A stretch of DNA of 64,000 nucleotides from Nemertoderma westbladi (taxonomy: Eukaryota; Animalia; Xenacoelomorpha), in contig JAUCBJ010001698.1 of the NCBI GenBank assembly GCA_032718475.1, positions 13,117-77,116 of the forward strand, written 5' to 3'. Numbering within the stretch: the stretch's first letter is position 1; each line of letters opens with the position of its first letter. The translations under genes were made by a program, and so were the position numbers. The notes below the pieces were generated by a model. It was not told the DNA's origin. It made no database searches and worked only from the letters and a program-made list of their open reading frames with translations. Of this stretch, positions 1-64,000 are shown piece by piece.

Positions 1-315
1 TCTGTGCAAATAAAATGAAAATCGCTCTGATTGGTCGAGTGAGTGAACAGAGTGAGCCTGAACAAAGAAAGCTCCACGAGTACACTAAATCAGCTGATAG
101 ATGTCGTAATCTGAACTACACTGTATTAAGAGTATTTTGGCGCATTGCGACACAAAATGGCTTGTTATGTCCGCCAAAGTACACATACAGAAAAAACTGC
201 TTTTTATGTCCGCTAAACACCGATACAGTAAGAAAACGGCTTTTTATGTCCGTTAAAACATCTACAGAGTACTTTGCGGGGAAAATGACTAGCTAATTCC
301 GCAAAAGCCTTTACA
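1..315 (-). repeat. 3' LTR of element A (partial)
   Basis: Direct repeat of 17174-17488; preceded on the minus strand by purine tract GGGAGCGG (316-323). Confidence 0.95.
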
Positions 316-393
316 CCGCTCCCAGAAAATGGGATTTAATTCTATAAAATATAAAAAATCACAGTTTCTAAAATATAAAAATACTCTAAACAG

Positions 394-3300
394 TTAGTCT
401 TTCTTGCGCGGACGGCGTTTACGCAGTTTTTTGAGGCTAGCAAGAGTCCTTTTCTCTTTGGGGCGAGCCACTTTACTAGGAGGGCTATAACTCCTGGGTG
501 AAGGGTGCAATACAATTGCATCAGAAGGTTTAGGATTACGGTCGGTGTATCCACCGGTCGAGGTACCTGGTTGATCGATATCTACTTCAGTGGAGCGAGG
601 TCTAACGGCCTTTAGAGCGCGTCTTAGGACAGCAGCTCCTACTGGTCCCTGACGAGTCGTCTGGACAATAGCGGTAGGTGGACCGCGAGTGGTGAGAAAC
701 TTCCTCGGTTTAATGGTTCTTTCCAGCTCGCGTTCTCGGGCTCGATATTCGTAGGGCCGTCGATGTACTTCCTGTAACTCAGGGTGAGAGTTGATGAACA
801 AATCGCCATACTCAGGGTCTTGACGGATGAAATTGGTCAAATTGTATGAATTAATATCGTTAGGATTGATATTCCTGAGATATTTACGAACAAATTTGGT
901 GGAAATACACTCACCTACACGCTTCATTAGTTCGTAACTCGGTGTGCGCGATTTTTGTTCAACAGACGCGAATAGATAAGGATGGAACGCGTAAACTCCT
1001 TCGTAGGCGCGTCCAGGGTAATAGCGATGGCGTGACTCACAATGTAAATCCGCATTCTCTTCCCAAGCTCGGATGTAGCGCAGGGTAATCATCTCATCTA
1101 CGCTTTCCAGATCGCGGTTAAAAGGGCAATCAAAACTGGCATGTCCTTTAAGTTGACAATGATGGCATTGAGTCATAAATTGGGGGCAGACTGCGAAAAT
1201 GTGCGAGTTATTGAGTCTGCAATAAGCACAATAGATCTCCATCATCGGTTGTTCATGGAAATAGGAGCAGGGTACGTGTGAGTCCATAGGGGTGAAATGA
1301 TCTCTCGATGCGCATAATCGGCAACGTTTTCGAGAAACATAGTTGGCGTGCCGATAATCGTATGCGGTGAGACATTGTGGACCTTGATACCATTCCAAGA
1401 CGTAGTCGTTATCGCTGCTCCGGGGCGCTGTAGGCTGAATCTCCTCAGATTCTAAGCATATTGGTTCATCTTCCAATTGCATAGCTGAGGTAGGTGCGGC
1501 TGTCTCCGCAAGCGAACCCACTGTCTGAACTTCCACGACAGAATAACCCGTGGGTATTCGAGGTCTTTGTATAACAGATGAATGTAAGTTCTGTATACAG
1601 ACGTCCTTAAAAAGGGCGAATCCCGTGCTGTCTAACTTCTCCGCAGCTGAGTCTCTTAAGCTGAGCTTGGTCAGAGCGCGGTCCTTGAACTGACTATCAA
1701 CGTTACGGAACGGAGTCAGAAAGCGCCGGAAACATTCGAAGCGGATGAATTTATTGTGTTCATCTAGCTTGGTGAGTTTGGTTCCAAGTATTAAGGGATG
1801 GGCGCGTATGGTACGACTGCACACATCGGCTAGCCAACCGGCAAGTGCGGCGTTTTCAAAGATCGTGTATATAGCTAAGGAGGGACGAAGTGGAACGCTC
1901 ATAAAGCTATACACGGCGCCAGGTGCGGTCAATGGTCCGTCAAAGTATAATCGAGAATAATGATCTCCATATACTTGTTGGTAGTTGATAGGATTTCCAA
2001 CCTTGAAATTCCATCCGTGTTCTTGAAAGGCAAGGTGTCCGATGGAGGTTCGTTGTACTTTAGTGATGCCGCTGGGTGTATTTGCATACATAGTGCGGAA
2101 GAAACCTCGGCCTTCTGCCCAGGGAGCAATCAGCTGAGTATCGACGAAAGGGTATGGAATGTTCTCCATGTTCCGAAAGTCGTTTTGGAGATCTCCATAA
2201 ACAGCTCAGCCGATTTTAAGGATTCTTTCGTTAAACAACATCTCGAGCACGGGCTGGGGTAACATCAATCCATCAATACCCATGGCCGGTTTGCGCTCGG
2301 TGTCAGTGACGTAACGCTGCGCGAGTTCGAATTGTCCATGTCGGAGTTTCTTTTGTATCTCGGTAAGGGTCTCAAAAGAATAATCAATCACATCGGAACA
2401 CGCTCGAGTAAATACGTGGGTAGAACCAGCTAGTCCTCGTATATGTATCATGCGCGTAGTTCCCAGTTCTCCAACCGGAACGCTACCTTCGCTATCGTAA
2501 GTGACAACTCCATACATCTCGATAACGTTAAGAGTCTCATTCCACTCTTTAGTGGCGTTTTCTAGAGTCATTCCCACTGGATGCCACAAGGTAGCGCATT
2601 CGCTAGCATTAGGTAGATCTCTATACTTTAAATATTGTGTAGTATATGTTTCCACATCTCCATATCGTTGTATTCTTTCCTCCTCGAATAACACGTCGAG
2701 ATTCCAGTGGGCTAATCGAGTTTTGATGAATCCATCAAGATTATACGGAGGTATTGTCTCTTTCTCTATTCTGGAAACATTATAGGGTTTTCAAAATGAG
2801 TTTACTTTCACTAACTGATCCAGATGTTTCTGTAGTTGTTCGAGTTCGACAAGATCGAGAGGATTTATGAGTGGTAGAAACTTCAGACTATGTGTAGGAT
2901 CTTCCGGTTTTACCATGTAATATTGAGTTAGATTGACATAATAAGGATGATCTTTAATCCCATAAAACGAGTTCGGTAAAGGTCTAGCGCGTATGTTAAC
3001 CTCGTGTACCATACGAACGGACAAGATCCGCTCTATTGTCCGGAGGTTCAACGAGTATACCATCGACACGAGCGGCCTCGATTGGCGGACGTTGCAACAT
3101 GGGAGCGTCAGCGATAAGATCTCGAGATCTTAGGTTGATATCAACTGGTTGAGGTTGCGCCGTGGCGAAGAGTTTGTCTCCGAAATGGGGAACCATCGAA
3201 GGATGAATGATGGTTTTAGAATAAAGATCAGTCATAAGGATTTGAGCTTCTGGCTGGGCTAAAGCTGCTTCTTCCCTCTCATCCATTTCTATGTGTCTCT

Positions 3301-4495
3301 CCTCGAGCTGATTTTCCTCCGTTTGTCGTTGGAAACGCTCGTCCAGGAACTCTTGTAGAGAATAGGTTCGTCCAAGTTCGATGTCTTCCTCAAGGTTCTG
3401 GATTTCTCGATCGAACTGTTAGGCCTGGGGTTAAGCCTGGACGGTTGTACGGGTTAAACGGCGATATTAGATGACCGCGTCCTAATCCGGCTAGGTAGGG
3501 TTGGCGAATATCTAGCGAGCCCACTACCGGAGTACCGCCGATTAATTGTTCGGGTAACACAAGATCTTTAAACAGTGAGTACAGTTCAGGGGGATCCATT
3601 ATACTATTAGGATCAAGCGTTTGAGGTCTCACTAAGGAATGAGGAGGTCTGACCGAGTATTCCGGAACTCTGATCATTGGTTTGTTTAAGGATCGTTTGA
3701 GCCGAGCGAGCGTAGGTGATACATCGAACAGGTTTCGCTCGAAACTCCCATAAGTATATCGTGTAAAACTGTGTTTAGCGCAACGTCTCCGCGGATGTTT
3801 ATGTCTTTCCGTTTGCTGATTGGGTCTAGGGCATTCGTCGCAGTAATACCAAAGACGCACGTCCTGCAGGGGAAACGCGGGTGATCATTCTCCAGTTTTA
3901 CAATATTCCTCCATCTGTTCGAAGCTATCTGGGACGACAGGTAGCGGTCGATCGGCGGTAAGATACATCATAGTGAAATAGAGCCGTTTGAGTTCTATCA
4001 TAGGGTCATGATGTATACCTTGAGGATATCGAGTTTCTAGATTTTGTTGACTGGCAATATTGAGATATGTTTCTCTCAGGAATTCCAGATAATCGTTGAA
4101 GTCGCTGCGTTTATCTGGCTCTTCAACGTTCTGTTTCGAATAGAATTCTCGTGTTCTATTCTCGGTTTATCGTTACGACTCCGCTGGGTATGATATTTAA
4201 ATAAAACCATTTCCCTTTCGGTGTCTACATCGTCCGTATCGTGTAAATCGATAGGATGGCCAGTAGTTAAGAAGTCCATATACGTACCATTACGATGCGT
4301 ATAGCGAGCGGTGAATTTTCTATAGTCCAATTCACGCATAAGTTGCTCCTGGGACATTGGCGGTTCGATATAACGACCATCGTCTTCCGTAGTAGTTGGA
4401 CCAGCGTCGCCGCGTATTAAGCTATCAACAAACGCTTGTAAAGGTAGAGTATATCGCTCCCTGATACCAAGATCATCTTCTATCAACTCAGTCAT
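394..4495 (-). pseudogene. Element A ORF2: DEDDy-like 3'-5' exonuclease plus CCHC zinc-knuckle protein, broken by stops, frameshifts and a deletion
   Basis: ORF pieces 4076-4495, 3390-3860, 2996-3286, 2791-3069, 2206-2694 and 394-2169 are collinear with C ORF2 and B ORF2; motifs VVTYDSEG, LPQPVLEMLFNERILKIG*AVYGD, FVDT, YTIFE; CAYC..H..C, CHHCQLKGHASFDC; basic tail KKLRKRRPRKKD. Confidence 0.85.
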
Positions 4496-5315
4496 ATCTG
4501 CTATATGAGTTTATTAATATTATAATGAGTTTATATTTAGGCTAGTGGGCGTTGCTGCCTACCCCTCTCTGCCCCCGGACAGTGCAAGATCCTCAGCGCC
4601 GATGTACCGTCGTCGCTGTGTTTTCGCCAACGTGTAGCTACACAACGACAACGATAACCGGCACAAGTCACTCCACTGTCCGTCCCAAAGGCTTAGATTT
4701 ACTTCAGGTTCTTATGGCAGAGTTAGGGCTACTTTCACAATTGCGACTCGCTACTGTAAACACACTTTAGTAGTAACATTCACCTATAAACGTACAAATT
4801 CCACACAACTGTCACAGATTGTACACATTCGGGCCATTTGTCCGTTAGTCAGTGCCTTCCAGAATGTCACGTTATTATTATGTATCCTTGGATACTAGCA
4901 GTGTGCTATTTATTCCCTATGCTATTCAATGGGGCAAGCTTTCTATTGTTCTTTTTAACTCACCTCTAATTCTAGCGTGGTTGTTGCTATGGTGACATTA
5001 TGGAAAGCTAGCAGTAGCATTAGGGTAATTCTCATGCATACAGATCTGGGATGCTATTTAATAGTAATTCTTTAATTGTCAATATCCCCTTTATACATGA
5101 TTTTATAAATTTTATCGGCAATTGACTATCTATTGGAGATTCTCGCACACTAATACACTTAATAGGGTGAATCTCCGCTCCCATATCTATTAATTAATGG
5201 AATTTTGGGAATGTTATAAATTGTATAAAATGACAATTTATCAAATTCATTAAAAGAGATGAATTAGAATTTATTCCCGTAAATTTTATTATTTAATATT
5301 AAAATAGACACAATT

Positions 5316-5610
5316 TTATTCCAGAACATGTCTGGGAACTGGGATCCTTGATTCTAGGAATTTTGTCCTTTTAAGAGTATCGGTAAGTGCTACGATATCT
5401 TAATCGACTAGAATTTTAAAGGATCTGAAATTTGACAGATTTTATAAATATTAATGGTTAATATTTAGGATGGGCACGGGTTTATTCCAGAACATGTCTG
5501 GGGACGTTAACCACTGATTCTAAAATTTTGTCTTTCAAGTATATCGGTGGGTGCCACGATATCTTAATCGACTAGAATTACAGATGGTCAAAGGGTTTAA
5601 CAGATTTATT
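5316..5610. repeat. Two ~130-bp imperfect direct repeats in the pol-ORF2 spacer of A
   Basis: TTATTCCAGAACATGTCTGGG...CGATATCTTAATCGACTAGAATT near 5317 and 5482; also duplicated in C near 53998 and 54197. Confidence 0.8.
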
Positions 5611-6127
5611 TTGAGTTATACGCTACTGTTAAATGGACATCACGCTACTATATGTATTATTTAATATACGGTATGAGAGCAATATCGCACGAAGCAATGT
5701 CAGTGTGAAGAGGCAAGTCGTTTCCAAGGTCTACCCAGAGCTTGGTTTAGCCGAGACACGAGGATCTGAATTTTTCATTCCTAATACTCTACTTTACCAA
5801 TAATACTTGAATATAGTAGGAGCTTTATTGTACTTTAATAAGTACGGATATTTCATCTTACTGTAATCACGTATTTGTAATGTAATACGGACAGTAAGGA
5901 AAGAGAAAAGAATTATTTCTCGCCATCGCACTAAATATATAATATATAAGTAATTAAGTAATAAACACTAATATATTGCACTAATCTACTAAATAATCGC
6001 TAAAATAACATTCTACTAAATAAAATTAAAGAAAACGATTATAATAAAATTACATAATAATACATACATAATATAAAATAATAAAAATATATGAAATAAT
6101 ATAGTCACACACCCACTCCAGACGCTG

Positions 6128-9100
6128 TTACGTTGGGGAGTCCCTAGATGTTTGTTGGATTAGGGAGGTGGTCGTGGGAAGAGTATCTTGCTTTCCATAG
6201 TTTCTGGAGAGTTCTCTGTCTCTTTCCAGTAAACATAAACGACCAACTGGGCGATTGAGCTGTTGCGTCTCGAAGACAATTCCCGGCTTCTTAAAGTTAC
6301 GTCGCATGACGATGAGTTCTACCGATCGCACTAAACCATCGTCCGAGATATGAGTCTCGATGATACGACCTGTCTGCCACCGCTTACGTGGAAGGTCTGA
6401 ATCCACAATAAGGACCATGTCTCCAGCGCTGACGTTTTCTTGCTGCGCAAACCACTTAGTTCGAAGTTGTAGCATGGGCAGATAATGTTTTTCGAAATGG
6501 TCAGCGAAACGACGGGATAACAACTGCATAAGTTGCCAAGTTTGCTGGCAGTATTCGTCTCCGTCTGTGATTTCCGATCGTGGGAGCATGGCTACAGGTT
6601 TTTTCAGTAGGAAGTGCGCGGGTGTTAGCACTTCCAGGGAATCTGGACTCGATGAGACTGGCATAAGCGGTCTCTCGTTGAGATAGGCGGCGATTTCCTC
6701 CATTAACGTCCGCAAAAGTTCGTTGGTGAGATATGCGCGGCATGGCACTATAAAGTGAAATGCGGTCTTCATGCTCCTGATTAATCTCTCCCAACTTCCT
6801 CCCCACCAAGGGGCATCGGCGGCGTTGAAGGTCCAGCTAGATGCTGTTATCCTTAGCTGATCGTCCACCTGTCTTTGGTTCCAATCTTTGACGTAAGCCT
6901 TGATTTCATTGTTGGCACCAATGAAGTTCGTTCCCTTATCAGATTTCATCGTGTTACTAGTTCCAAAGCGAGCGATCTGTCGGCGTAAGCTCAAGATGAA
7001 GCTATTGGTAGATAAATCGTTCACCATATCGAGATGGATAGCTCTACAAGTCATACAGACAAAGATGACACACCATCTCTTGACTATAGTCCTAGCACGA
7101 TATACTTCAATAGGGCCAAATATATCTACACCGGTATTAGTGAAGGGTGGTTCATAGAAGCTTACTCGTTCCCTAGGTAATTCTGCCTCTTGCTGTGTTA
7201 AAGGCCTACTGAATGCTTTCCTACAGGGTATGCAGTTCCTAAGAACTTGGTTCAGAGCTCTACGGGGTTTATAAAAATAATAGCGGGTTCGAATTTCGCT
7301 AAGAACTCGTTCTCTACCAGCATGATAAAGCTTACTGTGAACATCTACAATCATCTTGATTTGTATTTCAAGATTTCTAATGAGTATGGGAAACTTAGTG
7401 TCAAAGGATAATGGAGCATTAGTTAGTCTTCCTCCAACGCGTATTAACCCATCTATCATTGTGCTAGAGAAACGATCCCTTAAGCGCATCTGTGGATTTC
7501 TCAACAACAGGAAATACTTATCGGAATCCTCATAGCATTGCAGGAGTCTCAGTATCTGCTTATTGCTTTCTTCATGCTCCTGGTAACTGATCTTCTCCTT
7601 CAGAAACCTGTCGGATATCTTGTATTTGGGAGTATCTTTAACAACATGGACCTGTGCAGATGTCAGTGGAGCAGTATCACTAGTGGTCTTCGTCCTGGAG
7701 TAGCGATGATGAAAACATCGCTTTAAATATGTAACGGCTTTACAGAGCCGATTCCAGGAACTACAGTGATGTATCGCTCTCTGCAGGAGGAGTGAGAGTC
7801 CTTGCGAGACGTCTGGCGTTCCAGATTTCCAATCTCTCTCTGTGATTTCCACAACAGACTTATTTGTGGCGGGGGATTGTGGATCCAAAGCATCGTCTCC
7901 GGAAGTGTGTAGTACCGACAGATCTATCACAGGTTTAAATAACTTCGATTTACTCGCCCGGGTTTTAGGTTTGACTTTCTCCGCTCCCTTGGCCTGTCTA
8001 ATCTCCGCCGTAGTAAGATAAGGAGGCCATTCATCTTCTTCTTTGCTTAGGAAGTCGGGTCCACCTAACCAGTCTGGAGTATCTATCAGTTCTTGTGGAG
8101 TTGCTCCCCTGGAGGCGATGTCTGCTGGATTAATCGTTCCGGGGCAATGTCTCCATTGACCTATCTTCGTGCGACTGAGGATAATGGCTACTCTGTTGGT
8201 AACAAAGACGCTGAACTGACAGACTTCATTGGTTATATACTCCAACACGAGTAAAGCATCGGTCCAATAAACAGTTTTCTCCAGTGGATAGTCGATCTGT
8301 TCTGTTACATTCCGGCCGATGGCTGTAGCGTATAGAGCCGCTTTTAACTCCGCTCGAGGAACCTTCAACTTGTGGTTAATCAAGGCCTTAGAGGTAACCA
8401 AGGCGACTTTGATTCCATCCGGAGTTTCAACTCTCAGGTAGGCTACTATACCTATTCCCATATCGCTGGCGTCTCCAAACACATGGAGTTGATAGGAATA
8501 CGTAGGGAGAACATGACCAAAATATGAACGGGAAATTATAAAGTTCTCGATGGCTGGTAGAGAATCTTCCCATTTCATCCACTTCTTTAATAGTTCTCCC
8601 TTAAGTGGATCGTCCCATGAGTGGTTTTCAAGCCACATTTGCTGTACTAAACTCCGAGCAATCAATATAACTGGGCTAATAAATCCCAATGGATCGAAAT
8701 AAGTGCTCAGGATACTTAAACAAATCCGTTTAGTCCAAACTGGATTATCTCGCTGTTTTAGCTGAAAAAACAGGATATCTCTCTCTGTGTCCCATTTCAA
8801 ACCAAGAGTCTTGGTTTCTGGAAGATCGTCTTTGATTAGGTCTAGATCTTTCGCTCCTCGGTCTTCTACTGGAATCAATTCCAGAAACTCATGGGAGTTG
8901 CTGGTGAATTTAGTCAATCGAAATCCACCTCTTTTCAAGCACTCTACCGTCCCTTTGGTGACGTCAATGGCTTCTTCCACTGATGGGAGGGACTTTAAAT
9001 TGTTGTCCATGTATATATCCCGTTTGATGTTGACGATCACCTCTTTAGAGAAGGCGTCCCGGTTGTCATCAGCAGTGGTCCGCACCACTGAGCAGACGTT

Positions 9101-12100
9101 TGAAGGGCTTGAGATGATCCCAAAAGCCTGGATGGTCATCCAGTACTCCACCGGTTTCTGATTGAGGTCTCCTTCAGGCCACCACAGAAATCGTAGGCTG
9201 TCGCGATCCCTTTCCAGCGCCTTAACTTGTAAGAACATGCCTTCTATATCCGAAGCAAAAGCAATCGAATATTGTCGTAATCTTAAGAGTATTCCCAACA
9301 AGGATTGGAGTAAGTTGGGTCCAGGCAATAACTCGGAATTAAGTGATTAGCCCATGTAGAGGGCGGAGCCGTCAAATACTACACGGACTTCATGGGGTTT
9401 ACCGGGTTTGGGAACGTAATGATGTGTTAGATAGTACGTCCTCTCAGTTATGGGTGTTTCTTCCGGTACTCGCTCCGCGTATCCTTTGTTAATAAATTTC
9501 TTCAACTGAATCTTGTACATTTCCTTAGCTGAAGCATTTGCCGTAAGGCGTCGATGTAGTTGCGCAATTCTTTTCTCCGCCAAGGGTCGGTTGTTTACGA
9601 ATTTAGGTTCCCGTTTTCGAAATGGTAGACCGATTTCATATCTACCTTGATCTTTAAGAAAACGTGTAGTTGTCTCCTGGATCTGTTTGGCTCTTTCTTC
9701 TTCTACCGATAGGGCCTTATCGTAGGAATTGGGCTCTACGGCCTCTTGAGTAAAGAATCGTACGGCGTGTTCATCCCGAGTTTTCACGTTGTAGCGATCT
9801 ATTACGTCATTCAGTTCGTCGTTATAGTTGACTTGTCCTGATGGACGAATGAGTTGACATAGGTTCACTTGGTTTTGCCAAGTTTCGTTTTCCGTAAGGA
9901 GGTCGATGGTATGGTGTATGGTGTTCCCTCAGTTGGGTCATCCACCTCACTGCTCTCCACTTCCCATCACTTACTTGGTAGACCCGTTCTTTGGGTAATC
10001 TTTCCATGAGAGTTCTACGGGAAGGGCCAGTAAAGTACCAACCTACTCTAGTTCTTCCCGCATAGACTTGTAATGGTTGCGGTTGAGCACGCCGTTTCTC
10101 CAATGTCTCAAGCGCCTCATGCGCATTTTGGCCGATGAGTATTTGCACTCCAGGGTAGTCTGTGTTCAATCTAGGTATCTTAAGCTGCTGGGTGCAATCA
10201 TCCTCGTCCCAGTTATAAGGTTCCACTTGGCTGGTAGCGAAGTTCTTTATCGCCACCATTTTTACTGACCTTATACTGTGTTCTCCTAGTTCATCCTGGG
10301 GGGTGGACAACGCACCTACATAGTAATCTGCAATTACTGTAGATTTCCAAACCTGCATAATTCCTGACATGTTTAACTTAGTTCGGAACTTGGGTTGTCC
10401 AGCAAAGATGTCTTCGGCTAGTTCTTTGTCGATGAATGTTCCTGTGCTGCCGGAGTCAAGAAGGGCGTTCACTATATAGCTTTTTCGTGGCCCGTGGACT
10501 CTCACCTGCACTACGGGAAATTCTCGGATTCCTACATTGGAAGTTGGTGCTTTCCAAGATGGTTGTCGGTCGGGAGTAGTTAGGGGGGGCTCACTGTCGG
10601 TGTCCTTTTCATACGTAAGTGCTCGATACACTGCGGTATTTATTAGGTAACAGGATTCGTCTTCGTCGGAGAATTCGTCCGTATAGAATCCTTCCATCTC
10701 AGAACTTTGGTCAGTGTCGTTCACATCACTGAATTGGACATGTAGTTCGGACTCACTTACCTGACTCGGGCTGTTTCGTTCGAATTCAGTGTGCAACAAG
10801 ATATGATGCTTTGCGCCGCACTTGGCACACCTTGCGTCGGAGTAACAGGTTCGCCGTTGGTGTCCTTGTCTGAGGCAATTATAACACAACCGCTTATCCT
10901 ACATGACTTCACGTCTATCTTTTAATGATTTCTTTAGGAATTCATCACACACATTCAAACGGTGGGGCCCGTCACATAGCACACATTTCGGTTTGATGTT
11001 ACTTACCTTATTCTGAGTAACGTTGTGTACACTCGTTCTTTCCTCGGGCTTTCTTACATGAATTCTCTTAGGAGACGTAGGAGGAGTTTTTCTTAACTGT
11101 TCTCTCCTGTCATTGGTTCGAGACTTGAATTTACCTACGTCTTTAGGCGTTTTGTTGACATAGTAAGATCTTTCAGCTGTCTTCTTCTTGAGAAGCCTGG
11201 CTTTCACCATCGTCGGTATAACACACTGGTGTTACCTTTCTCCTAGAAACGGGTTTCTCACTTACCTTATTTTCCGTTGTCTTCTCTCTGGACTGCTTTA
11301 GGAGCTGTAGTTTTACCTCGCCATCCAAGAATGACATGAGATCAGCCATGGTAGGGTCTCGTCGTTGTTGTTCCATCATATATAACACTTTCTTGTCCCA
11401 GCGTGTACCTACTCCACCCTTTGGTAAAGTAGAGGCCACAGCTCCAATAACCATAGAACTCTGATATTCATGAGACTTACCTAGCCAATCTAATTGTCTA
11501 CAGATCTCCTGAATCTCATCGGAAAACTCTATAATCCCGCTGCTAATGAACTTTCGGGGCGCTACTAATTTTGCATACAAATACCTAGCTATGTTATTCC
11601 TATTACCATACCTGATATTTAATGTATCCCAAAATGTATCCTAATGTTATCTTTGTAATATTCATTAAAAGGTAACCATTTCATCTCATCTCCATTGAAC
11701 TTGACGATCTCTCCCACCTTTACCGCTTGACGGGCTTCGGTTCTAGCCATTTGACGCGTAAAACTTTCTTGGGCCATCGTATTATTTAATATCGAGTTAT
11801 CGGTATATAAATTTCTCGGATTATGATCAGGTCTATATGGAATATCATTGTCAACAGGTTTATAATTACCCTTAATAGGGTTTACTATAGGAGTTTCTAC
11901 TTCACTAGCAGTATAGATGCGTGTAGGCTCCACACCTTGCGCATGAAATACTTCAGACCTAACAGGTTGACACATTGTTACAGGGGGTGGTAGTATACCC
12001 TTTTGTATATTTACCAATTTATCGCGTTCTAACGCGATATTCTGCTGCACTTCTTGCAACTCTAACCTACTCTCTCTGACTGTTCCCTTTAACTGCTGAA

Positions 12101-14097
12101 CAGTCCCTTCCATCTCCCGGACCTGTTGAGAGGAACACAAACGGTGTTCTCTCAGCTGCCTGAGCAGGAGACCCATCTCCCGCCGTCCTTCTTCCACCCA
12201 CTCGACCGCCGAAGCGGGAGGCGCCAACATAGTAGCGGATAGACGAGGGACAACGGGCGACAAATCATTGATATTTCGCTCGGAGTCCAGAACAGGAACT
12301 GTCCCAGAGGCAGTTCTGTTGGGCACAGGTAATTTAGTACTGTGCAAAGGGAGTTTAGGGGTAGGTTCCGGGAGTACAGGTGTCTCTATCACCGAAGGGG
12401 TGGCTTCGAGAACAGGCCTAATTATTTCAGGCTCATCTACTATAGTAGGAAGTCTTTTTACTTTTAATTTGGTCTGTGGGTTCTGTACTACCTAAGTCTG
12501 TGCTAGCTAGTTGCCTTCTCACAGTTGGGGGCAAATCAGGCAATTTCTGACAGTGGGGCGTTCTTCTACGCCTGCTGAGAAGAGATCTATTTGCTCTGCC
12601 TTCAGGATCTGTTGTATCGCCTTCATCCGATGATGAATAGCCCTGTCTCTTGGGGGTGGATCGACTTATCATCTGCATTTGACTAGCTGTTAACTGCTTA
12701 TCTATGTATTCTTGCGTCTCTTGCAGATTTTCCAGCTCTAGTTGGGTGGTCTCTTCAGACGCTCTCCTTTCTGCTTCTGCCACTGCCTCTGCCGCTTTTC
12801 TTTCCGCTTCAGCTGCTGCCACTGCCGCTTTTCTTTCCACTTCTGCCGCTTTTCTTTCCGCTTCGGCCACTGCCACCGCCGCTTTTCTTTTCGCTTCTGC
12901 CTCTGCCGCTGCTGCTGTCTTTCTGTCTTCTATACGTTTTTTCTTCACTTGTTCTTCTTGGACTCTAGCGATGCGGAGGCGTTCATCAAATTTAGCTTGG
13001 TTTGCAGCTAACATTTCCGCATCTATTGCGTCCAACACAAGCTTGGCTCCTTCACTATTAGGGCGAAGTCCAGCCAGCCGTCTCCTCAACTCTTCATCTC
13101 CTAGAAATCTTTGATAGTCTGACAGATAGATGTCAATAGCGTCCCTCGTCTGCGGTTTCTCTGCTGTCGCTTCACTTTCCACTTGAGAGAAGGTAGCGTA
13201 TGTTGATTCTCCATGGGCTGAGCGCTCAGCCAACTGAGATTTCCACTGGGTGGTTCCTTGAACTTTGAGACTCACCCGCTGGAACCAAGTCTTCACGGCA
13301 ACTTGCAACGACGTGTCTTGTTTTCTTTTCGAAGCCTCCTCAAAGGCCGATAGGATTAGTCTGATTCTTAGAATTCTTTCTCTAACTTGATAAAGCAGCT
13401 CTCCCTTCTCTTGAGGTCCTTGGGGTTGTTGAAACAGTTGTTCTTCTAATCGCTCCAAAGAGCTGAAGAATCCCTGTACATATCCTGCTGCTGACCTCTT
13501 CCACACAGCTGGATCACTAGTGTCTTTTGTCACTCCCATCTTGTATATGTCTTCCCAGGCAGCTTCCGATAAGTCAAACGGGAGTCCGGGTCCGGGGAAG
13601 TTCCATTGCGACTCGACAATAGACTTCAGTTCCTCCTTGGTGTATCCCGCATAACTGTCCTTGGTTGATCGCCTACCTCTCGCCCAATCAATTTGGTGTT
13701 CCTCCACCGCAATCAATACCTTAGTGAGTACGGCTGCAGGAAGAAGGAGAAGGGGATCCGAATAAACCGCATCTACCATCCTTGCTCCGTGTTCGGGTGT
13801 CAGCTCTACAGTATCCGAACTACTGGAGCTATCTGGTCGCTGAGAAATAAGTTCTCGGCTCGGGTGTTTCTGCTGTTTGACAGCTGCTTCTTGATCCCGC
13901 TTGACTTGAGCCCGAGTGCCTATGATAGACCTACGGTGTTGGACTAGCCTAGGGTCTGATACTACTACTGGAGGGATGATCTTTCTTATAGTAGGAGGTG
14001 AATTGAACTTCGGTCTCACACATTCCACACTCCTGTCTGGGTCACATATGGTTGTATCTAAGAGACTGTCTGACAGGTTTTGCTTTGTATCAGACAT
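6128..14097 (-). pseudogene. Element A gag-pol polyprotein (Pao type), disrupted
   Basis: Gag KFNGDEMKWLPF; knuckles CVLCDGPHRLNVC, CYNCLRQGHQRRTC, CAKCGAKHHILLH; protease ALLDSGS; RT YYLTHHYV..VRVVFDGSA, SDIEGMFLQV, YMDN (YxDD mutated); RNase H FGDASD, PRAEL, WTDA, NPADIASRG; integrase GVDIFGP, SDKGTNF, WWGGSWER; several stops/frameshifts and a ~110-bp gag deletion near 11630 relative to C. Confidence 0.95.
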
Positions 14098-14224
14098 GTT
14101 TATTTGTACAGTTGAATGCCTACTGCTATATTACAGTTAATGCAAGTCTAATAATTCAGTATCAACTGTTAGCCTAGTAATTAATTACCGATATCGTTAC
14201 TCAGTGTAACGTGATATATATACA

Positions 14225-14475
14225 ATATGTTACAATACCGGTATACACTTATAGTATATATATAAGTATTATTACAGACTAGGTTTGTCACAGAATACCG
14301 GTATATAATTTCAGCAAAAATATATAGATATATAATAAGCCTATCGTGAAACAGCTTATACTTATAATATATAAGTATAATTATAGACTAGAATTAATTA
14401 CAGAATACCGGTATATAATTTCAGCTTAGATTTATAGAATAAATATAATAAGCCTATTGTAAGTACCGGTATGTC
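14225..14475. repeat. Imperfect tandem repeats in the leader of A
   Basis: Recurrent AATACCGGTATA and AGACTAG blocks; related sequence in C at 61520-61620. Confidence 0.6.
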
Positions 14476-15417
14476 AATTATTTTAGAAAAATTGAATTTC
14501 TGAATTTTTAAGGGTTACTTAGTTACTTTACTTGACTTTATTACCGTTATTTAAGCAGTAGTCCAACTGATATTAAGACCTAATTGTTGTATGACAGGCC
14601 TACTATTTTATAAATCGGTTTGAGTTGATTTATAATATATATATACCCGTATAATGGGTTTTGTCAATGTTTGAAATAAATGTTATTATTTCTGGGAAGG
14701 AGTCACTACACAGAAGCTATACGCTCTCAGTGAAGTGCTACTTGTTGGACACTAAAACAAATAATTCTAATTTGCCTAAGTTACTTATTACTACAAATTA
14801 CGTACAATTGCGGGGTGAGATTACAATCTCTAAGTAAACACAAAAATTACAAGTACGAATTTTTAGGGTAATTTTACAAGAAGTCTACAAACCAGCCTAA
14901 CAAAGGGTTAGAATATCTGGTTATTACAACGGACAGGATACTACGGTATTTGAAAATAATACGCAGTAGTAAATATATTGCGTTGTCCAGATAGGAAAAA
15001 TACCACCGTCTGACGACTTATAGCCATATCGCTATAAGTACTACGTTATGTTTCACGGAGTGTTCCTACCTAGAAGTTAATTACCGCGGCCTACCAGAGC
15101 CAACATGCCTATTAACCACTTTACAACATAAATATACTGCCTACACACTAATTACCTTCGGAAAACACTGTACTCTAAACCCTAGATTAGGTACAAGTAC
15201 TTGTATAACAAATAACCAGCAGTTAAATATACTTGTACAGCTAAAAGAACCACGGTATCTGCCGGAGTGACCAGAGCACAAAATCTCCAGTCTTTACCTA
15301 CGCCAAGCAGCCCTGATGTAGTACCGGGGTTAATTTAACTATAACGGTATGTATAACAAGCACAATTACTGTAGGAATAAACTTGGGGTTGTGAATGTTG
15401 CGAATAATCGCATAAAC

Positions 15418-16003
15418 TCTGAATAATAAATATTGCGCTACGCGTACAGACTTCTCAAACAAAATACAGACAAAACGCTGGCAGACCACTATCAAGCCTA
15501 AACAAACTACAGTATATGCAGACTCCGAAATGGTTAGTTAGTATGCGTTCTAACCTAGTAGCACGACTTATTCTTTCGGGGGGGATTCACCTTACAACTC
15601 AAGATGCCCCCACGTTCCTAACTGGTACTTTATCGGACATACACTCTACACACACTGCAACCTCTTCAGACCTAACAACAGCCAGACAACAGTCCAGCCT
15701 ACAAATTATCTGAATAAGAAATATTACGCTACCCGTACAGCCTACACAAACAAAATACAAACCAAACGCTGGCAGACTACTATCAAGCCTAAACAAACTA
15801 CAATATATGCAGACTCCGAAATGGTTAGTTAGTATGCGTTCTAACCTAGTAGTACGACTTATTCTTTCGGGGGGGATTTACCTTACAACTCAAGATGCCC
15901 ACCACGTTCCTAACTAGTACTTTATCGGACATACACTCTACACACACGGCAATCTCTTCAGACCTAACAACAGTCAGACAACAGTCCAGCTTACAAATTG
16001 TCT
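15418..16003. repeat. Tandem duplication, two ~291-bp units, in the leader/U5 region of A
   Basis: TCTGAATAA..GCAGACTCCGAAATGGTTAGTTAG..CAGTCCAGC repeated at ~15418 and ~15709. Confidence 0.9.
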
Positions 16004-16282
16004 GTACAATCTGAGCAGGCTTACACGCCTTCTGCTCAATATTAGCCTACAAATAAATAAAACTGACAGAAATAAGTAAACCATACAAAGGAATAAGGGG
16101 TGATCAATCCCTAATCCCCTAATAGCCTACAATATACAATATATCACAATCGAAATAATACTAGTATCTGTACTGGTGTAAGTACCGGTCCGGGTGGTTA
16201 GGTAGTTGGGCCTACTGGTTACCGGTCGACCGGTACTTTTCAACTTTATTGCCTACTGCAATAAAGAAGCAATGACTGTTAT

Positions 16283-17488
16283 TGTTCGCGCTTTCAGACC
16301 TTTAGCAGTTTAACCTGCCAAATTTAGGTGTCTTCTAAGTTATAAATCGACTTTAGCCTATGACGAGTATTTGATACACTACATTAGCCGAAGCCAGCCT
16401 ATGCGCGACCATTCACCCGCTGGATATACCCGGGAGACTGGATACGGAAGCTCTGACCTTATTGCGGTGTAGGCCTACTGTATTATTCGATTGATCGTTA
16501 ATATATAATCTCTGACAAATATTATTCACTTTCGGGAAATACTAACAGTTCCTTTAGGACGTGGCGCTCTAAATATATAAACAGAGTTATGACTTATACT
16601 AAACACAACGGGATGGCTAATGATTCACGTATAAGGCGCATTCTTTAGGAGATGCTTTGTTATCTGTCACAGTCATGCACACTACCGCACAATGCTGCAC
16701 ACCGATCTGCCGACCTTCACTAATTTTAGTCACATATAAAGAGAACAGCAATTGACACCTGTAGTGCCTATGAAATAGCATTAGATTCACTCCAAAACCA
16801 ATATCATATAAGTCGCAATTGCTATATGTAACCGGTCTCTTACCTTCAGTATATCAAGAAGATGGGGTTTTATGATTATTTATGGATATTATCCAAATAT
16901 AACAATATTCCATCAACAGATACAATTAATAACCGACAGTAAATAGCAGTAAAATAATGCGGTGAAAGGTATGTATAGCATTTGAGTCTGACCAGTTTGG
17001 TTTGATATGTGCTGACTTGATATGGTTTGATAACAGTTATACGTTTCGGTAATCAAAGCCGTTCTAATGTTTGGCTAAAGTCTGAAACACAGAATAATTC
17101 CATAGCCGATGTTCTGGCATCAGGAAAAAAGGTAAACATAAACCATAATGCATTGCGCGATTTCCCGGAGGCCTCTGTGCAAATAAAATGAAAATCGCTC
17201 TGATTGGTCGAGTGAGTGAACAGAGTGAGCCTGAACAAAGAAAGCTCCACGAGTACACTAAATCAGCTGATAGATGTCGTAATCTGAACTACACTGTATT
17301 AAGAGTATTTTGGCGCATTGCGACACAAAATGGCTTGTTATGTCCGCCAAAGTACACATACAGAAAAAACAGCTTTTTATGTCCGCTAAACACCGATACA
17401 GTAAGAAAACGGCTTTTTATGTCCGTTATAACATCTACAGAGTACTTTGCAGGGAAAATGACTAGCTAATTCCGCAAAAGCCTTTACA
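16283..17488 (-). repeat. 5' LTR of element A (minimum extent; inner boundary uncertain)
   Basis: Outer end fixed by the match to 1-315; clear similarity to C 3' LTR down to 16283, weaker similarity continues further left; CCAAT on the minus strand near 17202. Confidence 0.7.
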
Positions 17489-17973
17489 AGGCCTAATTAA
17501 AAATTATCTTACACAAAGACAGATTATTATTATTATTAATATTATTATAATTATTATTATATTTATTATTAATTATTATTATTATTATTATAAAATTACA
17601 AAACATATCGGAAATTACTAAAAAAAAACACATCTTAACAAAATACACAAGAGACGTAACTTGAGAATTGTATTATATCTTAAAAATTAAATTAAATTAA
17701 AAAAAAATGTATATAAAAATTAAATTGTATTTATGTATGAATGGTTACTTTGAGTTTATATGTGTGTTGTGTGCGGATATGTTGTGCAAAGAAAATATCC
17801 GAATAAAAGATATAAATAAGTCTGGGCGGACCCAAGTATAATGGTCCAAGTGGGACCGGTAAGAGGGTAAGGGAGTAAGTACGGACGGATGTATACTGCT
17901 AGCGGTTAGTCTGCTAGTACAGCCAAAGCAGGACCGTGACGCTAGGACGAGTCCGTCTGACAGTTAGTGTAAC

Positions 17974-18249
17974 GCCCATGTGAAGAATACCAGGATTTCA
18001 CTTTTCGGTCGACTTATTATTGTAATTTTATATATGAAGATTTTTTATTTTTTTTTATTTATCTTTATTAAGTGTTTTATATCGCTTATTTCTGTCTTAT
18101 AACCTGTACATAAACTAATTTGTTTATTGTTTTTGTTAGATTCAGCCCTTCTGTAACCTGTATTTTTGGTGAAAACCTGGTATTCTTCACATGGGGGTAA
18201 CTGCAAAGTGAAATATAACGGCAGAAAGTCTGGTATACTTCACATGGGC
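17974..18249. mobile_element. Small MITE-like element
   Basis: Inverted repeats GCCCATGTGAAGAATACCAG / CTGGTATACTTCACATGGGC, with an extra internal copy near 18178. Confidence 0.5.
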
Positions 18250-18674
18250 CTAGAGTAAGGCCGATATGGAGGCCATGCTCTGTGTACGTACAGTATGTGT
18301 AAACAATGGAGGCGTGGCTCAGTGTACGTACAGTATGTGTAAACAATGGAGGCCATGCTCAGTTTACATACAGTATATCTCAACATGTTGTATGTGTGTG
18401 TTTGAATGCGTGGTGTGCACATAATACATACTTTATTATTTATTAATTAATTACACATCATAATTAACATACAGTATTCCTTTACTTTAAGTAATGTACA
18501 TCATTTCTATACGTTGAGTTTTAATGAATAAAGAGTACCATTCAATTCAATTCAATTCATTTCAAGACTTAGAATTATTGAAAGAAATACAGTAGTCCTA
18601 CAGTACCACTTTAAATATATTGTCTAATATAAGATTACATACGTTTTCTGATAATACTCTATTTTACCTTACAG

Positions 18675-18883
18675 ATACTTATGTTGTGCTTCGTGTCTTT
18701 CACGGTCCAATTACAATACAAAACTACTCAACCAACGTGAAACACGCTTCCTGTCACCCCGTTTTCAAACAAATATTCAACTTCCAAGTCCCCGATGGTC
18801 TAAAACAGTTGAGAGAACTGACCTTAGAGTTTTCATTATGTGAACACAGTCATGTTAGACGGCAGGATAATATATTTGGTCAG
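18675..18883 (+). CDS. Internal exon of a synaptotagmin-like C2-domain gene
   Basis: Acceptor ttacag|, donor CAG|gtaaat; encodes DTYVVLRVFHG...HPVFKQIFNFQVP...LTLEFSLCEH...NIFGQ, typical of a C2B domain. Confidence 0.85.
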
Positions 18884-19182
18884 GTAAATATTTTGAAACC
18901 GACTTCATGATACTACAGTGTGTGTAGGCTTATTTGCTAAAGTAGGCCTAGTATGTATGTACAGTATGATGTAAGAGGATGTATGTATATGTCTATCCTA
19001 GACAATCTAAATACAGCGGGTGAGAATTCTTTATCCCGTGAATACGAGAATATTAGAGTCCATGGAACACATCGTATGAGTTACATACCTTAGTGGTTCA
19101 CCACATGGACAGATGTAATTGTAGAAAATTACATATGGTAGACCACTACCGGTATATTTACTATCATTTACCAGCTAATTAA

Positions 19183-19830
19183 CCCTATCTGGCTCGGGCT
19201 ATATTTTACAACGTAATTGGCCCGGGGGGCTATTTTACAATTTTTTTAGATCTTAGCTCAAAAATTACAATTTTGATGGGATAAGGGTTTTTGAGGTCGC
19301 TGATCACAATAAAAATTGTTAAAAATATTTTCTGTCAATGCAAACATCATTTTTGATGCTATTTCGGTCCTCCAGGACGAAAAGTACAAGTAAAAAAATG
19401 TCAAACTAAAAAATTTTGTGTTTGGTTTGATAATTCTGAAAGTATACGGATTTTAGATGTCCCTGGTCCCAATGAAACTACAGTAGTTAAAGATTTCTGG
19501 TAATGCAAACCCAATTTTTTTACATTTCTGGTGCCCCAGAACGAAAATTACAAGTAGCACACAATTATAAAGTGTTAAATTTTGCCAGAAGCTGCACTGA
19601 TTTTCAAGGTCGCTGATCACGATACAACTCGTTTAAAATCATTCTTGGTAACGCAAATATCATTTTTGGTGCTTGCCTGGTGGGACGAAAAATACAAGTT
19701 TAGTATAAAATTTCAAACGGCAAAAATCGAATTTGTTTGGATAATGCGATATTGTTAAGTGTCATATTCGTAATCAGCGTCCCAGAAAACACATAATGTA
19801 TAAAAATGAGGTTGATTTGGTAATGATGTT
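19183..19830. mobile_element. piggyBac-like non-autonomous element, left part (split by element B)
   Basis: Begins TTAA|CCCTAT; internal GGTCGCTGATCAC repeats; the repeat unit reads through across the B insertion site. Confidence 0.55.
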
Positions 19831-19957
19831 TATAGAATTATATTCTCTAAATGCCGTGGATTTTCAAAATTTTATTTTATTCGAATTAACTTTGTAAAAG
19901 ATTGCTTTGAATCCTCATTTGTATTTGTTATATCTATTGTACGCCTATTGGTCAAGT

Positions 19958-20044
19958 GGTTCAGTAGCTCAGTCGGTAGAGCGTTGGAAATTATATGTGT
20001 AGTAGGTATTGAGTTCGAATCCTAGTAAGAGCGAATTATTTTTT
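19958..20044 (+). other. tRNA-like cassette (Pol III A box, B box, T-run) in the LTR; copy at 36805-36891
   Basis: TAGCTCAGTCGGTAGAGC (intact D arm/A box), GAGTTCGAATCC (B box), followed by T6; acceptor and anticodon stems do not pair. Confidence 0.7.
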
Positions 20045-20101
20045 GTGCAGAATTTCAACTCATTTAAATTAACCGCTACAAATTAATTGCATTTGTCTGT
20101 A

Positions 20102-20383
20102 CCAATGAGACTGTAGTTATTTGATTGTAACCAATGTCGTGCAAGTTATATATTAGCTGGACCAATAGCTATCTTTAAAACCCTGTTAGAACCTATAGAA
20201 CAATCGAGAATTTTCTCGATTGATTGCAGCACAAATTTGCTATATAAAGGTGCGATTTGTTCATTAGTTATTCAATCTTCAATCTTATACATCTCAGTAT
20301 TTACATTCATTATCTCAGTGCATTCTATCTATATCTTTCTGATCTTATTAGTTATTATCTTATCTGTTTGATTTTGTAATAAA
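20102..20383 (+). promoter_or_regulatory. LTR Pol II promoter and polyadenylation signal
   Basis: CCAAT at 20102, 20131 and 20162; palindrome CAATCGAGAA-tt-TTCTCGATTG at 20201-20222; TATATAAA at 20241; AATAAA at 20378. Confidence 0.65.
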
Positions 20384-22624
20384 AGTTAGAAATACTTGTC
20401 AATCTCAGCCCTTTTCTATCTGTTTTACCATGATTCACTACGGTGAACAAACCTAAGGGACAGGATGGCCGGCCAGAGATCGGGCCGCAGCAATGAACGG
20501 GAACATCGGGGGAATGTAGACGAGAGACAACCCGCAATACCATCTTGAGTTATTCGCCCATCGCCTGAAAGGTTAGACAGCGTTCGACGCCTTGCTACCT
20601 AAGTATAAGACCAAAAGATCATAAGGTAGAAGTAGTGGCACGCTGTGAGCCTAAAATTACATCTTAGGGACTGTACTGTCTTGATTCAGGAAAAAACCAC
20701 AGTAGACCTTCATATTCCTACGGGGGGGGGGGAGAGCGCAGGCAGATACTAGTACGCAGATAGGACGTAGGCACACCGGTACGAAGCATACAAATTGGTA
20801 GGGTGCAGCAAACTGTACGCCTAACTCTTGCTAAGTACAGGTGTGTGTGCGACTATTTGTAGTACGACAGTGTCCATTGCATTAGAACTTGTAGGCTAGG
20901 GGGGTTGCTGTGTTTTCACCTGAATTGGGATTGTACCGTTCAGGCGGTAGGGCAGTTTACAGCTAGGCGCAAATAAATTGAGGCTATTAGGGATACTAAC
21001 ATCTACCGTGTCCCCGCCAACGCCCAAATAGGAAGTTACCCGGACTACCTGGGTGACTAAAATTCTAGATAGGAGCCAGGATAGCTATTAGTAACTGTAC
21101 GCCTACAGTAGTAAACTAACACATCTCTTCTTAGTATCAGGGACCTGGTACCTAAAATTGCCGAATTCTGGGCGTAGCATTAACCTTATGCCTGAATTTG
21201 AGTCCTGGAAATACGCAAGAGGGGAAGGAACCTTATCATTCGTGAGTATTGGACCTACAAGTTACAAAATTAGAATATTCGTAAAATGCACACCGTACCC
21301 AGTAATTATATATGTGAAGGAGCAAAACTGTCTTTGACCGTTCAGAATTAACACACGCGCGTTAGAAATTATTTACACCTCAAAATATATAAAATTAACT
21401 TTCGTCCGTACTGTGCTTTGCCCGCTAGTTAGACATCTCCAAATCTCTGCCTGTGTACCTAGCTAGCGTCCTTTCGCCCAACCATATAAATCACACCGCG
21501 GCAAAGTGTACGAGCCTCTTAGTCCGTCAGTGAGTCAGCCTGATTTTAGGATTCGCTGCGCGGGATTTTGTTTCACCGAAGTTTGTCTGCTCGTAGACTG
21601 TTTTCTGCCTCACCGGTTATAAGAGATCAATACTGCAATATATTCGCTTACTTAGTTTACTGTTTTGGTGAGAAGGTCGGATTTATGATTTGATTCACAA
21701 ACTTTACAGTAGGATATTGCAGGTATTGTTACTGTCTCTTCCATATAGTAGGAATAGGCGTATCTCTTCCAATAGTAGGAATATGATTATTTTAACATAT
21801 TTCCTAGAATAGTAGGAATATGTTTTACTGAACTACGGTTCGGTAGGACTAAAGTTATTTGAAAATTTTGTATTTTGAGGTAAAAATTTATATTTGATTA
21901 GCTAAGTGCTAATATTTTGAAAAAAAAAAATTTGATTTGAACCGCGTGTAAAATATTTTGGAATTGAATACCGGTGTTTAAAAAAGGGTTTAAATACCAT
22001 ATTGTACCGGTACAAAATTTTTCGTAAAAGTAAAACCTAACTCTTTTGTTTTTCAGGATTCAGAACTCATTTCTAGACTGTAACGGGAGCAAGACCGTGT
22101 TTAGCAAGTTTGGGAGATAGATAACTCAACAACTTTGGTTGGGAAAATCGCGTTTCGTCCGCAACGTTAAAAACGGAAAGGTTCACGTCCGGTTTGTATC
22201 TGGGAATCTGTTTTTCTGGAGAATTATTGGAGTGGGTGAGTTCAAAAAGTTGCATAAATAAGTTAGGCATTACCGTATTAGTTAAAATTATTGTGGGTTC
22301 CACTGTCTCAAGTATTTATGCATTCCGTATGATTTCTTTGTTCATTGCTGAATTAGTCCGTATTATTGTATTTAATTTACCTTTTGATAACGCATATCGT
22401 TATCCGATTTATTTGTTATAAAATTGGCCACTAGGCTAATTTTATTATATACTTATTCCGTGACATTTATTTGCTGTAAAATTGGCCGTTTAGGCTAATT
22501 TTATCCATCTGCTATAAAATCGGCCGGTAGGCTAATTTTATAAGACTGTAATTAGTACCGTTTAGATAAAATACGGTAAGTTTGATACTTTGACACTCAC
22601 TTTACTTGACTTACAACTACCGAA

Positions 22625-25600
22625 ATGAGTGACAAACAAAACTATACGAAAAATACACAAACCGACTATGACTCATGTGACGCGGATAAGTCAGCAGCGG
22701 AAGAACAACAGGGGAAGACTCGCGAGCCTACCGAACCTACACCGTGTGCGTCACCAGTACATCCAACGGGAGTACCGGATGCCGTAGTACGAGGCGACGG
22801 CAGGACCAAGGACTTTCTAACTGTTCCGCAACCTAGATACAGGGAAACGGACATGGTGAGTTCAGCAGGAAGTCAGGAAAGCGTTGTTAGGAGCGTCGGA
22901 GGATACATGGCGCATATTACCAGGAGTATTGGAGAAGGCCAATGCGTATTAGACGAGTTGACTGCGCCGATGTCTCGATTCGAGTTCTACACCCTCCAGG
23001 TGAGAGTACAGAGTAAAGTATATAAGTCCGTAGATAACCTAATTGGTCTACAAGATCTAGCTAGACAGAGACAGGACATGGATACTCAACTTAGAATCCT
23101 CGAGAAACTAATGATCGCTAGAGAGAAACTGATTCAGTTTAAGTCGACGATTAGACACATACAACAGGAACAAGCGGACCAGTTGTTAGGTGAGTCAGTT
23201 TCGGACGAATTATTACAGCCCGAGGAAGAACAGGAACTGTACCGACTGGATGGACAATTGAAACATCTGACGGACCACTTACGTATGTGCGGCGAAGACG
23301 TCGGCGATTCGGAAACCGTACCGGAATATACGAGGGAAACTTCACCCGTACGAATCGAATCGGCACCGGGAATACTGGACCAATCGTTAGTGAGTATTCG
23401 CAGCGAAATTGGCGAGATAAGTATAGTGACGTCAGAAATTTCCAGACAGCAACAACAAGTGGATAGACAACAACGGGAAGCGGAGGAACAAGCTCAACTG
23501 TTGACGGCACAAGGAGCCGTACAAGAAGAAAAACTACGCGTTGCGGATGTTGCAAGAATCTCTCATCTGCAAGAACAAGCCGAGTTGGAAGCGGCTGAGA
23601 TGGAAAGGTTGGAGCTAGAAATAGCACAGCGAACAGCGGCAGCTGAGTTAGCGCAACAAGCGGCAGCAGCTGAGTTAGCGCAACAAGCGGCAGCAGCTGA
23701 GTTAGAACGACAAGCGGCAGCAGCTGAGTTGGAAGAACACAAGCGAGTTTCGGAAGCAAGAGCTGAAATGAAAAAACGGCAAATAAAGGCTCAATCAGTG
23801 ATAAGACAAGCGGAGCTCGAGGCGCAACAACGACAGACGGAACAACGCGAGAAGGAAGTTAAACTTCATTTCGAACTCGGGAAGAAGGCGAGAGAATTAG
23901 CCAACGCGAAGGAAGATCTGGATCTGCAAGCCCGCGATCGATCAATGAGATCTCGAGACGGACATGACTTGGACCAGATAGAGGTAAGACATCGCCAAAT
24001 TCAGGAATGGAAGAAGGAAGGAAGCGTAGGAGCACCCGGACGGGAACGACAATTAGTAAAGGACTTGTGTCAACGATTCCCACAGGTAACTCATATGTTT
24101 GCACCGGTTACGACTAAGGAACCTGTTTCGATTGCGGGTAGTAGTAACATTTATCCTATCCATGGTGCGACGGAACACAGGTTTGTTATTCCGGACGAGT
24201 TTACACCGCCAAGAGCAACGTCGTCGCCTATTCCGAAAGTCAAGGTAAGTAACCCACCGATTACAGATCGTAGTAGTTTATTAGTCGAACCTGTATTACT
24301 GACGACTAAACAGGTGAGTCCACCTCTGACGCCAAAACCTGTTACACACTACGCTTACCCAATGACGTTTAGGCCAACAAGGCCTTTGGATTCAAACGCT
24401 GTTACTCGACCACCGGTTCAGTTTACATCGCAATCTACGACTTCGAGGAAGACTTGTGAGCCTACCGAACAACAGAGAACAGTGGATACGCGACCGTTCA
24501 ACCAATTTACATCGCAATCTACGACTTCGAGGAAGACTTGTGAGCCTACCGAACAACGGAGAACAGTGGATACGCGACCGTTCAACAAATTTACATCGCA
24601 ATCTACGACTTCGAGGAAGACTTGTGAGCCTACCGAACAACGGAGATCAGTGGACGATGTTCCAAAGCGAAACGTTAGAATTCGTACGACGCAATGGACG
24701 CGAGCACGTCGACCACCATATCCAGATGATAGTAGTACTTCGAGCGAATCGGATTACCCGAAACGCGAGGTATTTAGAACAGGGGCGGCCGATGAATACA
24801 AACGCGAGCGTTCAGACAACTCCTTTGTAGACAATCCTCCACAGAATACACCAACACAGAAGGCGTTACAACCAACGAGGCAAATCAGTACACAACAGTT
24901 CGCCGACATCCTGCGACCAGTTGTTAACAAGTTGGCTCAGATCGAGGAGCGTCTGGAGGAAGTTCAAACCGACAGTTCGAGGAACACTGAGTTCGAACAC
25001 AATAGACACCCGAAGGAACCACAAAGACCGGTACCTTCAAAACACACATCGTATCAGGGAAAAGCGCCAAGAAGGGAGAATATCAACCTGGTTACCAACC
25101 AAGGACGCGAAACTCTGAACGTTGCCGAGGAGATAGCGAAATTCGCAGCCAGACAAGGATTGCCGGTACAACAACCACCGAAGTTTTCCGGTAGCTCAAA
25201 ACACTGGCACACTTTCGTAGACTATATCGAATCCCAGATCGCCATGTGCGCCTTTACATCACGGGAGAAGTTCAATTACCTGCTCCAAACGTTGTCAGGA
25301 GAACCTAAACGTTTGGCAGAGACTTTCGTCGGTGTACCGGACGCCTTCGAACTAGCGTACGATCGTTTAACTTCGATATATGGAGGTACAGTCAGTATGG
25401 CCAGGTCAGTAATAGAGGAACTCTGTAAGGGAGGGGCTATCACTAAACCCGTCGACTTATTAAAACTGGCCGACGAGATAAAGAACGCTATCACTACTTT
25501 AAGATCCATTGGACAACTTGACTACGGGAATACCCCTACAGTCCTATTAAAGATCATAGGACGACTCCACCATCGACTTCGTCGGGAGTGGAGAAAGATC

Positions 25601-28600
25601 GAATACCAGCGAGAAGAGCGGGGTGGATTCTTAAAACTAGAGGATGTGTACCTTTTAATATCCAGGGAGGCAGTAGTAGAAACTCGATCTAACTACACTG
25701 ACCAGCACATCGTGGCAGAAGGAATCACATTGCCATCCTCCAACCGACAAAAACCCCAGACAACATCCACTAAGACGGCCACTTACACCACACCGACGGA
25801 ATCACGACAATTCTCGGACGGTAGTAGGGTATCTGCGCCCATTGGGACAAAACAGACGAGACAACAACTCGGTACCGACTTCAGCGGCTGCCAATACTGC
25901 GAGCATCTAGGCAAGCGGTATATCGGTCACAAGTTGAGGGGTTGTCGACAGTTTCGCGAGTTGAACTCGGAAGAACGACGGCTGCAGATACGGCCACTGG
26001 ACTCTTGTTGGCGGTGTACGCGACACGGACACGTCCGTAAAGATTGCCCAAATACCGACACTTGTCCATCCTGTGGACGCAACCACGACGGTCTGCTCCA
26101 CACAGACAGCCACACACCGACAAAACGCTTCGCCAGGGAACACCCGGAAGCAGCAGCGAGATGTGATGCGGCCTACAGAAAACGAGAATCGAAAACGACT
26201 CCAACCTTCGTGACCCATATTGAGGATTGCTTCTCAGAACAACCCGGATCGTCGGACGAAGAGTCAGAAGACGACGACGTATATTCGGATGGAGATGAAC
26301 AGCCATCGATCGCGCTTCTGACTACTGACCAACTAAAGGGATTTAGTGTAATTCCGATTAAGATTACCGGCACAAAGGGGAGTAAAAGAATCTACGCGAT
26401 TCTAGATTCAGCCTCATGTCACAGCTACGTGGATGAAAAGATAGCTGACGTCGTGACGGATCTCAGACAAGGTAAGCGCGTCAGTTATACCGTAAGTAGT
26501 ATGCACGGACTACGTGCAATACCAGTGACACGAGTCAAGTTAAACTTAGACTCTCTTCTTCCGAAATCGCAACACAGCGAGAGGGAGAGGTCTTTGTTAC
26601 CCTTCAAGGATTTGACCTTTGCGGCCACAAAAGACTTTAGTAACCTACTAGGTCCGGTCCCAGAACAATCCTTGGAGGACCGTAAGTATTTCAGACACCT
26701 TGGTGTACCAGAATGTCCTGTCAATTATAGATCGGTAGCCATGCTGATCGGGACAGACCAATTCAACCTACATCAAGTGTGGGAAACCAGACCATCGGCA
26801 GTCGTAGCGGGAAACGCATACGCCTGCAGAACGCCGATAGGGTGGTATACTCGAGCGCCTGTGCGCACACTGGACATAAGTGAAGAGGAAGACGATGTAC
26901 GAAGTACATGTAGTTTATTAACTACAAATTCAATTCATTCCTTCTCACACGACGTGAACCATACTACACTACAGTCGACAAAACGTGACAGACGTGTAAC
27001 TAGTATGATAAGTCACAAGGAGCAGCTAATCCACCAGCGGAGTTTAGAACTTGGGGAGAAGACGAGTCAGCTAGAGATTCCATCGACGACAGATGATAAC
27101 GCCGGAAGGCTTGCGAGTCTACCTACCCCAACGACATCAACAATGCCCGTCGAGATCGATGATGACGCGTTGAGAAATCATCAAATGGAACAAGCTGCAC
27201 TGGACAAAGAATTAACGGAGAAGACTATCAGGTGGTTAGAACAAGATACAGCTGAACCTGGTAGCTACGAACCTTGTATGTCGGAACAGGAGAAACAATC
27301 TCTGAAGATCATGGAAGATACTATCCGACAGACGGAGGACGGACATTATGAGGTAGGGATGTTATGGCGTAGCCAAAGTCCTAAACTCACAAATAACTAT
27401 CCACTGGCTTTAAGACGTCTACACTCAATACGGCAACGTCTATTAAAGGACGAGAAAGCCCATCTGCAGTATAACACTCAGATGGAGACGTATTTGACTA
27501 AAGGATACGCTATCCGAATGACTAACCCAGAGATAGTGACTGACCAAACATATTACTTGCCACATCACTATGTGAGACACCCCGACAAACCAGATAAAGT
27601 ACGCGTAGTCAATGACTGTGCGGCTCTGTTTGAGGGAATGTCCCTCAATAGTGAGTTGATGGATGGACCAAACATGAATAATTATCTTATGGGGGTGATT
27701 ATGCGCTTCCGTCAGCGTCAAGTAGCTTTTACTTGTGACGTTGAAGCGATGTTTCACCAAGTGAGAGCGTTAGAGCGAGACAGAGACAGTTTGCGGTTCC
27801 TCTGGTACCTGGAAGGAGACTTAAGTCTACCACCGGCGACTTACCAAATGCAAGTTCGCGTTTTCGGTGCCAGAGACAGCCCAAATTGCACGATGTACGC
27901 CCTAAAACAAGCCGCTAGAGATCAGAAACATCTATATGACCCAGAGATAATTAAAATCGTAGAACGTGACTTTTACGTAGACGACGGATTACAGAGTTGC
28001 GACACAGTAGAACGTGCTACAACAGTAGCACATCAATTACGGGACTGCTTAGCGGGCGGAGGTTTTAACCTCACCAAATTCGCCTCAAACAGTGCCGAAT
28101 TAGTAGACTCATTCGGAACGACTGAGCGTGGAGGTGGTGACATAGACCTAGAGTTCGAACCACTACCGACGACCAAGGTGTTGGGGCTCTTTTGGGACCC
28201 AAACACGGACAACTTCCGAGTGAAAGTAAGACTGGACAGTCAAGAAAACACACTGACAAAGAGATCATGCTTGTCAAAATTGAGCCGATTGTTCGATCCG
28301 TTAGGATTCATCAGTCCAGTAATACTGCAAGCCCGCATTTATATGCGCAGTATTTGGAAGGATGGACTAACATGGGACGAGCCGATCTCATCAGACCAAG
28401 TGGACTTATGGAAGACCTGGGAGGCGGAATTATCTTCGCTAGAGGATTATTCCATACCCAGAGTTTACTTTCCATTACAAAGTACATTTCCTGACAACTT
28501 GGAACTACACTGTTTTTCTGACGCCAGTGACAACGGTTTTGGTGTGGCAGCGTACTTGCGCAGACAAGTAGACTCAGAAGCATTCGATGTTTCGCTCATT

Positions 28601-31378
28601 ACTTCTAAGGCAAAAACAATGCCTACTAAGTATATGACGACACCACGAGCTGAGCTACAAGCCGCAACCCTGTCAACCACCATCGTGAACCTCATACAGA
28701 CAGAACTACAGTCAAGTTTACAGATATTTTATTGGACTGACGCGACGTTGGTTTTATTTTACATAAACAACGACACGCTTGAATTCAAGACATTCGTAGC
28801 TAACCGTCGCGCAGAAATTCTAGATCGTTCAATAAAAGAGGATTGGCGACATTGTCCCGGACCACAAAACCCAGCTGATATTGCGTCGCGAGGAATGATG
28901 CCTGAGGAATTCTGTAAACCGGAAAACAAAGAATTTTGGCAACACGGACCCCAATTCTTGCAGAAATCGACGCAAGATTGGCCACCGTTATGCGACAACA
29001 AGTCTAACACCATCCCTAAGGACGCCGAAATCAAGAAACCAAAAAAGGGGAAGGCAAAGAAAAAGACGACGGCGGCAAAACTCAAGAAAAAACCGAAGGC
29101 GAAATGGAAAGATATAACTTCAAAGGTCAAGAGAGGAAGACTTGCGAGCCTTTCTACACCAGACATATCGCCAGACGGTCAACCAGACACGTTACTAGAC
29201 GGTCAACCAGACGTTTTGTCAGACATATCACAAAATGTTCTACCAGACACTAGTAACATATTGACAAACAGTAAAGCCGCAGCTTCCCTATTGGAGCGGC
29301 CTTCTGTTGACAAACAACCAGATACGTTACCAGACGTATCGCCAGACACATTACTAGACAGTCGACTAGACATTTTGTCAGAAACATCACAAAATGTTCT
29401 ACCGGACATTAGTAATGTATCGACTAACAGTAAAGCCGCAGTTTCCCTATTGGAGCGGCCTTGTATTGACAAACTACCAATTTTGACACACTTGAGCAAC
29501 CATAAGCATGGTGAAACCTCATGTATTACAGATGTGGGTAGTACCTACGCTAATGTAAATACAGGTGTTACTCTGCGCTCAAGAGACATACCAAACTTGC
29601 AACCTATGGTGAGACCTGGGATTAATATCGGCAGAAAAATAAGCTTACCGAAACCCACTGACCCCATAGAGTTCAAACCACCATTAACGATCGACTTACA
29701 AAGTACTGACAATCAAGGTAAGAAGACGAAGAAGGACAAATTACTTGTAGACCCGGATGGATCAACAGTCAACAAGGGAATACTTACCGGCGGACCCGTG
29801 GGCCCTTCTAGTAATTCAAAACCTTCCAAATTCTCCATTGACTTACCTGATGACGTCACAAATACTTACGTCGACCGTATTGTAAACCTAACAGATTCTT
29901 GGACGAACGCTTGCCGAAAATTAGCGTGGATTGTACGTTTTGTACAATACGTTAAAGGCAAACGCGACTTTACACATCGACTTACATTGGCTGAGATTGA
30001 CAGGTGTGAGATTAAATTAATTCGCCATTACCAACTGCGATATTTCGCGCGCGAATTCACATCTATAAATCAAGGTCAACCAATCAAGTCGTCACCAATA
30101 CTGAGTTGGAGTCCGATTATTTATAATGGCTTAATTTGTCATAAATCTCGGCTTCAAAACATTGACTTTAACACAAACTTTAGGTACCCAATAATAATAC
30201 CGCAACATCACGAACTACAACGTGCAATGATACTGGACGCACATTTACATCTGAAACACGCTGGAAGACACCACTGTCTTTCCTACTTACGTACAAGATT
30301 TGTATTAATTAGACCCAGTAAAGCGTTAAGTTCAGTGACACGTACGTGTATTATTTGTAAAAAGGTACATTCTAGAATAGGTACCCAAGAAATGAGTGAA
30401 CTTCCACAAGCACGACTTCAAGCATTCAGACCACCTTTTACAGAGACTGGAATTGATTGCTTTGGTCCCATACATACGAAACGTGGACGTATACTAGTAA
30501 AACGCTGGGGACTGATTTTCACATGTATGTCCAGTAGGGCAGTTCACATTGAACGTGTGATGGATCTTTCCACCAACGCGTTTATACTAGCACTGCGGCG
30601 ATTTATCGCTAGACGCGGACTAGTGAAATGCTTGTACTCAGACCAAGGGACAAACTTTGTTGGTGCTCGAAATGAGATTGCTAGAGCCTTTAAGAAATTA
30701 GATCATGATCAAATCTCGAACGAACTGCAACCTCACAAGATTGTTTGGAAGTTCAATCCTCCAGATAGTCCTTGGAGAGGCGGAGTCTGGGAGAGATTGA
30801 TTAGATCTATAAAGACGGCAATGGCAAAGGTCATTCCAGTAAACCACATATTGACAGATGACCAACTGACGACACTGTTTGTTGAAATCGAGGCAATACT
30901 AAATACTAGACCAATAGTATTAGTACCCGATGACAAACAATCTCAGTTCGCTTTGACACCGGCACACCTGCTTATGCAGGCACCGACCATATTGACACCT
31001 ATTTCTATTCCAATAGAAAGCGACAGCTACAGTAGAAAAGCGTGGAAAATCACGCAACTACTAGCTAACAAATTCTGGGAAATATGGCAAAACCATTATT
31101 TGCCCTCTATTTCTGCCAGAACAACATGGTACAATAACACCCGCGCATTAAAGCCGGGAGATCACGTGCTGTTAGCGGAAGTGAATCTAAAAAGACGCTT
31201 CTGGATAACAGGTGTAATTTTAGCCACACATCCATCTATGGATGGAGTGACAAGAACTGTGACGGTACGGACAATTGACGGTCGTACAGTAGACAGACCG
31301 ACTCAACGTCTCGTACTTCTTGAAGAGACTCGTAACGAGTCTGGAGACTACAAATCTCCACCTAATACTAGTAAATAA
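22625..31378 (+). CDS. Element B gag-pol polyprotein, 2917 aa, intact
   Basis: Coiled-coil N-terminus; PPKFSG..REKFNYL gag; three Cys/His knuckles; protease AILDSAS; RT YYLPHH, CDVEAMFHQV, FYVDD; RNase H FSDASD, PRAEL, WTDA, NPADIASRG; integrase HHCC, GIDCFGP, SDQGTNF, WRGGVWERL. Confidence 0.97.
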   Translation: MSDKQNYTKNTQTDYDSCDADKSAAEEQQGKTREPTEPTPCASPVHPTGVPDAVVRGDGRTKDFLTVPQPRYRETDMVSSAGSQESVVRSVGGYMAHITRSIGEGQCVLDELTAPMSRFEFYTLQVRVQSKVYKSVDNLIGLQDLARQRQDMDTQLRILEKLMIAREKLIQFKSTIRHIQQEQADQLLGESVSDELLQPEEEQELYRLDGQLKHLTDHLRMCGEDVGDSETVPEYTRETSPVRIESAPGILDQSLVSIRSEIGEISIVTSEISRQQQQVDRQQREAEEQAQLLTAQGAVQEEKLRVADVARISHLQEQAELEAAEMERLELEIAQRTAAAELAQQAAAAELAQQAAAAELERQAAAAELEEHKRVSEARAEMKKRQIKAQSVIRQAELEAQQRQTEQREKEVKLHFELGKKARELANAKEDLDLQARDRSMRSRDGHDLDQIEVRHRQIQEWKKEGSVGAPGRERQLVKDLCQRFPQVTHMFAPVTTKEPVSIAGSSNIYPIHGATEHRFVIPDEFTPPRATSSPIPKVKVSNPPITDRSSLLVEPVLLTTKQVSPPLTPKPVTHYAYPMTFRPTRPLDSNAVTRPPVQFTSQSTTSRKTCEPTEQQRTVDTRPFNQFTSQSTTSRKTCEPTEQRRTVDTRPFNKFTSQSTTSRKTCEPTEQRRSVDDVPKRNVRIRTTQWTRARRPPYPDDSSTSSESDYPKREVFRTGAADEYKRERSDNSFVDNPPQNTPTQKALQPTRQISTQQFADILRPVVNKLAQIEERLEEVQTDSSRNTEFEHNRHPKEPQRPVPSKHTSYQGKAPRRENINLVTNQGRETLNVAEEIAKFAARQGLPVQQPPKFSGSSKHWHTFVDYIESQIAMCAFTSREKFNYLLQTLSGEPKRLAETFVGVPDAFELAYDRLTSIYGGTVSMARSVIEELCKGGAITKPVDLLKLADEIKNAITTLRSIGQLDYGNTPTVLLKIIGRLHHRLRREWRKIEYQREERGGFLKLEDVYLLISREAVVETRSNYTDQHIVAEGITLPSSNRQKPQTTSTKTATYTTPTESRQFSDGSRVSAPIGTKQTRQQLGTDFSGCQYCEHLGKRYIGHKLRGCRQFRELNSEERRLQIRPLDSCWRCTRHGHVRKDCPNTDTCPSCGRNHDGLLHTDSHTPTKRFAREHPEAAARCDAAYRKRESKTTPTFVTHIEDCFSEQPGSSDEESEDDDVYSDGDEQPSIALLTTDQLKGFSVIPIKITGTKGSKRIYAILDSASCHSYVDEKIADVVTDLRQGKRVSYTVSSMHGLRAIPVTRVKLNLDSLLPKSQHSERERSLLPFKDLTFAATKDFSNLLGPVPEQSLEDRKYFRHLGVPECPVNYRSVAMLIGTDQFNLHQVWETRPSAVVAGNAYACRTPIGWYTRAPVRTLDISEEEDDVRSTCSLLTTNSIHSFSHDVNHTTLQSTKRDRRVTSMISHKEQLIHQRSLELGEKTSQLEIPSTTDDNAGRLASLPTPTTSTMPVEIDDDALRNHQMEQAALDKELTEKTIRWLEQDTAEPGSYEPCMSEQEKQSLKIMEDTIRQTEDGHYEVGMLWRSQSPKLTNNYPLALRRLHSIRQRLLKDEKAHLQYNTQMETYLTKGYAIRMTNPEIVTDQTYYLPHHYVRHPDKPDKVRVVNDCAALFEGMSLNSELMDGPNMNNYLMGVIMRFRQRQVAFTCDVEAMFHQVRALERDRDSLRFLWYLEGDLSLPPATYQMQVRVFGARDSPNCTMYALKQAARDQKHLYDPEIIKIVERDFYVDDGLQSCDTVERATTVAHQLRDCLAGGGFNLTKFASNSAELVDSFGTTERGGGDIDLEFEPLPTTKVLGLFWDPNTDNFRVKVRLDSQENTLTKRSCLSKLSRLFDPLGFISPVILQARIYMRSIWKDGLTWDEPISSDQVDLWKTWEAELSSLEDYSIPRVYFPLQSTFPDNLELHCFSDASDNGFGVAAYLRRQVDSEAFDVSLITSKAKTMPTKYMTTPRAELQAATLSTTIVNLIQTELQSSLQIFYWTDATLVLFYINNDTLEFKTFVANRRAEILDRSIKEDWRHCPGPQNPADIASRGMMPEEFCKPENKEFWQHGPQFLQKSTQDWPPLCDNKSNTIPKDAEIKKPKKGKAKKKTTAAKLKKKPKAKWKDITSKVKRGRLASLSTPDISPDGQPDTLLDGQPDVLSDISQNVLPDTSNILTNSKAAASLLERPSVDKQPDTLPDVSPDTLLDSRLDILSETSQNVLPDISNVSTNSKAAVSLLERPCIDKLPILTHLSNHKHGETSCITDVGSTYANVNTGVTLRSRDIPNLQPMVRPGINIGRKISLPKPTDPIEFKPPLTIDLQSTDNQGKKTKKDKLLVDPDGSTVNKGILTGGPVGPSSNSKPSKFSIDLPDDVTNTYVDRIVNLTDSWTNACRKLAWIVRFVQYVKGKRDFTHRLTLAEIDRCEIKLIRHYQLRYFAREFTSINQGQPIKSSPILSWSPIIYNGLICHKSRLQNIDFNTNFRYPIIIPQHHELQRAMILDAHLHLKHAGRHHCLSYLRTRFVLIRPSKALSSVTRTCIICKKVHSRIGTQEMSELPQARLQAFRPPFTETGIDCFGPIHTKRGRILVKRWGLIFTCMSSRAVHIERVMDLSTNAFILALRRFIARRGLVKCLYSDQGTNFVGARNEIARAFKKLDHDQISNELQPHKIVWKFNPPDSPWRGGVWERLIRSIKTAMAKVIPVNHILTDDQLTTLFVEIEAILNTRPIVLVPDDKQSQFALTPAHLLMQAPTILTPISIPIESDSYSRKAWKITQLLANKFWEIWQNHYLPSISARTTWYNNTRALKPGDHVLLAEVNLKRRFWITGVILATHPSMDGVTRTVTVRTIDGRTVDRPTQRLVLLEETRNESGDYKSPPNTSK
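23635..23731 (+). repeat. 27-bp coding tandem repeat (AAAAELAQQ-like) in gag
   Basis: GCGGCAGC(AGC)TGAGTT repeated 4 times. Confidence 0.85.
24417..24655 (+). repeat. 84-bp coding tandem repeat, ~3 copies, in gag
   Basis: FTSQSTTSRKTCEPTEQ.R.VD repeated; motif starts at 24447, 24531 and 24615. Confidence 0.92.
29160..29480 (+). repeat. ~159-bp duplication in the long RNase H-integrase linker
   Basis: SQNVLPD.SN..TNSKAA.SLLERP..DK occurs twice. Confidence 0.85.
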
Positions 31379-32040
31379 TTAGGAGTTTACAAATAGATTT
31401 CCACGTACCTGTACACCGTAGTAAGGACAGCGGTAGAATTCCATTGTCTTTATATGTGAACATTGAGGGTAGTACCCTTATGTGTCATATAGGAGCGGGA
31501 TTTGTAGGTATAAGAAATGGAATTCTACTTGGAACTCACAATATTGAGACATTTTCGAAAATTTAGACAATCCATTTGGATTTGAAAAATTTTTAAAAAT
31601 TTTCTCCAGTGAATAGATTTCAGGGTACAGTCGGGTGGAACTTAAAATTAGAGAAACAAGAGAGGAAGACTTGCGAGCCTTTCTTAAAATTTTTAATTAA
31701 ATTTTACACGGTCTTGTTTCAATAAGTTACGTCAAAATAGACTCCCCTATATTTATTTACTAATTCTTGACTGCTTATTTTCTGATAATAGTTTGGGATC
31801 AAAAAGTGAGTATTTTAGACTCACAGCCAGTTTAGCCCAAATTCGTTTTTATTTCGGCAAAAAATTTTAGATAAGAAGCAGCGTGTCATTAAAGAAACCC
31901 TAGATCTTAGGCTATGGGTAGGAGGTTAGAGCGTTGTCGAGCCCAAAGGGCAGACGAAACTCTCACGTCTCCTCACAACTAACTACAAACTCTGTTGTAT
32001 TCCCTCTAGTAGTAATGATTATGTAACTACACCCCTAATT

Positions 32041-35000
32041 ATGGAGAAAGGGATACAAGGAGAGCCGAGATGGGGATATGATATCCAAGAGGAGGCAGCA
32101 GCGCCATTCGAAAGATTTGGAGCCAAGGACTACACTATATTTGGTATAAAAGAATTATCGGAAAGTACAGCGAAACTCGCGAGAACTAAATATGACTCGA
32201 ATGTATTAAAGAGAAGACAAAACGCATTAAACGAAAGAATCGAAAGTTTGCGTCAAACCTTCAATGAACTTTACCCGTACGACGCTTTGTGTGATACGGG
32301 AGACATTAGCGAAGACCCCGATACTGAAATTAGTCGTTTGTATCATACCATGCAATACCTAAAGGCACACGAACCTATGCCCGCGGTAAGAGATGAATTC
32401 GATGGAATGCATCTTTACAGACGAACTCGAGGGGACGATAGAGAAACCAAGGAAGCATTTTCAGTTTATAAACTTTATTATCAATGCGGTTCTTGAATGC
32501 GCGAACAACGAAATGCGATTCCGATGCGTTTGAATAAGGAAAATCCCGAACCGATATTGGCGAGGTGTTCGAATCATCAACAACTACGCTACCAGGAAGG
32601 AGGGTATCCTTTATCGAATCCATATCATTCATTTGCTATGACCGGACCAAAGGCGGGAGAAACTGTCATTTACCCACCTAAGGTTGTTGAACCCGATGTA
32701 TTTGAACTTACGCTGGACGAGGCGAATCAGTCAACCCGCGAAAAGAAAGAAGCTCTTAGCCTATACAGAGCCTACAAGGCTTTCGAGAAAGGTGAGATGG
32801 AAGAATGGGGTGGAAGACTCGCGAGCCTACCTTGCCATTGGACGTCACACGATCAAACTTCAGCTAAGGAGATGACACCGGAAGTTTTCGAGAGCATAAA
32901 CTTTGCTCAAAACGTTATTCAGAGACTACAGATTGCATCCCCGGAGAGGACAAGAGAAATGCAACCGTATAGTACTTCAACTACGAAACCATTGAGTACG
33001 ACACTCAACTTTCCTATTAGTATACCAGTCCGACAGGATACGACGTACGAAATACCCATCGTGGATCATCCAGAAATCATTTCAAACTTGGAGTTTCTTC
33101 CTGCAGTTGTTTTCAGCGATATGAGTAAGATATATGATTTACGTAGACATATTACTCAAAAGGTCGTGTACAACGTTCCACCTCATATTCAAGATTTCAA
33201 GGAACTGGATAGAGCTGGTGCCGATATAGCTCCGAGTAATCTGAAAGGATATCTAACCGAGACGATTCGTTTATGGATTGGAACCGGAACCTTCGAGTCG
33301 GATACAGATATTGCCGCAGATTGGCGAGGTAAGGTTATTCGTTTCGAAGATGATAAGGATATAGAGAAGATTTGGCAACCTTCGGAAGAATTGTTGGATG
33401 AATGGAATAGGACGTTCAGATCGTTTCAGGAAAATGGTAACATGTTTTACGATAACGAGGGCGGCAGTCATCAGCAGAGTTTGACTTCTAAGACTATACA
33501 GATTAGAGCGGCGGACGGAGTCCTGCACGTTTTCAGTAGACAGAGGAGCGACAAACGAATGCCGATACCTCCAGCGAATACAAAGCGACACCATCTTATC
33601 ACCGATATAGTAAAGAAGATGGACCAAGCTTGTAATATTGACGCTAGAATGCTACCGAAGATGGTAAGAAACATGATTTTAGATAAAACTGTTGTAAAGA
33701 TTGGATCAGGAGTAAGGGAGGATTTAATTAGCGACTTCGCCGGCATGACGGACAGCGATGACCGACTACCGACACCTTACGTCGACACTCGACCTCTTAT
33801 CTTGTGGTCTATAGAACAGGGATATTTTCGTGAGTACAATACTCAGAAGACTGGAACTGGGTACATTTCCTACCTGTTATTCAATTGGGATTATAAGGAA
33901 AATAAGAGAAACAAGTATATTGAAACTTATGGAGAAGGTGATACTCCAGATATGAGTGAGTTTGAATCACAGCTTAAATGGAGAGGATGCGTGTATTGGG
34001 CCATTACGTCACCTCCAAGAGCGGTCTTACAATATTATTTAGCAATAGAGTCGTCAGTGAATGTTTGCTTAATCGCCGACATTGTGTCTCGGACTCTCAA
34101 AAGACATCCACTTTGTCTCGGAGAAGATCATACGTTCTACATGGAAGGGAGAATTCGTACCGACGTGTTTAGACGATTCCTTGAACCCTTCTACAACTCC
34201 GACGCTCAGTGTAATGCCTTTACTCGAGCAGGATTTAGTATATTTCGAGACGTGTATCTTCGCTGTGCGGGATCTCTTATCGAAAGACCATCTATGTTTA
34301 CATTGTTACCCTATGAAGGAGAACGTATCGTGGAGATTACGGAAGAATCACGGCAGACGCGCGCGCCTATCGGTCACCTTGGTGATGATTTCGAAGTAAC
34401 TACTACGATCGCTGACGATCCTTTAGAGGAACTTCTTGAGATAGAAAGGAACCTCCCGAAGAAATCTCAGACGGAGATTCGACAACTTGAAGCAACAGAT
34501 GCTATAGTTTGTATACAACCTTCAGAAACCTACCAACCCATAGACCCAGATGATTACGATTATAGTATGGGAGGAAGCGCTCGACCGATTGGAGATCTTA
34601 TATACGAACGAGTGTGGTACCCTGCCAATACGATGTGTAGTAAATGTGGCGTCGCTGGACATCATATGACAAAGTGCAGTGGAAAGCACATTACTACGAC
34701 TCAGCTAATCTGTGGATGGTGTGGGGATCAAGGGTCTCATACATTTTATACTTGCTGGAGATTTATGGCTCAATGTACTTACTGCAATATAAAGGGACAT
34801 CGAGCATCTGAATGCCAATTAAGAGACATACCTTATGAACACGAATCTGTAAAACTCGTGAGGAAATTATTCGATGAGTGGGAAGATTTAGCCGACGAAC
34901 ATGTATCGGCACAAAGAAGACGGTTTCCGATGAGAGCGCATCTCGGATTTTGGGCGGTAAATCCCCAGACGATGATGTCGGAAGGATACATCTCCGCTAT

Positions 35001-35766
35001 GCCCCAATATGACGAACTTATCGAGGTTGTCGATATTTTGCCCCACGACAGCGGATTCCGAGTGGTGCGCAAGTATCTACTACAGATTCACCCGGATAAC
35101 AAAAACACGTGGAATTTTCAGAAAGTCGTTAATCGCATTACGTATGGTGAATTCGATCGTTTCCGAACCGAAAGGCGGAACAAAGGAGCTTGGTTAACCG
35201 TCGCATGGGCGTACCGAGCCGCGTTTTACCATAAACGTATACGAGCGAGCGTATTCGAGGAAGAGGAGGTCCTAGAGGCGACAAATATACCAGCCACTCC
35301 GGTTGCGCTGTCTGCACGTCACCCTCGGGAGGACGGGCAGGGTAGGATCATACGGGTCCAAAAGGTGGGCCAACAATTAAAGAAAATTATTAATGTAGAA
35401 GAACGCAAGGGAGTTGAGCCGACTATTCGAGTTACTCGGGATACGGTATCACTTCCAAGAGAACCAGTAGGAGGATCGGGACATACACCAGCTGATCAAC
35501 AGGGGGCGCAAGCTACTCTTGGGTCTGCGTCGTCCGCTTCTCGCGTGTTCCCAGACGTTCTACCAACTGTAGTGACGACTGATCGGTCACGAGGAATCGG
35601 TCGAGGTTTTGGGATGCCAAATAGACGAATTTGCGAGGAAATAGTCGCACCGTCTCTCAACGTCCCAAGTAAACCAGTGACTCGCCCCACGAGTCCCATA
35701 TCGCGAGCAAAGTCACCTGTGCGCAGTTTTCGAGGACGCGGCAGGGCTCGATCCACTAAGCGATAA
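32041..35766 (+). CDS. Element B ORF2 (~1241 codons with one in-frame TGA at 32494-32496): DEDDy-like 3'-5' exonuclease, three CCHC knuckles, Arg/Gly tail
   Basis: ORFs 32041-32496 and 32497-35766 are in one frame; FYDNEG..TIQIR, LPKMVRNMILDKTVVKIGSGVRED, YVDT, YLAIE; CSKCGVAGHHMTKC, CGWCGDQGSHTFYTC, CTYCNIKGHRASEC; homologous to A ORF2. Confidence 0.85.
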
Positions 35767-35829
35767 AAGGGAGGGCAAGGGTGGACGGAAGACTCGTGAG
35801 CCTTTCTTATGATTTGTGATTTATTTGAA

Positions 35830-36480
35830 TTTATATTTATATTTGTGTTTATTCCGAACTTAAGCAATTTGTATTGTTCCGAATTTATGAAATTTAGAAA
35901 GTTTATATTTAGAAGGAACTTATATTTGAAAGATTTATGTTTCATATTTGAGATGCAAAGGAGTTTATATTATTCTAAACTTATGCAGTTTATATTTATA
36001 TTTAGTAAGACTTATATTTGTAAGAATTTATATTTGTGATTATTCCGAACTTATGCAATTTATATTATTCCGAACTTATGCAATTTATATTGTTCCGAAT
36101 ATTATGCAATTTATATTTTATAAGCAGTATTTGTATTTACAGTGAAATAGAAAGTAAGAGTAGATGGAAGACTCGTGGGCCTTTCTTATAGTTTCATTTG
36201 TAAAGTGTTATATTTTGTATTTAGAAAGTTTTATAGTCAGAAAGTTTTGTGCTTAGAAAGACTCATATTTGTAATTATTCCGAACTTATGCAATCTACAT
36301 TTAGGCACGAAAGTGTTTGTAATTATTTGAATTTATGCAATATTTGAGATGCAATAGTAGATGGAAGACTCGCGAGCCTTTCTTATTGTTTTCATTTATT
36401 TGTATTTGTAATTGTTTGAATTTATGCAATATTGAGATGCAATAGATTTATATTGGTGAATTTAATTTAGATTTATATTG
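35830..36480 (+). repeat. AT-rich repetitive 3' UTR of element B
   Basis: Many variants of ATTCCGAACTTATGCAATTTATATT. Confidence 0.75.
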
Positions 36481-36677
36481 TACTTACTTAGTAAAGCCTT
36501 AAATACGTAAAGTTTGAATTTGTAATTATTTTTGTATCGAATCATTACGTAGAAAGGAAGTATTGTTTGAAATTTAATTGTAAATATGTAAGTACGCCCT
36601 AAGTATTCTATAGTTTGATTGATTATTGGTGAAAACCGTATATTTATGCACGATAATATCCTGTTTTCATGGAGCGG

Positions 36678-38618
36678 TATAGAATTATATTCTCTAAATG
36701 CCGTGGATTTTCAAAATTTTATTTTATTCGAATTAACTTTGTAAAAGATTGCTTTGAATCCTCATTTGTATTTGTTATATCTATTGTACGCCTATCGGTC
36801 AAGTGGTTCAGTAGCTCAGTCGGTAGAGCGTTGGAAATTATATGTGTAGTAGGTATTGAGTTCGAATCCTAGTAAGTGCGAATTATTTTTTGTGCAGAAT
36901 TTCAACTCATTTAAATTAACCGCTACAAATTAATTGCATTTGTCTGTACCAATGAGACTGTAGTTATTTGATTGTAACCAATGTCGTGCAAGTTATATAT
37001 TAGCTGGACCAATAGCTATCTTTAAAACCCTGTTAGAACCTATAGAACAATCGAGAATTTTCTCGATTGATTGCAGCACAAATTTGCTATATAAAGGTGC
37101 GATTTGTTCATTAGTTATTCAATCTTCAATCTTATACATCTCAGTATTTACATTCATTATCTCAGTGCATTCTATCTATATCTTTCTGATCTTATTAGTT
37201 ATTATCTTATCTGTTTGATTTTGTAATAAAAGTTAGAAATACTTGTCAATCTCAGCCCTTTTCTATCTGTTTTACCATGATTCACTACGGTGAACAAACC
37301 TAAGGGACAGGATGGCCGGCTAGAGATCGGGCCGCAGCAATGAACGGGAACATCGGGGGAATGTAGACGAGAGACAACCCGCAATACCATCTTGAGTTAT
37401 TCGCCCATCGCCTGAAAGGTTAGACAGCGTTCGACGCCTTGCTACCTAAGTATAAGACCAAAAGATCATAAGGTAGAAGTAGTGGCACGCTGTGAGCCTA
37501 AAATTACATCTTAGGGACTGTACTGTCTTGATTCAGGAAAAAACCACAGTAGACCTTCATATTCCTACGGGGGGGGAGAGCGCAGGCAGATACTAGTACG
37601 CAGATAGGACGTAGGCACACCGGTACGAAGCATACAAATTGGTAGGGTGCAGCAAACTGTACGCCTAACTCTTGCTAAGTACAGGTGTGTGTGCGACTAT
37701 TTGTAGTACGACAGTGTCCATTGCATTAGAACTTGTAGGCTAGGGGGGTTGCTGTGTTTTCACCTGAATTGGGATTGTACCGTTCAGGCGGTAGGGCAGT
37801 TTACAGCTAGGCGCAAATAAATTGAGGCTATTAGGGATACTAACATCTACCGTGTCCCCGCCAACGCCCAAATAGGAAGTTACCCGGACTACCTGGGTGA
37901 CTAAAATTCTAGATAGGAGCCAGGATAGCTATTAGTAACTGTACGCCTACAGTAGTAAACTAACACATCTCTTCTTAGTATCAGGGACCTGGTACCTAAA
38001 ATTGCCGAATTCTGGGCGTAGCATTAACCTTATGCCTGAATTTGAGTCCTGGAAATACGCAAGAGGGGAAGGAACCTTATCATTCGTGAGTATTGGACCT
38101 ACAAGTTACAAAATTAGAATATTCGTAAAATGCACACCGTACCCAGTAATTATATATGTGAAGGAGCAAAACTGTCTTTGACCGTTCAGAATTAACACAC
38201 GCGCGTTAGAAATTATTTACACCTCAAAATATATAAAATTAACTTTCGTCCGTACTGTGCTTTGCCCGCTAGTTAGACATCTCCAAATCTCTGCCTGTGT
38301 ACCTAGCTAGCGTCCTTTCGCCCAACCATATAAATCACACCGCGGCAAAGTGTACGAGCCTCTTAGTCCGTCAGTGAGTCAGCCTGATTTTAGGATTCGC
38401 TGCGCGGGATTTTGTTTCACCGAAGTTTGTCTGCTCGTAGACTGTTTTCTGCCTCACCGGTTATAAGAGATCAATACTGCAATATATTCGCTTACTTAGT
38501 TTACTGTTTTGGTGAGAAGGTCGGATTTATGATTTGATTCACAAACTTTACAGTAGGATATTGCAGGTATTGTTACCGTCTCTTCCATATAGTAGGAATA
38601 GGCGTATCTCTTCCAATA
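36678..38618 (+). repeat. 3' LTR of element B (1941 bp)
   Basis: Direct repeat of 19831-21774, preceded by the PPT and followed by TSD ATGTT. Confidence 0.97.
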
Positions 38619-38623
38619 ATGTT

Positions 38624-38900
38624 TGATTATCAAATTTGTGCTACTTGTAGTTTTCGTGCCGCGCATTGGCATTTATACAAAAATGCCCCAATCAACAAGG
38701 TACGATTTATTTCAGTGTCATATTCGTGATCAGCATCTAAGTAATATATGGTCATGAAATCAATTTGATTTTGTGGAGATTTTTCGCTATCATATTTGCA
38801 CTACTTGTTTTTTTCGTGCCCCCCAGAGGGCACATTCAAAATTACCAAAAATTTTCTCGTATTTGAGTTCTATAATCGTGATCAGTGTGCCAGATCTTCT
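38624..38900. mobile_element. Right part of the repeat element split by B
   Basis: TGTCATATTCGTGATCAGC and CTACTTGT..TTTCGTGCC units continue those of 19183-19830; no clear terminal repeat. Confidence 0.5.
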
Positions 38901-39006
38901 TTCTCATTTTTTTGTAGCTAGTTTTAGTCGCTTCCATTTACTTTCTAGAATATCAGATATTATATATTATATTATACATTGAACAAATGACAATATATCC
39001 AGACCT

Positions 39007-39525
39007 ACACGTGTAGCCACACCCCCACCTACGCGTACACCTTCATATACACGTGTAGGCCAGACCCCCACCTACGCGTACACCTTCACATACACGTGTA
39101 GGCCACACCCCCACCTACGCGTACACCTTCACATACACGTGTAGGCCACACCCCCACCTACGCGTACACCTTCACATACACGTGTAGGCCACACCCCCAC
39201 CTACGCGTACACCTTCACATACACGTGTAGGCCACACCCCCACCTACGCGTACACCTTCACATACACGTGTAGGCCACACCCCCACCTACGCGTACACCT
39301 TCACATACACGTGTAGGCCACACCCCCACCTACACGTACACCTTCACATACACGTGTAGGCCAGACCCCCACCTACGCGTACACCTTCACATACACGTGT
39401 AGGCCACACCCCCACCTACGCGTACACCTTCACATACACGTGTAGGCCAGACCCCCACCTACGCGTACACCTTCACATACACGTGTAGGCCACACCCCCA
39501 CCTACGCGTATACCTTCACATACAC
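39007..39525. repeat. 43-bp minisatellite, ~12 copies, intronic
   Basis: Unit TACACGTGTAGGCCACACCCCCACCTACGCGTACACCTTCACA, head-to-tail. Confidence 0.95.
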
Positions 39526-39591
39526 AATACTAATACACATACGTTATGTGAACATACCTTTAGTCTGACAATTATTTCTATTTTATTTTAG

Positions 39592-39729
39592 GTACGATTG
39601 GGAAACATGGGTACTGAAGAAAGTGAGATTTACCACTGGGCTAAAATTGTCAACTTTGCAGGTCAGCCAATCACAGAATGGCACGCCCTGATGGAACCAG
39701 AAACTGATTTCCATTTACAAGAGTTATAG
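39592..39729 (+). CDS. Terminal coding exon of the synaptotagmin-like C2 gene
   Basis: Acceptor ttttag|; VRLGNMGTEESEIYHWAKIVNFAGQPITEWHALMEPETDFHLQEL*; the HW...PI..WH.L C2B ending; phase 0 matches the exon ending at 18883. Confidence 0.85.
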   Translation, partial: VRLGNMGTEESEIYHWAKIVNFAGQPITEWHALMEPETDFHLQEL

Positions 39730-39874
39730 TAGTTTGAAGTCGATACCTATTATTGCTTCAACAGATCAAATCAAATCTAATTATACCAAATCCTAATCTA
39801 CGCAATTATATCATATAAGATGTAACAAAAGCTGTGTTACAATTGCATATTCTCTAATATATAACATAATTTAC

Positions 39875-42255
39875 TAGGGGTGTGCCGGATATCCGGCCGG
39901 CGGGCCGGAATTCCGGCCGGATTTTGAGAAAAAAATCTGGTTCCGGCTCCGGCCGGATTTCAATTCTTTGGCCGGATTTCAATTTCAACGAATTGTTGAC
40001 AAAATGAACAATTAATGTAAATTTAACAAAAAAACATCAAAATAAATTTTCTTTTAAACAAAATTTTATAACCAAATTTTAACAAATAAACAAATTTTTA
40101 TTTAAACATAAGCAACTACAATCCAATACAAAACAATTATTTTCATAGTTTGTATCATATTCATTCATATCATAAATATGATAAAGACTAAAGCAGAGTT
40201 ATCATTTTATGATCATCTACATGCTGAGCTGACTGACTACTTTTTACCAAGAATATTTGTATTTGGTTGGACTCAGCCCCACTAACACTTAATATATAAT
40301 AAATAGTACATGTAGGCCTATGCCCATATACTAATCATAACTACTCAATAATTATTATATTGTCCCAGCGCACAAGCTTTGATGTTTGGTCTAGCTAGGG
40401 CTAGGTAGGTTTGTTATAAATTGAGATTAAGCTTACCGCCGTGAATGACCTGTTTATATATTCGACAGGCAATTTAGAAACTCTTAGTAAATCCAATTTA
40501 ACTTAGAAAATATAAAAAAAACTACAGCTACTGTATTACTTCGTTCTATTTTTCAATTTGCCATTTATTTATCAAATCAATCCATTATATCAAATCTGCG
40601 TAGGTTATGGTACAAAAACATTAGTTTCTCTCCACGATCCGGAAGTAGACGAGAGCGTTCTCATCAAATACATTACCAGCCTCTACAAACATTCCCTCGG
40701 AATAAATTGAAGACGCTGGTGATACTAAATATACACGTTCGTGGGGCCTTCGCGCAACACGAGGCCCAGTTATGAGATACAAATTAATATCGAGCGACTG
40801 TATCACAAAATCAGTATTTAACTTTATAAATTAGTAAAATTTAGAAATTTAACCACACCGCCAATCAATCAAAAAAAGAGGGACAGTACGTGTTCAGCCC
40901 TTTAAATCTGCACCCCCACCCCACCCCACCCCACCCCACCCCCCCCCCCCCCCCACCCTTCCCACCCACCAATACATAACCGCGACATCTACCACCCACG
41001 GAAGGTAGCACGAACTTATTTCCAATCGCACGTTCAATATGCGAAGCCAGGTGGTTTATAGGAATATAATCTACGCAGTACTAAATACAGTCGATGCAGT
41101 AATGAATGATATTCAAATAATTTATTTAATATACTGTTAATGCCTCTGAAAACTTAGACAATTAAAATACACAGAAATCCCATCAAAAAATAATAAGCAT
41201 AATATTTTGAGAAATAAACAATTTTGGATATAAGCCTTCTGCAGTGGTAATCTTATTGACTGACAATCATTAAATGAGATCTGTCTATTACCTGAGACTA
41301 AAGAACACAGACTCTATAGTGTAATAGGAGGTAGGGAATGCAGGTTTCAATCTCGTTAGGTCTAGCTGGCAGCCGTGTGGCTAGTTACATACAACCCCCC
41401 TCCACTGGCATTCCCAGCAACTGGCTCCCTTACACACACATCCCCCATCTATGTACCAGCCAACTTGCAAGTTGGCCAATAAATGATCAGTATTTAATGA
41501 GAATCCATTTTTTATGCCGTTTTAATTACTTTAGATCAATTAAAGACACAATTATTAAAGCAAATCACTTGAACTAATTAAAAACTATAATAGAATGGCG
41601 TATGTGGATTACATCTGTATAATTTTTAATTATAATTATTTAAATCTTATACTGTAAAACAATTAATTTCCTTTAAAAGGCAGGTTGAAAATGGTGTTTT
41701 CACCGTAATCAACTTAATTAACTAATTAACTGCTATTATCTTAGCTTCTCGAAGGCCACACGGAAATTCTACTTGGAAAATTTCTAAACTTTTGCCAAAC
41801 AACATGTGTACCAAGTTTGGATAGATTTCATCAAAGATTGGCTGAGTTATTAACGTTTAAAATTGAACACGACAGAACGACAGAACGACAGAACGACAGA
41901 ACGACAGGTTGATTAATGGTACCACTACGCTAAGGCTCACTCACTTCGTGGCTCGCCCCACATGTACAAGTATTTGGAAATTAGGAAACGCTCTTCTCAT
42001 GCCGTTTACTGTAGTTGGGATAATTGACATACTTATCTACTTCTGAATTTATACTGTAATATTAATAAAGTCAAATTCCTTATCATGACCTTGCTGATCA
42101 TGATCCAGCACGTTATCTATCGACGCAGTCTGATTCAAGGAAAAAAGTGGTGGTATATAAAAAATCCGGCTTTGGCCGGAATTCCGGCCGGATTTATTTT
42201 AGAAATCCGGCTCCGGCCTGGCCAGTTTGAAAATAGTCAATCCGGCACATCCCTA
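39875..42255. mobile_element. hAT-like non-autonomous DNA transposon
   Basis: TIRs TAGGGGTGTGCCGGAT / ATCCGGCACATCCCTA; 8-bp TSD TAATTTAC (39867-39874, 42256-42263); subterminal CCGG-rich repeats; no transposase seen. Confidence 0.9.
40725..41962. mobile_element. Possible Helentron/DINE-1-like insertion nested in the hAT-like element
   Basis: (GACAGAAC)n microsatellite near 41870-41907, TGTACCAAGTTT block, terminal GCTCACTCACTTCGTGGCTCGCCC; boundaries approximate. Confidence 0.4.
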
Positions 42256-43181
42256 TAATTTACCATTCATAAGATGAAGCGATTCGTTTTCTCAAAATCC
42301 TAAGGAAAATACTAAAAATAGCTAATAATTGTTATTCCATAACTGTACAAATAAACGCCCGTGCAGCATATTATTATTATATAGTATTGCATGTTATTAA
42401 AGAGTACCTTGCAATATATTATTTAAATGATAAACTAATGTTTAAATATTGTGCTAAACATTAGCTGGTTATTACAGAGTATTTATATTTGTAACTACTA
42501 ATGGCTGATATAAGCTAAAAGGCATTAGGTACTACTTAATTTGGGATTATCGCCTATTTTATACAATATAATTAAAGCAATTTTCAAATGTTCATTGGGG
42601 ATTTTGTGAGAAAAATTCGTGTTCAAGACCGGATCTACAGAATGTGTTATACGTATTATAACTAGATTGTCCAGTTGAAACCCGAATATATACGAATATG
42701 TACGAATATAAACGAATGTACTGTATTTCAATTATTTGTTAATAGGGCAGGAACCCTAACAACTCACTCAGAGGTTAACATTTTAATGGAATACTACCAT
42801 TAACAGTCGTACAGTACAATGCAATGGTTATTGACTTGACATATTAAACAAAATAACAAGAGTTAATATTTTGTAACTTATTTATTATAATTATTGTTCA
42901 TGAAAATCATAAATTTTTTTTTCAGGGGGTGGGGGCGTGGGGTAGGGTTAGAGATCAACATTTTTTGACCTGCACATTATTCCAAAAAGCAAATAAGTAA
43001 AAATAATGTCCTTTATTTGAAACAGTGTGCAGTCCAACATTATGATTGGACTATATGGAATTCACAATTTTTTGAATAAATATATTTTGTGACGACCTAG
43101 CAACCAGAGCATGATTTCATTTAGTTAATTAAAATGCTACTTCTTCATTATGATTAATTAAATTTATAACCTGTTGTTTAA

Positions 43182-44614
43182 CCCTATTACCACTGGGGGG
43201 GGGGGGGGGGGGGGCGAATCGGCCCCTTCCTAGTTTATAGTTGCTGTAACTATGCAACCACATTTCGTACAGGCCCAATTTTTATTGAGCATTAGCCAAA
43301 TTTAATGCCGCATTTTTTGCAAAAAACGACGTTGCAATTGGATTTCTACTTTTCGATGTGGGTGCCACCTCAAAATTTGGTCTCCAGCAGCAAATTTTTT
43401 GAAATTTTCGAATTTTACAAATTCATTCGTGATTTAGTAATTATTTATGTTTGGGCTATTTTTATTTATTTTTATTGGTTTGGATCACTCTAATGCTCTA
43501 TATAACTATATAAGTGTAGGGGTACGTCATTTTTGGAGCACCAAAATTAGGGCGTGGCACTTTAAAATTTCAAAATTACTTTATTCGGAAAATTTACTAA
43601 AGTTTTGATTTCGAAGCATTTTTATTGGTTTTCTGGAGCGCTGAATTGATTGAAAGTAATATAGAAGCCTGAAGACGTAGGGGTTCGCCATTTTTGGAGT
43701 CCCAAAATTAGGGCGTGGCACTTCAAATTTTGAAAAATGCGAGATTCGGAAAATACACTAAAGTTTTGATTTTAAATTATTTTTATAGGTATTCTGTAGC
43801 GCTGAATCGATTGAAAGTAATATAGATGCCTCATATCCTTGGTATACGTAATTTTCGGTGCACCAAAATTAGGGCGTGGCACTTCAAATTTTCAAAATTA
43901 CTTTATTCGGAAAAAACACTAAAGTTTTGATTACAAAAAATGGCTAACCTCTAAGTCTTCAGGCTCCTATATTACTTTCAATCGATTCAGCGGTCTAGAA
44001 AACCTATATAAATGCGTTAAAATTTCAATTTTGGTTTATTTTCCGAATCTCGTATTTTTCAAAATTTCAAGTGCCACGCCCTAATTTTGGTGCACCAAAA
44101 ATGGCGAACCACTAAGTCTTCAGGCTTCTATATTACTTTCAATCGATTCAGCGGCCCAGAAAACCTATAAAGATGCGTTGAAATAAAAAAATTAGGGGCA
44201 TTTTCTGAACATCTAATTTTTCAAAATTTTAAGTGCCACGCCCACTTCTTAGGTGCACGAAAAATAGCATCCACTTCAATTTTTGGAAATGGAATATAAT
44301 CACATTCGATTCAGCGTCTTGAAAAACCTACTAAATCTAGCCAACACTGCCACACTATTAGTTTTTAGAAAACGAAAAATTTTGTAATTTTGTCCTGGAC
44401 TACTTTTATTTTTCATCAAAATTATGAGTCACTGCTTATGAAATTTTAACTTTTTAAGGTTTGGTAGTGTTCATCTATAGTTGTTTCACCAACAGCCCAA
44501 ATTTTGTAGGATTTCATTGGACGATTACAAAAATATAGTGGGTGGGCCGAATCGCCCCCCCCCCCCCCCCCCCCCAGTGGTGCTAATGGTCAAAACACCC
44601 CAGTGGTAATAGGG
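43182..44614. mobile_element. piggyBac-like MITE
   Basis: TTAA on both sides; TIR CCCTATTACCACTGGGG / CCCCAGTGGTAATAGGG; internal ~160-bp direct and inverted repeats with CCAAAATTAGGGCGTGGCACTT. Confidence 0.9.
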
Positions 44615-46532
44615 TTAACAATCAGAAAATCAGCTTGGTCGATTATGTGAAAACGTCTGCTGGGATATACTGTAGCTACCAATAAGATACCCGTATTTTC
44701 GCTATGGTGGTTTTCCTGGTCGTTGAATGCATTTCCGATGTCAGATGTTACATTTTTTATGGTTTCCAAACTGTCTGTTTGCCTGGCCTGGTGTCGGTTA
44801 TATTTTGACGGACAGACCGACGGGCAAATGACACGAATAAGTCAAATTTGAAAACTGATAACCTGAAAATATGATAACCGATCATAACCAGATGTTGTAC
44901 TTTCTATTATTTGGACCGACATACCAAAGGAATATTATAAATTTTAATAACAAGTTTTTGCACTGATAATAAAGTGTATGCAAATTCGGTTACATAATAT
45001 GGCCTGCTATAATGCCGATGTCCACGACTTTTCTATGTAACGCCAAGCCAACAGTGTCAATTTATTCGAAAACTACAATATCTGTTTGATATACTGCTGT
45101 AATTTCGTGTCTAAAGAATAACCCAAACTCGTATGGTAGCAGAGTAAATCGAAAAAGCCGGGTTTGTAAAGAACAATGGTCCACCGTTGTAATGCTATAA
45201 AAATGATTGGAACTATTTTATAAGAGCAGATCGCTTGGTTTCGTATCATCTGAATCGTTGGTAAATTCGCTATTGGAATATTAACTTTATAATATAATAC
45301 TTTGTCAGCCGCAGCAGTTTATTTAAAAAGTAACCACACAATTGTGTCCACCTTGCAGTAATGCGTCCACCATTACTGAATGGCATTACAGCATGTGGAC
45401 TGTTCCCGATGTAGCCTACATATTATAGAGAAAGTTTGCATTATCGCACAGTACACAGTATAGTCCCCTTAAACAATAATTATCTTGCTAGCACAGATAG
45501 AGATGGTATCCCGGTAGAGAGGGATTGAGAAGCTGTTCAGGTAACCAATAGCCTATAGAGCACCTTTCCTGCAGGGTGAAGCCCGGCCTTAATAACCGCA
45601 TCATCCAATCTGCAGCTCAGGGCCAAACTTCACCCTATAGCGAGGTGCCCATTGGCTGACAACTCTATGTACCTGCAACATTATTAGCTACACGGGCCCA
45701 CTGATTGTTAATAGGATGCTAAGAACATTTACCCCCCTCACTTTCTAGTTCAACAATAATTACAGAATTTCCGATGACGGTAACTGTAAACTGTCATCTT
45801 TAATAATAGGCCCTAGCGCAATTTAATAGAGTTTCACGGTACACGGTAAAACGCAATATTCATCTATGTGAAGTATTTGCTGTCAATCTGACGTGAAATT
45901 GACGGCAAGAACTTATCTGTGAAAATTAACGGCAAAATTCAATCTGTCGTGAATTTTCACGATAAATTCCTATTGGCTATTTTTCATATTGCTTTGTGGT
46001 GGACTTAATAGTCACTATTATAGAGCTATTTACCTCCCGAACTGACTGCTGAAGCTGGTTAGTACAGTACAACAAGCACAGTGGCACATACCAAAAGCCC
46101 GGGGATATGTAATATATGTATGATATGTAATGTATGTAACATATTGTGATATGTATTGTTCTGTTCTGGCTTTATGGTCACGATATCTCAGTCTCTTACA
46201 ATACAACATACAGTATTTCACAGTTTCAGCGGTTAAAACAAATTAGTGAACTTCTTAACTCTAGATATTAATCACCTTATTTTCAGTGTAGGCCTACAAT
46301 ATAAAGTAAATAATTTTTTTACACCAGGTAAAACATGTTTGTATGAAATACATTGTGTATTTTAATTATATTTTTAATTTCAATGTCATAATTAATATTT
46401 TTTCACGAACTACATTTAAACCTCCGAATATTTCTTATATATTTGTCTCTGTTAGACTACCTACGACTACAGACAATACAGTGTACGATAACACAACACA
46501 ACGCGGTAAAGCGGCGTTGCGAGATGCCGTTG

Positions 46533-47024
46533 TCATTGGGAGCCCGCAGTTAGAACTTGGTCGAGCTGCATATCGGCGTCGTGTGTCGGTAGATCAACCA
46601 CGAGCTGTTCGTTGAATGCCAAGGCGAGCGTGTAGGGCGGATTATCCGGGAAGAGTTGCCGAGATTGGAGGATGTACCTATCGTAGAAACCTCGACCGCG
46701 ACCCAATCGCTTCCCGCCCGCGGTGAAGGCGAGTCCCGGGACCAGGATCAAATCCAAACCGCCGGTCACCAGGGCCTCCTCCCGAGATGGGTCGTCGTCC
46801 GCCGGCTGTTTAATGTTCCATCGGGTGGTCGGGAGAGCCAGATAGTCCTCCATCGAGTGGACTCGGAGCATGTCCATCGCGTCGCCGACATACCGCGGTA
46901 CGAAGCATTGTTTACCGGAATCCAAAGCGTCGGCTAGAAGAGGGATAGTGTCCACCTCCGAGTTTGGCATAGAAAGATATATAGAAATACGGTGACATTT
47001 CTTGTAAACGTCGTGAGAAATTAC
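46533..47024 (-). CDS. MTHFS: 5-formyltetrahydrofolate cyclo-ligase, exon 2
   Basis: ISIYLSMP.EVDT, CFVPRY, WNIKQP, LDLILVPGLAF...GKRLGRGRGFYDRY, HD..LD; acceptor ttttgtag at 47025. Confidence 0.95.
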   Translation of the reverse strand, partial: VISHDVYKKCHRISIYLSMPNSEVDTIPLLADALDSGKQCFVPRYVGDAMDMLRVHSMEDYLALPTTRWNIKQPADDDPSREEALVTGGLDLILVPGLAFTAGGKRLGRGRGFYDRYILQSRQLFPDNPPYTLALAFNEQLVVDLPTHDADMQLDQVLTAGSQ

Positions 47025-47240
47025 CTACAAAAATAATACAAAAAATAAAGTTTCCTTACTGCCTGACCTAATGGTACCCCTACCTACTGTATTACATAGC
47101 AGTAATACTGTTGTACTGCTGTCTGTGCTTGAGTGAACCGGAACCAACTTATACCGGTACCGGTATCCGATCCGAACATTGACTCAGACTGACCAACCTG
47201 TCTGCCGGTACAGTTAGATGAAGAAATCTACCCAACTAAC

Positions 47241-47345
47241 TTTTTTGTAAATAACACCCGATTGTCGAACTTTGTCTTTAATGTCTAACGATGATATTTT
47301 TTTCTTGATTTCTTTTCTCAAAGCGACTTTTAAATTTGCCGCCAT
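47241..47345 (-). CDS. MTHFS: 5-formyltetrahydrofolate cyclo-ligase, exon 1
   Basis: MAANLKVALRKEIKKKI...RQS...KK|gttagt; phase 0 joins exon 2 to give 198 aa. Confidence 0.9.
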
Positions 47346-49745
47346 GTTGACATTGCAGCATTTAAATTGGATAAATTGAATAGGCCTATTTGATTGTAGG
47401 TACTGTATGCTCACGGTTGAAGATCCCGGTACACGCGAGCGAACTCTACTAAATTAAAAGTAGGGCTAGAGATCGCTATGCCGTCATCCTATAACGGTAT
47501 GTTAACCTTAGCAAGTAAAAGTCACACGCAGTTACGCCAGGTAGACTAACTGAAGTAGAAGACCTACTATTTGAAGTATTTACGGCTGTCCTGTGCATGG
47601 CCTTTACTTATAGAACGCCATGGTTATAATAGAAAATTCCTGACAATGAGGTAACACTCGAGTACCTCACAACAATACAGAATACAGTACATTCCAAATT
47701 GTGTATGTCTCCACTCCACGATCATGTCTACAGTCTACAGATGCCTTAATTCCACTCCAGACATATAGACCCCTCAAATTCCTAAGGTGACACCCCTAAG
47801 AGAATACGTTCCGAACTATATCTAAAAGGTCCATATTTTTAATCACATCTTGAAGTATCTAAAGGTCCAGGACACAGTGACGTCATGTCCATGACCATGA
47901 TCAGCTACGCTCGCTATTCATGCATTTTTTAATGTTCTGTGATAAGTTCATATGATTCTATGTTTCGTACCGTTTTTCTTTGAACTGTTCGGTTTGCAAA
48001 CAGTTTCAATTTGGTTTTGTCGTCCACAACTGTGACGCCCTTATATTTCGAAGGGCCGACACCGATAAGCATTTATCGTTAACAGTTATTCATTGGAGAT
48101 GGCTGAAAAGAAGATGTACAATTTGTAATTTTGATGCATGATTTAAAACCATCGCAATAATAATAATTGTAGAAAACAACTTGGCCAACAGAACTGAAAG
48201 TAAATAACCTGAATCCGTACCAGTGGAGACATTTTTTTGTCGATTTTCCCTATACCCGTGGTTATGCTTCTTACCATTCCGGCTATTTATCTATGCCCGT
48301 TATGAAACACTTAAAAACAATTTAAAACTAAATGAATGTTGATTTAATATACTGAAAATTATATATAATAAATGCATTAAATTTAATAAATTGCGAACGT
48401 CAGACAGTTTATTAAGTTAAATGCAGTCTGGTTGTCTGGTAGTGGCAGTTGCAGTTATACAGTTGTAGGTGTGATTTATTGTAAATAATTTATTTATTTT
48501 AGATGAACAACACTTTTAATGGTTGGCTAGTGGTGGTTGGGGGCGCGGTAGGGAGTTTGGGAAGTTGGGAGCAGCCAATTTTGAAACAAAATTATAAGTT
48601 AAAGTTCTAAGTATTTGTCATTGGAAGCCGGTAAATTCGCCATAAATACAAAAATTTTCAAAGTGTTTTGCTACGGGAACTGGTAAAATGATATTAAAAA
48701 AAAACTGACGGACTACTGACTTATGTAACTCACATTGTGGCAAGATTCAACTATCAGGCCGGCAGGATATTGAAATGTACCGGTATGGTGCCTGATTTGT
48801 TAAATGATTATAGTGTACTGTATCCAATGCACCATGCACCGGACGTATGATTTATGTGTTGTGTGTAGTCCTCAAGGAGAGTGAGTAATTCATAACATAT
48901 TTATTATGGAACAACAGTTTTTCTAACATGCTTTGTGAAGGGAAAATCGACCTCTCATGAAAATATTTTTTACATGTTTAAATACGCACGCTGGACTGCC
49001 TGTAAATTGAATTTCAGGTAAATTTAATGAAAATTGAGGAAATATTGCACATTTTAAAATTAAAAATTTTTGCAACAATTATAAACACACTTGAGTTTGT
49101 GACGTGCCGCGCGAAGCGGAAATAGCATTATCTTTAAAATATTTTTTCTAAGTTGGCCACTATAGGCTGTTAAAGTTTAGGAGCGTTCTGATAAAAAATG
49201 TTCACAGTGTTTAATTGTATGGCACGGGCATTTTCGCCATGATTATTGGAAAATTAATGAAAAACATTAATGAAAAATAATTCACACAAATTTGAAGTGC
49301 TGGCACTCATAATACACCCTTGTGGAACTCCACTGAGAACAGGAACTCATTTTTTGAGTCAGACCCGCCAGCGTATTCCCAATCCTTACACTACCAGTAG
49401 GAACACATCATGAATTGGCGCTTGGGATTAGTTAATAAACTATTATTTGATTGGACGTTGAAATCATGTAAGGAATGGAGATAGGGGTCGAACTAGTGTA
49501 AGGGTTTTTTTCACTTACTGTAGATGGCAGGTAAAGACAAAGTGTTCCATTCCAAACGCTGTAAGGAATGGAGAAAAATGTAAGGGCGGTTATTATACCA
49601 ACAGTATTAGAAGAGTAGGCTAGCAGCAGCAGCAGGTGACATTAGCCTAGTTAGTAGAGGCCTATAATAGAACATCGTTGTAATGATTTATACAGGGTTG
49701 CCTGCGTAGGGCCTATGGTAAAACAATTGGAACATTGACTACTAG

Positions 49746-50804
49746 TGTTCGCGCTTTTAGACCTTAAACAGTTTAACCTGCTAATTTAAGTGTCTTATGA
49801 ATTGATTATTGCCCGTACCAATTGACATCAGCAAAAGCCAGTCTAGCGCGGCGTATGACCCACGGGTGTGGGGGTCTGGATTCGGTTCTAGAGTAGTATT
49901 GCAGTAGGCTACTTTGTATTATTCGATTGATCACTACTATATAATCTCCGACAACTATATTTCACTTTCGGGGAAATATTAACAGTTCCTTTGGGACGTG
50001 GCGCTTTAAGTATCAAACAGAGTTATGACTAACACTAATTACAACTAGTGGCAATAAGATAACGCAAATGACGCATTCTTTAGGAATGCTTTATTAACCT
50101 TCACACTAACTTTATACAATAATATTCACACTAATGCACACTGATTAGCCGACTGTCACTGATTTTTATCATATATAAGGAGGATTGCAACCACATGAAA
50201 TAGCATTTAATTCACACAGACCACTATAATTTGAGCCACAATTGCTACTGATACACCCTTCTGCTTACCTCAGTAATTAAGAAAGTCAAGGGGGATCTTA
50301 CGATTATTCATCAGTATTCTCCAAATATAACATTAATAATACATTAATATAAACAGCAATTAACAATAGTATAAAACAGTATATTAGAAAGCAGTGCAGT
50401 GCGGTGAAATGAGTATGAATTACGATGTGAAATAAGAGTGAAATGTATGTCGAGTGATGCGTTGAGAGAGTTAATAGATTTGCGTTCCTATGACTCTAGG
50501 CCACTGATGTTAGGGCAAAGTCAGAGTGTCAGAATGTCCGAATGAATTCTGAATGAAAGAATTCTCTGAATTTGCCGCATTGCGTCATCTCTTATAGGCC
50601 ACTGATAACAGAGTTAGGGAGATCGCTCTGATTGGCTGAAATATATGTCAACAAAGCACATTTCTCACACAAAGGAACAGCTGGTAGATTTTGTCATTCC
50701 AACTCTGGGTTTTTTGACAGACATGTATTTGTACAATTATAAGCCTTTTAGAGTATTTAGCGCATTGCGCAAAATGACTTATTTTGTCTGCAAAAGCTTT
50801 TATA
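49746..50804 (-). repeat. 3' LTR of element C (left boundary uncertain)
   Basis: Similar to A 16283-17488; follows PPT GGGAGCGG (50805-50812); starts TATAAAAG on the minus strand. Confidence 0.75.
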
Positions 50805-50882
50805 CCGCTCCCAGAAAATGGGATTTAAGTCTATAAAATATATATAAAATCACAGTTTCGAATATAAAAATACTCTAAACTA

Positions 50883-53267
50883 TCAGTCCTTCTTTCGCGA
50901 ACGGTGTTTACAGAGTTTCTTAAGACTGGTGAGAGTCTTTTCTCTTTGGGGCGAACCACTTTACTAGGAGGGCTATAACTCCTGGGGGAAGGGTGCAATA
51001 CAATTGCATCGGAAGGGTTAGGATTGCGGTCAGTGTATCCGCCGTTCGAGGTACCCGGTTGGTCGATATCAATATCAGTGGATCGGGATTGGACAACCTT
51101 TAGAGCTCGTTTCAGGACGGCAGCTTGTACTGGTCCTTGATTGGTTGTCTGTATGACAGCGGTAGGTTGACCGTATGTAGTGAGGAATTTTCTCGGTTTA
51201 ATCGCTTTTTCTAATTCGAGTTCCCTGGCTTTGTATTCATATGGTCGTCTATGAACTTCTTGTAGCTCGGGGTGTGCATTTATGAATAATTCACCGTATT
51301 CTTTCTTCCTCGAACAATACATATAAATTCCAATGGACTAGTCGAGTTTTAATAAATCCATCGAGATTATATGGAGGTATTACGTCATTTTCTATTCTTG
51401 AGACATTATAAGGTTTTCTAAATGAGTTTGCTTTAGTTAATGGGTCCAAATAATTTTGTAGTTGTTCAAGTTCAACAAGGTCTAGGGGATTTATCAATGG
51501 TAGAAACTTTAAACTATGTGTAGGATCTTCGGGTTTTACCATATAATATTGAGCTAAGTGGACATAATAGGGGTGCTCTTTGATCCCGTAAAATGAGTTC
51601 TGTAAAGGTCTAGCGCCTATGTTAACCTCGTGTACCATACGACGGACAAGATCCACTCGATTGCCCGGGGGCTCAACGAGTACACCGTCGACACGAGCAG
51701 CCCCGATCGGCGGACGTTGCAACATAGGATCGTCAGCGATAAGATCTCGAGATCTTAAGTTGATATCAACCGGTTGAGGTTGTGCTGTCGCAAAGAGTTT
51801 ATCTCCGAAATGAGGAACCATCAAAGGATGAATGATGGTTTTGGAGTAGAGATCAGTCATAAGTATCTGAGCTTCAGGTTGGGCTAAAGCTGCTTCTTCT
51901 CTCTCATCCATTTCGATATGTTTCTCCTCTAGCTGATTCTCCTCCGCTTGTCTTTGAAAGCATTTGTCCAAGAACTCTTGTAACGAATATGTACGTCCAA
52001 GTTCAATATCTCCCTCCAGATTCTCGATTTCGCGATCGAATTGAGGTAAAGCTAATTCTTTTACCTCTTGGACTTGTTGATGTAATCTACGTTTGTGTAA
52101 ACAATCATAGGTTCCCTTTCCGATCTTTTGCCGAATTGCATCCAGTGCGTTCCGTATGATACTTTCCTCCACCTCGGTGACAGGTTGTATCGGAGTCAAA
52201 CCAGAATGATTATATGGGTTGAACGGAGATATGTCGGCATCCCAATCCGGCTAAGTAGGATGGGCGAATATCCAAAGAGCCCACAACTGGAGTGCCACCG
52301 ACTAATTGTTCGGGTAACACCAGATCTTTGAACAATGAGTACAACTCAGGAGGATCTGTCATACTATTAGGGTCGAGAGTCTGCGGTCGCACCGGGGAAT
52401 GAGGAGGTCTGACCGAGTATTCCGGAACTCTGATCATAGGTTTACTTAAGGATCGTTTGAGTCTAGCGAGCGTAGGTGGTAGGTCAAACAAGTTTCGCTC
52501 AAAACTCCCGTAAGTATAGCGAGTAAAACTATGTTTAGCGCAACGTCTCCGCGGGTGTTTATGTAGTTCCATTTGTTGATTGGGTCTAGGGCATTCATCG
52601 CAGTAATACCAAAGGCGCACGTCTTGTAAGGGAAACGCTGGCGATCTTTCTCCAGTTTTACAATATTCCTCCATCTGTTCGAAGCTATCCTGTACAACAG
52701 GTAGTGGTCGATTGGCTGTAAGATACATCATAGTAAAATACAGTCGTTTAGGTTCCATCATAGGATTAGGATGTATATCTTGCAGATATCGTGTTTCTAG
52801 ATTTTGTTGACTAGCTACATTGAGATAAGTTTCTCTCAGGAACTCTAAATATTCGTAAAAGTCAGTACGCTTGTCCGGTTCTTCAACATCTTCTCTTTCG
52901 AGTCGGTTTCAAATAAAATTTCATATTCAATTCTCAGTTTGTCGTTCCGACTCCGCTGGGCATGATATTTAAACAAAATCATCTCCCTTTCTGTATCCAA
53001 AACGTCCGTATCATGTAAATCGATAGGATGACCAGTAGTTAAGAAGTCCATATAGGTACCATTATGATGCGTATAGCGAGCTGTGAATTTTCTATAGTCC
53101 AATTCATGCTTGAGCTGTTCCTCGGACATTGGCAGTTCGATATAACGTCCATCATCTTCCATTGTATGTTGACTTGCGTCGCTGCTTATCAAACTATCAA
53201 CAAACGCTTGTAGAGGTAGAGTATATTGCTCCCTGATATCAAGATCATCTTCTATCAACTCAGTCAT
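50883..53267 (-). pseudogene. Element C ORF2, internally deleted
   Basis: MTELIEDD start as in A; LWYYCDEC..RRCAKH; jumps from LFEEERI to EYGELFINAHP near 51296. Confidence 0.88.
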
Positions 53268-54871
53268 ATTAGATATATATGAGTTTATTGATATTATAAA
53301 TAAATAAGGCTAGCGGGTGCCGCCGCCTTTCTGTCCCCCATTGCCCACAGCCCTGAGATCCTCAGCGCTGATGTACTGCTGTCGCTGTGCCCCTCGCCAA
53401 TGTAGTAGCCACACAACGACAACAATAACCAGCGCGAGTCACTCTACTGTCCATCCCAAGGGCTCGAATATACTGGAGGTACTTATTACAGATGTAGGAT
53501 AACTTAGGGCCATTGGTCCGTTAGTCAAATGCCTTCCAGAATGCCACGTTATTATTATGTATCCTTGGATACTATCGAGATGCTATGTATTATGCATTCT
53601 ATTCAATGGGATAAGCTTTCTATTGTTCTTTGAACTCACTTCTAATTCTAGCGTGGTTGTTACTATGGTGACATTATGCAAAGCTAGCGGTAGAATTAGG
53701 GTATTTCTCATGCATGCAGATCTGGGATGCTATTTAATAGCGACTCTTGGGTTATTAATATTCACTTTATATATGATATTTATTAATTTTGTCGGCTATT
53801 GGCTGCACACTGGGAGATTCTCTCACACTGTTATACTTAATAGGGTGAATCTCCGCTCCCATGATCTATTAATTGACGAAATTTTGGGAATGTTAATAAA
53901 TTGTATAAAATGACAATTTATTTAATTCATGGGAGGATATGAATTTGAAAATTTATTCCTGTGAATTGTATTATTTAATATTAGAATAGACCCAGTTTTA
54001 TTCCAGAACATGTCTGGGGACGCTAATCATTGATTCTAGAAATTTTGTCTTTTAAGTATATCGGAGGGTACCACGATATCTTAATCGACTAAATTTGTAG
54101 ATGATCTAAGGGTTTGACAGAATTTATTTTAACATTTGTTATAACAAATGTTGTTCATATTTAACAAATAGTTAATATTAGGTTGGGCACCGATTGATTC
54201 CAGAAAATGTCTGGGGATTTTATTAACCACGGATTCTAGAATTTTGTCTTTCAAGTATATCGGTGGGTGCCGCGATATCATAATCGACTAGAATTTCAGA
54301 TGGTCAAAGTGTTTAACACATTTATTGGTCAAAGAATTTAACAGATTTATTTTGACAGCGCTACTGTTAAATGGACATCTTTCTACTATATGTATTATTT
54401 AAAATTAGGTACGAGGGCAATATTGCAAGAAGCAATGTCAGTGAGAAGAGGCAAGTCGTTTCCAAGGTCTACCCAGAGCTTGGTTTAGCCGAGACACGAG
54501 GATCTGAACTTTGCATTCCTAATACTCTACCTTACCAATAATACCTAAGTATAGTAGGAGCGGTCTAGATAGTACTTTAATAAGTACCAACATTTCATCT
54601 TATTGTAGTCACATATTTATAATAGAATACGGACAGTAAGGAAAGAGAAAATGAAATTATTTCTCGCCATTAACTAAATATATTATACTAAGTAATTAAG
54701 TAATAAAATACGAAATATATTGCACTAATCTACTGAATAATCACCGAAATATTATTATACTAAATAAAAATAAATAAAACGATCATAATAATATAAATTA
54801 CATAATAATGCGTACATAAATATAAAATAAAACAAATAAAGTAATATGTCACACACCCACTCCAATTGCTG

Positions 54872-57800
54872 TTACGTTGTTAGTCCCTAGATGTTTGTTG
54901 GATTAGGGAGGTGGTCGTAGGAAGAGTCTCTTGTTTACCGTAGTTGCCAGACAACTCTCAGTCCCGTTCCAATAAACATAAACGACCAACCGGGCGATTA
55001 AGTTGCTGAGTTTCAAAAACAATTCCAGGTTTTTTGTAGTTACGTCGAGTTAGTGATCTTCCACCTGTCTTTGGTTCCAATCGTTTATGTAAGCTTTGAT
55101 TTCGTTGTTGGCTCCTATGAAATTAGTACCTTTGTCAGATCTCATAGTGTTGTTAGTCCCAAAACGAGCGATTTGTTGGCGTAAACTCAGTATGAAGCTG
55201 TTGGTAGATAGATCATTCACCATATCAAGATGGATCGCTTTACAAGTCATACAAACAAAGATGACGCACCATCGCTTGACTATAGTACTAGCGCGATACA
55301 CTACAATAGGGCCAAGTAAATCCACACCGTTATTGGTAAAGGGTGGTTCATAACAGCTTACTCTTTCCCTCGGTAATTCTGCCTCTCGCTGTGTTAAAGG
55401 CCTACTAAATGCTTTCCTAGATGGTATACAGTTCCTAAGAACTTGGTTTAGCGCTCTACGGGGCTTATGGAAATAATAACGAGTTCGAATTTCGCTAAGA
55501 ACTCGTTCTCTACCAGCATGGTAAAGCTTACTGTGAACATCTACAATCATCTTGATTTGTATTTCAAGATTTCTAATTAGTATGGAAAACTTAGTGTCAA
55601 AGGACAATGGAGCATTGGTTAATCTCCCTCCGACACGTATTAGTCCATCTATCATTGTGCTAGAAAAAGAATCACTTAACCGCATCTGTGGATTTCTCAA
55701 CAACAGGAAATACTTTTCGGAATTCTCATAACATTGCAGGAGTCTCAGTATTTGCTTGTTGGTATCGTCATGTTTTTGGTAACTGATTTTGTCAGTTAGA
55801 AACTTATTAGGTAGCCGAAAAGTGGCAAGGTCTTTGGTAGTGTGGTCCCTTTCAGCTATTTCAGAATTGGCATCATTAGCGATCTTCATCCTGGAATAAT
55901 GATGATGGAAACATCGCTTTAAATACACAATGGCTTTGCAAAGCCGATTCCAGGAGCTATAATGAGCCATCACTCTCTGGATGAGGGGAGAGAGTCCCTC
56001 TGAGACATCTGGTGTTCCAGATATCCAATCTCTTTCCCTTATTTCAACAACGGATTTATTCGGGGCTCGGGTAACATCTATGTATTTTGGTTGATTAGGA
56101 TCCACAGCGGTGTCATTGGCGGAGAGATCAATCGCTGGCTTGAACAGTTTGTATTTACTCGTCCGGGTTTTGGGTTTGACCTTTTCTGCTCCCTTGGTTT
56201 GTCTGATCTCAGCCGTGGTGAGATTAGGGGGGCCATTTCTTATCTTCTTTACTTAGGAAGTCGGGGCCACTTAACCAATCTGGGGTATCTGTCAGTTCTT
56301 GAGGAGTTGCTCCTCTGGAGGCGATGTCGGTGGGGTTAATAGTCCCAGGGCAATGTCTCCATTGATCTATATTAGTGCAACTGAGTATAATAGCGACTCG
56401 GTTGGTAACCAAAGATGCTGAACTGACAGGCTTCATTAGTGATATATTCCAGAACGAGTAATGCGTCAGTCCAATAAACGGTTTTCTCTAGTGGATATTT
56501 GATCTGTTCAGTTACATCCCGCCCGATGGCTGTAGCATATAGTGCTGCCTTTAACTCCGCCCTGGGAACTCGCAGTTTGTTGTTTATTAGGGCCTTGGAG
56601 GTGGTTAATTAAACTTAATTCCGCCGGGAGTTTCAACCCTCAGGTAGGCTACTATACCTATTCCAATATCGCTGGCGTCTCCAAAAACATGGAGTTGATA
56701 GGAATACATGGGGAGAATGTGACCGAAATACGAGTGGGAAATCTTAAAGTTCTCGATAGCTGGTAAAGAATCCTCCCACTTCATCCACTTCTTTAGCAGT
56801 TCTCCCTGGAGTGGATCATCCCAAGAGTGGTTTTCAAGCCACATTTGTTGGACCAGACTCCGAGCAACTAGGATTACAGGACTAATAAATCCCAATGGGT
56901 CGAAATAAGTGCTCAGAATACTCAGGCAAATCCGTTTAGTTCGAATGGGGTTTTCGCGTTGTTTCAGTTGGAAGAATAAAATGTCTCTCTTCATGTCTCA
57001 TTTCAGTCGAAGGGTTTTGGTTTCGGGGAGATCGTCCTTAATGAGGTCAAAATCTTTAACACCTCGGTCTTCCACTGGGATCGATTCCAGGAACTCATGG
57101 GAGATACTAGTGAATTTGGTTAGGCGAAATCCACCTCATTGTAAACACTCTACCGTTCCCTTGGCAACCTCGATTGCTTCTTCCACAGATGGGAGGGACT
57201 TTAGGTTGTCACCCATGTAAATATATCGTTTGATGTTGTCGATAACCGCTTTAGAGAAGGTGTCTATATTATCATCGGCAGTGGTGCGCAGTACCGAACA
57301 AGCGTTCGAGGGGCTAGATATGATCCCGAAAGCCTGGATGGTCATCCAGTACTCCACCGGTTCTCAGTTGAGGTTTCCTTCAGGCCACCACAGAAATCGT
57401 AGGCTATCTCGATCCCGAGGTAATGCTTTAACTTGCAGAAACATGCCTTCAATGTCGGAGGCGAAGGCGATAGAATATTGCCGGAGTCGTAATAATATTC
57501 CAAATAAAGATTGAAGTAAGTTGGGTCCCGGAAACAGTTCAGAATTTAAGGATTGTCCCTTATAAAGGGCGGAGCCGTCGAATACTACCCGGACTTTGTC
57601 TGGTTTACCGGGTTTAGGAACGTAATGATGTGTCAAGTAATACGTTCTTTCCATTATGGGTGTCTCCGCCGGAACTCGCTCCGCGTATCCTTTACCTATA
57701 AACCGTACATAAACTTTACCTTTACCTATTGCATCTTATACATCTCTTTGGCTCGATCGTTGGATGATAAGCACCGGTGCAGTTGTTCGATTCTTTTGAT

Positions 57801-60184
57801 GGCTAAAGGTCGGTTATTAATAAAGCTGGGTTCTCTCCGCCTAAAAGGCAGACCAATCTCGTAACGACCCTCCTCCTTAATAAAACGAGTAGTCATTACC
57901 TGGATTTGTTTAGCCCTCTCTTCCTCTACTGATAAAGCTTTATCGTAAGAGTTGGGCTCTACAGCTTCCTGAGTAAAGAATCGCACTGCATGTTCATCAC
58001 GTAACTTATTGTTATATCGCTCAACTACCTCATTAAGTTCGTCGTCGTCATAAGTCAATAGTTCGTTATTCTGACATATGAGATTACACAAATTAGAGTG
58101 ATTAGTCCAAGTTTGATTCTCAGTGAGGAATTCAATGGTGTTATCCTCGTCATATAGGGTCTGGATTTCGTCGTTGTCTGAGGAGCATGAAGTTCCCTCA
58201 GCTATGATGTCCTCTTCTTTCACGGTTTCCACACACTCTCTTACCTGATGGTCTTGTTCACTTTCTAATCTTTCTTTCAAAGTCCTTCGGGATGGTCCCG
58301 TGAAATACCAACCTACTCTAGTTCGTCCCGCATACGTTTGTAAGGGTAGCGGTCGAGCAGGCCTTTCTCAATGGTTTCTAGCGCTTTGTGCGCATTCTGA
58401 CTGAGCAATATTTGTACCCCTGGGTAATCTGTTCTAAATCTGGGGACGTTATGTTGCTGGGCAAAGTTGTCCTCGTCCCAGTTATAAGGCTCTACTTGAC
58501 TAGCAGCAAAGTTCTTTATGGCCACCATTTTAACTGACCTTATACTGTCCTCGCCTGATTTGTCCTGGGGAGTCGACAACGATCCTAAGTAGAAATCCAT
58601 AGATACAGTAGATTTCCATACCTGCATGATCCCGGAAAGATTCAGTTTGGTTTCGAATCTTTCTTGACCAGCGAATATATCCTTGGCCAAATCTTTATCG
58701 ATGAAGGTGCCTGTACTACCTGGGCGTCCATGTACCCTAAGCTGCACCACTGGGACCTCTCTGATGCCGACAGATGGTTGCAAAACCTTCTATGAGGGCT
58801 GTCGATCTGGAATGGGTAGTTGTGATTCCTCTCCATCAGTCGCTGCCTCATATGTAAGGGCTTGATATACGGCTGTTTTGATCATATAGCAGGATTCATT
58901 TTCATCAGAAAACTCATCCGTATAGAATCCTTCCATCTCTGAACTTTGATCTGTGTCGTTTACGTCACTGAACTGCACATGCAGTTCTGGTTCATTTACC
59001 TTATCAAACTCTGTGTGCAGTAGGATATGATGTTTTGCTCCACACTTCGCGCACTTCACGTATGAGTAACAGGTTTTCATTTGATGTCCTCTCCTGAGGC
59101 AATTGTAACATAACCTTTTATCCCAAGTTACACTATGTCTATCCTTTAATTATTTCCTTAAGAATTCATCACACCCACTTAAGCGATGGGGCCCTTCACA
59201 CAATACACACTTAGGTTTGATGTTACTTACCTTGGCTTGCATGGTGTTTTGTACGTGAGCTCTTTCTTCGGGCTTCCTACCAGGAATTCTCTTGGGAGAC
59301 ATAGGAGGAGTTCTAAGTTGTTCTCCCTTGTTACTAGGTCGAACCTTGGGTTTACTTATGTCCTTACCTTTACTCATATAATAAGTTATTTCGGTGTCCT
59401 TGCTACTGTGTTCATCATAGGACCTTTGACTCTCATAATCGGTATAACATACTGGTGTTATCTTTCTCCTAGTAAAAGGTTAATCACTCACCTAGGTTTC
59501 TGGAGTCTTCTCTCTAGACTGTTTTATTAGCTGTAATCTTACCTCTCCGTTTAAGAACGACATAAGGTCCGCCATGGTTGGACCTCTCTGATATTGGTCC
59601 ATAAAGTATAAAACCTTTTTGTCCCAATGAGTACCTACTCCGCCCTTTGGTAAAGTTGACGCTACAGCTCCTACCACCATAGAACTTTGGTATTCATGAG
59701 ACTTACCCAACCAGTCTAACTGTCTAAAAGATCTCCTGAATCTCATCGGAAACTCTATAATCCCATTGCTAGGAAACTTCCTGGGCGCTACTAATTTCGC
59801 ATACAGATATCTAGCTATGTTAGTCCTATTACCATACCTGATGTTAAGTGTATCCCAGACTTGTCTTAATCCGTCAGGATGTCCAATAAACTTTAACGCC
59901 ATTAACTTGGGGGGGACTTCCAAGCACTCGATGAGGAATTGTAGTTTCTCTCCGTTGGATAGTACGGAGTTTTGTATGTTATCTTTGTAATATTCATTAA
60001 AAGGTAACCATTTCATCTCATCTCCATTAAACTTGACAACTTCTCCCACCTTTACAGCTTGACGAGCTTCCGTCCTAGCCATCTGACACGTGAAACTCTC
60101 TTGAGCCATCGTACTATTTAATATCGAATTATCGGTATATAAATTTCTCGGATTATTATCAGATCGGTATGGGATATCATTATC
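54872..60184 (-). pseudogene. Element C gag-pol remnant
   Basis: Fragments highly similar to A gag/PR/RT/RH/IN; RT YMGD; protease active site deleted; ~550 bp of integrase missing near 55050. Confidence 0.93.
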
Positions 60185-60223
60185 TATTATATCTCATTAT
60201 CTATTATATCATTATATATTTAT

Positions 60224-61510
60224 TATGTTTAAGGCTGCCCTTACTAGTCTTGTGTAGCAACCATCAATTCGTTGTTCAAGTGATTTAGTCAGTGTCCAGG
60301 TCTCACCCCCGTATAAAAATACACTTTCCACTGTGGCTCGAAAGAACTTAGTCTTCAGGTGCCTGGAGAGATCTGATTTCCAGATGGTATCCATTTCTGA
60401 TAGAGCTACCCAAGCCTTTGCTTTCCGTACTTCTATGTCCTTTTTGCTACTCTCTAGCCATGATCCAAGGTACTGGAAGTCGTCAACCTTCCTTAGTTTA
60501 TTATTGTCAATGGTTGTCAAGTTTCCATCAACATTAAAGGTCATGAATTCGGTCTTGATAGCATTTATATGCAATCCAACCTCCTTAGCAGCCCTGTCCA
60601 CTTTATTTAGTAGAAGCTGTGCATCTGCTAGGGTATTAGAGAGCAGGGCGATGTCATCCGCAAAGTCGGTGTCTGTGACTGTAGTTGCCGGATATCTACT
60701 ACTTCTGCGTTCTTGGAGTGTGAATCCCAGGTCTTCACCCTTTGTGGCTGTCCTCATTGCGCAATCCAGCACATTTACAAATAGTAATGGTGCTAATGTG
60801 TCACCTTGCAGTACCCTAGCCAGGATTGAGAAAAACTCAGTTTCACCATCTGGTGAGAGTACCTGCGCTTCTGTGTCACAATATAACAATCCAATGCCAG
60901 CAACAATTACTTCTGGTATTCCATAAGCTCTTAGGATTTCAAGCATTTTGCCTCTATTGATGGAGTCGAATGCCTTCTTGAAGTCCACAAAAGTCATGAC
61001 TGCGGGGAGATTCTTCGACTTAATTCCTTCAATCAGTCTCCGTAGTGCAAGTATCTGAGCTATTGTTGATCTACTTGGTCGAAATCCGTTTTGGCTCTTA
61101 CGCAATAGTTTCTCTATGTGAGGCCTAATCCTATATAGAATCATTTTATTGTATATTTTGGCAGCTACCACTAGCAGACAGATCCCACGATAGTTTGTTG
61201 GTATACCGAGGTCTCCTTTCTTGGAGAGAGGCTTTAGTTGACCTTTAGTCCAAATTGGTGGTGGCTTTTCCCTTTTTAACATCCGGTTGCAAACATTCAA
61301 TAATGGTCTGTTTAGCACTCCTGTTTTCCATACCTCCGCTGGGATTTCATCCAATCCACTCGCTTGCTTTTAATGCTTCTTTGGAGTTCGGCAGGTGTGA
61401 AGTCCCCTGTTTCTATAGGTAGTGTCTTGTCATATATTTTCCTTGTAGGGCTGACCTTGATGTTTGGTGGCTGCCCAAGCAAGTTGCTGAAGTGATTTTT
61501 CCACTTCCCA
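60224..61510 (-). mobile_element. RTE/RTEX-type non-LTR retrotransposon RT fragment
   Basis: KKGDL..NYRGICLL, QNGFR..RST, FVDFKKAFDSI, QGDTLAP, FADDIAL, FQYLGS; truncated at both ends. Confidence 0.9.
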
Positions 61511-61739
61511 ACTAGTCTGTAGTATTACTACAGACTAGGATCAATCACTGAATACCGGTATATAAGTTTATCCTAAGTTATATAAATATACAATAAGCTT
61601 ACTGTAGAAACCGATATTATCAATAAATTAAATAATAACTGATTATATCCGATTTTAGGAATTATTTCCCCTTACTCTATTACTGGTATTGAGCAATAGG
61701 TTCAACTGATATTAAGACCTAATTGATGTATAACAGGCC

Positions 61740-62431
61740 TACTACTACTACTAGGTCGAGCGAACTCGGACAGTGGAAATGAGATCCTTCCAGGCTTCCC
61801 GATTCTCCATAGTTGTCGCAATTTCGTTTCTCATAAGTTCAGTATCCCTCTCAAGTTGATCTACATATGTTATGGCCGGTCGTCCACGACTACGCTTTCC
61901 ATGAGTTGGTTGCCAGAAAAGTAGATCTGGTATGACCTCGTCTTTACTTCGCCAGCAGTGCCCACTGAATCTTAATCTGCGTTCACGGAGGGTGGTTGAT
62001 ACAGGTGGTATTGTACCATAAAGCTCGGCGTTTGTCATGTGTTGTCTCCAGCTGATGTTTAGGGCTGCCCTTAGTAGTCTTGTGTAGCAACCATCAATTC
62101 GTTGTTCAAGTGATTTGGTCAGTGTCCAGGTCTCACCCCCATATAAAAATACACCTTCCACTGTGGCTCGAAAGAACTTAGTCTTCAGGTGCCTGGAGAG
62201 ATCTGATTTCCAGATGGTATCCATTTTTGATAGAGCTACCCAAGCCTTTGCTTTCCTAACTTCTATGTCCTTTTTGCTACTCTCTATCCATGATCCAAGG
62301 TACTGGAAGTCATCAACCTTCCTTAGTTGATTATTATCAATGGTTGTCAAGTGGTTGTTAGTTGACCTTTAGTCCAAATTGGTGGTGGCTTTTCCCCTTT
62401 TAACATCCGGTTGCAAACATTCAATAATGGT
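61740..62431 (-). mobile_element. 3' end of the same RTE-type LINE with (TAG)n tail
   Basis: RRLRFSGHCWR..W.P.HGKRSRGRP C-terminus; stop codon runs directly into TAGTAGTAGTAG; 62051-62350 nearly identical to 60224-60520; fused to an upstream RT piece. Confidence 0.9.
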
Positions 62432-63852
62432 AAAATTTTGCATGACGCATTTTTTTGATGATCACTATCGATTCCAGCTGGTCCCATGTCTGTCCATAGA
62501 ATGTTGGTTCGAAAAATAGACATAAACGAAAAAACGCCATAGGCACAATGATAAAACACCAGCTGGAGCACATGAAAAATGTATAGAGAGGGCCTAGTGA
62601 TTCTATTCAATAGAGAAGGGGCCAACTAACAAGGATGTACTTTCTGTGCCAAGTTTTTATTTAATTAATCACTCTTTCAACCCAGACTATAAGCAAACAT
62701 TAAGCTTTCTATGGGAATATCTACAAGGTGACTGACTCACTGCGTGTATGTTAGGTGGTGGGTCAGTGGAATGAATTTTAGTTACACACATAAGATGCTT
62801 CTGATGAGTGTTGGTTACTAATGGTACTATACTCAGCTAATAATAATAATTGATGTATTTAAAAATCCGAGAGGGAGGTGAGTTAATGACTTGCTTGGCA
62901 AACATTAATTATATGAATCTGTCAAACCAGAGGGAATACAGAGTGGAATCTACCTGTCTCTGTATAACATTATACCCAGCTGATAGCTCCTTTAATCCTG
63001 GATTCAATGAATGCGAATGTCTATTACAGTAGGTTCCTGGGAAAAGCTGGCCACCTGAATGACTTTTTAATTATAGAGTGTACACGAGTGAGGCCTTCGT
63101 GCAGCAGAAACTGTAACCCATCTCAGCGAAGAATTATAATTATACTAACTATGGCTAGTTATATATTCTGATATTGGCTTCCGACACACACACACTGAAA
63201 CCTATACACCTAAGTTCACTGATGACTCGCAGTTCTAACTCGCCATATATGTACTGTTAACTGTAGGGTACTATTAATAAACTATACTAATAGTGGCAAT
63301 GTTAAATTAAAATTAGAGTTTGGAGGTTTAATTATGTTTTTGCAACATTAATACTATGAGTGGTGTTTTGTATCAGATATAATTTTGATGTAGACAGGAG
63401 ATGGTGCCCTAACTGCTTTAATAATTATTAGGAACAGATTATGAGAATATTACAATTGTTTGCTAACTAACTTTGTTCACTACCTTGGTGCAATTTTTTA
63501 TTCTAAATGCTGAGCATGTGCAAATTACAATATTAGTATAGGTAGTGCTGGCTGATACTGGGTGCTCATATTTGCAACCATTTGTAACATAATGTAACCA
63601 GGGAAATCAATTCGTGACAAGGTGCTCATATTTTTAACCAAACACATTGATTCCTAATGCGGAAATACAGATTTGTAACCAGGTATTCAAATTCGTAATT
63701 GGAAATCCAAATTCGTAACCAGGCGCTCAGATTCGAAACTGGTTTAGAGTTGATATCCTGAAAAAAAAAGTTTGCGGCTTATGGCCTGTAAAAATATTAG
63801 TTTCGGTTTGGTTTAACTTCGGTTCCTTCACGGCGTCTTGACGCCGTCTTTA

Positions 63853-64000
63853 ATTATCAATGGTTGTTAGTTGACCTTTAGTCCAAATTGGTGGTGGCTT
63901 TTCCCCTTTTAACATCCGGTTGCAAACATTCAATAATGGTCTATTTAGCACTCCGGTTTTCCATACCTCCGCTGGGATTTCATTTAATCCACTCGCTTTA
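63853..64000 (-). mobile_element. Third RTE-type fragment, running off the window
   Basis: Matches 61235-61368 and shares the ATGGTTGT/TAGTTGACC junction seen near 62340-62365. Confidence 0.85.

What the first reader, a model, noticed from the sequence alone, without database searches (positions are those of the whole stretch)
394..4495. Second, highly diverged copy of the exonuclease ORF shows it is an old, selected part of the clade
Seen: A and B share little obvious nucleotide similarity, yet ORF2 keeps the same order of blocks: CxxC..CxxH, exonuclease, SRT...HPL.LG...FRRFL.PF.N.D.Q, GF..F.DV, three knuckles, W..ADxH..R.P.RA..G..A, VRKYL..I.P, basic tail. Inference: long-term purifying selection rather than recent capture of a host exon.
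Basis: partly seen in the sequence, partly recalled or inferred. Interest (0 to 1): 0.7.

Follow-up and report, generated by a model that had tools for sequence, protein, structure and literature searches.

The report
Giant retrotransposons carrying an exonuclease gene
Two very distant 18-19 kb BEL/Pao jumping genes in an animal genome both carry, where an envelope gene would sit, a large extra gene kept under selection that is predicted to encode an RNA-trimming exonuclease with zinc knuckles, likely a tool against host RNA silencing.

Summary
Observation confirmed. Window 394-4495 (- strand) is a broken second ORF of BEL/Pao element A. Its counterpart in element B (32041-35766) aligns at 27% over 747 columns (E 1e-59), although the DNAs give no significant match. 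Similarity is strongest outside the knuckles (exonuclease core z 51); the basic tail does not align. Selection is shown: dN/dS A versus copy C is 0.09 (CI 0.07-0.13), close to pol. C lacks the exonuclease and knuckles, so there the evidence is only a synonymous excess among listed copy differences (26/39 in A, 22/36 in B). The exonuclease call is inferred: D-x-E, D and Y-x3-E motifs, plus one outside homolog whose Atlas model matches DNA_pol_A_exo1; my own folds failed. No close host gene was found, but no genome was held and no tree could be built, so 'one clade' is untested. DEDDy extra ORFs are already known from rotifer Ty3/gypsy elements and Terminons. New here: BEL/Pao host element, about 1,240-1,370 aa with three knuckles, elements about twice the usual family size, and repeated loss of the exonuclease in derivative copies. 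New variant of a known kind; interest 0.5.

The parts
394..4495 (-). ORF2 of element A (about 1,367 codons of span; three in-frame stops, three frame breaks)
3771..3842 (-). N-terminal CxxC..CxxH block of A ORF2
   Evidence: (z 17 vs B)
1849..2499 (-). DnaQ/DEDDy-like exonuclease core of A: ExoI D-x-E (2499-2485), ExoII D (2223-2188, one stop beside it), ExoIII Y-x3-E (1869-1849)
   Evidence: fold inferred through P0002
1600..1818 (-). conserved post-exonuclease helical block (SRT..HPL.LG, FRRFL.PF, GF..F.DV)
   Evidence: z 18
1117..1329 (-). three CCHC-type zinc knuckles, not detectably related to the gag knuckles of B
862..1065 (-). conserved post-knuckle block (W..ADxH..R.P.RA, VRKYL..I.P)
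   Evidence: z 22
4496..6127 (-). 1.6-kb non-coding spacer between integrase and ORF2; 4828-6127 is 88% identical to C against 61% at fourfold sites
6128..14130 (-). gag-pol of A (broken): DUF1759, protease, RT, Peptidase_A17 (RNase H region), integrase, DUF5641
1..315 (-). start of the 3' LTR of A, preceded by a short purine tract; runs off the window
   Evidence: 3 mismatches in 315 nt to the 5' LTR
16270..17488 (-). 5' LTR of A (lower end approximate, from similarity to the LTR of C)
19831..21774 (+). 5' LTR of B, 1,944 nt; 5-nt target duplication around the element
22625..31378 (+). open gag-pol of B, 2,917 aa
32041..35766 (+). ORF2 of B, 1,241 codons, one stop at 32494-32496; exonuclease motifs 33448-34056, knuckles 34636-34815
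36678..38618 (+). 3' LTR of B (4 mismatches to the 5' LTR)
49733..60184 (-). element C, decayed relative of A (76-85% DNA identity over the long coding matches), lacking the stretch that matches A 814-2669

Best explanation
ORF2 is an old, selected accessory gene of giant BEL/Pao retrotransposons that is predicted to encode a DnaQ/DEDDy-like 3'-5' exonuclease tied to RNA by three zinc knuckles, and it likely works in trans on RNA 3' ends to blunt host RNA surveillance or silencing of the element's very long transcript. Shown: position after integrase as a separate sense ORF in two very distant lineages, purifying selection, conserved acidic motifs, conserved spacer, no membrane segment, loss of the exonuclease in some copies. 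Inferred: nuclease fold and activity, expression from its own subgenomic RNA, RNA as substrate, counter-defence as the role.
For: Homology A/B outside the knuckles. dN/dS 0.09, CI 0.07-0.13, beside 0.04-0.07 for pol domains. Listed copy differences are synonymous in 26 of 39 (A, 800-2900) and 22 of 36 (B ORF2) against about 0.27 expected; none of 9 listed indels in B's run contigs falls in ORF2. Four acidic positions are kept in A and B. P0002, the only hit of 3 that matches outside the knuckles (E 2e-6; z 21 and 9.5 to the B and A cores), has D-x-E, D, Y-x3-D and three knuckles, and its Atlas model matches PF01612 DNA_pol_A_exo1 clusters at TM 0.57-0.62. The only PDB sequence hit of the core profile is EXD2, at ExoII (E 0.68, weak). 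Maximum 19-residue hydropathy 1.4, so no env-like anchor. The spacer is more conserved than fourfold sites (p 2e-19). The exonuclease is missing from C and skipped by joints 32180-34213 (runs X1, X4) and 32200-34325 (X2), so it is not needed in cis. Separate ORF3 units and a 3'-end processing or silencing role were proposed for rotifer DEDDy ORFs (PMC5408684).
Against: No Pfam exonuclease match for A or B. Both AlphaFold models failed (pLDDT 30 and 33), so the fold rests on motifs and one distant homolog with its own low-confidence model (pLDDT 0.44). The last acidic residue is Glu in A and B, not the usual Asp, and its alignment to P0002 is loose. In the exonuclease core alone only 11 of 21 listed differences are synonymous (p 0.01-0.05). 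Nothing here shows expression, activity, substrate or any link to silencing. Copies without the domain exist, so its benefit may be small or occasional. One-time acquisition is untested.
Confidence: 0.45

Rival explanations
1. The domain is a catalytically dead RNA-binding scaffold, like EXD1 or Maelstrom, that helps package or chaperone the long genomic RNA together with the knuckles.
For: ExoIII Glu instead of Asp in both lineages; extra conserved non-nuclease blocks; inactive DEDD derivatives exist in piRNA pathways (PMC5408684 discussion).
Against: All four positions stay acidic after about 65% divergence; rotifer element ORFs also swap one Asp for Glu and were read as intact (DEED).
Confidence: 0.22
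2. The exonuclease edits or trims reverse-transcription products (proofreading or cDNA end processing), which would help an 18-19 kb retroelement copy itself.
For: Elements are 18.8 kb (B) and at least 18.4 kb (A) against 4.2-10 kb usual for the family; the closest fold family includes polymerase proofreading domains.
Against: Separate ORF, not fused to pol; RNA-type knuckles; copies lacking it exist; giant Burro elements are described without one in the passages read; rotifer elements with DEDDy ORFs are not described as giant.
Confidence: 0.13
3. The exonuclease-knuckle module is a mobile cassette that A and B lineages picked up separately or exchanged long ago; it is selected, but not a clade marker.
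For: P0002 has the same module as a 558-aa protein of unknown context; DEDDy ORFs were gained at least twice and exchanged between element classes in rotifers; N-termini, middle part and tails of A and B do not align.
Against: Same place, strand and block order, a shared N-terminal Cys/His block that P0002 is too short to hold, near-identical purine tract before the 3' LTR, long LTRs and long gag N-termini in both; ORF2 is more diverged than pol, as co-descent predicts.
Confidence: 0.17
4. A recently captured host exon or neutral passenger.
For: The host genome could not be searched.
Against: dN/dS 0.09; one long intron-free ORF in B; two copies with no DNA similarity; no close protein.
Confidence: 0.03

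Closest known systems
DEDDy ORF3 of bdelloid rotifer Juno and Vesta LTR retrotransposons (Rodriguez, Kenefick, Arkhipova 2017, PMC5408684)
   Same: Separate ORF after pol in the env position; DEDDy-like exonuclease with one Asp-to-Glu swap; no membrane segment; function untested.
   Different: Those are not described as BEL/Pao elements (Juno, Vesta; Ty3/gypsy-like by my recall); motif DEED against D-E-D-E here; no triple knuckle described; no departure from neutrality was found there for the env and GDSL ORF3s tested, whereas selection is shown here. Sequence relation to them could not be tested.
Terminon (Athena Penelope-like) DEDDy ORFs and Dada DNA transposon DEDDy domains (PMC6431247, PMC3706591)
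   Same: Mobile elements carrying a DEDDy 3'-5' exonuclease.
   Different: Other element classes; in Dada the domain is inserted in the transposase.
Belpaoviridae / BEL-Pao elements with env (Tas, Cer7, Cer13, Atlas)
   Same: Gag-PR-RT-RH-IN order, triple Cys-His gag, YVDD, extra gene after integrase.
   Different: Extra gene is not env; elements 18-19 kb with LTRs up to 1.9 kb against 4.2-10 kb and 0.2-1.2 kb (PMC8742986). I recall, unverified, that Malik et al. 2000 noted a 3'-5' exonuclease-like domain in a nematode Cer element; that paper is not held.
Cellular WRN / EXD2 / Mut-7 / RNase D exonucleases (PF01612)
   Same: ExoI-II-III spacing; ExoII stretch resembles EXD2; fold of homolog P0002.
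   Different: No significant direct match; insertions in the core; Glu at ExoIII; joined to three knuckles and two unknown blocks.

Membership tests
BEL/Pao LTR retrotransposons (Belpaoviridae) | Two LTRs, purine tract before the 3' LTR, target duplication | tested here: met
   B: 1,944/1,941-nt LTRs with 4 mismatches, 5-nt duplication, purine tract; A: same tract, 315 nt of both LTRs. B's LTR ends are TA..TA rather than TG..CA.
BEL/Pao LTR retrotransposons (Belpaoviridae) | Gag-PR-RT-RH-IN order with Pao-specific families | tested here: met
   DUF1759, Peptidase_A17, Integrase_H2C2, DUF5641 in order in A and B; YVDD in B.
BEL/Pao LTR retrotransposons (Belpaoviridae) | Triple Cys-His box in gag, third ending in H | tested here: met
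   Seen in B gag; pattern as in PMC554778.
BEL/Pao LTR retrotransposons (Belpaoviridae) | tRNA primer-binding site after the 5' LTR | tested here: inconclusive
   No TGG directly after B's 5' LTR; A's LTR end is not fixed; no host tRNAs to compare.
BEL/Pao LTR retrotransposons (Belpaoviridae) | Placement in the RT tree of the family | not testable with these tools
DnaQ-like DEDDy 3'-5' exonucleases (PF01612) | ExoI D-x-E and ExoII D at canonical spacing | tested here: met
   Invariant D41, E43, D131 in alignment A2 of B, A and P0002.
DnaQ-like DEDDy 3'-5' exonucleases (PF01612) | ExoIII Y-x3-D | tested here: not met
   Y-x3-E in both A and B; Y-x3-D only in P0002. So: works like a DEDDy nuclease, a variant rather than a canonical member.
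DnaQ-like DEDDy 3'-5' exonucleases (PF01612) | RNase H-like fold | tested here: inconclusive
   Own models pLDDT 30-33; strand-helix order fits; homolog P0002 matches PF01612 clusters at TM 0.57-0.62.
DnaQ-like DEDDy 3'-5' exonucleases (PF01612) | Metal-dependent 3'-5' activity | not testable with these tools
   Needs an assay.
Bdelloid retroelement DEDDy ORF pool | Clusters with Juno/Vesta/Terminon DEDDy ORFs; DEED motif | tested here: inconclusive
   Motif differs (D-E-D-E); no rotifer protein was among the hits, but those sequences may not be in the collections.
env genes | Signal peptide and membrane anchor | tested here: not met
   Maximum 19-residue hydropathy 1.38 in B and 1.19 in A pieces; no env family in Pfam.

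The most novel reading that the evidence does not exclude
An undescribed clade of giant BEL/Pao retrotransposons owes its 18-19 kb size to a captured 3'-5' exonuclease that either destroys host silencing RNAs or edits reverse-transcription errors, as nidovirus ExoN does for large RNA genomes (comparison recalled), with exonuclease-less copies parasitising the enzyme in trans.
Probability: 0.15. Interest if true: 0.85.

Novelty: new variant of a known kind. Interest (0 to 1): 0.5.

Why it matters
Extra enzymes in LTR retrotransposons are rare, and the rotifer DEDDy ORFs were left without evidence of selection or function. This locus supplies that evidence in another superfamily: two deep lineages, low dN/dS, a conserved upstream spacer, and natural deletion derivatives in a high-copy, recently mobile family (B's LTRs differ at 4 of about 1,940 nt). 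It gives a testable case of an animal retrotransposon that may carry its own RNA-degrading counter-defence, and a chance to ask what lifts the roughly 10-kb size limit.

Tried and rejected
Pfam found only weak knuckle hits for ORF2; a repeat scan at E 10 failed on a frame slip and was not rerun. phmmer of the B core against PDB: 0 hits. Word-seeded protein searches: 0 of 4,610 candidates, only itself for P0002, 0 of 7,994 for alignment A1; lengths outside the near range were not searched. Two of the 3 representative hits (P0001, P0003) are knuckle-only matches to gag-like proteins and were dropped. Atlas: no usable hit for the B segment. AlphaFold alone and with 3 rows: unusable; Foldseek best E 0.26, mostly PRP8 RNase H-like chains, VIA-align only generic helical matches, Z up to 6.4: no verdict. 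No related loci in metagenome or viral contigs; the context of P0002 stays unknown. No RNA holder listed; X5 is only guessed to be RNA, so expression is untested. No Rfam match or tRNA in the window. Earlier findings: none. ORF2 knuckles as a copy of gag knuckles: rejected (z 1.5 and 2.9 against 12.9). P0002's post-knuckle part looks similar by eye but is not significant (z 1.1, 2.0). A programmed frameshift near A 4130-4150: both A and C change frame there, but through indels of different size and place, so two lesions are simpler; not excluded. TGA read-through code: rejected, the four stops face different residues in other copies. Paper searches for an exonuclease in BEL/Pao elements found none; subscription papers, Repbase and supplements were not seen.

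Full report
Setting. The window holds three BEL/Pao LTR retrotransposons. A lies on the - strand from 17488 past the window start; B on the + strand at 19831-38618; C, a decayed relative of A, at about 49733-60184. B has an open 2,917-aa gag-pol, LTRs of 1,944 and 1,941 nt with 4 mismatches, and a 5-nt target duplication. A's two LTRs differ at 3 of the 315 nt that can be compared. B is 18.8 kb and A at least 18.4 kb; the family profile gives 4.2-10 kb and LTRs of 0.2-1.2 kb (PMC8742986, whole text; PMC3118150, passages).

The observation. After integrase each of A and B has a non-coding spacer (1,632 and 662 nt) and then a long sense ORF ending shortly before the 3' LTR. In B it starts at 32041 and runs 1,241 codons with one stop; in A it spans 4495-394 with three stops and three frame breaks. 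DNA similarity between A and B is not significant (best E 0.023, in pol). The proteins align at 27% over 747 columns, E 1e-59, with a second N-terminal block at E 2e-9. Block by block against 300 shuffles: exonuclease core z 51 (35% identity), post-exonuclease block z 18, knuckles z 15, post-knuckle block z 22, Cys/His block z 17; tail, linker, middle part and extreme N-terminus are not significant. RT-RH and IN are 44% and 45% identical in the same test.

Selection. A and C share 656 comparable ORF2 codons: dN 0.068, dS 0.72, ratio 0.09 (bootstrap CI 0.07-0.13); pieces range from 0.03 to 0.21; pol domains give 0.04-0.07, the stretch between RNase H and integrase 0.28 and gag 0.13; shifted frames give 1.45 and 1.67 (pairwise counting on a blastn alignment, stop codons and gapped codons left out). 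C lacks everything matching A 814-2669, so this test misses the exonuclease and knuckles. For that part I laid public run contigs on A 800-2900 and B 31400-36000. Of 40 listed differences in A (517 more not shown), 39 were classed after leaving out one stop place: 26 synonymous, 25 at third positions. Of 40 listed in B (99 more not shown), 3 lie in the spacer and one is the stop: of 36, 22 are synonymous. About 0.27 is expected without selection. In the exonuclease cores alone it is 11 of 21 (p 0.01-0.05). These lists are the best-supported rows and include changes private to the window copies. The stop in B and the stop beside ExoII in A are not seen in the contigs of the three and four runs that cover them, so these are lesions of these copies. 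None of 9 listed indels in the B stretch lies in ORF2; one is listed in the A stretch. The spacer of A is 88% identical to C over 1,290 nt against 61% at 219 fourfold sites, so it is constrained too, likely as expression or packaging signal (inference).

What the protein is. Pfam does not recognise it beyond weak knuckles. A full HMMER read of 1.84 billion representatives gave 3 hits; one, P0002 (558 aa, unnamed ENA contig), matches the core (E 2e-6; z 21 to B, 9.5 to A) and also has three knuckles. The three-way alignment keeps ExoI D-x-E, the ExoII K-x-G..D stretch and an ExoIII tyrosine; the last acid is Asp in P0002 and Glu in A and B. P0002's Atlas model (pLDDT 0.44) matches DNA_pol_A_exo1 clusters at TM 0.57-0.62, and 25 of 30 feature hits are 3'-5' exonuclease clusters, a family carried by 34% of the best such cluster. 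The core profile's only PDB sequence hit is EXD2 at ExoII, E 0.68. My two folds failed and their searches gave nothing usable. So 'DnaQ-like exonuclease' is a well-supported inference, not a direct result. The knuckles are unrelated to gag's. There is no membrane segment.

How it likely works. A separate ORF in the env position with a constrained spacer would be made from its own subgenomic RNA, as ORF3s typically are (PMC5408684). Knuckles would hold RNA for the nuclease. The domain is absent from C and is skipped by joints in three DNA runs at two breakpoint sets (32174/32180-34213 in X1 and X4, sides 24-26 letters; 32200-34325 in X2, side 50), so elements persist without it in cis. An accessory, faster-evolving, trans-acting RNA enzyme fits counter-defence best (0.45). 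Rivals: dead RNA-binding scaffold (0.22), separately acquired cassette (0.17, about history only), editing of cDNA (0.13), passenger host exon (0.03). No step of the mechanism beyond selection and anatomy is shown.

What is known. Rodriguez et al. 2017 (PMC5408684; parts 1-3 of 5 read, main text, no figures or supplement) report DEDDy ORF3s with a DEED motif in rotifer Juno and Vesta elements and in Terminons, gained at least twice, with no activity shown. Passages of PMC6431247, PMC5718144 and PMC3706591 (Dada DNA transposons) confirm these cases. Passages of PMC3118150, PMC2774666, PMC554778, PMC9094657, PMC535339 and PMC9289625 had no occurrence of 'exonuclease'; PMC11662393 had one, about LINE endonucleases. 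Nine searches (listings and abstracts) gave no BEL/Pao case. I recall that Malik et al. 2000 mentioned an exonuclease-like domain in a nematode Cer element; the paper is not held, so prior art in this family is possible, and Repbase was not seen.

Verdict. Real, selected and old; the 'clade' claim and the enzyme activity remain to be tested. New variant of a known kind, interest 0.5.

Noticed in passing
window 4828-6127 and 53504-55047: The non-coding spacer is far more conserved between A and C than silent sites and holds a twice-repeated unit of about 160-200 nt (5343-5610; 54024-54326); no Rfam match.
   Followed up: partly
window 6128-11640 vs 55050-59857: dS between A and C is 2.2-2.9 in protease and N-terminal RT but 0.5-1.1 in RNase H, integrase and most of ORF2, which suggests recombination between sublineages.
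   Followed up: no
window 19831 and 38618; 50805 region: B's LTRs begin and end TA..TA and C's begins TA, while A's begins TG; no TGG primer site directly follows B's 5' LTR.
   Followed up: partly
window 22625-25100 and 11640-14130: Gag has a very long N-terminal part (about 800 aa in B) with coiled-coil and repeated segments; both start with a similar short stretch.
   Followed up: no
window 32174-34325: Run contigs show deletion derivatives of the B family that skip about 2.0-2.1 kb including the exonuclease, paralleling the deletion in C.
   Followed up: partly
window 60212-61369: A separate RVT_1 reverse transcriptase fragment (Pfam E 3e-32, LINE-like by my reading) abuts the truncated end of C, with partial repeats to 64000.
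   Followed up: no
window 38930-39611 and 43516-44275: A 43-nt tandem array right after B, and a 161-nt repeat array in direct and inverted orientation.
   Followed up: no
window 35775-36413 and 15418-16004: AT-rich repeats in B's 3' untranslated part and a duplicated 290-nt unit in A's 5' leader.
   Followed up: no
protein P0002: A 558-aa exonuclease plus three-knuckle protein on a 7.5-kb unnamed contig, alone in its cluster; whether it lies in a mobile element is unknown.
   Followed up: partly

Follow-up and report, generated by a model that had tools for sequence, protein, structure and literature searches.

An exact 12-nt complement at the LTR edge of a giant BEL/Pao retrotransposon: a candidate primer-template pair for self-primed reverse transcription

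What primes reverse transcription in an LTR retrotransposon that has no tRNA-type site beside its 5' LTR? The question is raised by element B, one of three related LTR retrotransposons (A, B, and C) in the window, by which we mean the whole 64,000-nt stretch of DNA analysed here. We propose that the duplex of 20710-20721, inside the LTR, with 21775-21786, directly after it, may be the primer-template pair of self-primed reverse transcription, the best of the explanations considered, although we put its chances at no more than even. The parts of B on which the argument draws are as follows.

19831-38618, plus strand: element B, a BEL/Pao element of 18,788 nt (18.8 kb).
19831-21774, plus strand: 5' LTR of B, 1944 nt, termini TATAG...CCAATA, found by blastn against 36678-38618, with the edges read.
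36678-38618, plus strand: 3' LTR of B, the blastn partner of the 5' LTR.
36664-36677, plus strand: polypurine-tract region TTTTCATGGAGCGG, conserved in A (316-333, minus strand) and C (50805-50822, minus strand).
22625-31378, plus strand: ORF1, gag-pol.
31930-35766, plus strand: ORF1b, an in-frame TGA (32494-32496), and ORF2 (1089 aa), with CCHC knuckles and possible DEDD-like motifs.

Judged by its coding content, B is a BEL/Pao element, because ORF1 carries a DUF1759 gag, a Pao peptidase A17, an integrase zinc domain, and DUF5641, which is the BEL/Pao domain order in one polyprotein. The frame runs for 2922 codons stop-to-stop with an ATG at 22625, and Pfam returns PF05380 (4e-42, aa 1883-2044), PF03564 (6.6e-11, aa 859-996), and PF18701 (4.2e-20, aa 2811-2904), together with PF17921 at 21.6 bits, under the cut-off of 25.5. 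These Pol domains are those of BEL/Pao and place B outside the Tf1/sushi clade of Ty3/gypsy; the closest database proteins belong to marine-invertebrate BEL/Pao elements, at no more than 43% identity. The other hallmarks of BEL/Pao elements are also present. The LTRs are 99.64% identical by blastn, with 4 mismatches and one 3-nt gap in a G-run that reads G11 in the 5' LTR (20722-20732) and G8 in the 3' LTR. A target-site duplication, ATGTT, stands at 19826-19830 and 38620-38624 (with an extra A at 38619), and the polypurine tract GGAGCGG is common to A, B, and C. The empty insertion site of B appears as a loose end in 4 contigs of run X4. In run X1, 6525 contigs fall on a 3.2-kb stretch of B, and the B family is therefore highly repeated.

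With canonical Belpaoviridae B thus has in common the Pao peptidase, the DUF1759 gag, an integrase with DUF5641, LTRs, and a polypurine tract; unlike them, it has no tRNA site, LTRs of 1.94 kb, a length of 18.8 kb, and extra ORFs. The ICTV account of BEL/Pao describes primer sites 18 nt long that match tRNA-Arg or tRNA-Gly, with LTR lengths of 0.2-1.2 kb and genome lengths of 4.2-10 kb (PMC8742986), and a fly BEL/Pao element uses tRNA-Tyr (PMC4580426).

In place of such a site, B carries a word that is repeated, in reverse complement, within its own LTRs.

21775-21786, plus strand: word GTAGGAATATGA at the primer-binding-site position, directly after the 5' LTR; exact complement of 20710-20721.
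20710-20721, plus strand: LTR word TCATATTCCTAC, the putative self-primer; exact reverse complement of GTAGGAATATGA, with its 3' end at C20721.
37557-37568, plus strand: TCATATTCCTAC again, in the 3' LTR; exact reverse complement of GTAGGAATATGA.

The initial annotation had described a 5' LTR ending at 21774 and followed by GTAGGAATATGA rather than TGG, an exact reverse complement at 20710-20721 running directly into G11 (20722-20732), and further copies of GTAGGAATA at 21748 and 21812, and each of these can be read in the sequence as described. The first 100 nt past the 5' LTR contain no TGG, so that B lacks the tRNA primer site of BEL/Pao elements, and searches of the window for tRNA genes (ARAGORN) and RNA families (Rfam) returned none. 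A tRNA-like piece of the LTR (19949-20046) was tried as a primer source and rejected: it has no complementarity to the site and is called by neither program.

Could the match be fortuitous? When the LTR was shuffled by mononucleotides 20000 times, a 12-nt complement arose 3 times at offset 0, and in a share of 0.0019 at offsets 0-5; at offsets 0-7, 6 of 2000 shuffles gave one. The LTR and leader (2.8 kb) hold 19 inverted pairs of at least 10 nt, and therefore it is the position at the LTR edge that is special, whereas a 12-nt inverted pair as such is not. A published rule predicts self-priming where a word that begins 0-5 bp past the LTR has a complement of 10 bp or more within the 5' LTR (PMC6317226); B has 12 nt at offset 0. 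We are highly confident that the 12-nt observation is confirmed and that chance is excluded. As for the self-priming that the initial annotation read from it, the missing tRNA-type site, the non-random complement at the edge, and the agreement with the published rule all stand, and the role as primer is putative. Literature matches to the 11-mers, among those listed, deal with other topics, and many are surveys of blood-borne pathogens by PCR.

The predicted pairing continues beyond the two words into the adjoining bases on either side.

20722-20739, plus strand: G11 run plus AGAGCGC, arms of the second and third helix (20726-20733 and 20736-20739; RNAduplex).
21758-21774, plus strand: last U5 bases GCGT.TCTCTTCC.AATA, with partner arms 21758-21761 and 21763-21770 (RNAduplex).

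RNAduplex gives 12 bp, a 4x4 internal loop, 8 bp, and 4 more bp, with a total of -36.4 kcal/mol; in the second helix, the G-run at 20726-20733 pairs with the last U5 bases at 21763-21770. When a 28-nt target (14 nt of the U5 end and 14 nt after the edge) was scanned across the LTR, the site at 20710 was the sole outlier, at -29.6 kcal/mol vs -14.4 for the runner-up. Of 100 shuffled targets none attained its energy, the shuffled targets being scanned at a 6-nt step, which slightly favours the observed value. Taken alone, the second helix is equalled or bettered in pairing with the G-rich arm by 4 of 2000 shuffles of the U5 end and, in a positional control, by 197 of 2601 other 30-nt windows. 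By this control it is unexceptional, which counts against self-priming, as does the distance between the arms in B, 1053 nt, far above the 97, 159, and about 216 nt found in relatives.

The two-part form of this helix, including U5 bases that a primer would not need, brings in the chief rival explanation: a long-range helix of the unspliced leader, serving packaging, dimerisation, splice control, or the masking of an initiation site, with a host RNA at or near 21775 as the real primer. The U5-leader and U5-IR stems of retroviruses are comparable structures. For the host primer speaks the fact that published BEL/Pao elements are tRNA-primed (PMC8742986); set against it, the leader offers no candidate site, with TGG missing throughout its first 100 nt. 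Weighing also the points raised below, we consider this explanation possible, if on the unlikely side.

The surroundings of the edge are themselves repetitive, and variation within the B family bears on what the words are for.

21787-21823, plus strand: copy-specific segment with a second word copy of 11 nt (21812-21822) and a local hairpin in which 21797-21807 pairs with 21813-21822.

A hairpin-like unit, TTCC..ATAGTAGGAATA, is reiterated near the LTR edge in three copies (21746, 21772, and 21809). A frequent form of the family joins 21767 to 21810 with CCAATT between them (3 contigs of run X1, 2 of X3, and 1 of X4); copies joined in this way lack 21768-21809, including the 37-nt segment, and the 11-nt GTAGGAATATG still adjoins their LTR, which favours self-priming. 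The word belongs to this reiterated unit, so the copy in the LTR could be a relic, an observation that counts against self-priming. On that explanation, the LTR word would be a functionless inverted copy of the unit and its match to the edge would be fortuitous. It accords with the recurrence of the word at 21748, 21775, and 21812, with the 19 inverted pairs in the region, with a G-run that differs in length between the two LTRs of the B copy, and with a second helix that is only within the top 7.6% of windows. It fits poorly with the shuffle tests (3/20000, 6/2000, and 0/100), and with the variants: among the 40 of 145 listed, none lies inside either word, though the neighbours 20696, 20727, 20731, and 20737 vary. 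It must also account for an element A with the same architecture in other letters (reached in 1/100 shuffles), and for the LTR complements in two metagenomic relatives, L017 and L026. We regard a relic as very unlikely.

Elements A and C extend the comparison.

Window start to 17488, minus strand: element A, whose 5' LTR begins at 17488.
About 49730 to beyond 61744, minus strand: element C, a sister family.
16457-16474, minus strand: A LTR arm GCCTAC-ACC-GCAATAAGG, partner of 16251-16266.
16251-16266, minus strand: A edge arm CTTTATTGC-A/GTAGGC, straddling the putative edge 16257/16256 (slashes mark boundaries); partner of 16474-16457.

Both elements lie on the minus strand, because all their matches to ORF1, ORF1b, and ORF2 of B are on that strand, the polypurine motifs are reversed (316-333 and 50805-50822, taken as reverse complements, give TTTTCTGGGAGCGG/TG, a motif like TTTTCATGGAGCGG/TA of B), and their Pol is about 43% identical to that of B. 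A and C are, by these coding matches, sister families of B with the ORF1/ORF1b/ORF2 layout in common. The 3' LTR of A is cut by the window start, and the inner edge of its 5' LTR was therefore placed by comparison with the 3' LTR of C, similarity to which ends at ...TTATTGCA/GTAGGC, near 16257; contig depth and loose ends did not settle this edge.

With the edge of A fixed first, the 28-nt scan was run as in B and gave one outlier, at 16474-16457 (-24.3 vs -14.6), which 1 of 100 shuffled targets reached. In the predicted helix, GCCUAC pairs with the six bases after the edge and, beyond a small loop, GCAAUAAGG pairs with the last nine U5 bases. A thus appears to have the two-part helix architecture of B, built from different letters, at the edge that we infer. 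The initial annotation could not locate an equivalent pair in A and held its LTR edge to be undefined; with the strand recognised and the edge put near 16257 such a pair is present, with only 6 bp of it past the edge. The imbalance between these 6 bp and the 9 bp of the U5 part speaks for a structural helix of the leader, and the same explanation finds support in the word GTAGG, which is over-represented in the two leaders, and there on the sense strand alone (3 and 4 occurrences per 300 nt vs about 1.3 per kb in the window).

The LTR arm of A lies 28-30 nt past TATATAT (16507-16501), at an initiator-like ACAGTA, that is, at a predicted RNA start. The A family is polymorphic at 16472 and 16253, which face each other in the 6-bp helix and whose alternative letters would compensate one another, with variant shares in four runs of 17-54% and 52-82% (at 16253, 52-82% of the depth has the other letter); these compensatory letters are a weak lead, because contigs cannot link the two positions. 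A primer formed at a splice junction was considered for A and rejected, since its LTR holds no donor word such as TTATTGT.

Do more distant relatives carry such pairs? A profile of the B reverse transcriptase and 20 homologues retrieved 79 metagenomic loci, 33-42% identical to B. The LTR pairs in these loci are mostly assembly overlaps, and 8 have usable LTR edges. A scan of viral contigs with the B reverse transcriptase gave 0 loci, and an exact scan of metagenome contigs for a word from the LTR of B gave 0 matches. Three of the 8 relatives have a site of interest.

L017: word of 11 nt, offset 3; its exact complement, present in both LTRs (77% identical), lies 159 nt short of the LTR end; reached in 7 of 2000 shuffles.
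L026: GTAAAAACT (9-nt complement) at offset 0; its partner starts at the A of TCAGTT and lies 97 nt short of the LTR end; reached in 47 of 2000 shuffles.
L008: TGG-type word at offset 5.

The five others show neither an LTR complement nor a TGG-type site. The LTR arm of L026 is at a predicted RNA start. In this part of BEL/Pao, self-complementary sites thus seem to have turned up more than once, alongside tRNA-type sites of the ordinary kind. The initial annotation had proposed sister families as a check on the complementarity: A (at its placed edge), L017, and L026 carry it, and the five relatives with nothing and the one with a TGG-type site do not. That 5/8 relatives show nothing and 1/8 a TGG-type site, and that the edge of A is a placed one with 6 bp of pairing beyond it, are counts against self-priming. 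A structural helix, for its part, need not start at the first base past the LTR, and yet those of B and L026 do so, with that of L017 at offset 3.

Where the RNA of B starts and ends determines how any primer could arise, and three features of the LTR and leader bear on this.

20102-20248, plus strand: promoter-like block with CCAAT at 20102, 20131, and 20162 and a TATA box, TATATAAA, at 20241-20248.
20378-20383 and 20972-20977, plus strand: AATAAA, candidate poly(A) signals, the choice of which sets the LTR word in U5 or in R.
20572-22056, plus strand: putative leader intron AAG/GTTAGA ... TTTTTCAG/G, which holds both words.

The initial annotation had put the putative primer about 450 nt past the TATA box, in agreement with a box that we find 460-470 nt upstream of the word. 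TCATATTCCTAC starts with TCATATT, which we take to fit the initiator consensus, and +1 would then be A20712. Evidence for the intron comes from one contig of run X4 (a run whose type is guessed) that joins 20569 to 22055, annotated 'GT..AG (cut +2)' and equivalent to a joint of 20571/20572 with 22056/22057; this joint was not seen in X1 or X3. Run X5, guessed to be RNA, has no coverage at either word and is uninformative here. If taken as splicing, it follows from the joint that the implied transcript starts upstream of 20571 and that the leader intron contains both words. Steps in X4 contig depth at both splice sites were set aside as support for splicing, since contig depth cannot rank the parts of a stretch. 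The CCAAT/TATA block 465 nt upstream of the word and the upstream start that the X4 joint implies count against self-priming. For a structural helix the location of both arms in the putative intron is favourable, as the helix would then mark unspliced RNA.

The poly(A) signals constrain the other end of the RNA. The LTR of B has no ATTAAA and only the two AATAAA, at 20378 and 20972. A simple first strand transfer needs the word inside R, and therefore only the signal at 20972 suits. Use of the signal at 20378 would put the word in U5, and a cut would then leave strong-stop DNA without R, which counts against self-priming. The same signals bear on a further explanation, in which the RNA would prime from its own 3' terminus, cut at a poly(A)-type site after 20721, so that R would end at the word. 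The G-rich run that follows the word and the A-rich GAAAAAAC (20690-20697) about 30 nt upstream are of the kind expected there, but the 40 nt upstream of it contain no canonical AATAAA or ATTAAA, and no poly(A)-tailed forms were seen among the matches listed. We think this highly improbable.

How, then, might self-priming proceed in B? For Tf1, the Levin laboratory is said to have found self-primed reverse transcription, in which a cut after the paired word, reportedly by RNase H, makes the primer. In unspliced RNA of B, the LTR word would likewise pair with the word directly after U5, and the second helix (20726-20733 with 21763-21770) may help to hold this pairing. Cleavage immediately past C20721, whether by the RNase H of the element, as reported for Tf1, or by some other nuclease, would create a primer end reading ...CAUAUUCCUAC whose 3'-OH meets the LTR edge exactly, and reverse transcriptase would extend it through U5. 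The 5' piece would be about 10 nt if the RNA starts at TCATATT (+1 at A20712) and about 445 nt if the TATA box at 20241 directs the start; both alternatives, a Tf1-like 10-nt 5' primer and an internal cut, would need the cut after C20721. R would have to extend past 20722, either through use of the poly(A) signal at 20972 and not that at 20378, or through a forced switch to a second packaged RNA. Since both words lie in the putative intron 20572-22056, only unspliced RNA could be copied. A junction pattern examined as the mark of a dead-end product proved identical to the minus strand of the normal junction, and so it carries no information.

A candidate for the cutting or trimming nuclease is ORF2, for which the initial annotation had suggested an exonuclease. 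Pfam finds nothing in ORF2 beyond weak CCHC knuckles, a PDB sequence search gave no match, and no homologue of similar length was found; a search of 1.84 billion representatives gave three weak matches. The nearest ESM Atlas cluster combines PF01612 with zf-CCHC, at a score of 0.84, below the trust level. An alignment of ORF2 from B, A, C, and P0123 shows the patterns D-x-E, D, and Y-x3-E/D, in an order that we take to be that of DEDD exonucleases, and a profile search reached a 3'-5' exonuclease chain at a non-significant E = 1.6. The AlphaFold model (pLDDT 31) has no usable fold. These are weak leads to a possible exonuclease role of ORF2 in primer trimming. The fullest version of the proposal, that a giant BEL/Pao lineage primes with a word cut mid-leader by its own nuclease (RNase H or the CCHC-knuckle ORF2), with splicing of the intron deciding between messenger and replication template, is speculative, and we judge it decidedly unlikely.

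How does B compare with elements whose priming departs from the usual tRNA 3' end? Elements of the copia/Ty5 type are primed by a tRNA half, an internal part of the initiator tRNA, and the site of B resembles theirs in not beginning with TGG; we know of no exact complement to the element's own LTR as a feature of that class. Like Tf1/Tf2 of fission yeast (Tf1/sushi), B has no tRNA site and a post-LTR word that complements its own LTR, with a duplex in the adjoining U5. Unlike these Ty3/gypsy elements, B belongs to BEL/Pao, its arms are 1053 nt apart and both within a putative intron, and its word may lie about 435 nt inside the transcript, the position of the RNA 5' end being putative. Beyond the Tf1/sushi elements, for which self-priming has been described, it has been predicted in plants (PMC6317226). 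B has a pair of the kind that the prediction rule calls in the Tcn1 chromoviruses and the TAR (Houba, Osr-1) Ty1/copia elements of plants (Neumann et al. 2019, PMC6317226); it differs in superfamily and host kingdom, and the Tcn1 and TAR cases are predictions too. Our full-text literature search returned no paper linking BEL/Pao to self-priming.

If the proposal is true, a third LTR superfamily has either evolved or retained self-priming, and in an unusual form, with arms separated by 1 kb that may lie inside the RNA. Families of this kind would then be overlooked or misread by tools that rely solely on a tRNA match to call primer-binding sites. In addition, two sister families with different letters offer a testable structure for how a retroelement may choose and cut its primer.

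Element A, a minus-strand sister of the candidate self-primer B (an 18.8-kb BEL/Pao element), carries polymorphism in both arms of its predicted 6-bp helix between the LTR arm and the bases after the inferred LTR edge. Positions 16253 (in 16251-16256) and 16472 (in 16469-16474), which pair with one another in this helix, are both polymorphic in the A family on the minus strand, and their alternative letters, read at each site separately, are compensatory. Among the metagenomic BEL/Pao relatives with a definable LTR edge, words complementary to the LTR stand at the primer-site position in two loci:

L017:566-925, LTR-complementary word of 11 nt
L026:6752-7204 with L026:1-125, LTR-complementary word of 9 nt

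The LTR word of L026 begins at the A of TCAGTT, with ATTAAA ~25 nt downstream. A third locus, L008, has a TGG-type site at an offset of 5.

The leaders of A and B are both enriched in GTAGG on the sense strand. The word TGTAGGCT is present at least 4 times in the leader of A (15700-16140, minus strand) and ATAGTAGGAATA 3 times in that of B. The leader of A also contains a tandem duplication, and two further features lie in the LTR and leader of B:

15418-15712 and 15709-16004, minus strand, 296-nt tandem duplication in the leader of A
20572-22056, plus strand, putative intron of B, starting inside the 5' LTR and ending in the leader
19949-20046, LTR of B, tRNA-like piece with A-box-like TAGCTCAGTCGGTAGAGC and B-box-like GAGTTCGAATCC, then a T-run

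The putative intron has the donor AAG|GTTAGA and the acceptor CAG|G, preceded by a long pyrimidine tract, and among the assembled sequencing runs it is bridged by one contig of X4 and by none of X1 or X3. The tRNA-like piece, which was called by neither ARAGORN nor Rfam, may be a remnant of a SINE or of a pol III promoter. Directly 3' of the TATA box, the LTR stretch 20242-20455 differs among the B family copies, and contig joints within it (20269 to 20305, 20272 to 20402 and 20274 to 20418) are without GT..AG ends.

B was inserted within another repeat, the uninterrupted form of which is found as a loose end in X4. Its target-site duplication is ATGTT (19826-19830 and 38619-38624, the latter including an extra A), with the extra A at 38619 separating the 3' LTR from the duplication; at the matching place after the 5' LTR there is a G. 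Two repeat regions, in which no coding content was found, lie between B and C, the other minus-strand sister element:

38930-39611, tandem array of ~11 copies of a 43-nt unit, core 98-99% alike
43516-44275, clustered repeats of 161 nt, some direct and some inverted

The coding part of B begins with this region:

22625-25150, element B, ORF1 N-terminal extension of ~850 aa ahead of the gag domain

This extension has no Pfam match, and comprises a helical stretch rich in glutamine, alanine and glutamate and 3 tandem repeats of ~28 aa each (FTSQSTTSRKTCEPTEQ...). ORF2 carries 2 or 3 CCHC knuckles at aa ~714-774; apart from 3 weak database matches, its only homologues are those of A and C, at 27.5% identity. 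ORF1b and ORF2 (31930-35766) share a frame and are separated by a single TGA (32494-32496), which could represent either readthrough or a recent nonsense change.

Follow-up and report, generated by a model that had tools for sequence, protein, structure and literature searches.

A dispersed 20-nt near-palindromic word in a young BEL/Pao retrotransposon as a candidate tag for genomic RNA selection or pairing

The 64-kb window (the whole stretch of DNA analysed, 64,000 nucleotides) contains element B, an intact and young BEL/Pao LTR retrotransposon of 18.8 kb that represents a recent insertion. Self-BLAST gave 99.64% identity between its two LTRs over 1944 nt, and a 5-bp target duplication, ATGTT, lies on both sides of the element. 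Members of the B family occur in very large numbers in three DNA runs (one organism, three studies). The features of element B are as follows; a slash marks the cut in the splice sites.

19831..21774, + strand: 5' LTR, 1944 nt, beginning TATAG and finishing CAATA; no copy of the word described below
21775-22624: 5' UTR, 850 nt; no copy of the word
22610..31378, + strand: Gag-Pol frame of BEL/Pao type, 2922 aa stop to stop, first ATG at ~22625
22236..32008, + strand: intron of the subgenomic (ORF2) RNA, donor GG/GTGAGT, acceptor CTCTAG/T, cut placed to ±1 nt
32497..35766, + strand: ORF2, 1089 aa, with three CCHC knuckles at aa 714, 739 and 760 (nt 34636-34815)
36678..38618, + strand: 3' LTR; no copy of the word

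The Gag-Pol frame has Pfam matches to DUF1759 (aa 859-996), Peptidase_A17 (aa 1883-2044), Integrase_H2C2 (aa 2534-2588) and DUF5641 (aa 2811-2904), follows the Pao-type domain order PR-RT-RH-IN, and aligns over its conserved blocks with 10 BEL/Pao relatives. One CCHC knuckle is present in Gag, at aa 1133 (nt 26006-26047). Element B shares with BEL/Pao relatives its LTRs, the 5-bp target duplication, a single gag-pol frame and the Pfam set. The closest BEL/Pao proteins come from cnidarians, molluscs, fish and insects; no protein relative was found above 48% identity, and the protein and contig collections searched yielded no close relative. The Gag-Pol is ~900 aa longer than those of the relatives (1,600-2,100 aa) because of three lineage-specific inserts. 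The element further differs from the BEL/Pao norm in its 1089-aa ORF2, with three CCHC knuckles, and in its spliced RNA. No Pfam family matched ORF2 above threshold, and a protein search against 1.84 billion representatives returned only three matches, all weak. ORF2 is expressed from a spliced RNA, as indicated by run X4, where a DNA contig joins 22234 to 32009 across GT..AG ends. The corresponding intron contains 7 of the 11 canonical sites of the word (22713 to 31664).

The word itself is 20 nt long. With the search pattern GGAAGRCTYGYGRGYCTWYC, and 100 dinucleotide shuffles as control, all 11 sites proposed in an earlier sequence-only reading matched on the + strand with 0 mismatches, and the shuffles gave 0 matches. 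A structured model (R1) was built from 9 canonical loci, and a model of the primary sequence alone (R2) was used beside it. R1 adds three diverged sites, which are listed here together with the canonical copies.

22713..22732, + strand: copy 1, GGAAGACTCGCGAGCCTACC; gag N-terminus, frame 1 (GKTREPT); R1 34.4 bits
24447..24634, + strand: copies 2-4 (starts 24447, 24531 and 24615); in-frame 84-nt tandem repeat, frame 1 (RKTCEPT); one independent locus
27104..27123, + strand: copy 5, GGAAGGCTTGCGAGTCTACC; PR-RT linker, frame 0 (GRLASL); orientation ambiguous
29135..29154, + strand: copy 6; RH-IN linker, frame 0 (GRLASL); in a segment absent from the relatives
29789..29808, + strand: diverged copy, GGCGGACCCGTGGGCCCTTC; R1 15.9 bits, E 0.0027
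30263..30282, + strand: diverged copy, GGAAGACACCACTGTCTTTC; R1 13.5 bits, E 0.027; the weakest member
31664..31683, + strand: copy 7; non-coding spacer from pol to ORF2
32812..32831, + strand: copy 8; N-terminal part of ORF2, frame 0 (GRLASL); identical to copy 1
34352..34371, + strand: diverged copy, GGCAGACGCGCGCGCCTATC; ORF2, frame 1; R1 18.5 bits, E 2.3e-4
35787..35806, + strand: copy 9; 3' UTR, starting 21 nt past the last base of the ORF2 stop codon
36166..36185, + strand: copy 10; 3' UTR; U8.G13
36363..36382, + strand: copy 11; 3' UTR, within a unit of ~87 nt that other family copies carry as tandem repeats

Allowing up to 3 mismatches yields one extra locus in the window, 34352 on the + strand, and 0 copies on either strand in the 45 kb outside element B; within the window, the word is specific to this element. 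The LTRs, where it had not been noticed earlier, and the 5' UTR lack it by pattern, at up to 3 mismatches and under the structured model. Seven matches on the minus strand (1-2 mismatches) all fall at the + strand loci; these are the same loci read in reverse, since the word is near-palindromic. The sequence-only reading had named equal genome-wide frequency on both strands as evidence against itself; in the 64-kb window, the copies outside the element and in both orientations that a genome-wide miniature palindromic insert would leave were not found. An unbiased all-against-all 20-mer scan of the window returned the word as the only non-AT-rich dispersed family (11 loci), and Rfam 15 covariance models run over 19831-38618 on both strands gave 0 matches at E up to 1. 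The window also contains two related BEL/Pao elements, A and C. Their ORF2 is homologous (for element A, 28% identity, E 1e-47) and has the same knuckles, yet neither the word nor any other dispersed word is present in them, so the clade as a whole does not require the word.

The canonical copies span 13.7 kb (22713-36382) and are scattered rather than clustered, the first lying ~90 nt into gag and the remainder being spread to the 3' UTR. Their placement in gag, the linkers, the pol-ORF2 spacer, ORF2 and the 3' UTR was as originally described, and so was their reading in two frames, frame 1 at four sites (GKTREPT/RKTCEPT) and frame 0 at three (GRLASL). A third frame is used behind the ORF2 stop, and the spacer and UTR copies are non-coding. 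Because two ORF frames, a third behind the stop and non-coding copies are all involved, the constraint lies on the nucleotides and not on the peptide, as had been argued. A role for GRLASL and KT(R/C)EPT as protein motifs, for example as protease cleavage sites at domain borders, is already largely refuted by the four non-coding copies (31664, 35787, 36166 and 36363) and by the second frame in gag, and we regard it as exceedingly improbable. Such a role would suit the sites at 27104, 29135 and 32812, which all encode GRLASL with exclusively synonymous codon differences (motif positions 6, 9, 15 and 18), two of them at the PR-RT and RH-IN borders. However, GRLASL, KTREPT and KTCEPT occur in 0 of 118 relatives (P0075 has a five-residue RLASL fragment), and the use of the same codon families at the three GRLASL sites points to shared nucleotide ancestry.

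Every canonical gag-pol site falls in a segment absent from the 10 relatives, including that of copies 2-4 (24447..24634). In such lineage-specific segments, an RNA signal can be accommodated at the lowest cost to the protein. The diverged copy at 30263 lies inside the conserved integrase zinc domain, Integrase_H2C2 (GRHHCLS).

The reported count of 11 dispersed copies stands, but the independent loci number only ~8-9, because of the 84-nt tandem repeat and of shared flanks. Copies 29135 and 31664 are identical over 28 nt and share 7 nt on the 5' side; 36166 and 36363 have 7 flanking nt in common on the 5' side and 4 on the 3' side, and for 22713 and 24447 the shared flank is 4 nt on the 3' side. 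Since sub-groups share flanking bases in this way, we infer that the word may have spread by copying of patches of ~25-30 nt. Near-identity over 20-28 nt together with shared flanks amounts to copying, and the sameness of the copies alone is therefore not evidence of selection.

Variation among family copies was also observed in the 3' UTR. The 36166 copy is absent in a minority of family copies, with deletion joints connecting 36135 to 36223, 36147 to 36222 and 36155 to 36246 (runs X3/X4), and the unit containing 36363 shows a go-back joint from 36402 to 36316 (runs X1, X3 and X4); the count of hairpin-bearing 3' UTR units differs between family copies. Across the three runs, just 5 places in 36146-36402 vary at 5% or more (flanks 5/217), with 0 variable places among the 40 motif bases of the two 3' UTR sites, against 0.8 expected (p about 0.43).

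Such patterns may indicate a functionless by-product, that is, a near-palindromic patch of ~25-30 nt recopied by RT template switching or short-tract conversion, whose copies survive just in linkers and non-coding parts because they are harmless there. The shared flanks within the three sub-groups, the several copies in or adjoining tandem repeats, the variable number of 3' UTR units, the restriction of the gag-pol copies to segments that relatives do not have, and the fact that elements A and C manage without the word are all consistent with this, and same-strand copying alone would yield a uniform orientation. Yet at least 5 separate in-frame arrivals would be needed, in two frames and fixed in an active lineage without benefit, and neither the pair-keeping double changes in the three diverged copies nor the C/U-only centre of the word (both described below) are expected under neutral decay. 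We consider a by-product rather unlikely.

Sequence conservation in the word is far above what pairing alone requires. At its centre, positions 9 and 11 vary between C and U only, while G10 and G12 are invariant at all 11 canonical sites, and an A6/C15 asymmetry is retained at 10 of the 11 canonical and at all three diverged sites. Eight of the nine independent canonical loci share one strand. The claim that the copies always lie in sense orientation holds at 10 of the 11 sites and fails at 27104, which has no clear orientation (mean distance 3.88 to the reverse complement and 4.38 to the forward word). This site has G6.U15 where the other canonical copies have A6.C15; it can pair with the other copies over almost its whole length, and its predicted cofolds reach -26.0 to -32.3 kcal/mol with eight canonical loci and -20.3 kcal/mol with 34352.

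The proposed fold, an imperfect stem closed by a YGYG loop, was recovered as a pairing pattern, with a conserved A6.C15 mismatch and with pair 2-19 formed by G.U in 7 of 10 distinct sequences, but not as a stable structure. Folding predicts a weak sense hairpin at the canonical sites (-0.4 to -2.0 kcal/mol, reaching -4.9 at 27104 only), one that is not more stable than shuffled 20-mers (fraction at or below the observed energy 0.17-0.91). Within ±100 nt of context, the stem probability exceeds 0.2 at only 3 of 12 sites, and 31664 is the sole site where the sense hairpin is strongly predicted, with pair probabilities of up to 0.95.

The antisense 20-mers fold better (-2.8 to -5.1 against -0.4 to -2.9 kcal/mol in sense) at 9 of 10 distinct loci, or 11 of the 12 sites listed, because A6.C15 becomes G.U on that strand. 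In context, the mean stem probability rises above 0.5 at 7 of the 12 antisense sites and at 1 of 12 in sense. Both results would fit a functional hairpin on the opposite strand, in an antisense transcript or in minus-strand cDNA. However, elements A, B and C all show more G.U-tolerant hairpins on the antisense strand, an excess that arises because the sense strand is A-rich and that A and C display without the word. Being common to all three BEL/Pao elements of the window, the bias is in part compositional. The G.U at pair 2-19, the U8.G13 at 36166 and the C/U-only centre favour the sense strand instead, and hairpins calculated with DNA parameters are negligible (0 to -1.7 kcal/mol). A functional hairpin on the opposite strand is thus very unlikely.

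Homodimer duplexes of the word are predicted at -8.2 to -25.3 kcal/mol (shuffle mean -12.7, fraction at or below the observed value 0.04). Since the centre changes only between C and U, the self-complementarity of the RNA is kept through G.U pairs.

Running the covariance model, a check that the sequence-only reading had advised, yielded the three additional sense copies (34352, 29789 and 30263), all inside element B, where the best R1 match outside the element reached 10.2 bits. R2 scores 34352 at just 5.2 bits and lists neither 29789 nor 30263. The three diverged copies retain the i/21-i pairing via compensating changes. At 34352, pair 8-13 has changed from U-A to G-C; at 29789, pairs 4-17 and 8-13 are altered on both sides, with the A6.C15 mismatch and the YGYG centre retained; and 30263 has a perfect 8-bp stem (-7.1 kcal/mol) with the loop CCAC. 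Pair 8-13 thereby occurs as U-A, U.G, G-C, C-G and A-U. A simple descriptor, which required five pairs and agreement with the pattern at 15 or more of 20 positions and was run on both strands, found the same three diverged sites in sense in element B and 0 in the other ~90 kb; under its null the mean was 0.06, and three or more sites appeared in 0 of 300 resamples.

With the three diverged sites included, the covariation measure was 0.258 against 0.127 ± 0.027, a value reached by 0 of 500 shuffles, although this significance needs all three diverged sites, which a pairing-aware model selected. On the 11 canonical sites plus 34352, the paired share was reached by 60 of 500 shuffles and is not significant. 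The claim that variants keep pairing thus gains support from the full set of diverged copies and none from the canonical copies with 34352. In a simulation, double changes that preserve a pair arose at least twice with a probability of 0.012-0.023.

These changes also bear on a DNA-level role, in which the word would be a near-palindromic 20-bp box for a dimeric DNA-binding protein (enhancer, insulator or chromatin mark). In three copies the centre, CTCGCGAG, forms a perfect palindrome of 8 bp, the word is near-identical on both strands, and CpG is not depleted in element B (observed/expected 1.18); in the gypsy element, an array of 12 Su(Hw) sites is present. A symmetric dimer site should accept mirror changes equally, whereas positions 9 and 11 vary C/T and positions 10 and 12 never do, and the A6/C15 asymmetry is kept throughout the diverged copies and at all but one of the canonical sites. 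Moreover, both partners of a pair change in the diverged copies, which keeps the pairing and not a DNA recognition sequence, and the sites are scattered over 13.7 kb instead of being clustered. We regard a DNA-level site as improbable.

A further alternative is a sense-RNA signal for a host factor, either as the target of a ~20-nt small RNA or as a site for an RNA-binding or RNA-modifying factor involved in RNA export, RNA stability or adenosine methylation; AGACU occurs within the word, centred on the mismatched A6. A linear, conserved word of ~20 nt on the same strand at 10 of 11 sites has a guide-RNA-like length, and its sequence is conserved well beyond the needs of pairing. Three copies lie between ORF2 and the 3' LTR, a position that retroviral export elements also occupy. 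Target sites of a repressing small RNA should, however, be lost and not multiplied, the 64-kb window holds no complementary source elsewhere, and a linear target leaves the double changes at 29789, 30263 and 34352 unexplained. A host-factor signal is accordingly unlikely.

We tentatively favour, with a probability of roughly 35%, the reading in which the word is a repeated sense-RNA hairpin tag for the selection or pairing of genomic RNA, putatively read by zinc-knuckle proteins. The 14 same-strand copies (11 near-identical and 3 diverged) would act on the sense RNA of element B and would have been retained because they are helpful to that RNA. The format would be that of a protein-recognition hairpin, in which a tetraloop carrying G as its second and fourth base is closed by two pairs, with the constant A.C mismatch directly beneath them, and the candidate readers are the one CCHC knuckle of Gag (aa 1133) and the three of ORF2 (aa 714-773). 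In addition, the centre CUYGYGAG, which tolerates C/U changes only, could pair the same locus on two RNAs and so provide multi-site dimer contacts. It is more doubtful whether the 14-site array serves as an address label of the element, which knuckle proteins would read while two genomes zip together at the same loci. The tag reading is weakened by the thermodynamically marginal sense hairpin, as predicted by folding, and by the better predicted fold of the opposite strand, although elements A and C show that bias as well. Against it also stand the absence of the word from the 5' UTR, which is home to the packaging and dimerisation signals of retroviruses and Ty1, and the fact that elements A and C do without it.

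To our knowledge, detailed knowledge of how LTR retrotransposons choose their own RNA is confined to retroviruses and to Ty1 and Ty3 of yeast, and dispersed multi-copy signals have until now been a feature of ssRNA viruses and HBV. In Ty1, Ty3 and retroviruses the signals are few and clustered in the 5' leader. HIV-1 DIS and the SL2/SL3 tetraloops are dimerisation and packaging signals of this kind, and in the SL2/SL3 loops the guanines held by the HIV-1 NC knuckles are the second and fourth bases. The loop of the word likewise has G in both places. In MS2-type operators, an unpaired A lies two pairs below a tetraloop.

Palindromic signals are described for Ty1, where PAL1/PAL2 are dimerisation and packaging sequences (PMC6844567), and for FIV, where gag contains a palindromic stem-loop (PMC2987497). 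Like the Ty1, FIV and HIV-1 palindromes, the word has a self-complementary core in the sense genomic RNA, with pairing to the same sequence on a second RNA (predicted, for the word, from the duplex energies), and it has one copy at the start of gag. Known dimerisation palindromes number one to three and are clustered in the 5' leader or at the start of gag, whereas the word has 14 sites over 13.7 kb, with 0 in the 850-nt 5' UTR and therefore none in the 5'-leader or primer-binding-site location.

In ssRNA viruses and the HBV pregenome, assembly is mediated by dispersed packaging signals (PMC6281560, PMC7612645, PMC7793301, PMC4751978). As described there, these signals resemble the word in being many short stem-loops spread genome-wide, coding parts included, with one motif on the packaged strand. 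Element B has 11 canonical and 3 diverged same-motif sites on that strand, 27104 being ambiguous. The viral signals are degenerate in sequence and their binding by coat protein was shown; the word is near-identical over 20 nt, its hairpin is weak by prediction, its protein binding is putative, and its host is an animal LTR retrotransposon. If the word is a recognition tag, dispersed multi-copy signals would extend to reverse-transcribing elements, possibly as a solution to the demands of a very long genome, and element B would offer a retrotransposon counterpart of packaging-signal-mediated assembly in a genomic RNA of at least 15 kb. A 20-nt RNA plus two knuckle domains would then form a compact, testable handle.

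Full-text literature searches turned up no account of such an array in an LTR retrotransposon, though a description may still exist in print. In maize Sireviruses, the LTRs contain a palindrome-rich region with siRNA hot spots linked to silencing (PMC4728375). As described there, these palindromes are, like the word, conserved, hairpin-capable and carried by an LTR retrotransposon family, but they sit in the cis-regulatory part of the LTR, whereas the word occupies the transcribed body of element B and leaves its LTRs free.

All 11 copies that the sequence-only reading had placed in element B (starting at 22713, 24447, 24531, 24615, 27104, 29135, 31664, 32812, 35787, 36166 and 36363) match GGAAGRCTYGYGRGYCTWYC on the plus strand with no mismatch, and none of 100 dinucleotide shuffles contained a match. 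Minus-strand matches are the same loci read backwards, because this 20-nt hairpin motif (hereafter the word) is a near-palindrome. Such a sequence might also serve as a box in the DNA itself, an improbable reading and the third rival by weight. Allowing up to three mismatches added one locus in the entire window, at 34352 (+). In an unbiased all-against-all scan of 20-mers, requiring at least 17 matches, the word was the sole non-AT-rich dispersed family in the window, with 11 loci. The observation is confirmed and strengthened, with a total of 14 sites once diverged copies that keep pairing are counted; the stability of the hairpin and its invariably sense orientation need qualification. An assembly or adapter artefact was dropped as an explanation, since reading frames are preserved and the two 3′ UTR sites are variant-free in independent short-read contigs from three studies.

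Element B, the BEL/Pao LTR retrotransposon that carries the word, has LTRs of 1944 nt at 19831-21774 and 36678-38618. Their 99.64% identity, together with a flanking duplication (ATGTT), indicates a young insertion. Its body comprises, on the plus strand:

5′ UTR, 850 nt
22610-31378, Gag-Pol, a single frame of 2922 aa
spacer between Gag-Pol and ORF2, 1.1 kb
32497-35766, ORF2, 1089 aa
3′ UTR, 0.9 kb, AT-rich and repeat-rich

Pfam assigns Gag-Pol to BEL/Pao (DUF1759, Peptidase_A17, Integrase_H2C2, DUF5641). In a search of 5.8 billion clusters, its nearest relatives were polyproteins of the BEL/Pao type from cnidarians, molluscs, fish and insects, of ~1,600-2,100 aa and at most 40-48% identical, and neither a whole-length nor a ‘shorter’ search returned one closer than 48%. 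Three lineage-specific inserts (aa 401-750, 1451-1550 and 2151-2400 in an alignment with 10 relatives) make Gag-Pol ~900 aa longer than these proteins, and in the same alignment each canonical gag-pol copy of the word falls in an insert or in the unaligned N-terminus. The inserts are also rich in in-frame tandem repeats, of 27 nt at 23639-23730, 84 nt at 24422-24654 and 159 nt at 29183-29479. The body of B (21775-36677) shows no CpG depletion, with an observed/expected ratio of 1.18, compared with 0.89-0.90 for the LTRs and for the remainder of the window.

Most copies of the word have unrelated flanks. The copies at 24447, 24531 and 24615 lie inside a single in-frame 84-nt tandem repeat, and flanking bases are held in common by 29135 and 31664 (7), 36166 and 36363 (7), and 22713 and 24447 (4); the array therefore amounts to ~8-9 independent loci. 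On this sequence evidence, the copies appear to be related through the copying of patches of ~25-30 nt. Copying and pasting without any function is the first rival by weight, although we regard it as unlikely. At 36000-36020 and 36253-36272, within the 3′ UTR repeats, lie half-words similar to the motif’s 5′ arm, GTAAGACTTATATTT and AGAAAGACTCATATTT, which may be decayed or precursor copies. An internal polypurine tract was discarded as an identity for the word, as the purine run appears to vary from site to site; a role as splice acceptor or branch point was likewise set aside, as a pyrimidine run seems to follow some class-2 copies only.

The word was said to be read in two frames, and this holds: four sites use frame 1 (GKTREPT, RKTCEPT), and three, reading GRLASL, use frame 0. 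It further occurs in the third frame directly behind the ORF2 stop, and at four sites it lies in non-coding DNA. A peptide is therefore not the common cause of the word, and a peptide motif, the last rival by weight, is very improbable. Among 118 protein relatives, none contains GRLASL, KTREPT or KTCEPT, or any comparable repeated peptide; the five-residue fragment RLASL occurs in one (P0075). Across the six GRLASL codons, the three GRLASL sites differ only synonymously, and protein and nucleotide constraints probably act jointly there.

The claim that the word always stands in sense orientation survives at eight of the nine independent loci, but the copy at 27104 is equidistant between both orientations. 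This copy (27104-27123) is nearly a perfect complement of the others, forming 18-19 of 20 pairs with canonical copies, and its cofolds with the eight other canonical loci have predicted energies of -26.0 to -32.3 kcal/mol. Within one RNA, 27104 could thus form long-range duplexes with any other copy, if these predictions hold.

As a hairpin the word is weak. Canonical 20-mers alone fold at a predicted -0.4 to -2.0 kcal/mol (27104 at -4.9), which is no better than same-base shuffles, and the claimed stem was predicted at only 3 of 12 sites when folded within ±100 nt of context. The weakness follows from a conserved mismatch, A6.C15, which lies two pairs below the loop (pairs join positions i and 21-i). 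ADAR editing at this mismatch was rejected, the stem being apparently too short. A generic hairpin scan found no sense-strand excess of uninterrupted-stem YGYG hairpins past the known sites, and Rfam gave no match. On the opposite strand the mismatch becomes G.U and the predicted hairpin is stronger, as would suit a hairpin acting on the antisense strand. However, antisense strands are richer in G.U-tolerant hairpins in each of the window’s three BEL/Pao elements, A and C included, and the excess is therefore read as an effect of the A-rich sense strand, not as antisense function. This rival, fourth by weight, is accordingly held to be quite improbable.

A covariance-model check, proposed with the original observation, was performed on the nine independent canonical loci. 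The structured model returned three further sites, all on the plus strand and all inside B:

34352, plus strand, diverged copy; structured model 18.5 bits, E 2.3e-4; sequence-only model 5.2 bits
29789, plus strand, diverged copy; structured model 15.9 bits, E 0.0027; not listed by the sequence-only model
30263, plus strand, diverged copy; structured model 13.5 bits, E 0.027; not listed by the sequence-only model

The best match of the structured model outside B scored 10.2 bits. A plain descriptor recovered the same three sites and no others in ~90 kb of other sequence on both strands (null mean 0.06). The diverged sites differ from canonical copies mainly by double changes that preserve a pair, with pair 8-13 becoming G-C, C-G or A-U and pair 4-17 becoming G-C; the A.C mismatch and the YGYG centre are retained in 29789 and 34352. 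Whether variants keep pairing, as had been claimed, depends on these sites: the 11 canonical copies with 34352 gave no significant signal (60 of 500 shuffles), but with all three diverged sites included the covariation score was 0.258 against 0.127 ± 0.027, reached by none of 500 shuffles. The simulated chance of at least two pair-keeping double changes was 0.012-0.023. As the methods that picked all three sites favour paired sequences, some of this signal is inherent in the selection; the independent part is their restriction to the sense strand of B. The weakest site, 30263, falls within the integrase zinc domain, which is conserved; the GGAAGA and CTTTC on its flanks code there for conserved Gly-Arg and Leu-Ser.

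At the centre of the word, C and T are the only bases at positions 9 and 11, and G10 and G12 are invariant in all 11 canonical sites. With C/T change alone, the 8-nt RNA centre CUYGYGAG stays self-complementary through G.U, so that two RNA copies could pair with each other at the same locus; predicted homodimers range from -8.2 to -25.3 kcal/mol. The same pattern at positions 9-12 equally fits a tetraloop offering G at its positions 2 and 4, and the data do not discriminate between these readings. The zinc knuckles of HIV-1 NC grip SL2 and SL3 by G at loop positions 2 and 4. Only the hairpin fits 30263, because its loop is non-palindromic.

The most likely reading, with a rough probability of 0.35, is that the sense RNA carries the word as a repeated cis-acting tag, which the element’s knuckle proteins read or which serves RNA-RNA contacts. 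A site for a host factor or small RNA, the second rival by weight, is doubtful. Such a tag would most closely resemble the packaging signals dispersed through ssRNA virus genomes (PMC6281560) and the dimerisation palindromes of Ty1 (PMC6844567) and FIV (PMC2987497), although the word in B does not share the location of these palindromes.

Element B occurs at very high depth, with many variants, in contigs of three DNA runs (one organism, three studies); no RNA run is among the listed runs with B, and run X5 is RNA by guess only. One DNA contig, from run X4, passes from 22234 straight into 32009 across GT..AG ends (donor GG/GTGAGT, acceptor CTCTAG/T) and is a genomic copy of a spliced subgenomic RNA. 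The joint shows that ORF2 is expressed from spliced RNA, as is env of retroviruses. Seven of the 11 canonical copies are therefore intronic, and four are common to the subgenomic RNA. Across the three runs, 36146-36402 has only five variable places, with none in its two word sites, where 0.8 would be expected; these are too few to bear on conservation of the word within the family. In other B-family copies the unit with site 36363 is tandemly repeated, and a minority lack site 36166 by deletion.

ORF2 itself gave only sub-threshold knuckle matches in Pfam, three weak matches among 1.84 billion representatives and nothing meaningful by phmmer against the PDB, and a single-sequence AlphaFold model of aa 330-800 had a mean pLDDT of 31.6. 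An Atlas search pointed to a cluster in which zf-CCHC occurs together with a PF01612 exonuclease, at a score of 0.84, below the level that counts.

The other two BEL/Pao elements of the window are:

1-17488, minus strand, element A
50787-60181, element C

Their pol is 42-44% identical to that of B, and A carries an ORF2 homologue (394-2205, minus strand) with three CCHC knuckles (28% identity, E 1e-47). A search of A and C found neither the word nor another dispersed word or hairpin array in either; the word arose in the B lineage and is no requirement of the clade. Further afield, scans of sequence collections used a narrower pattern, GGAAGACTYGYGAGCCTWYC, that matches 9 of the 11 sites. The viral_contigs collection held no match to it and no locus by protein. 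The metagenome_contigs collection held 26 single matches on both strands, about the estimated chance number, none of them related to B by blastn or tblastn.

Several features of the surrounding sequence were also recorded. Direct repeats at 1-315 and 17174-17488, 99% identical, look like the LTRs of A. If so, A would be another giant BEL/Pao element, on the minus strand, truncated where the window starts and no shorter than 17.5 kb. C is ~80% identical to A. Both A (5318, 5485) and C (53999, 54196) contain two copies of a near-palindromic 20-mer, TTCCAGAACATGTCTGGGA, at matching places; its core, GAACATGTCT, fits the half-site form RRRCWWGYYY. A 43-nt satellite of ~16 units (38930-39611; core 98-99% identical) lies ~300 nt beyond the downstream end of B, and direct and inverted copies of a 161-nt repeat at 43516-44275 (~80-83% identity) form a large inverted-repeat structure.
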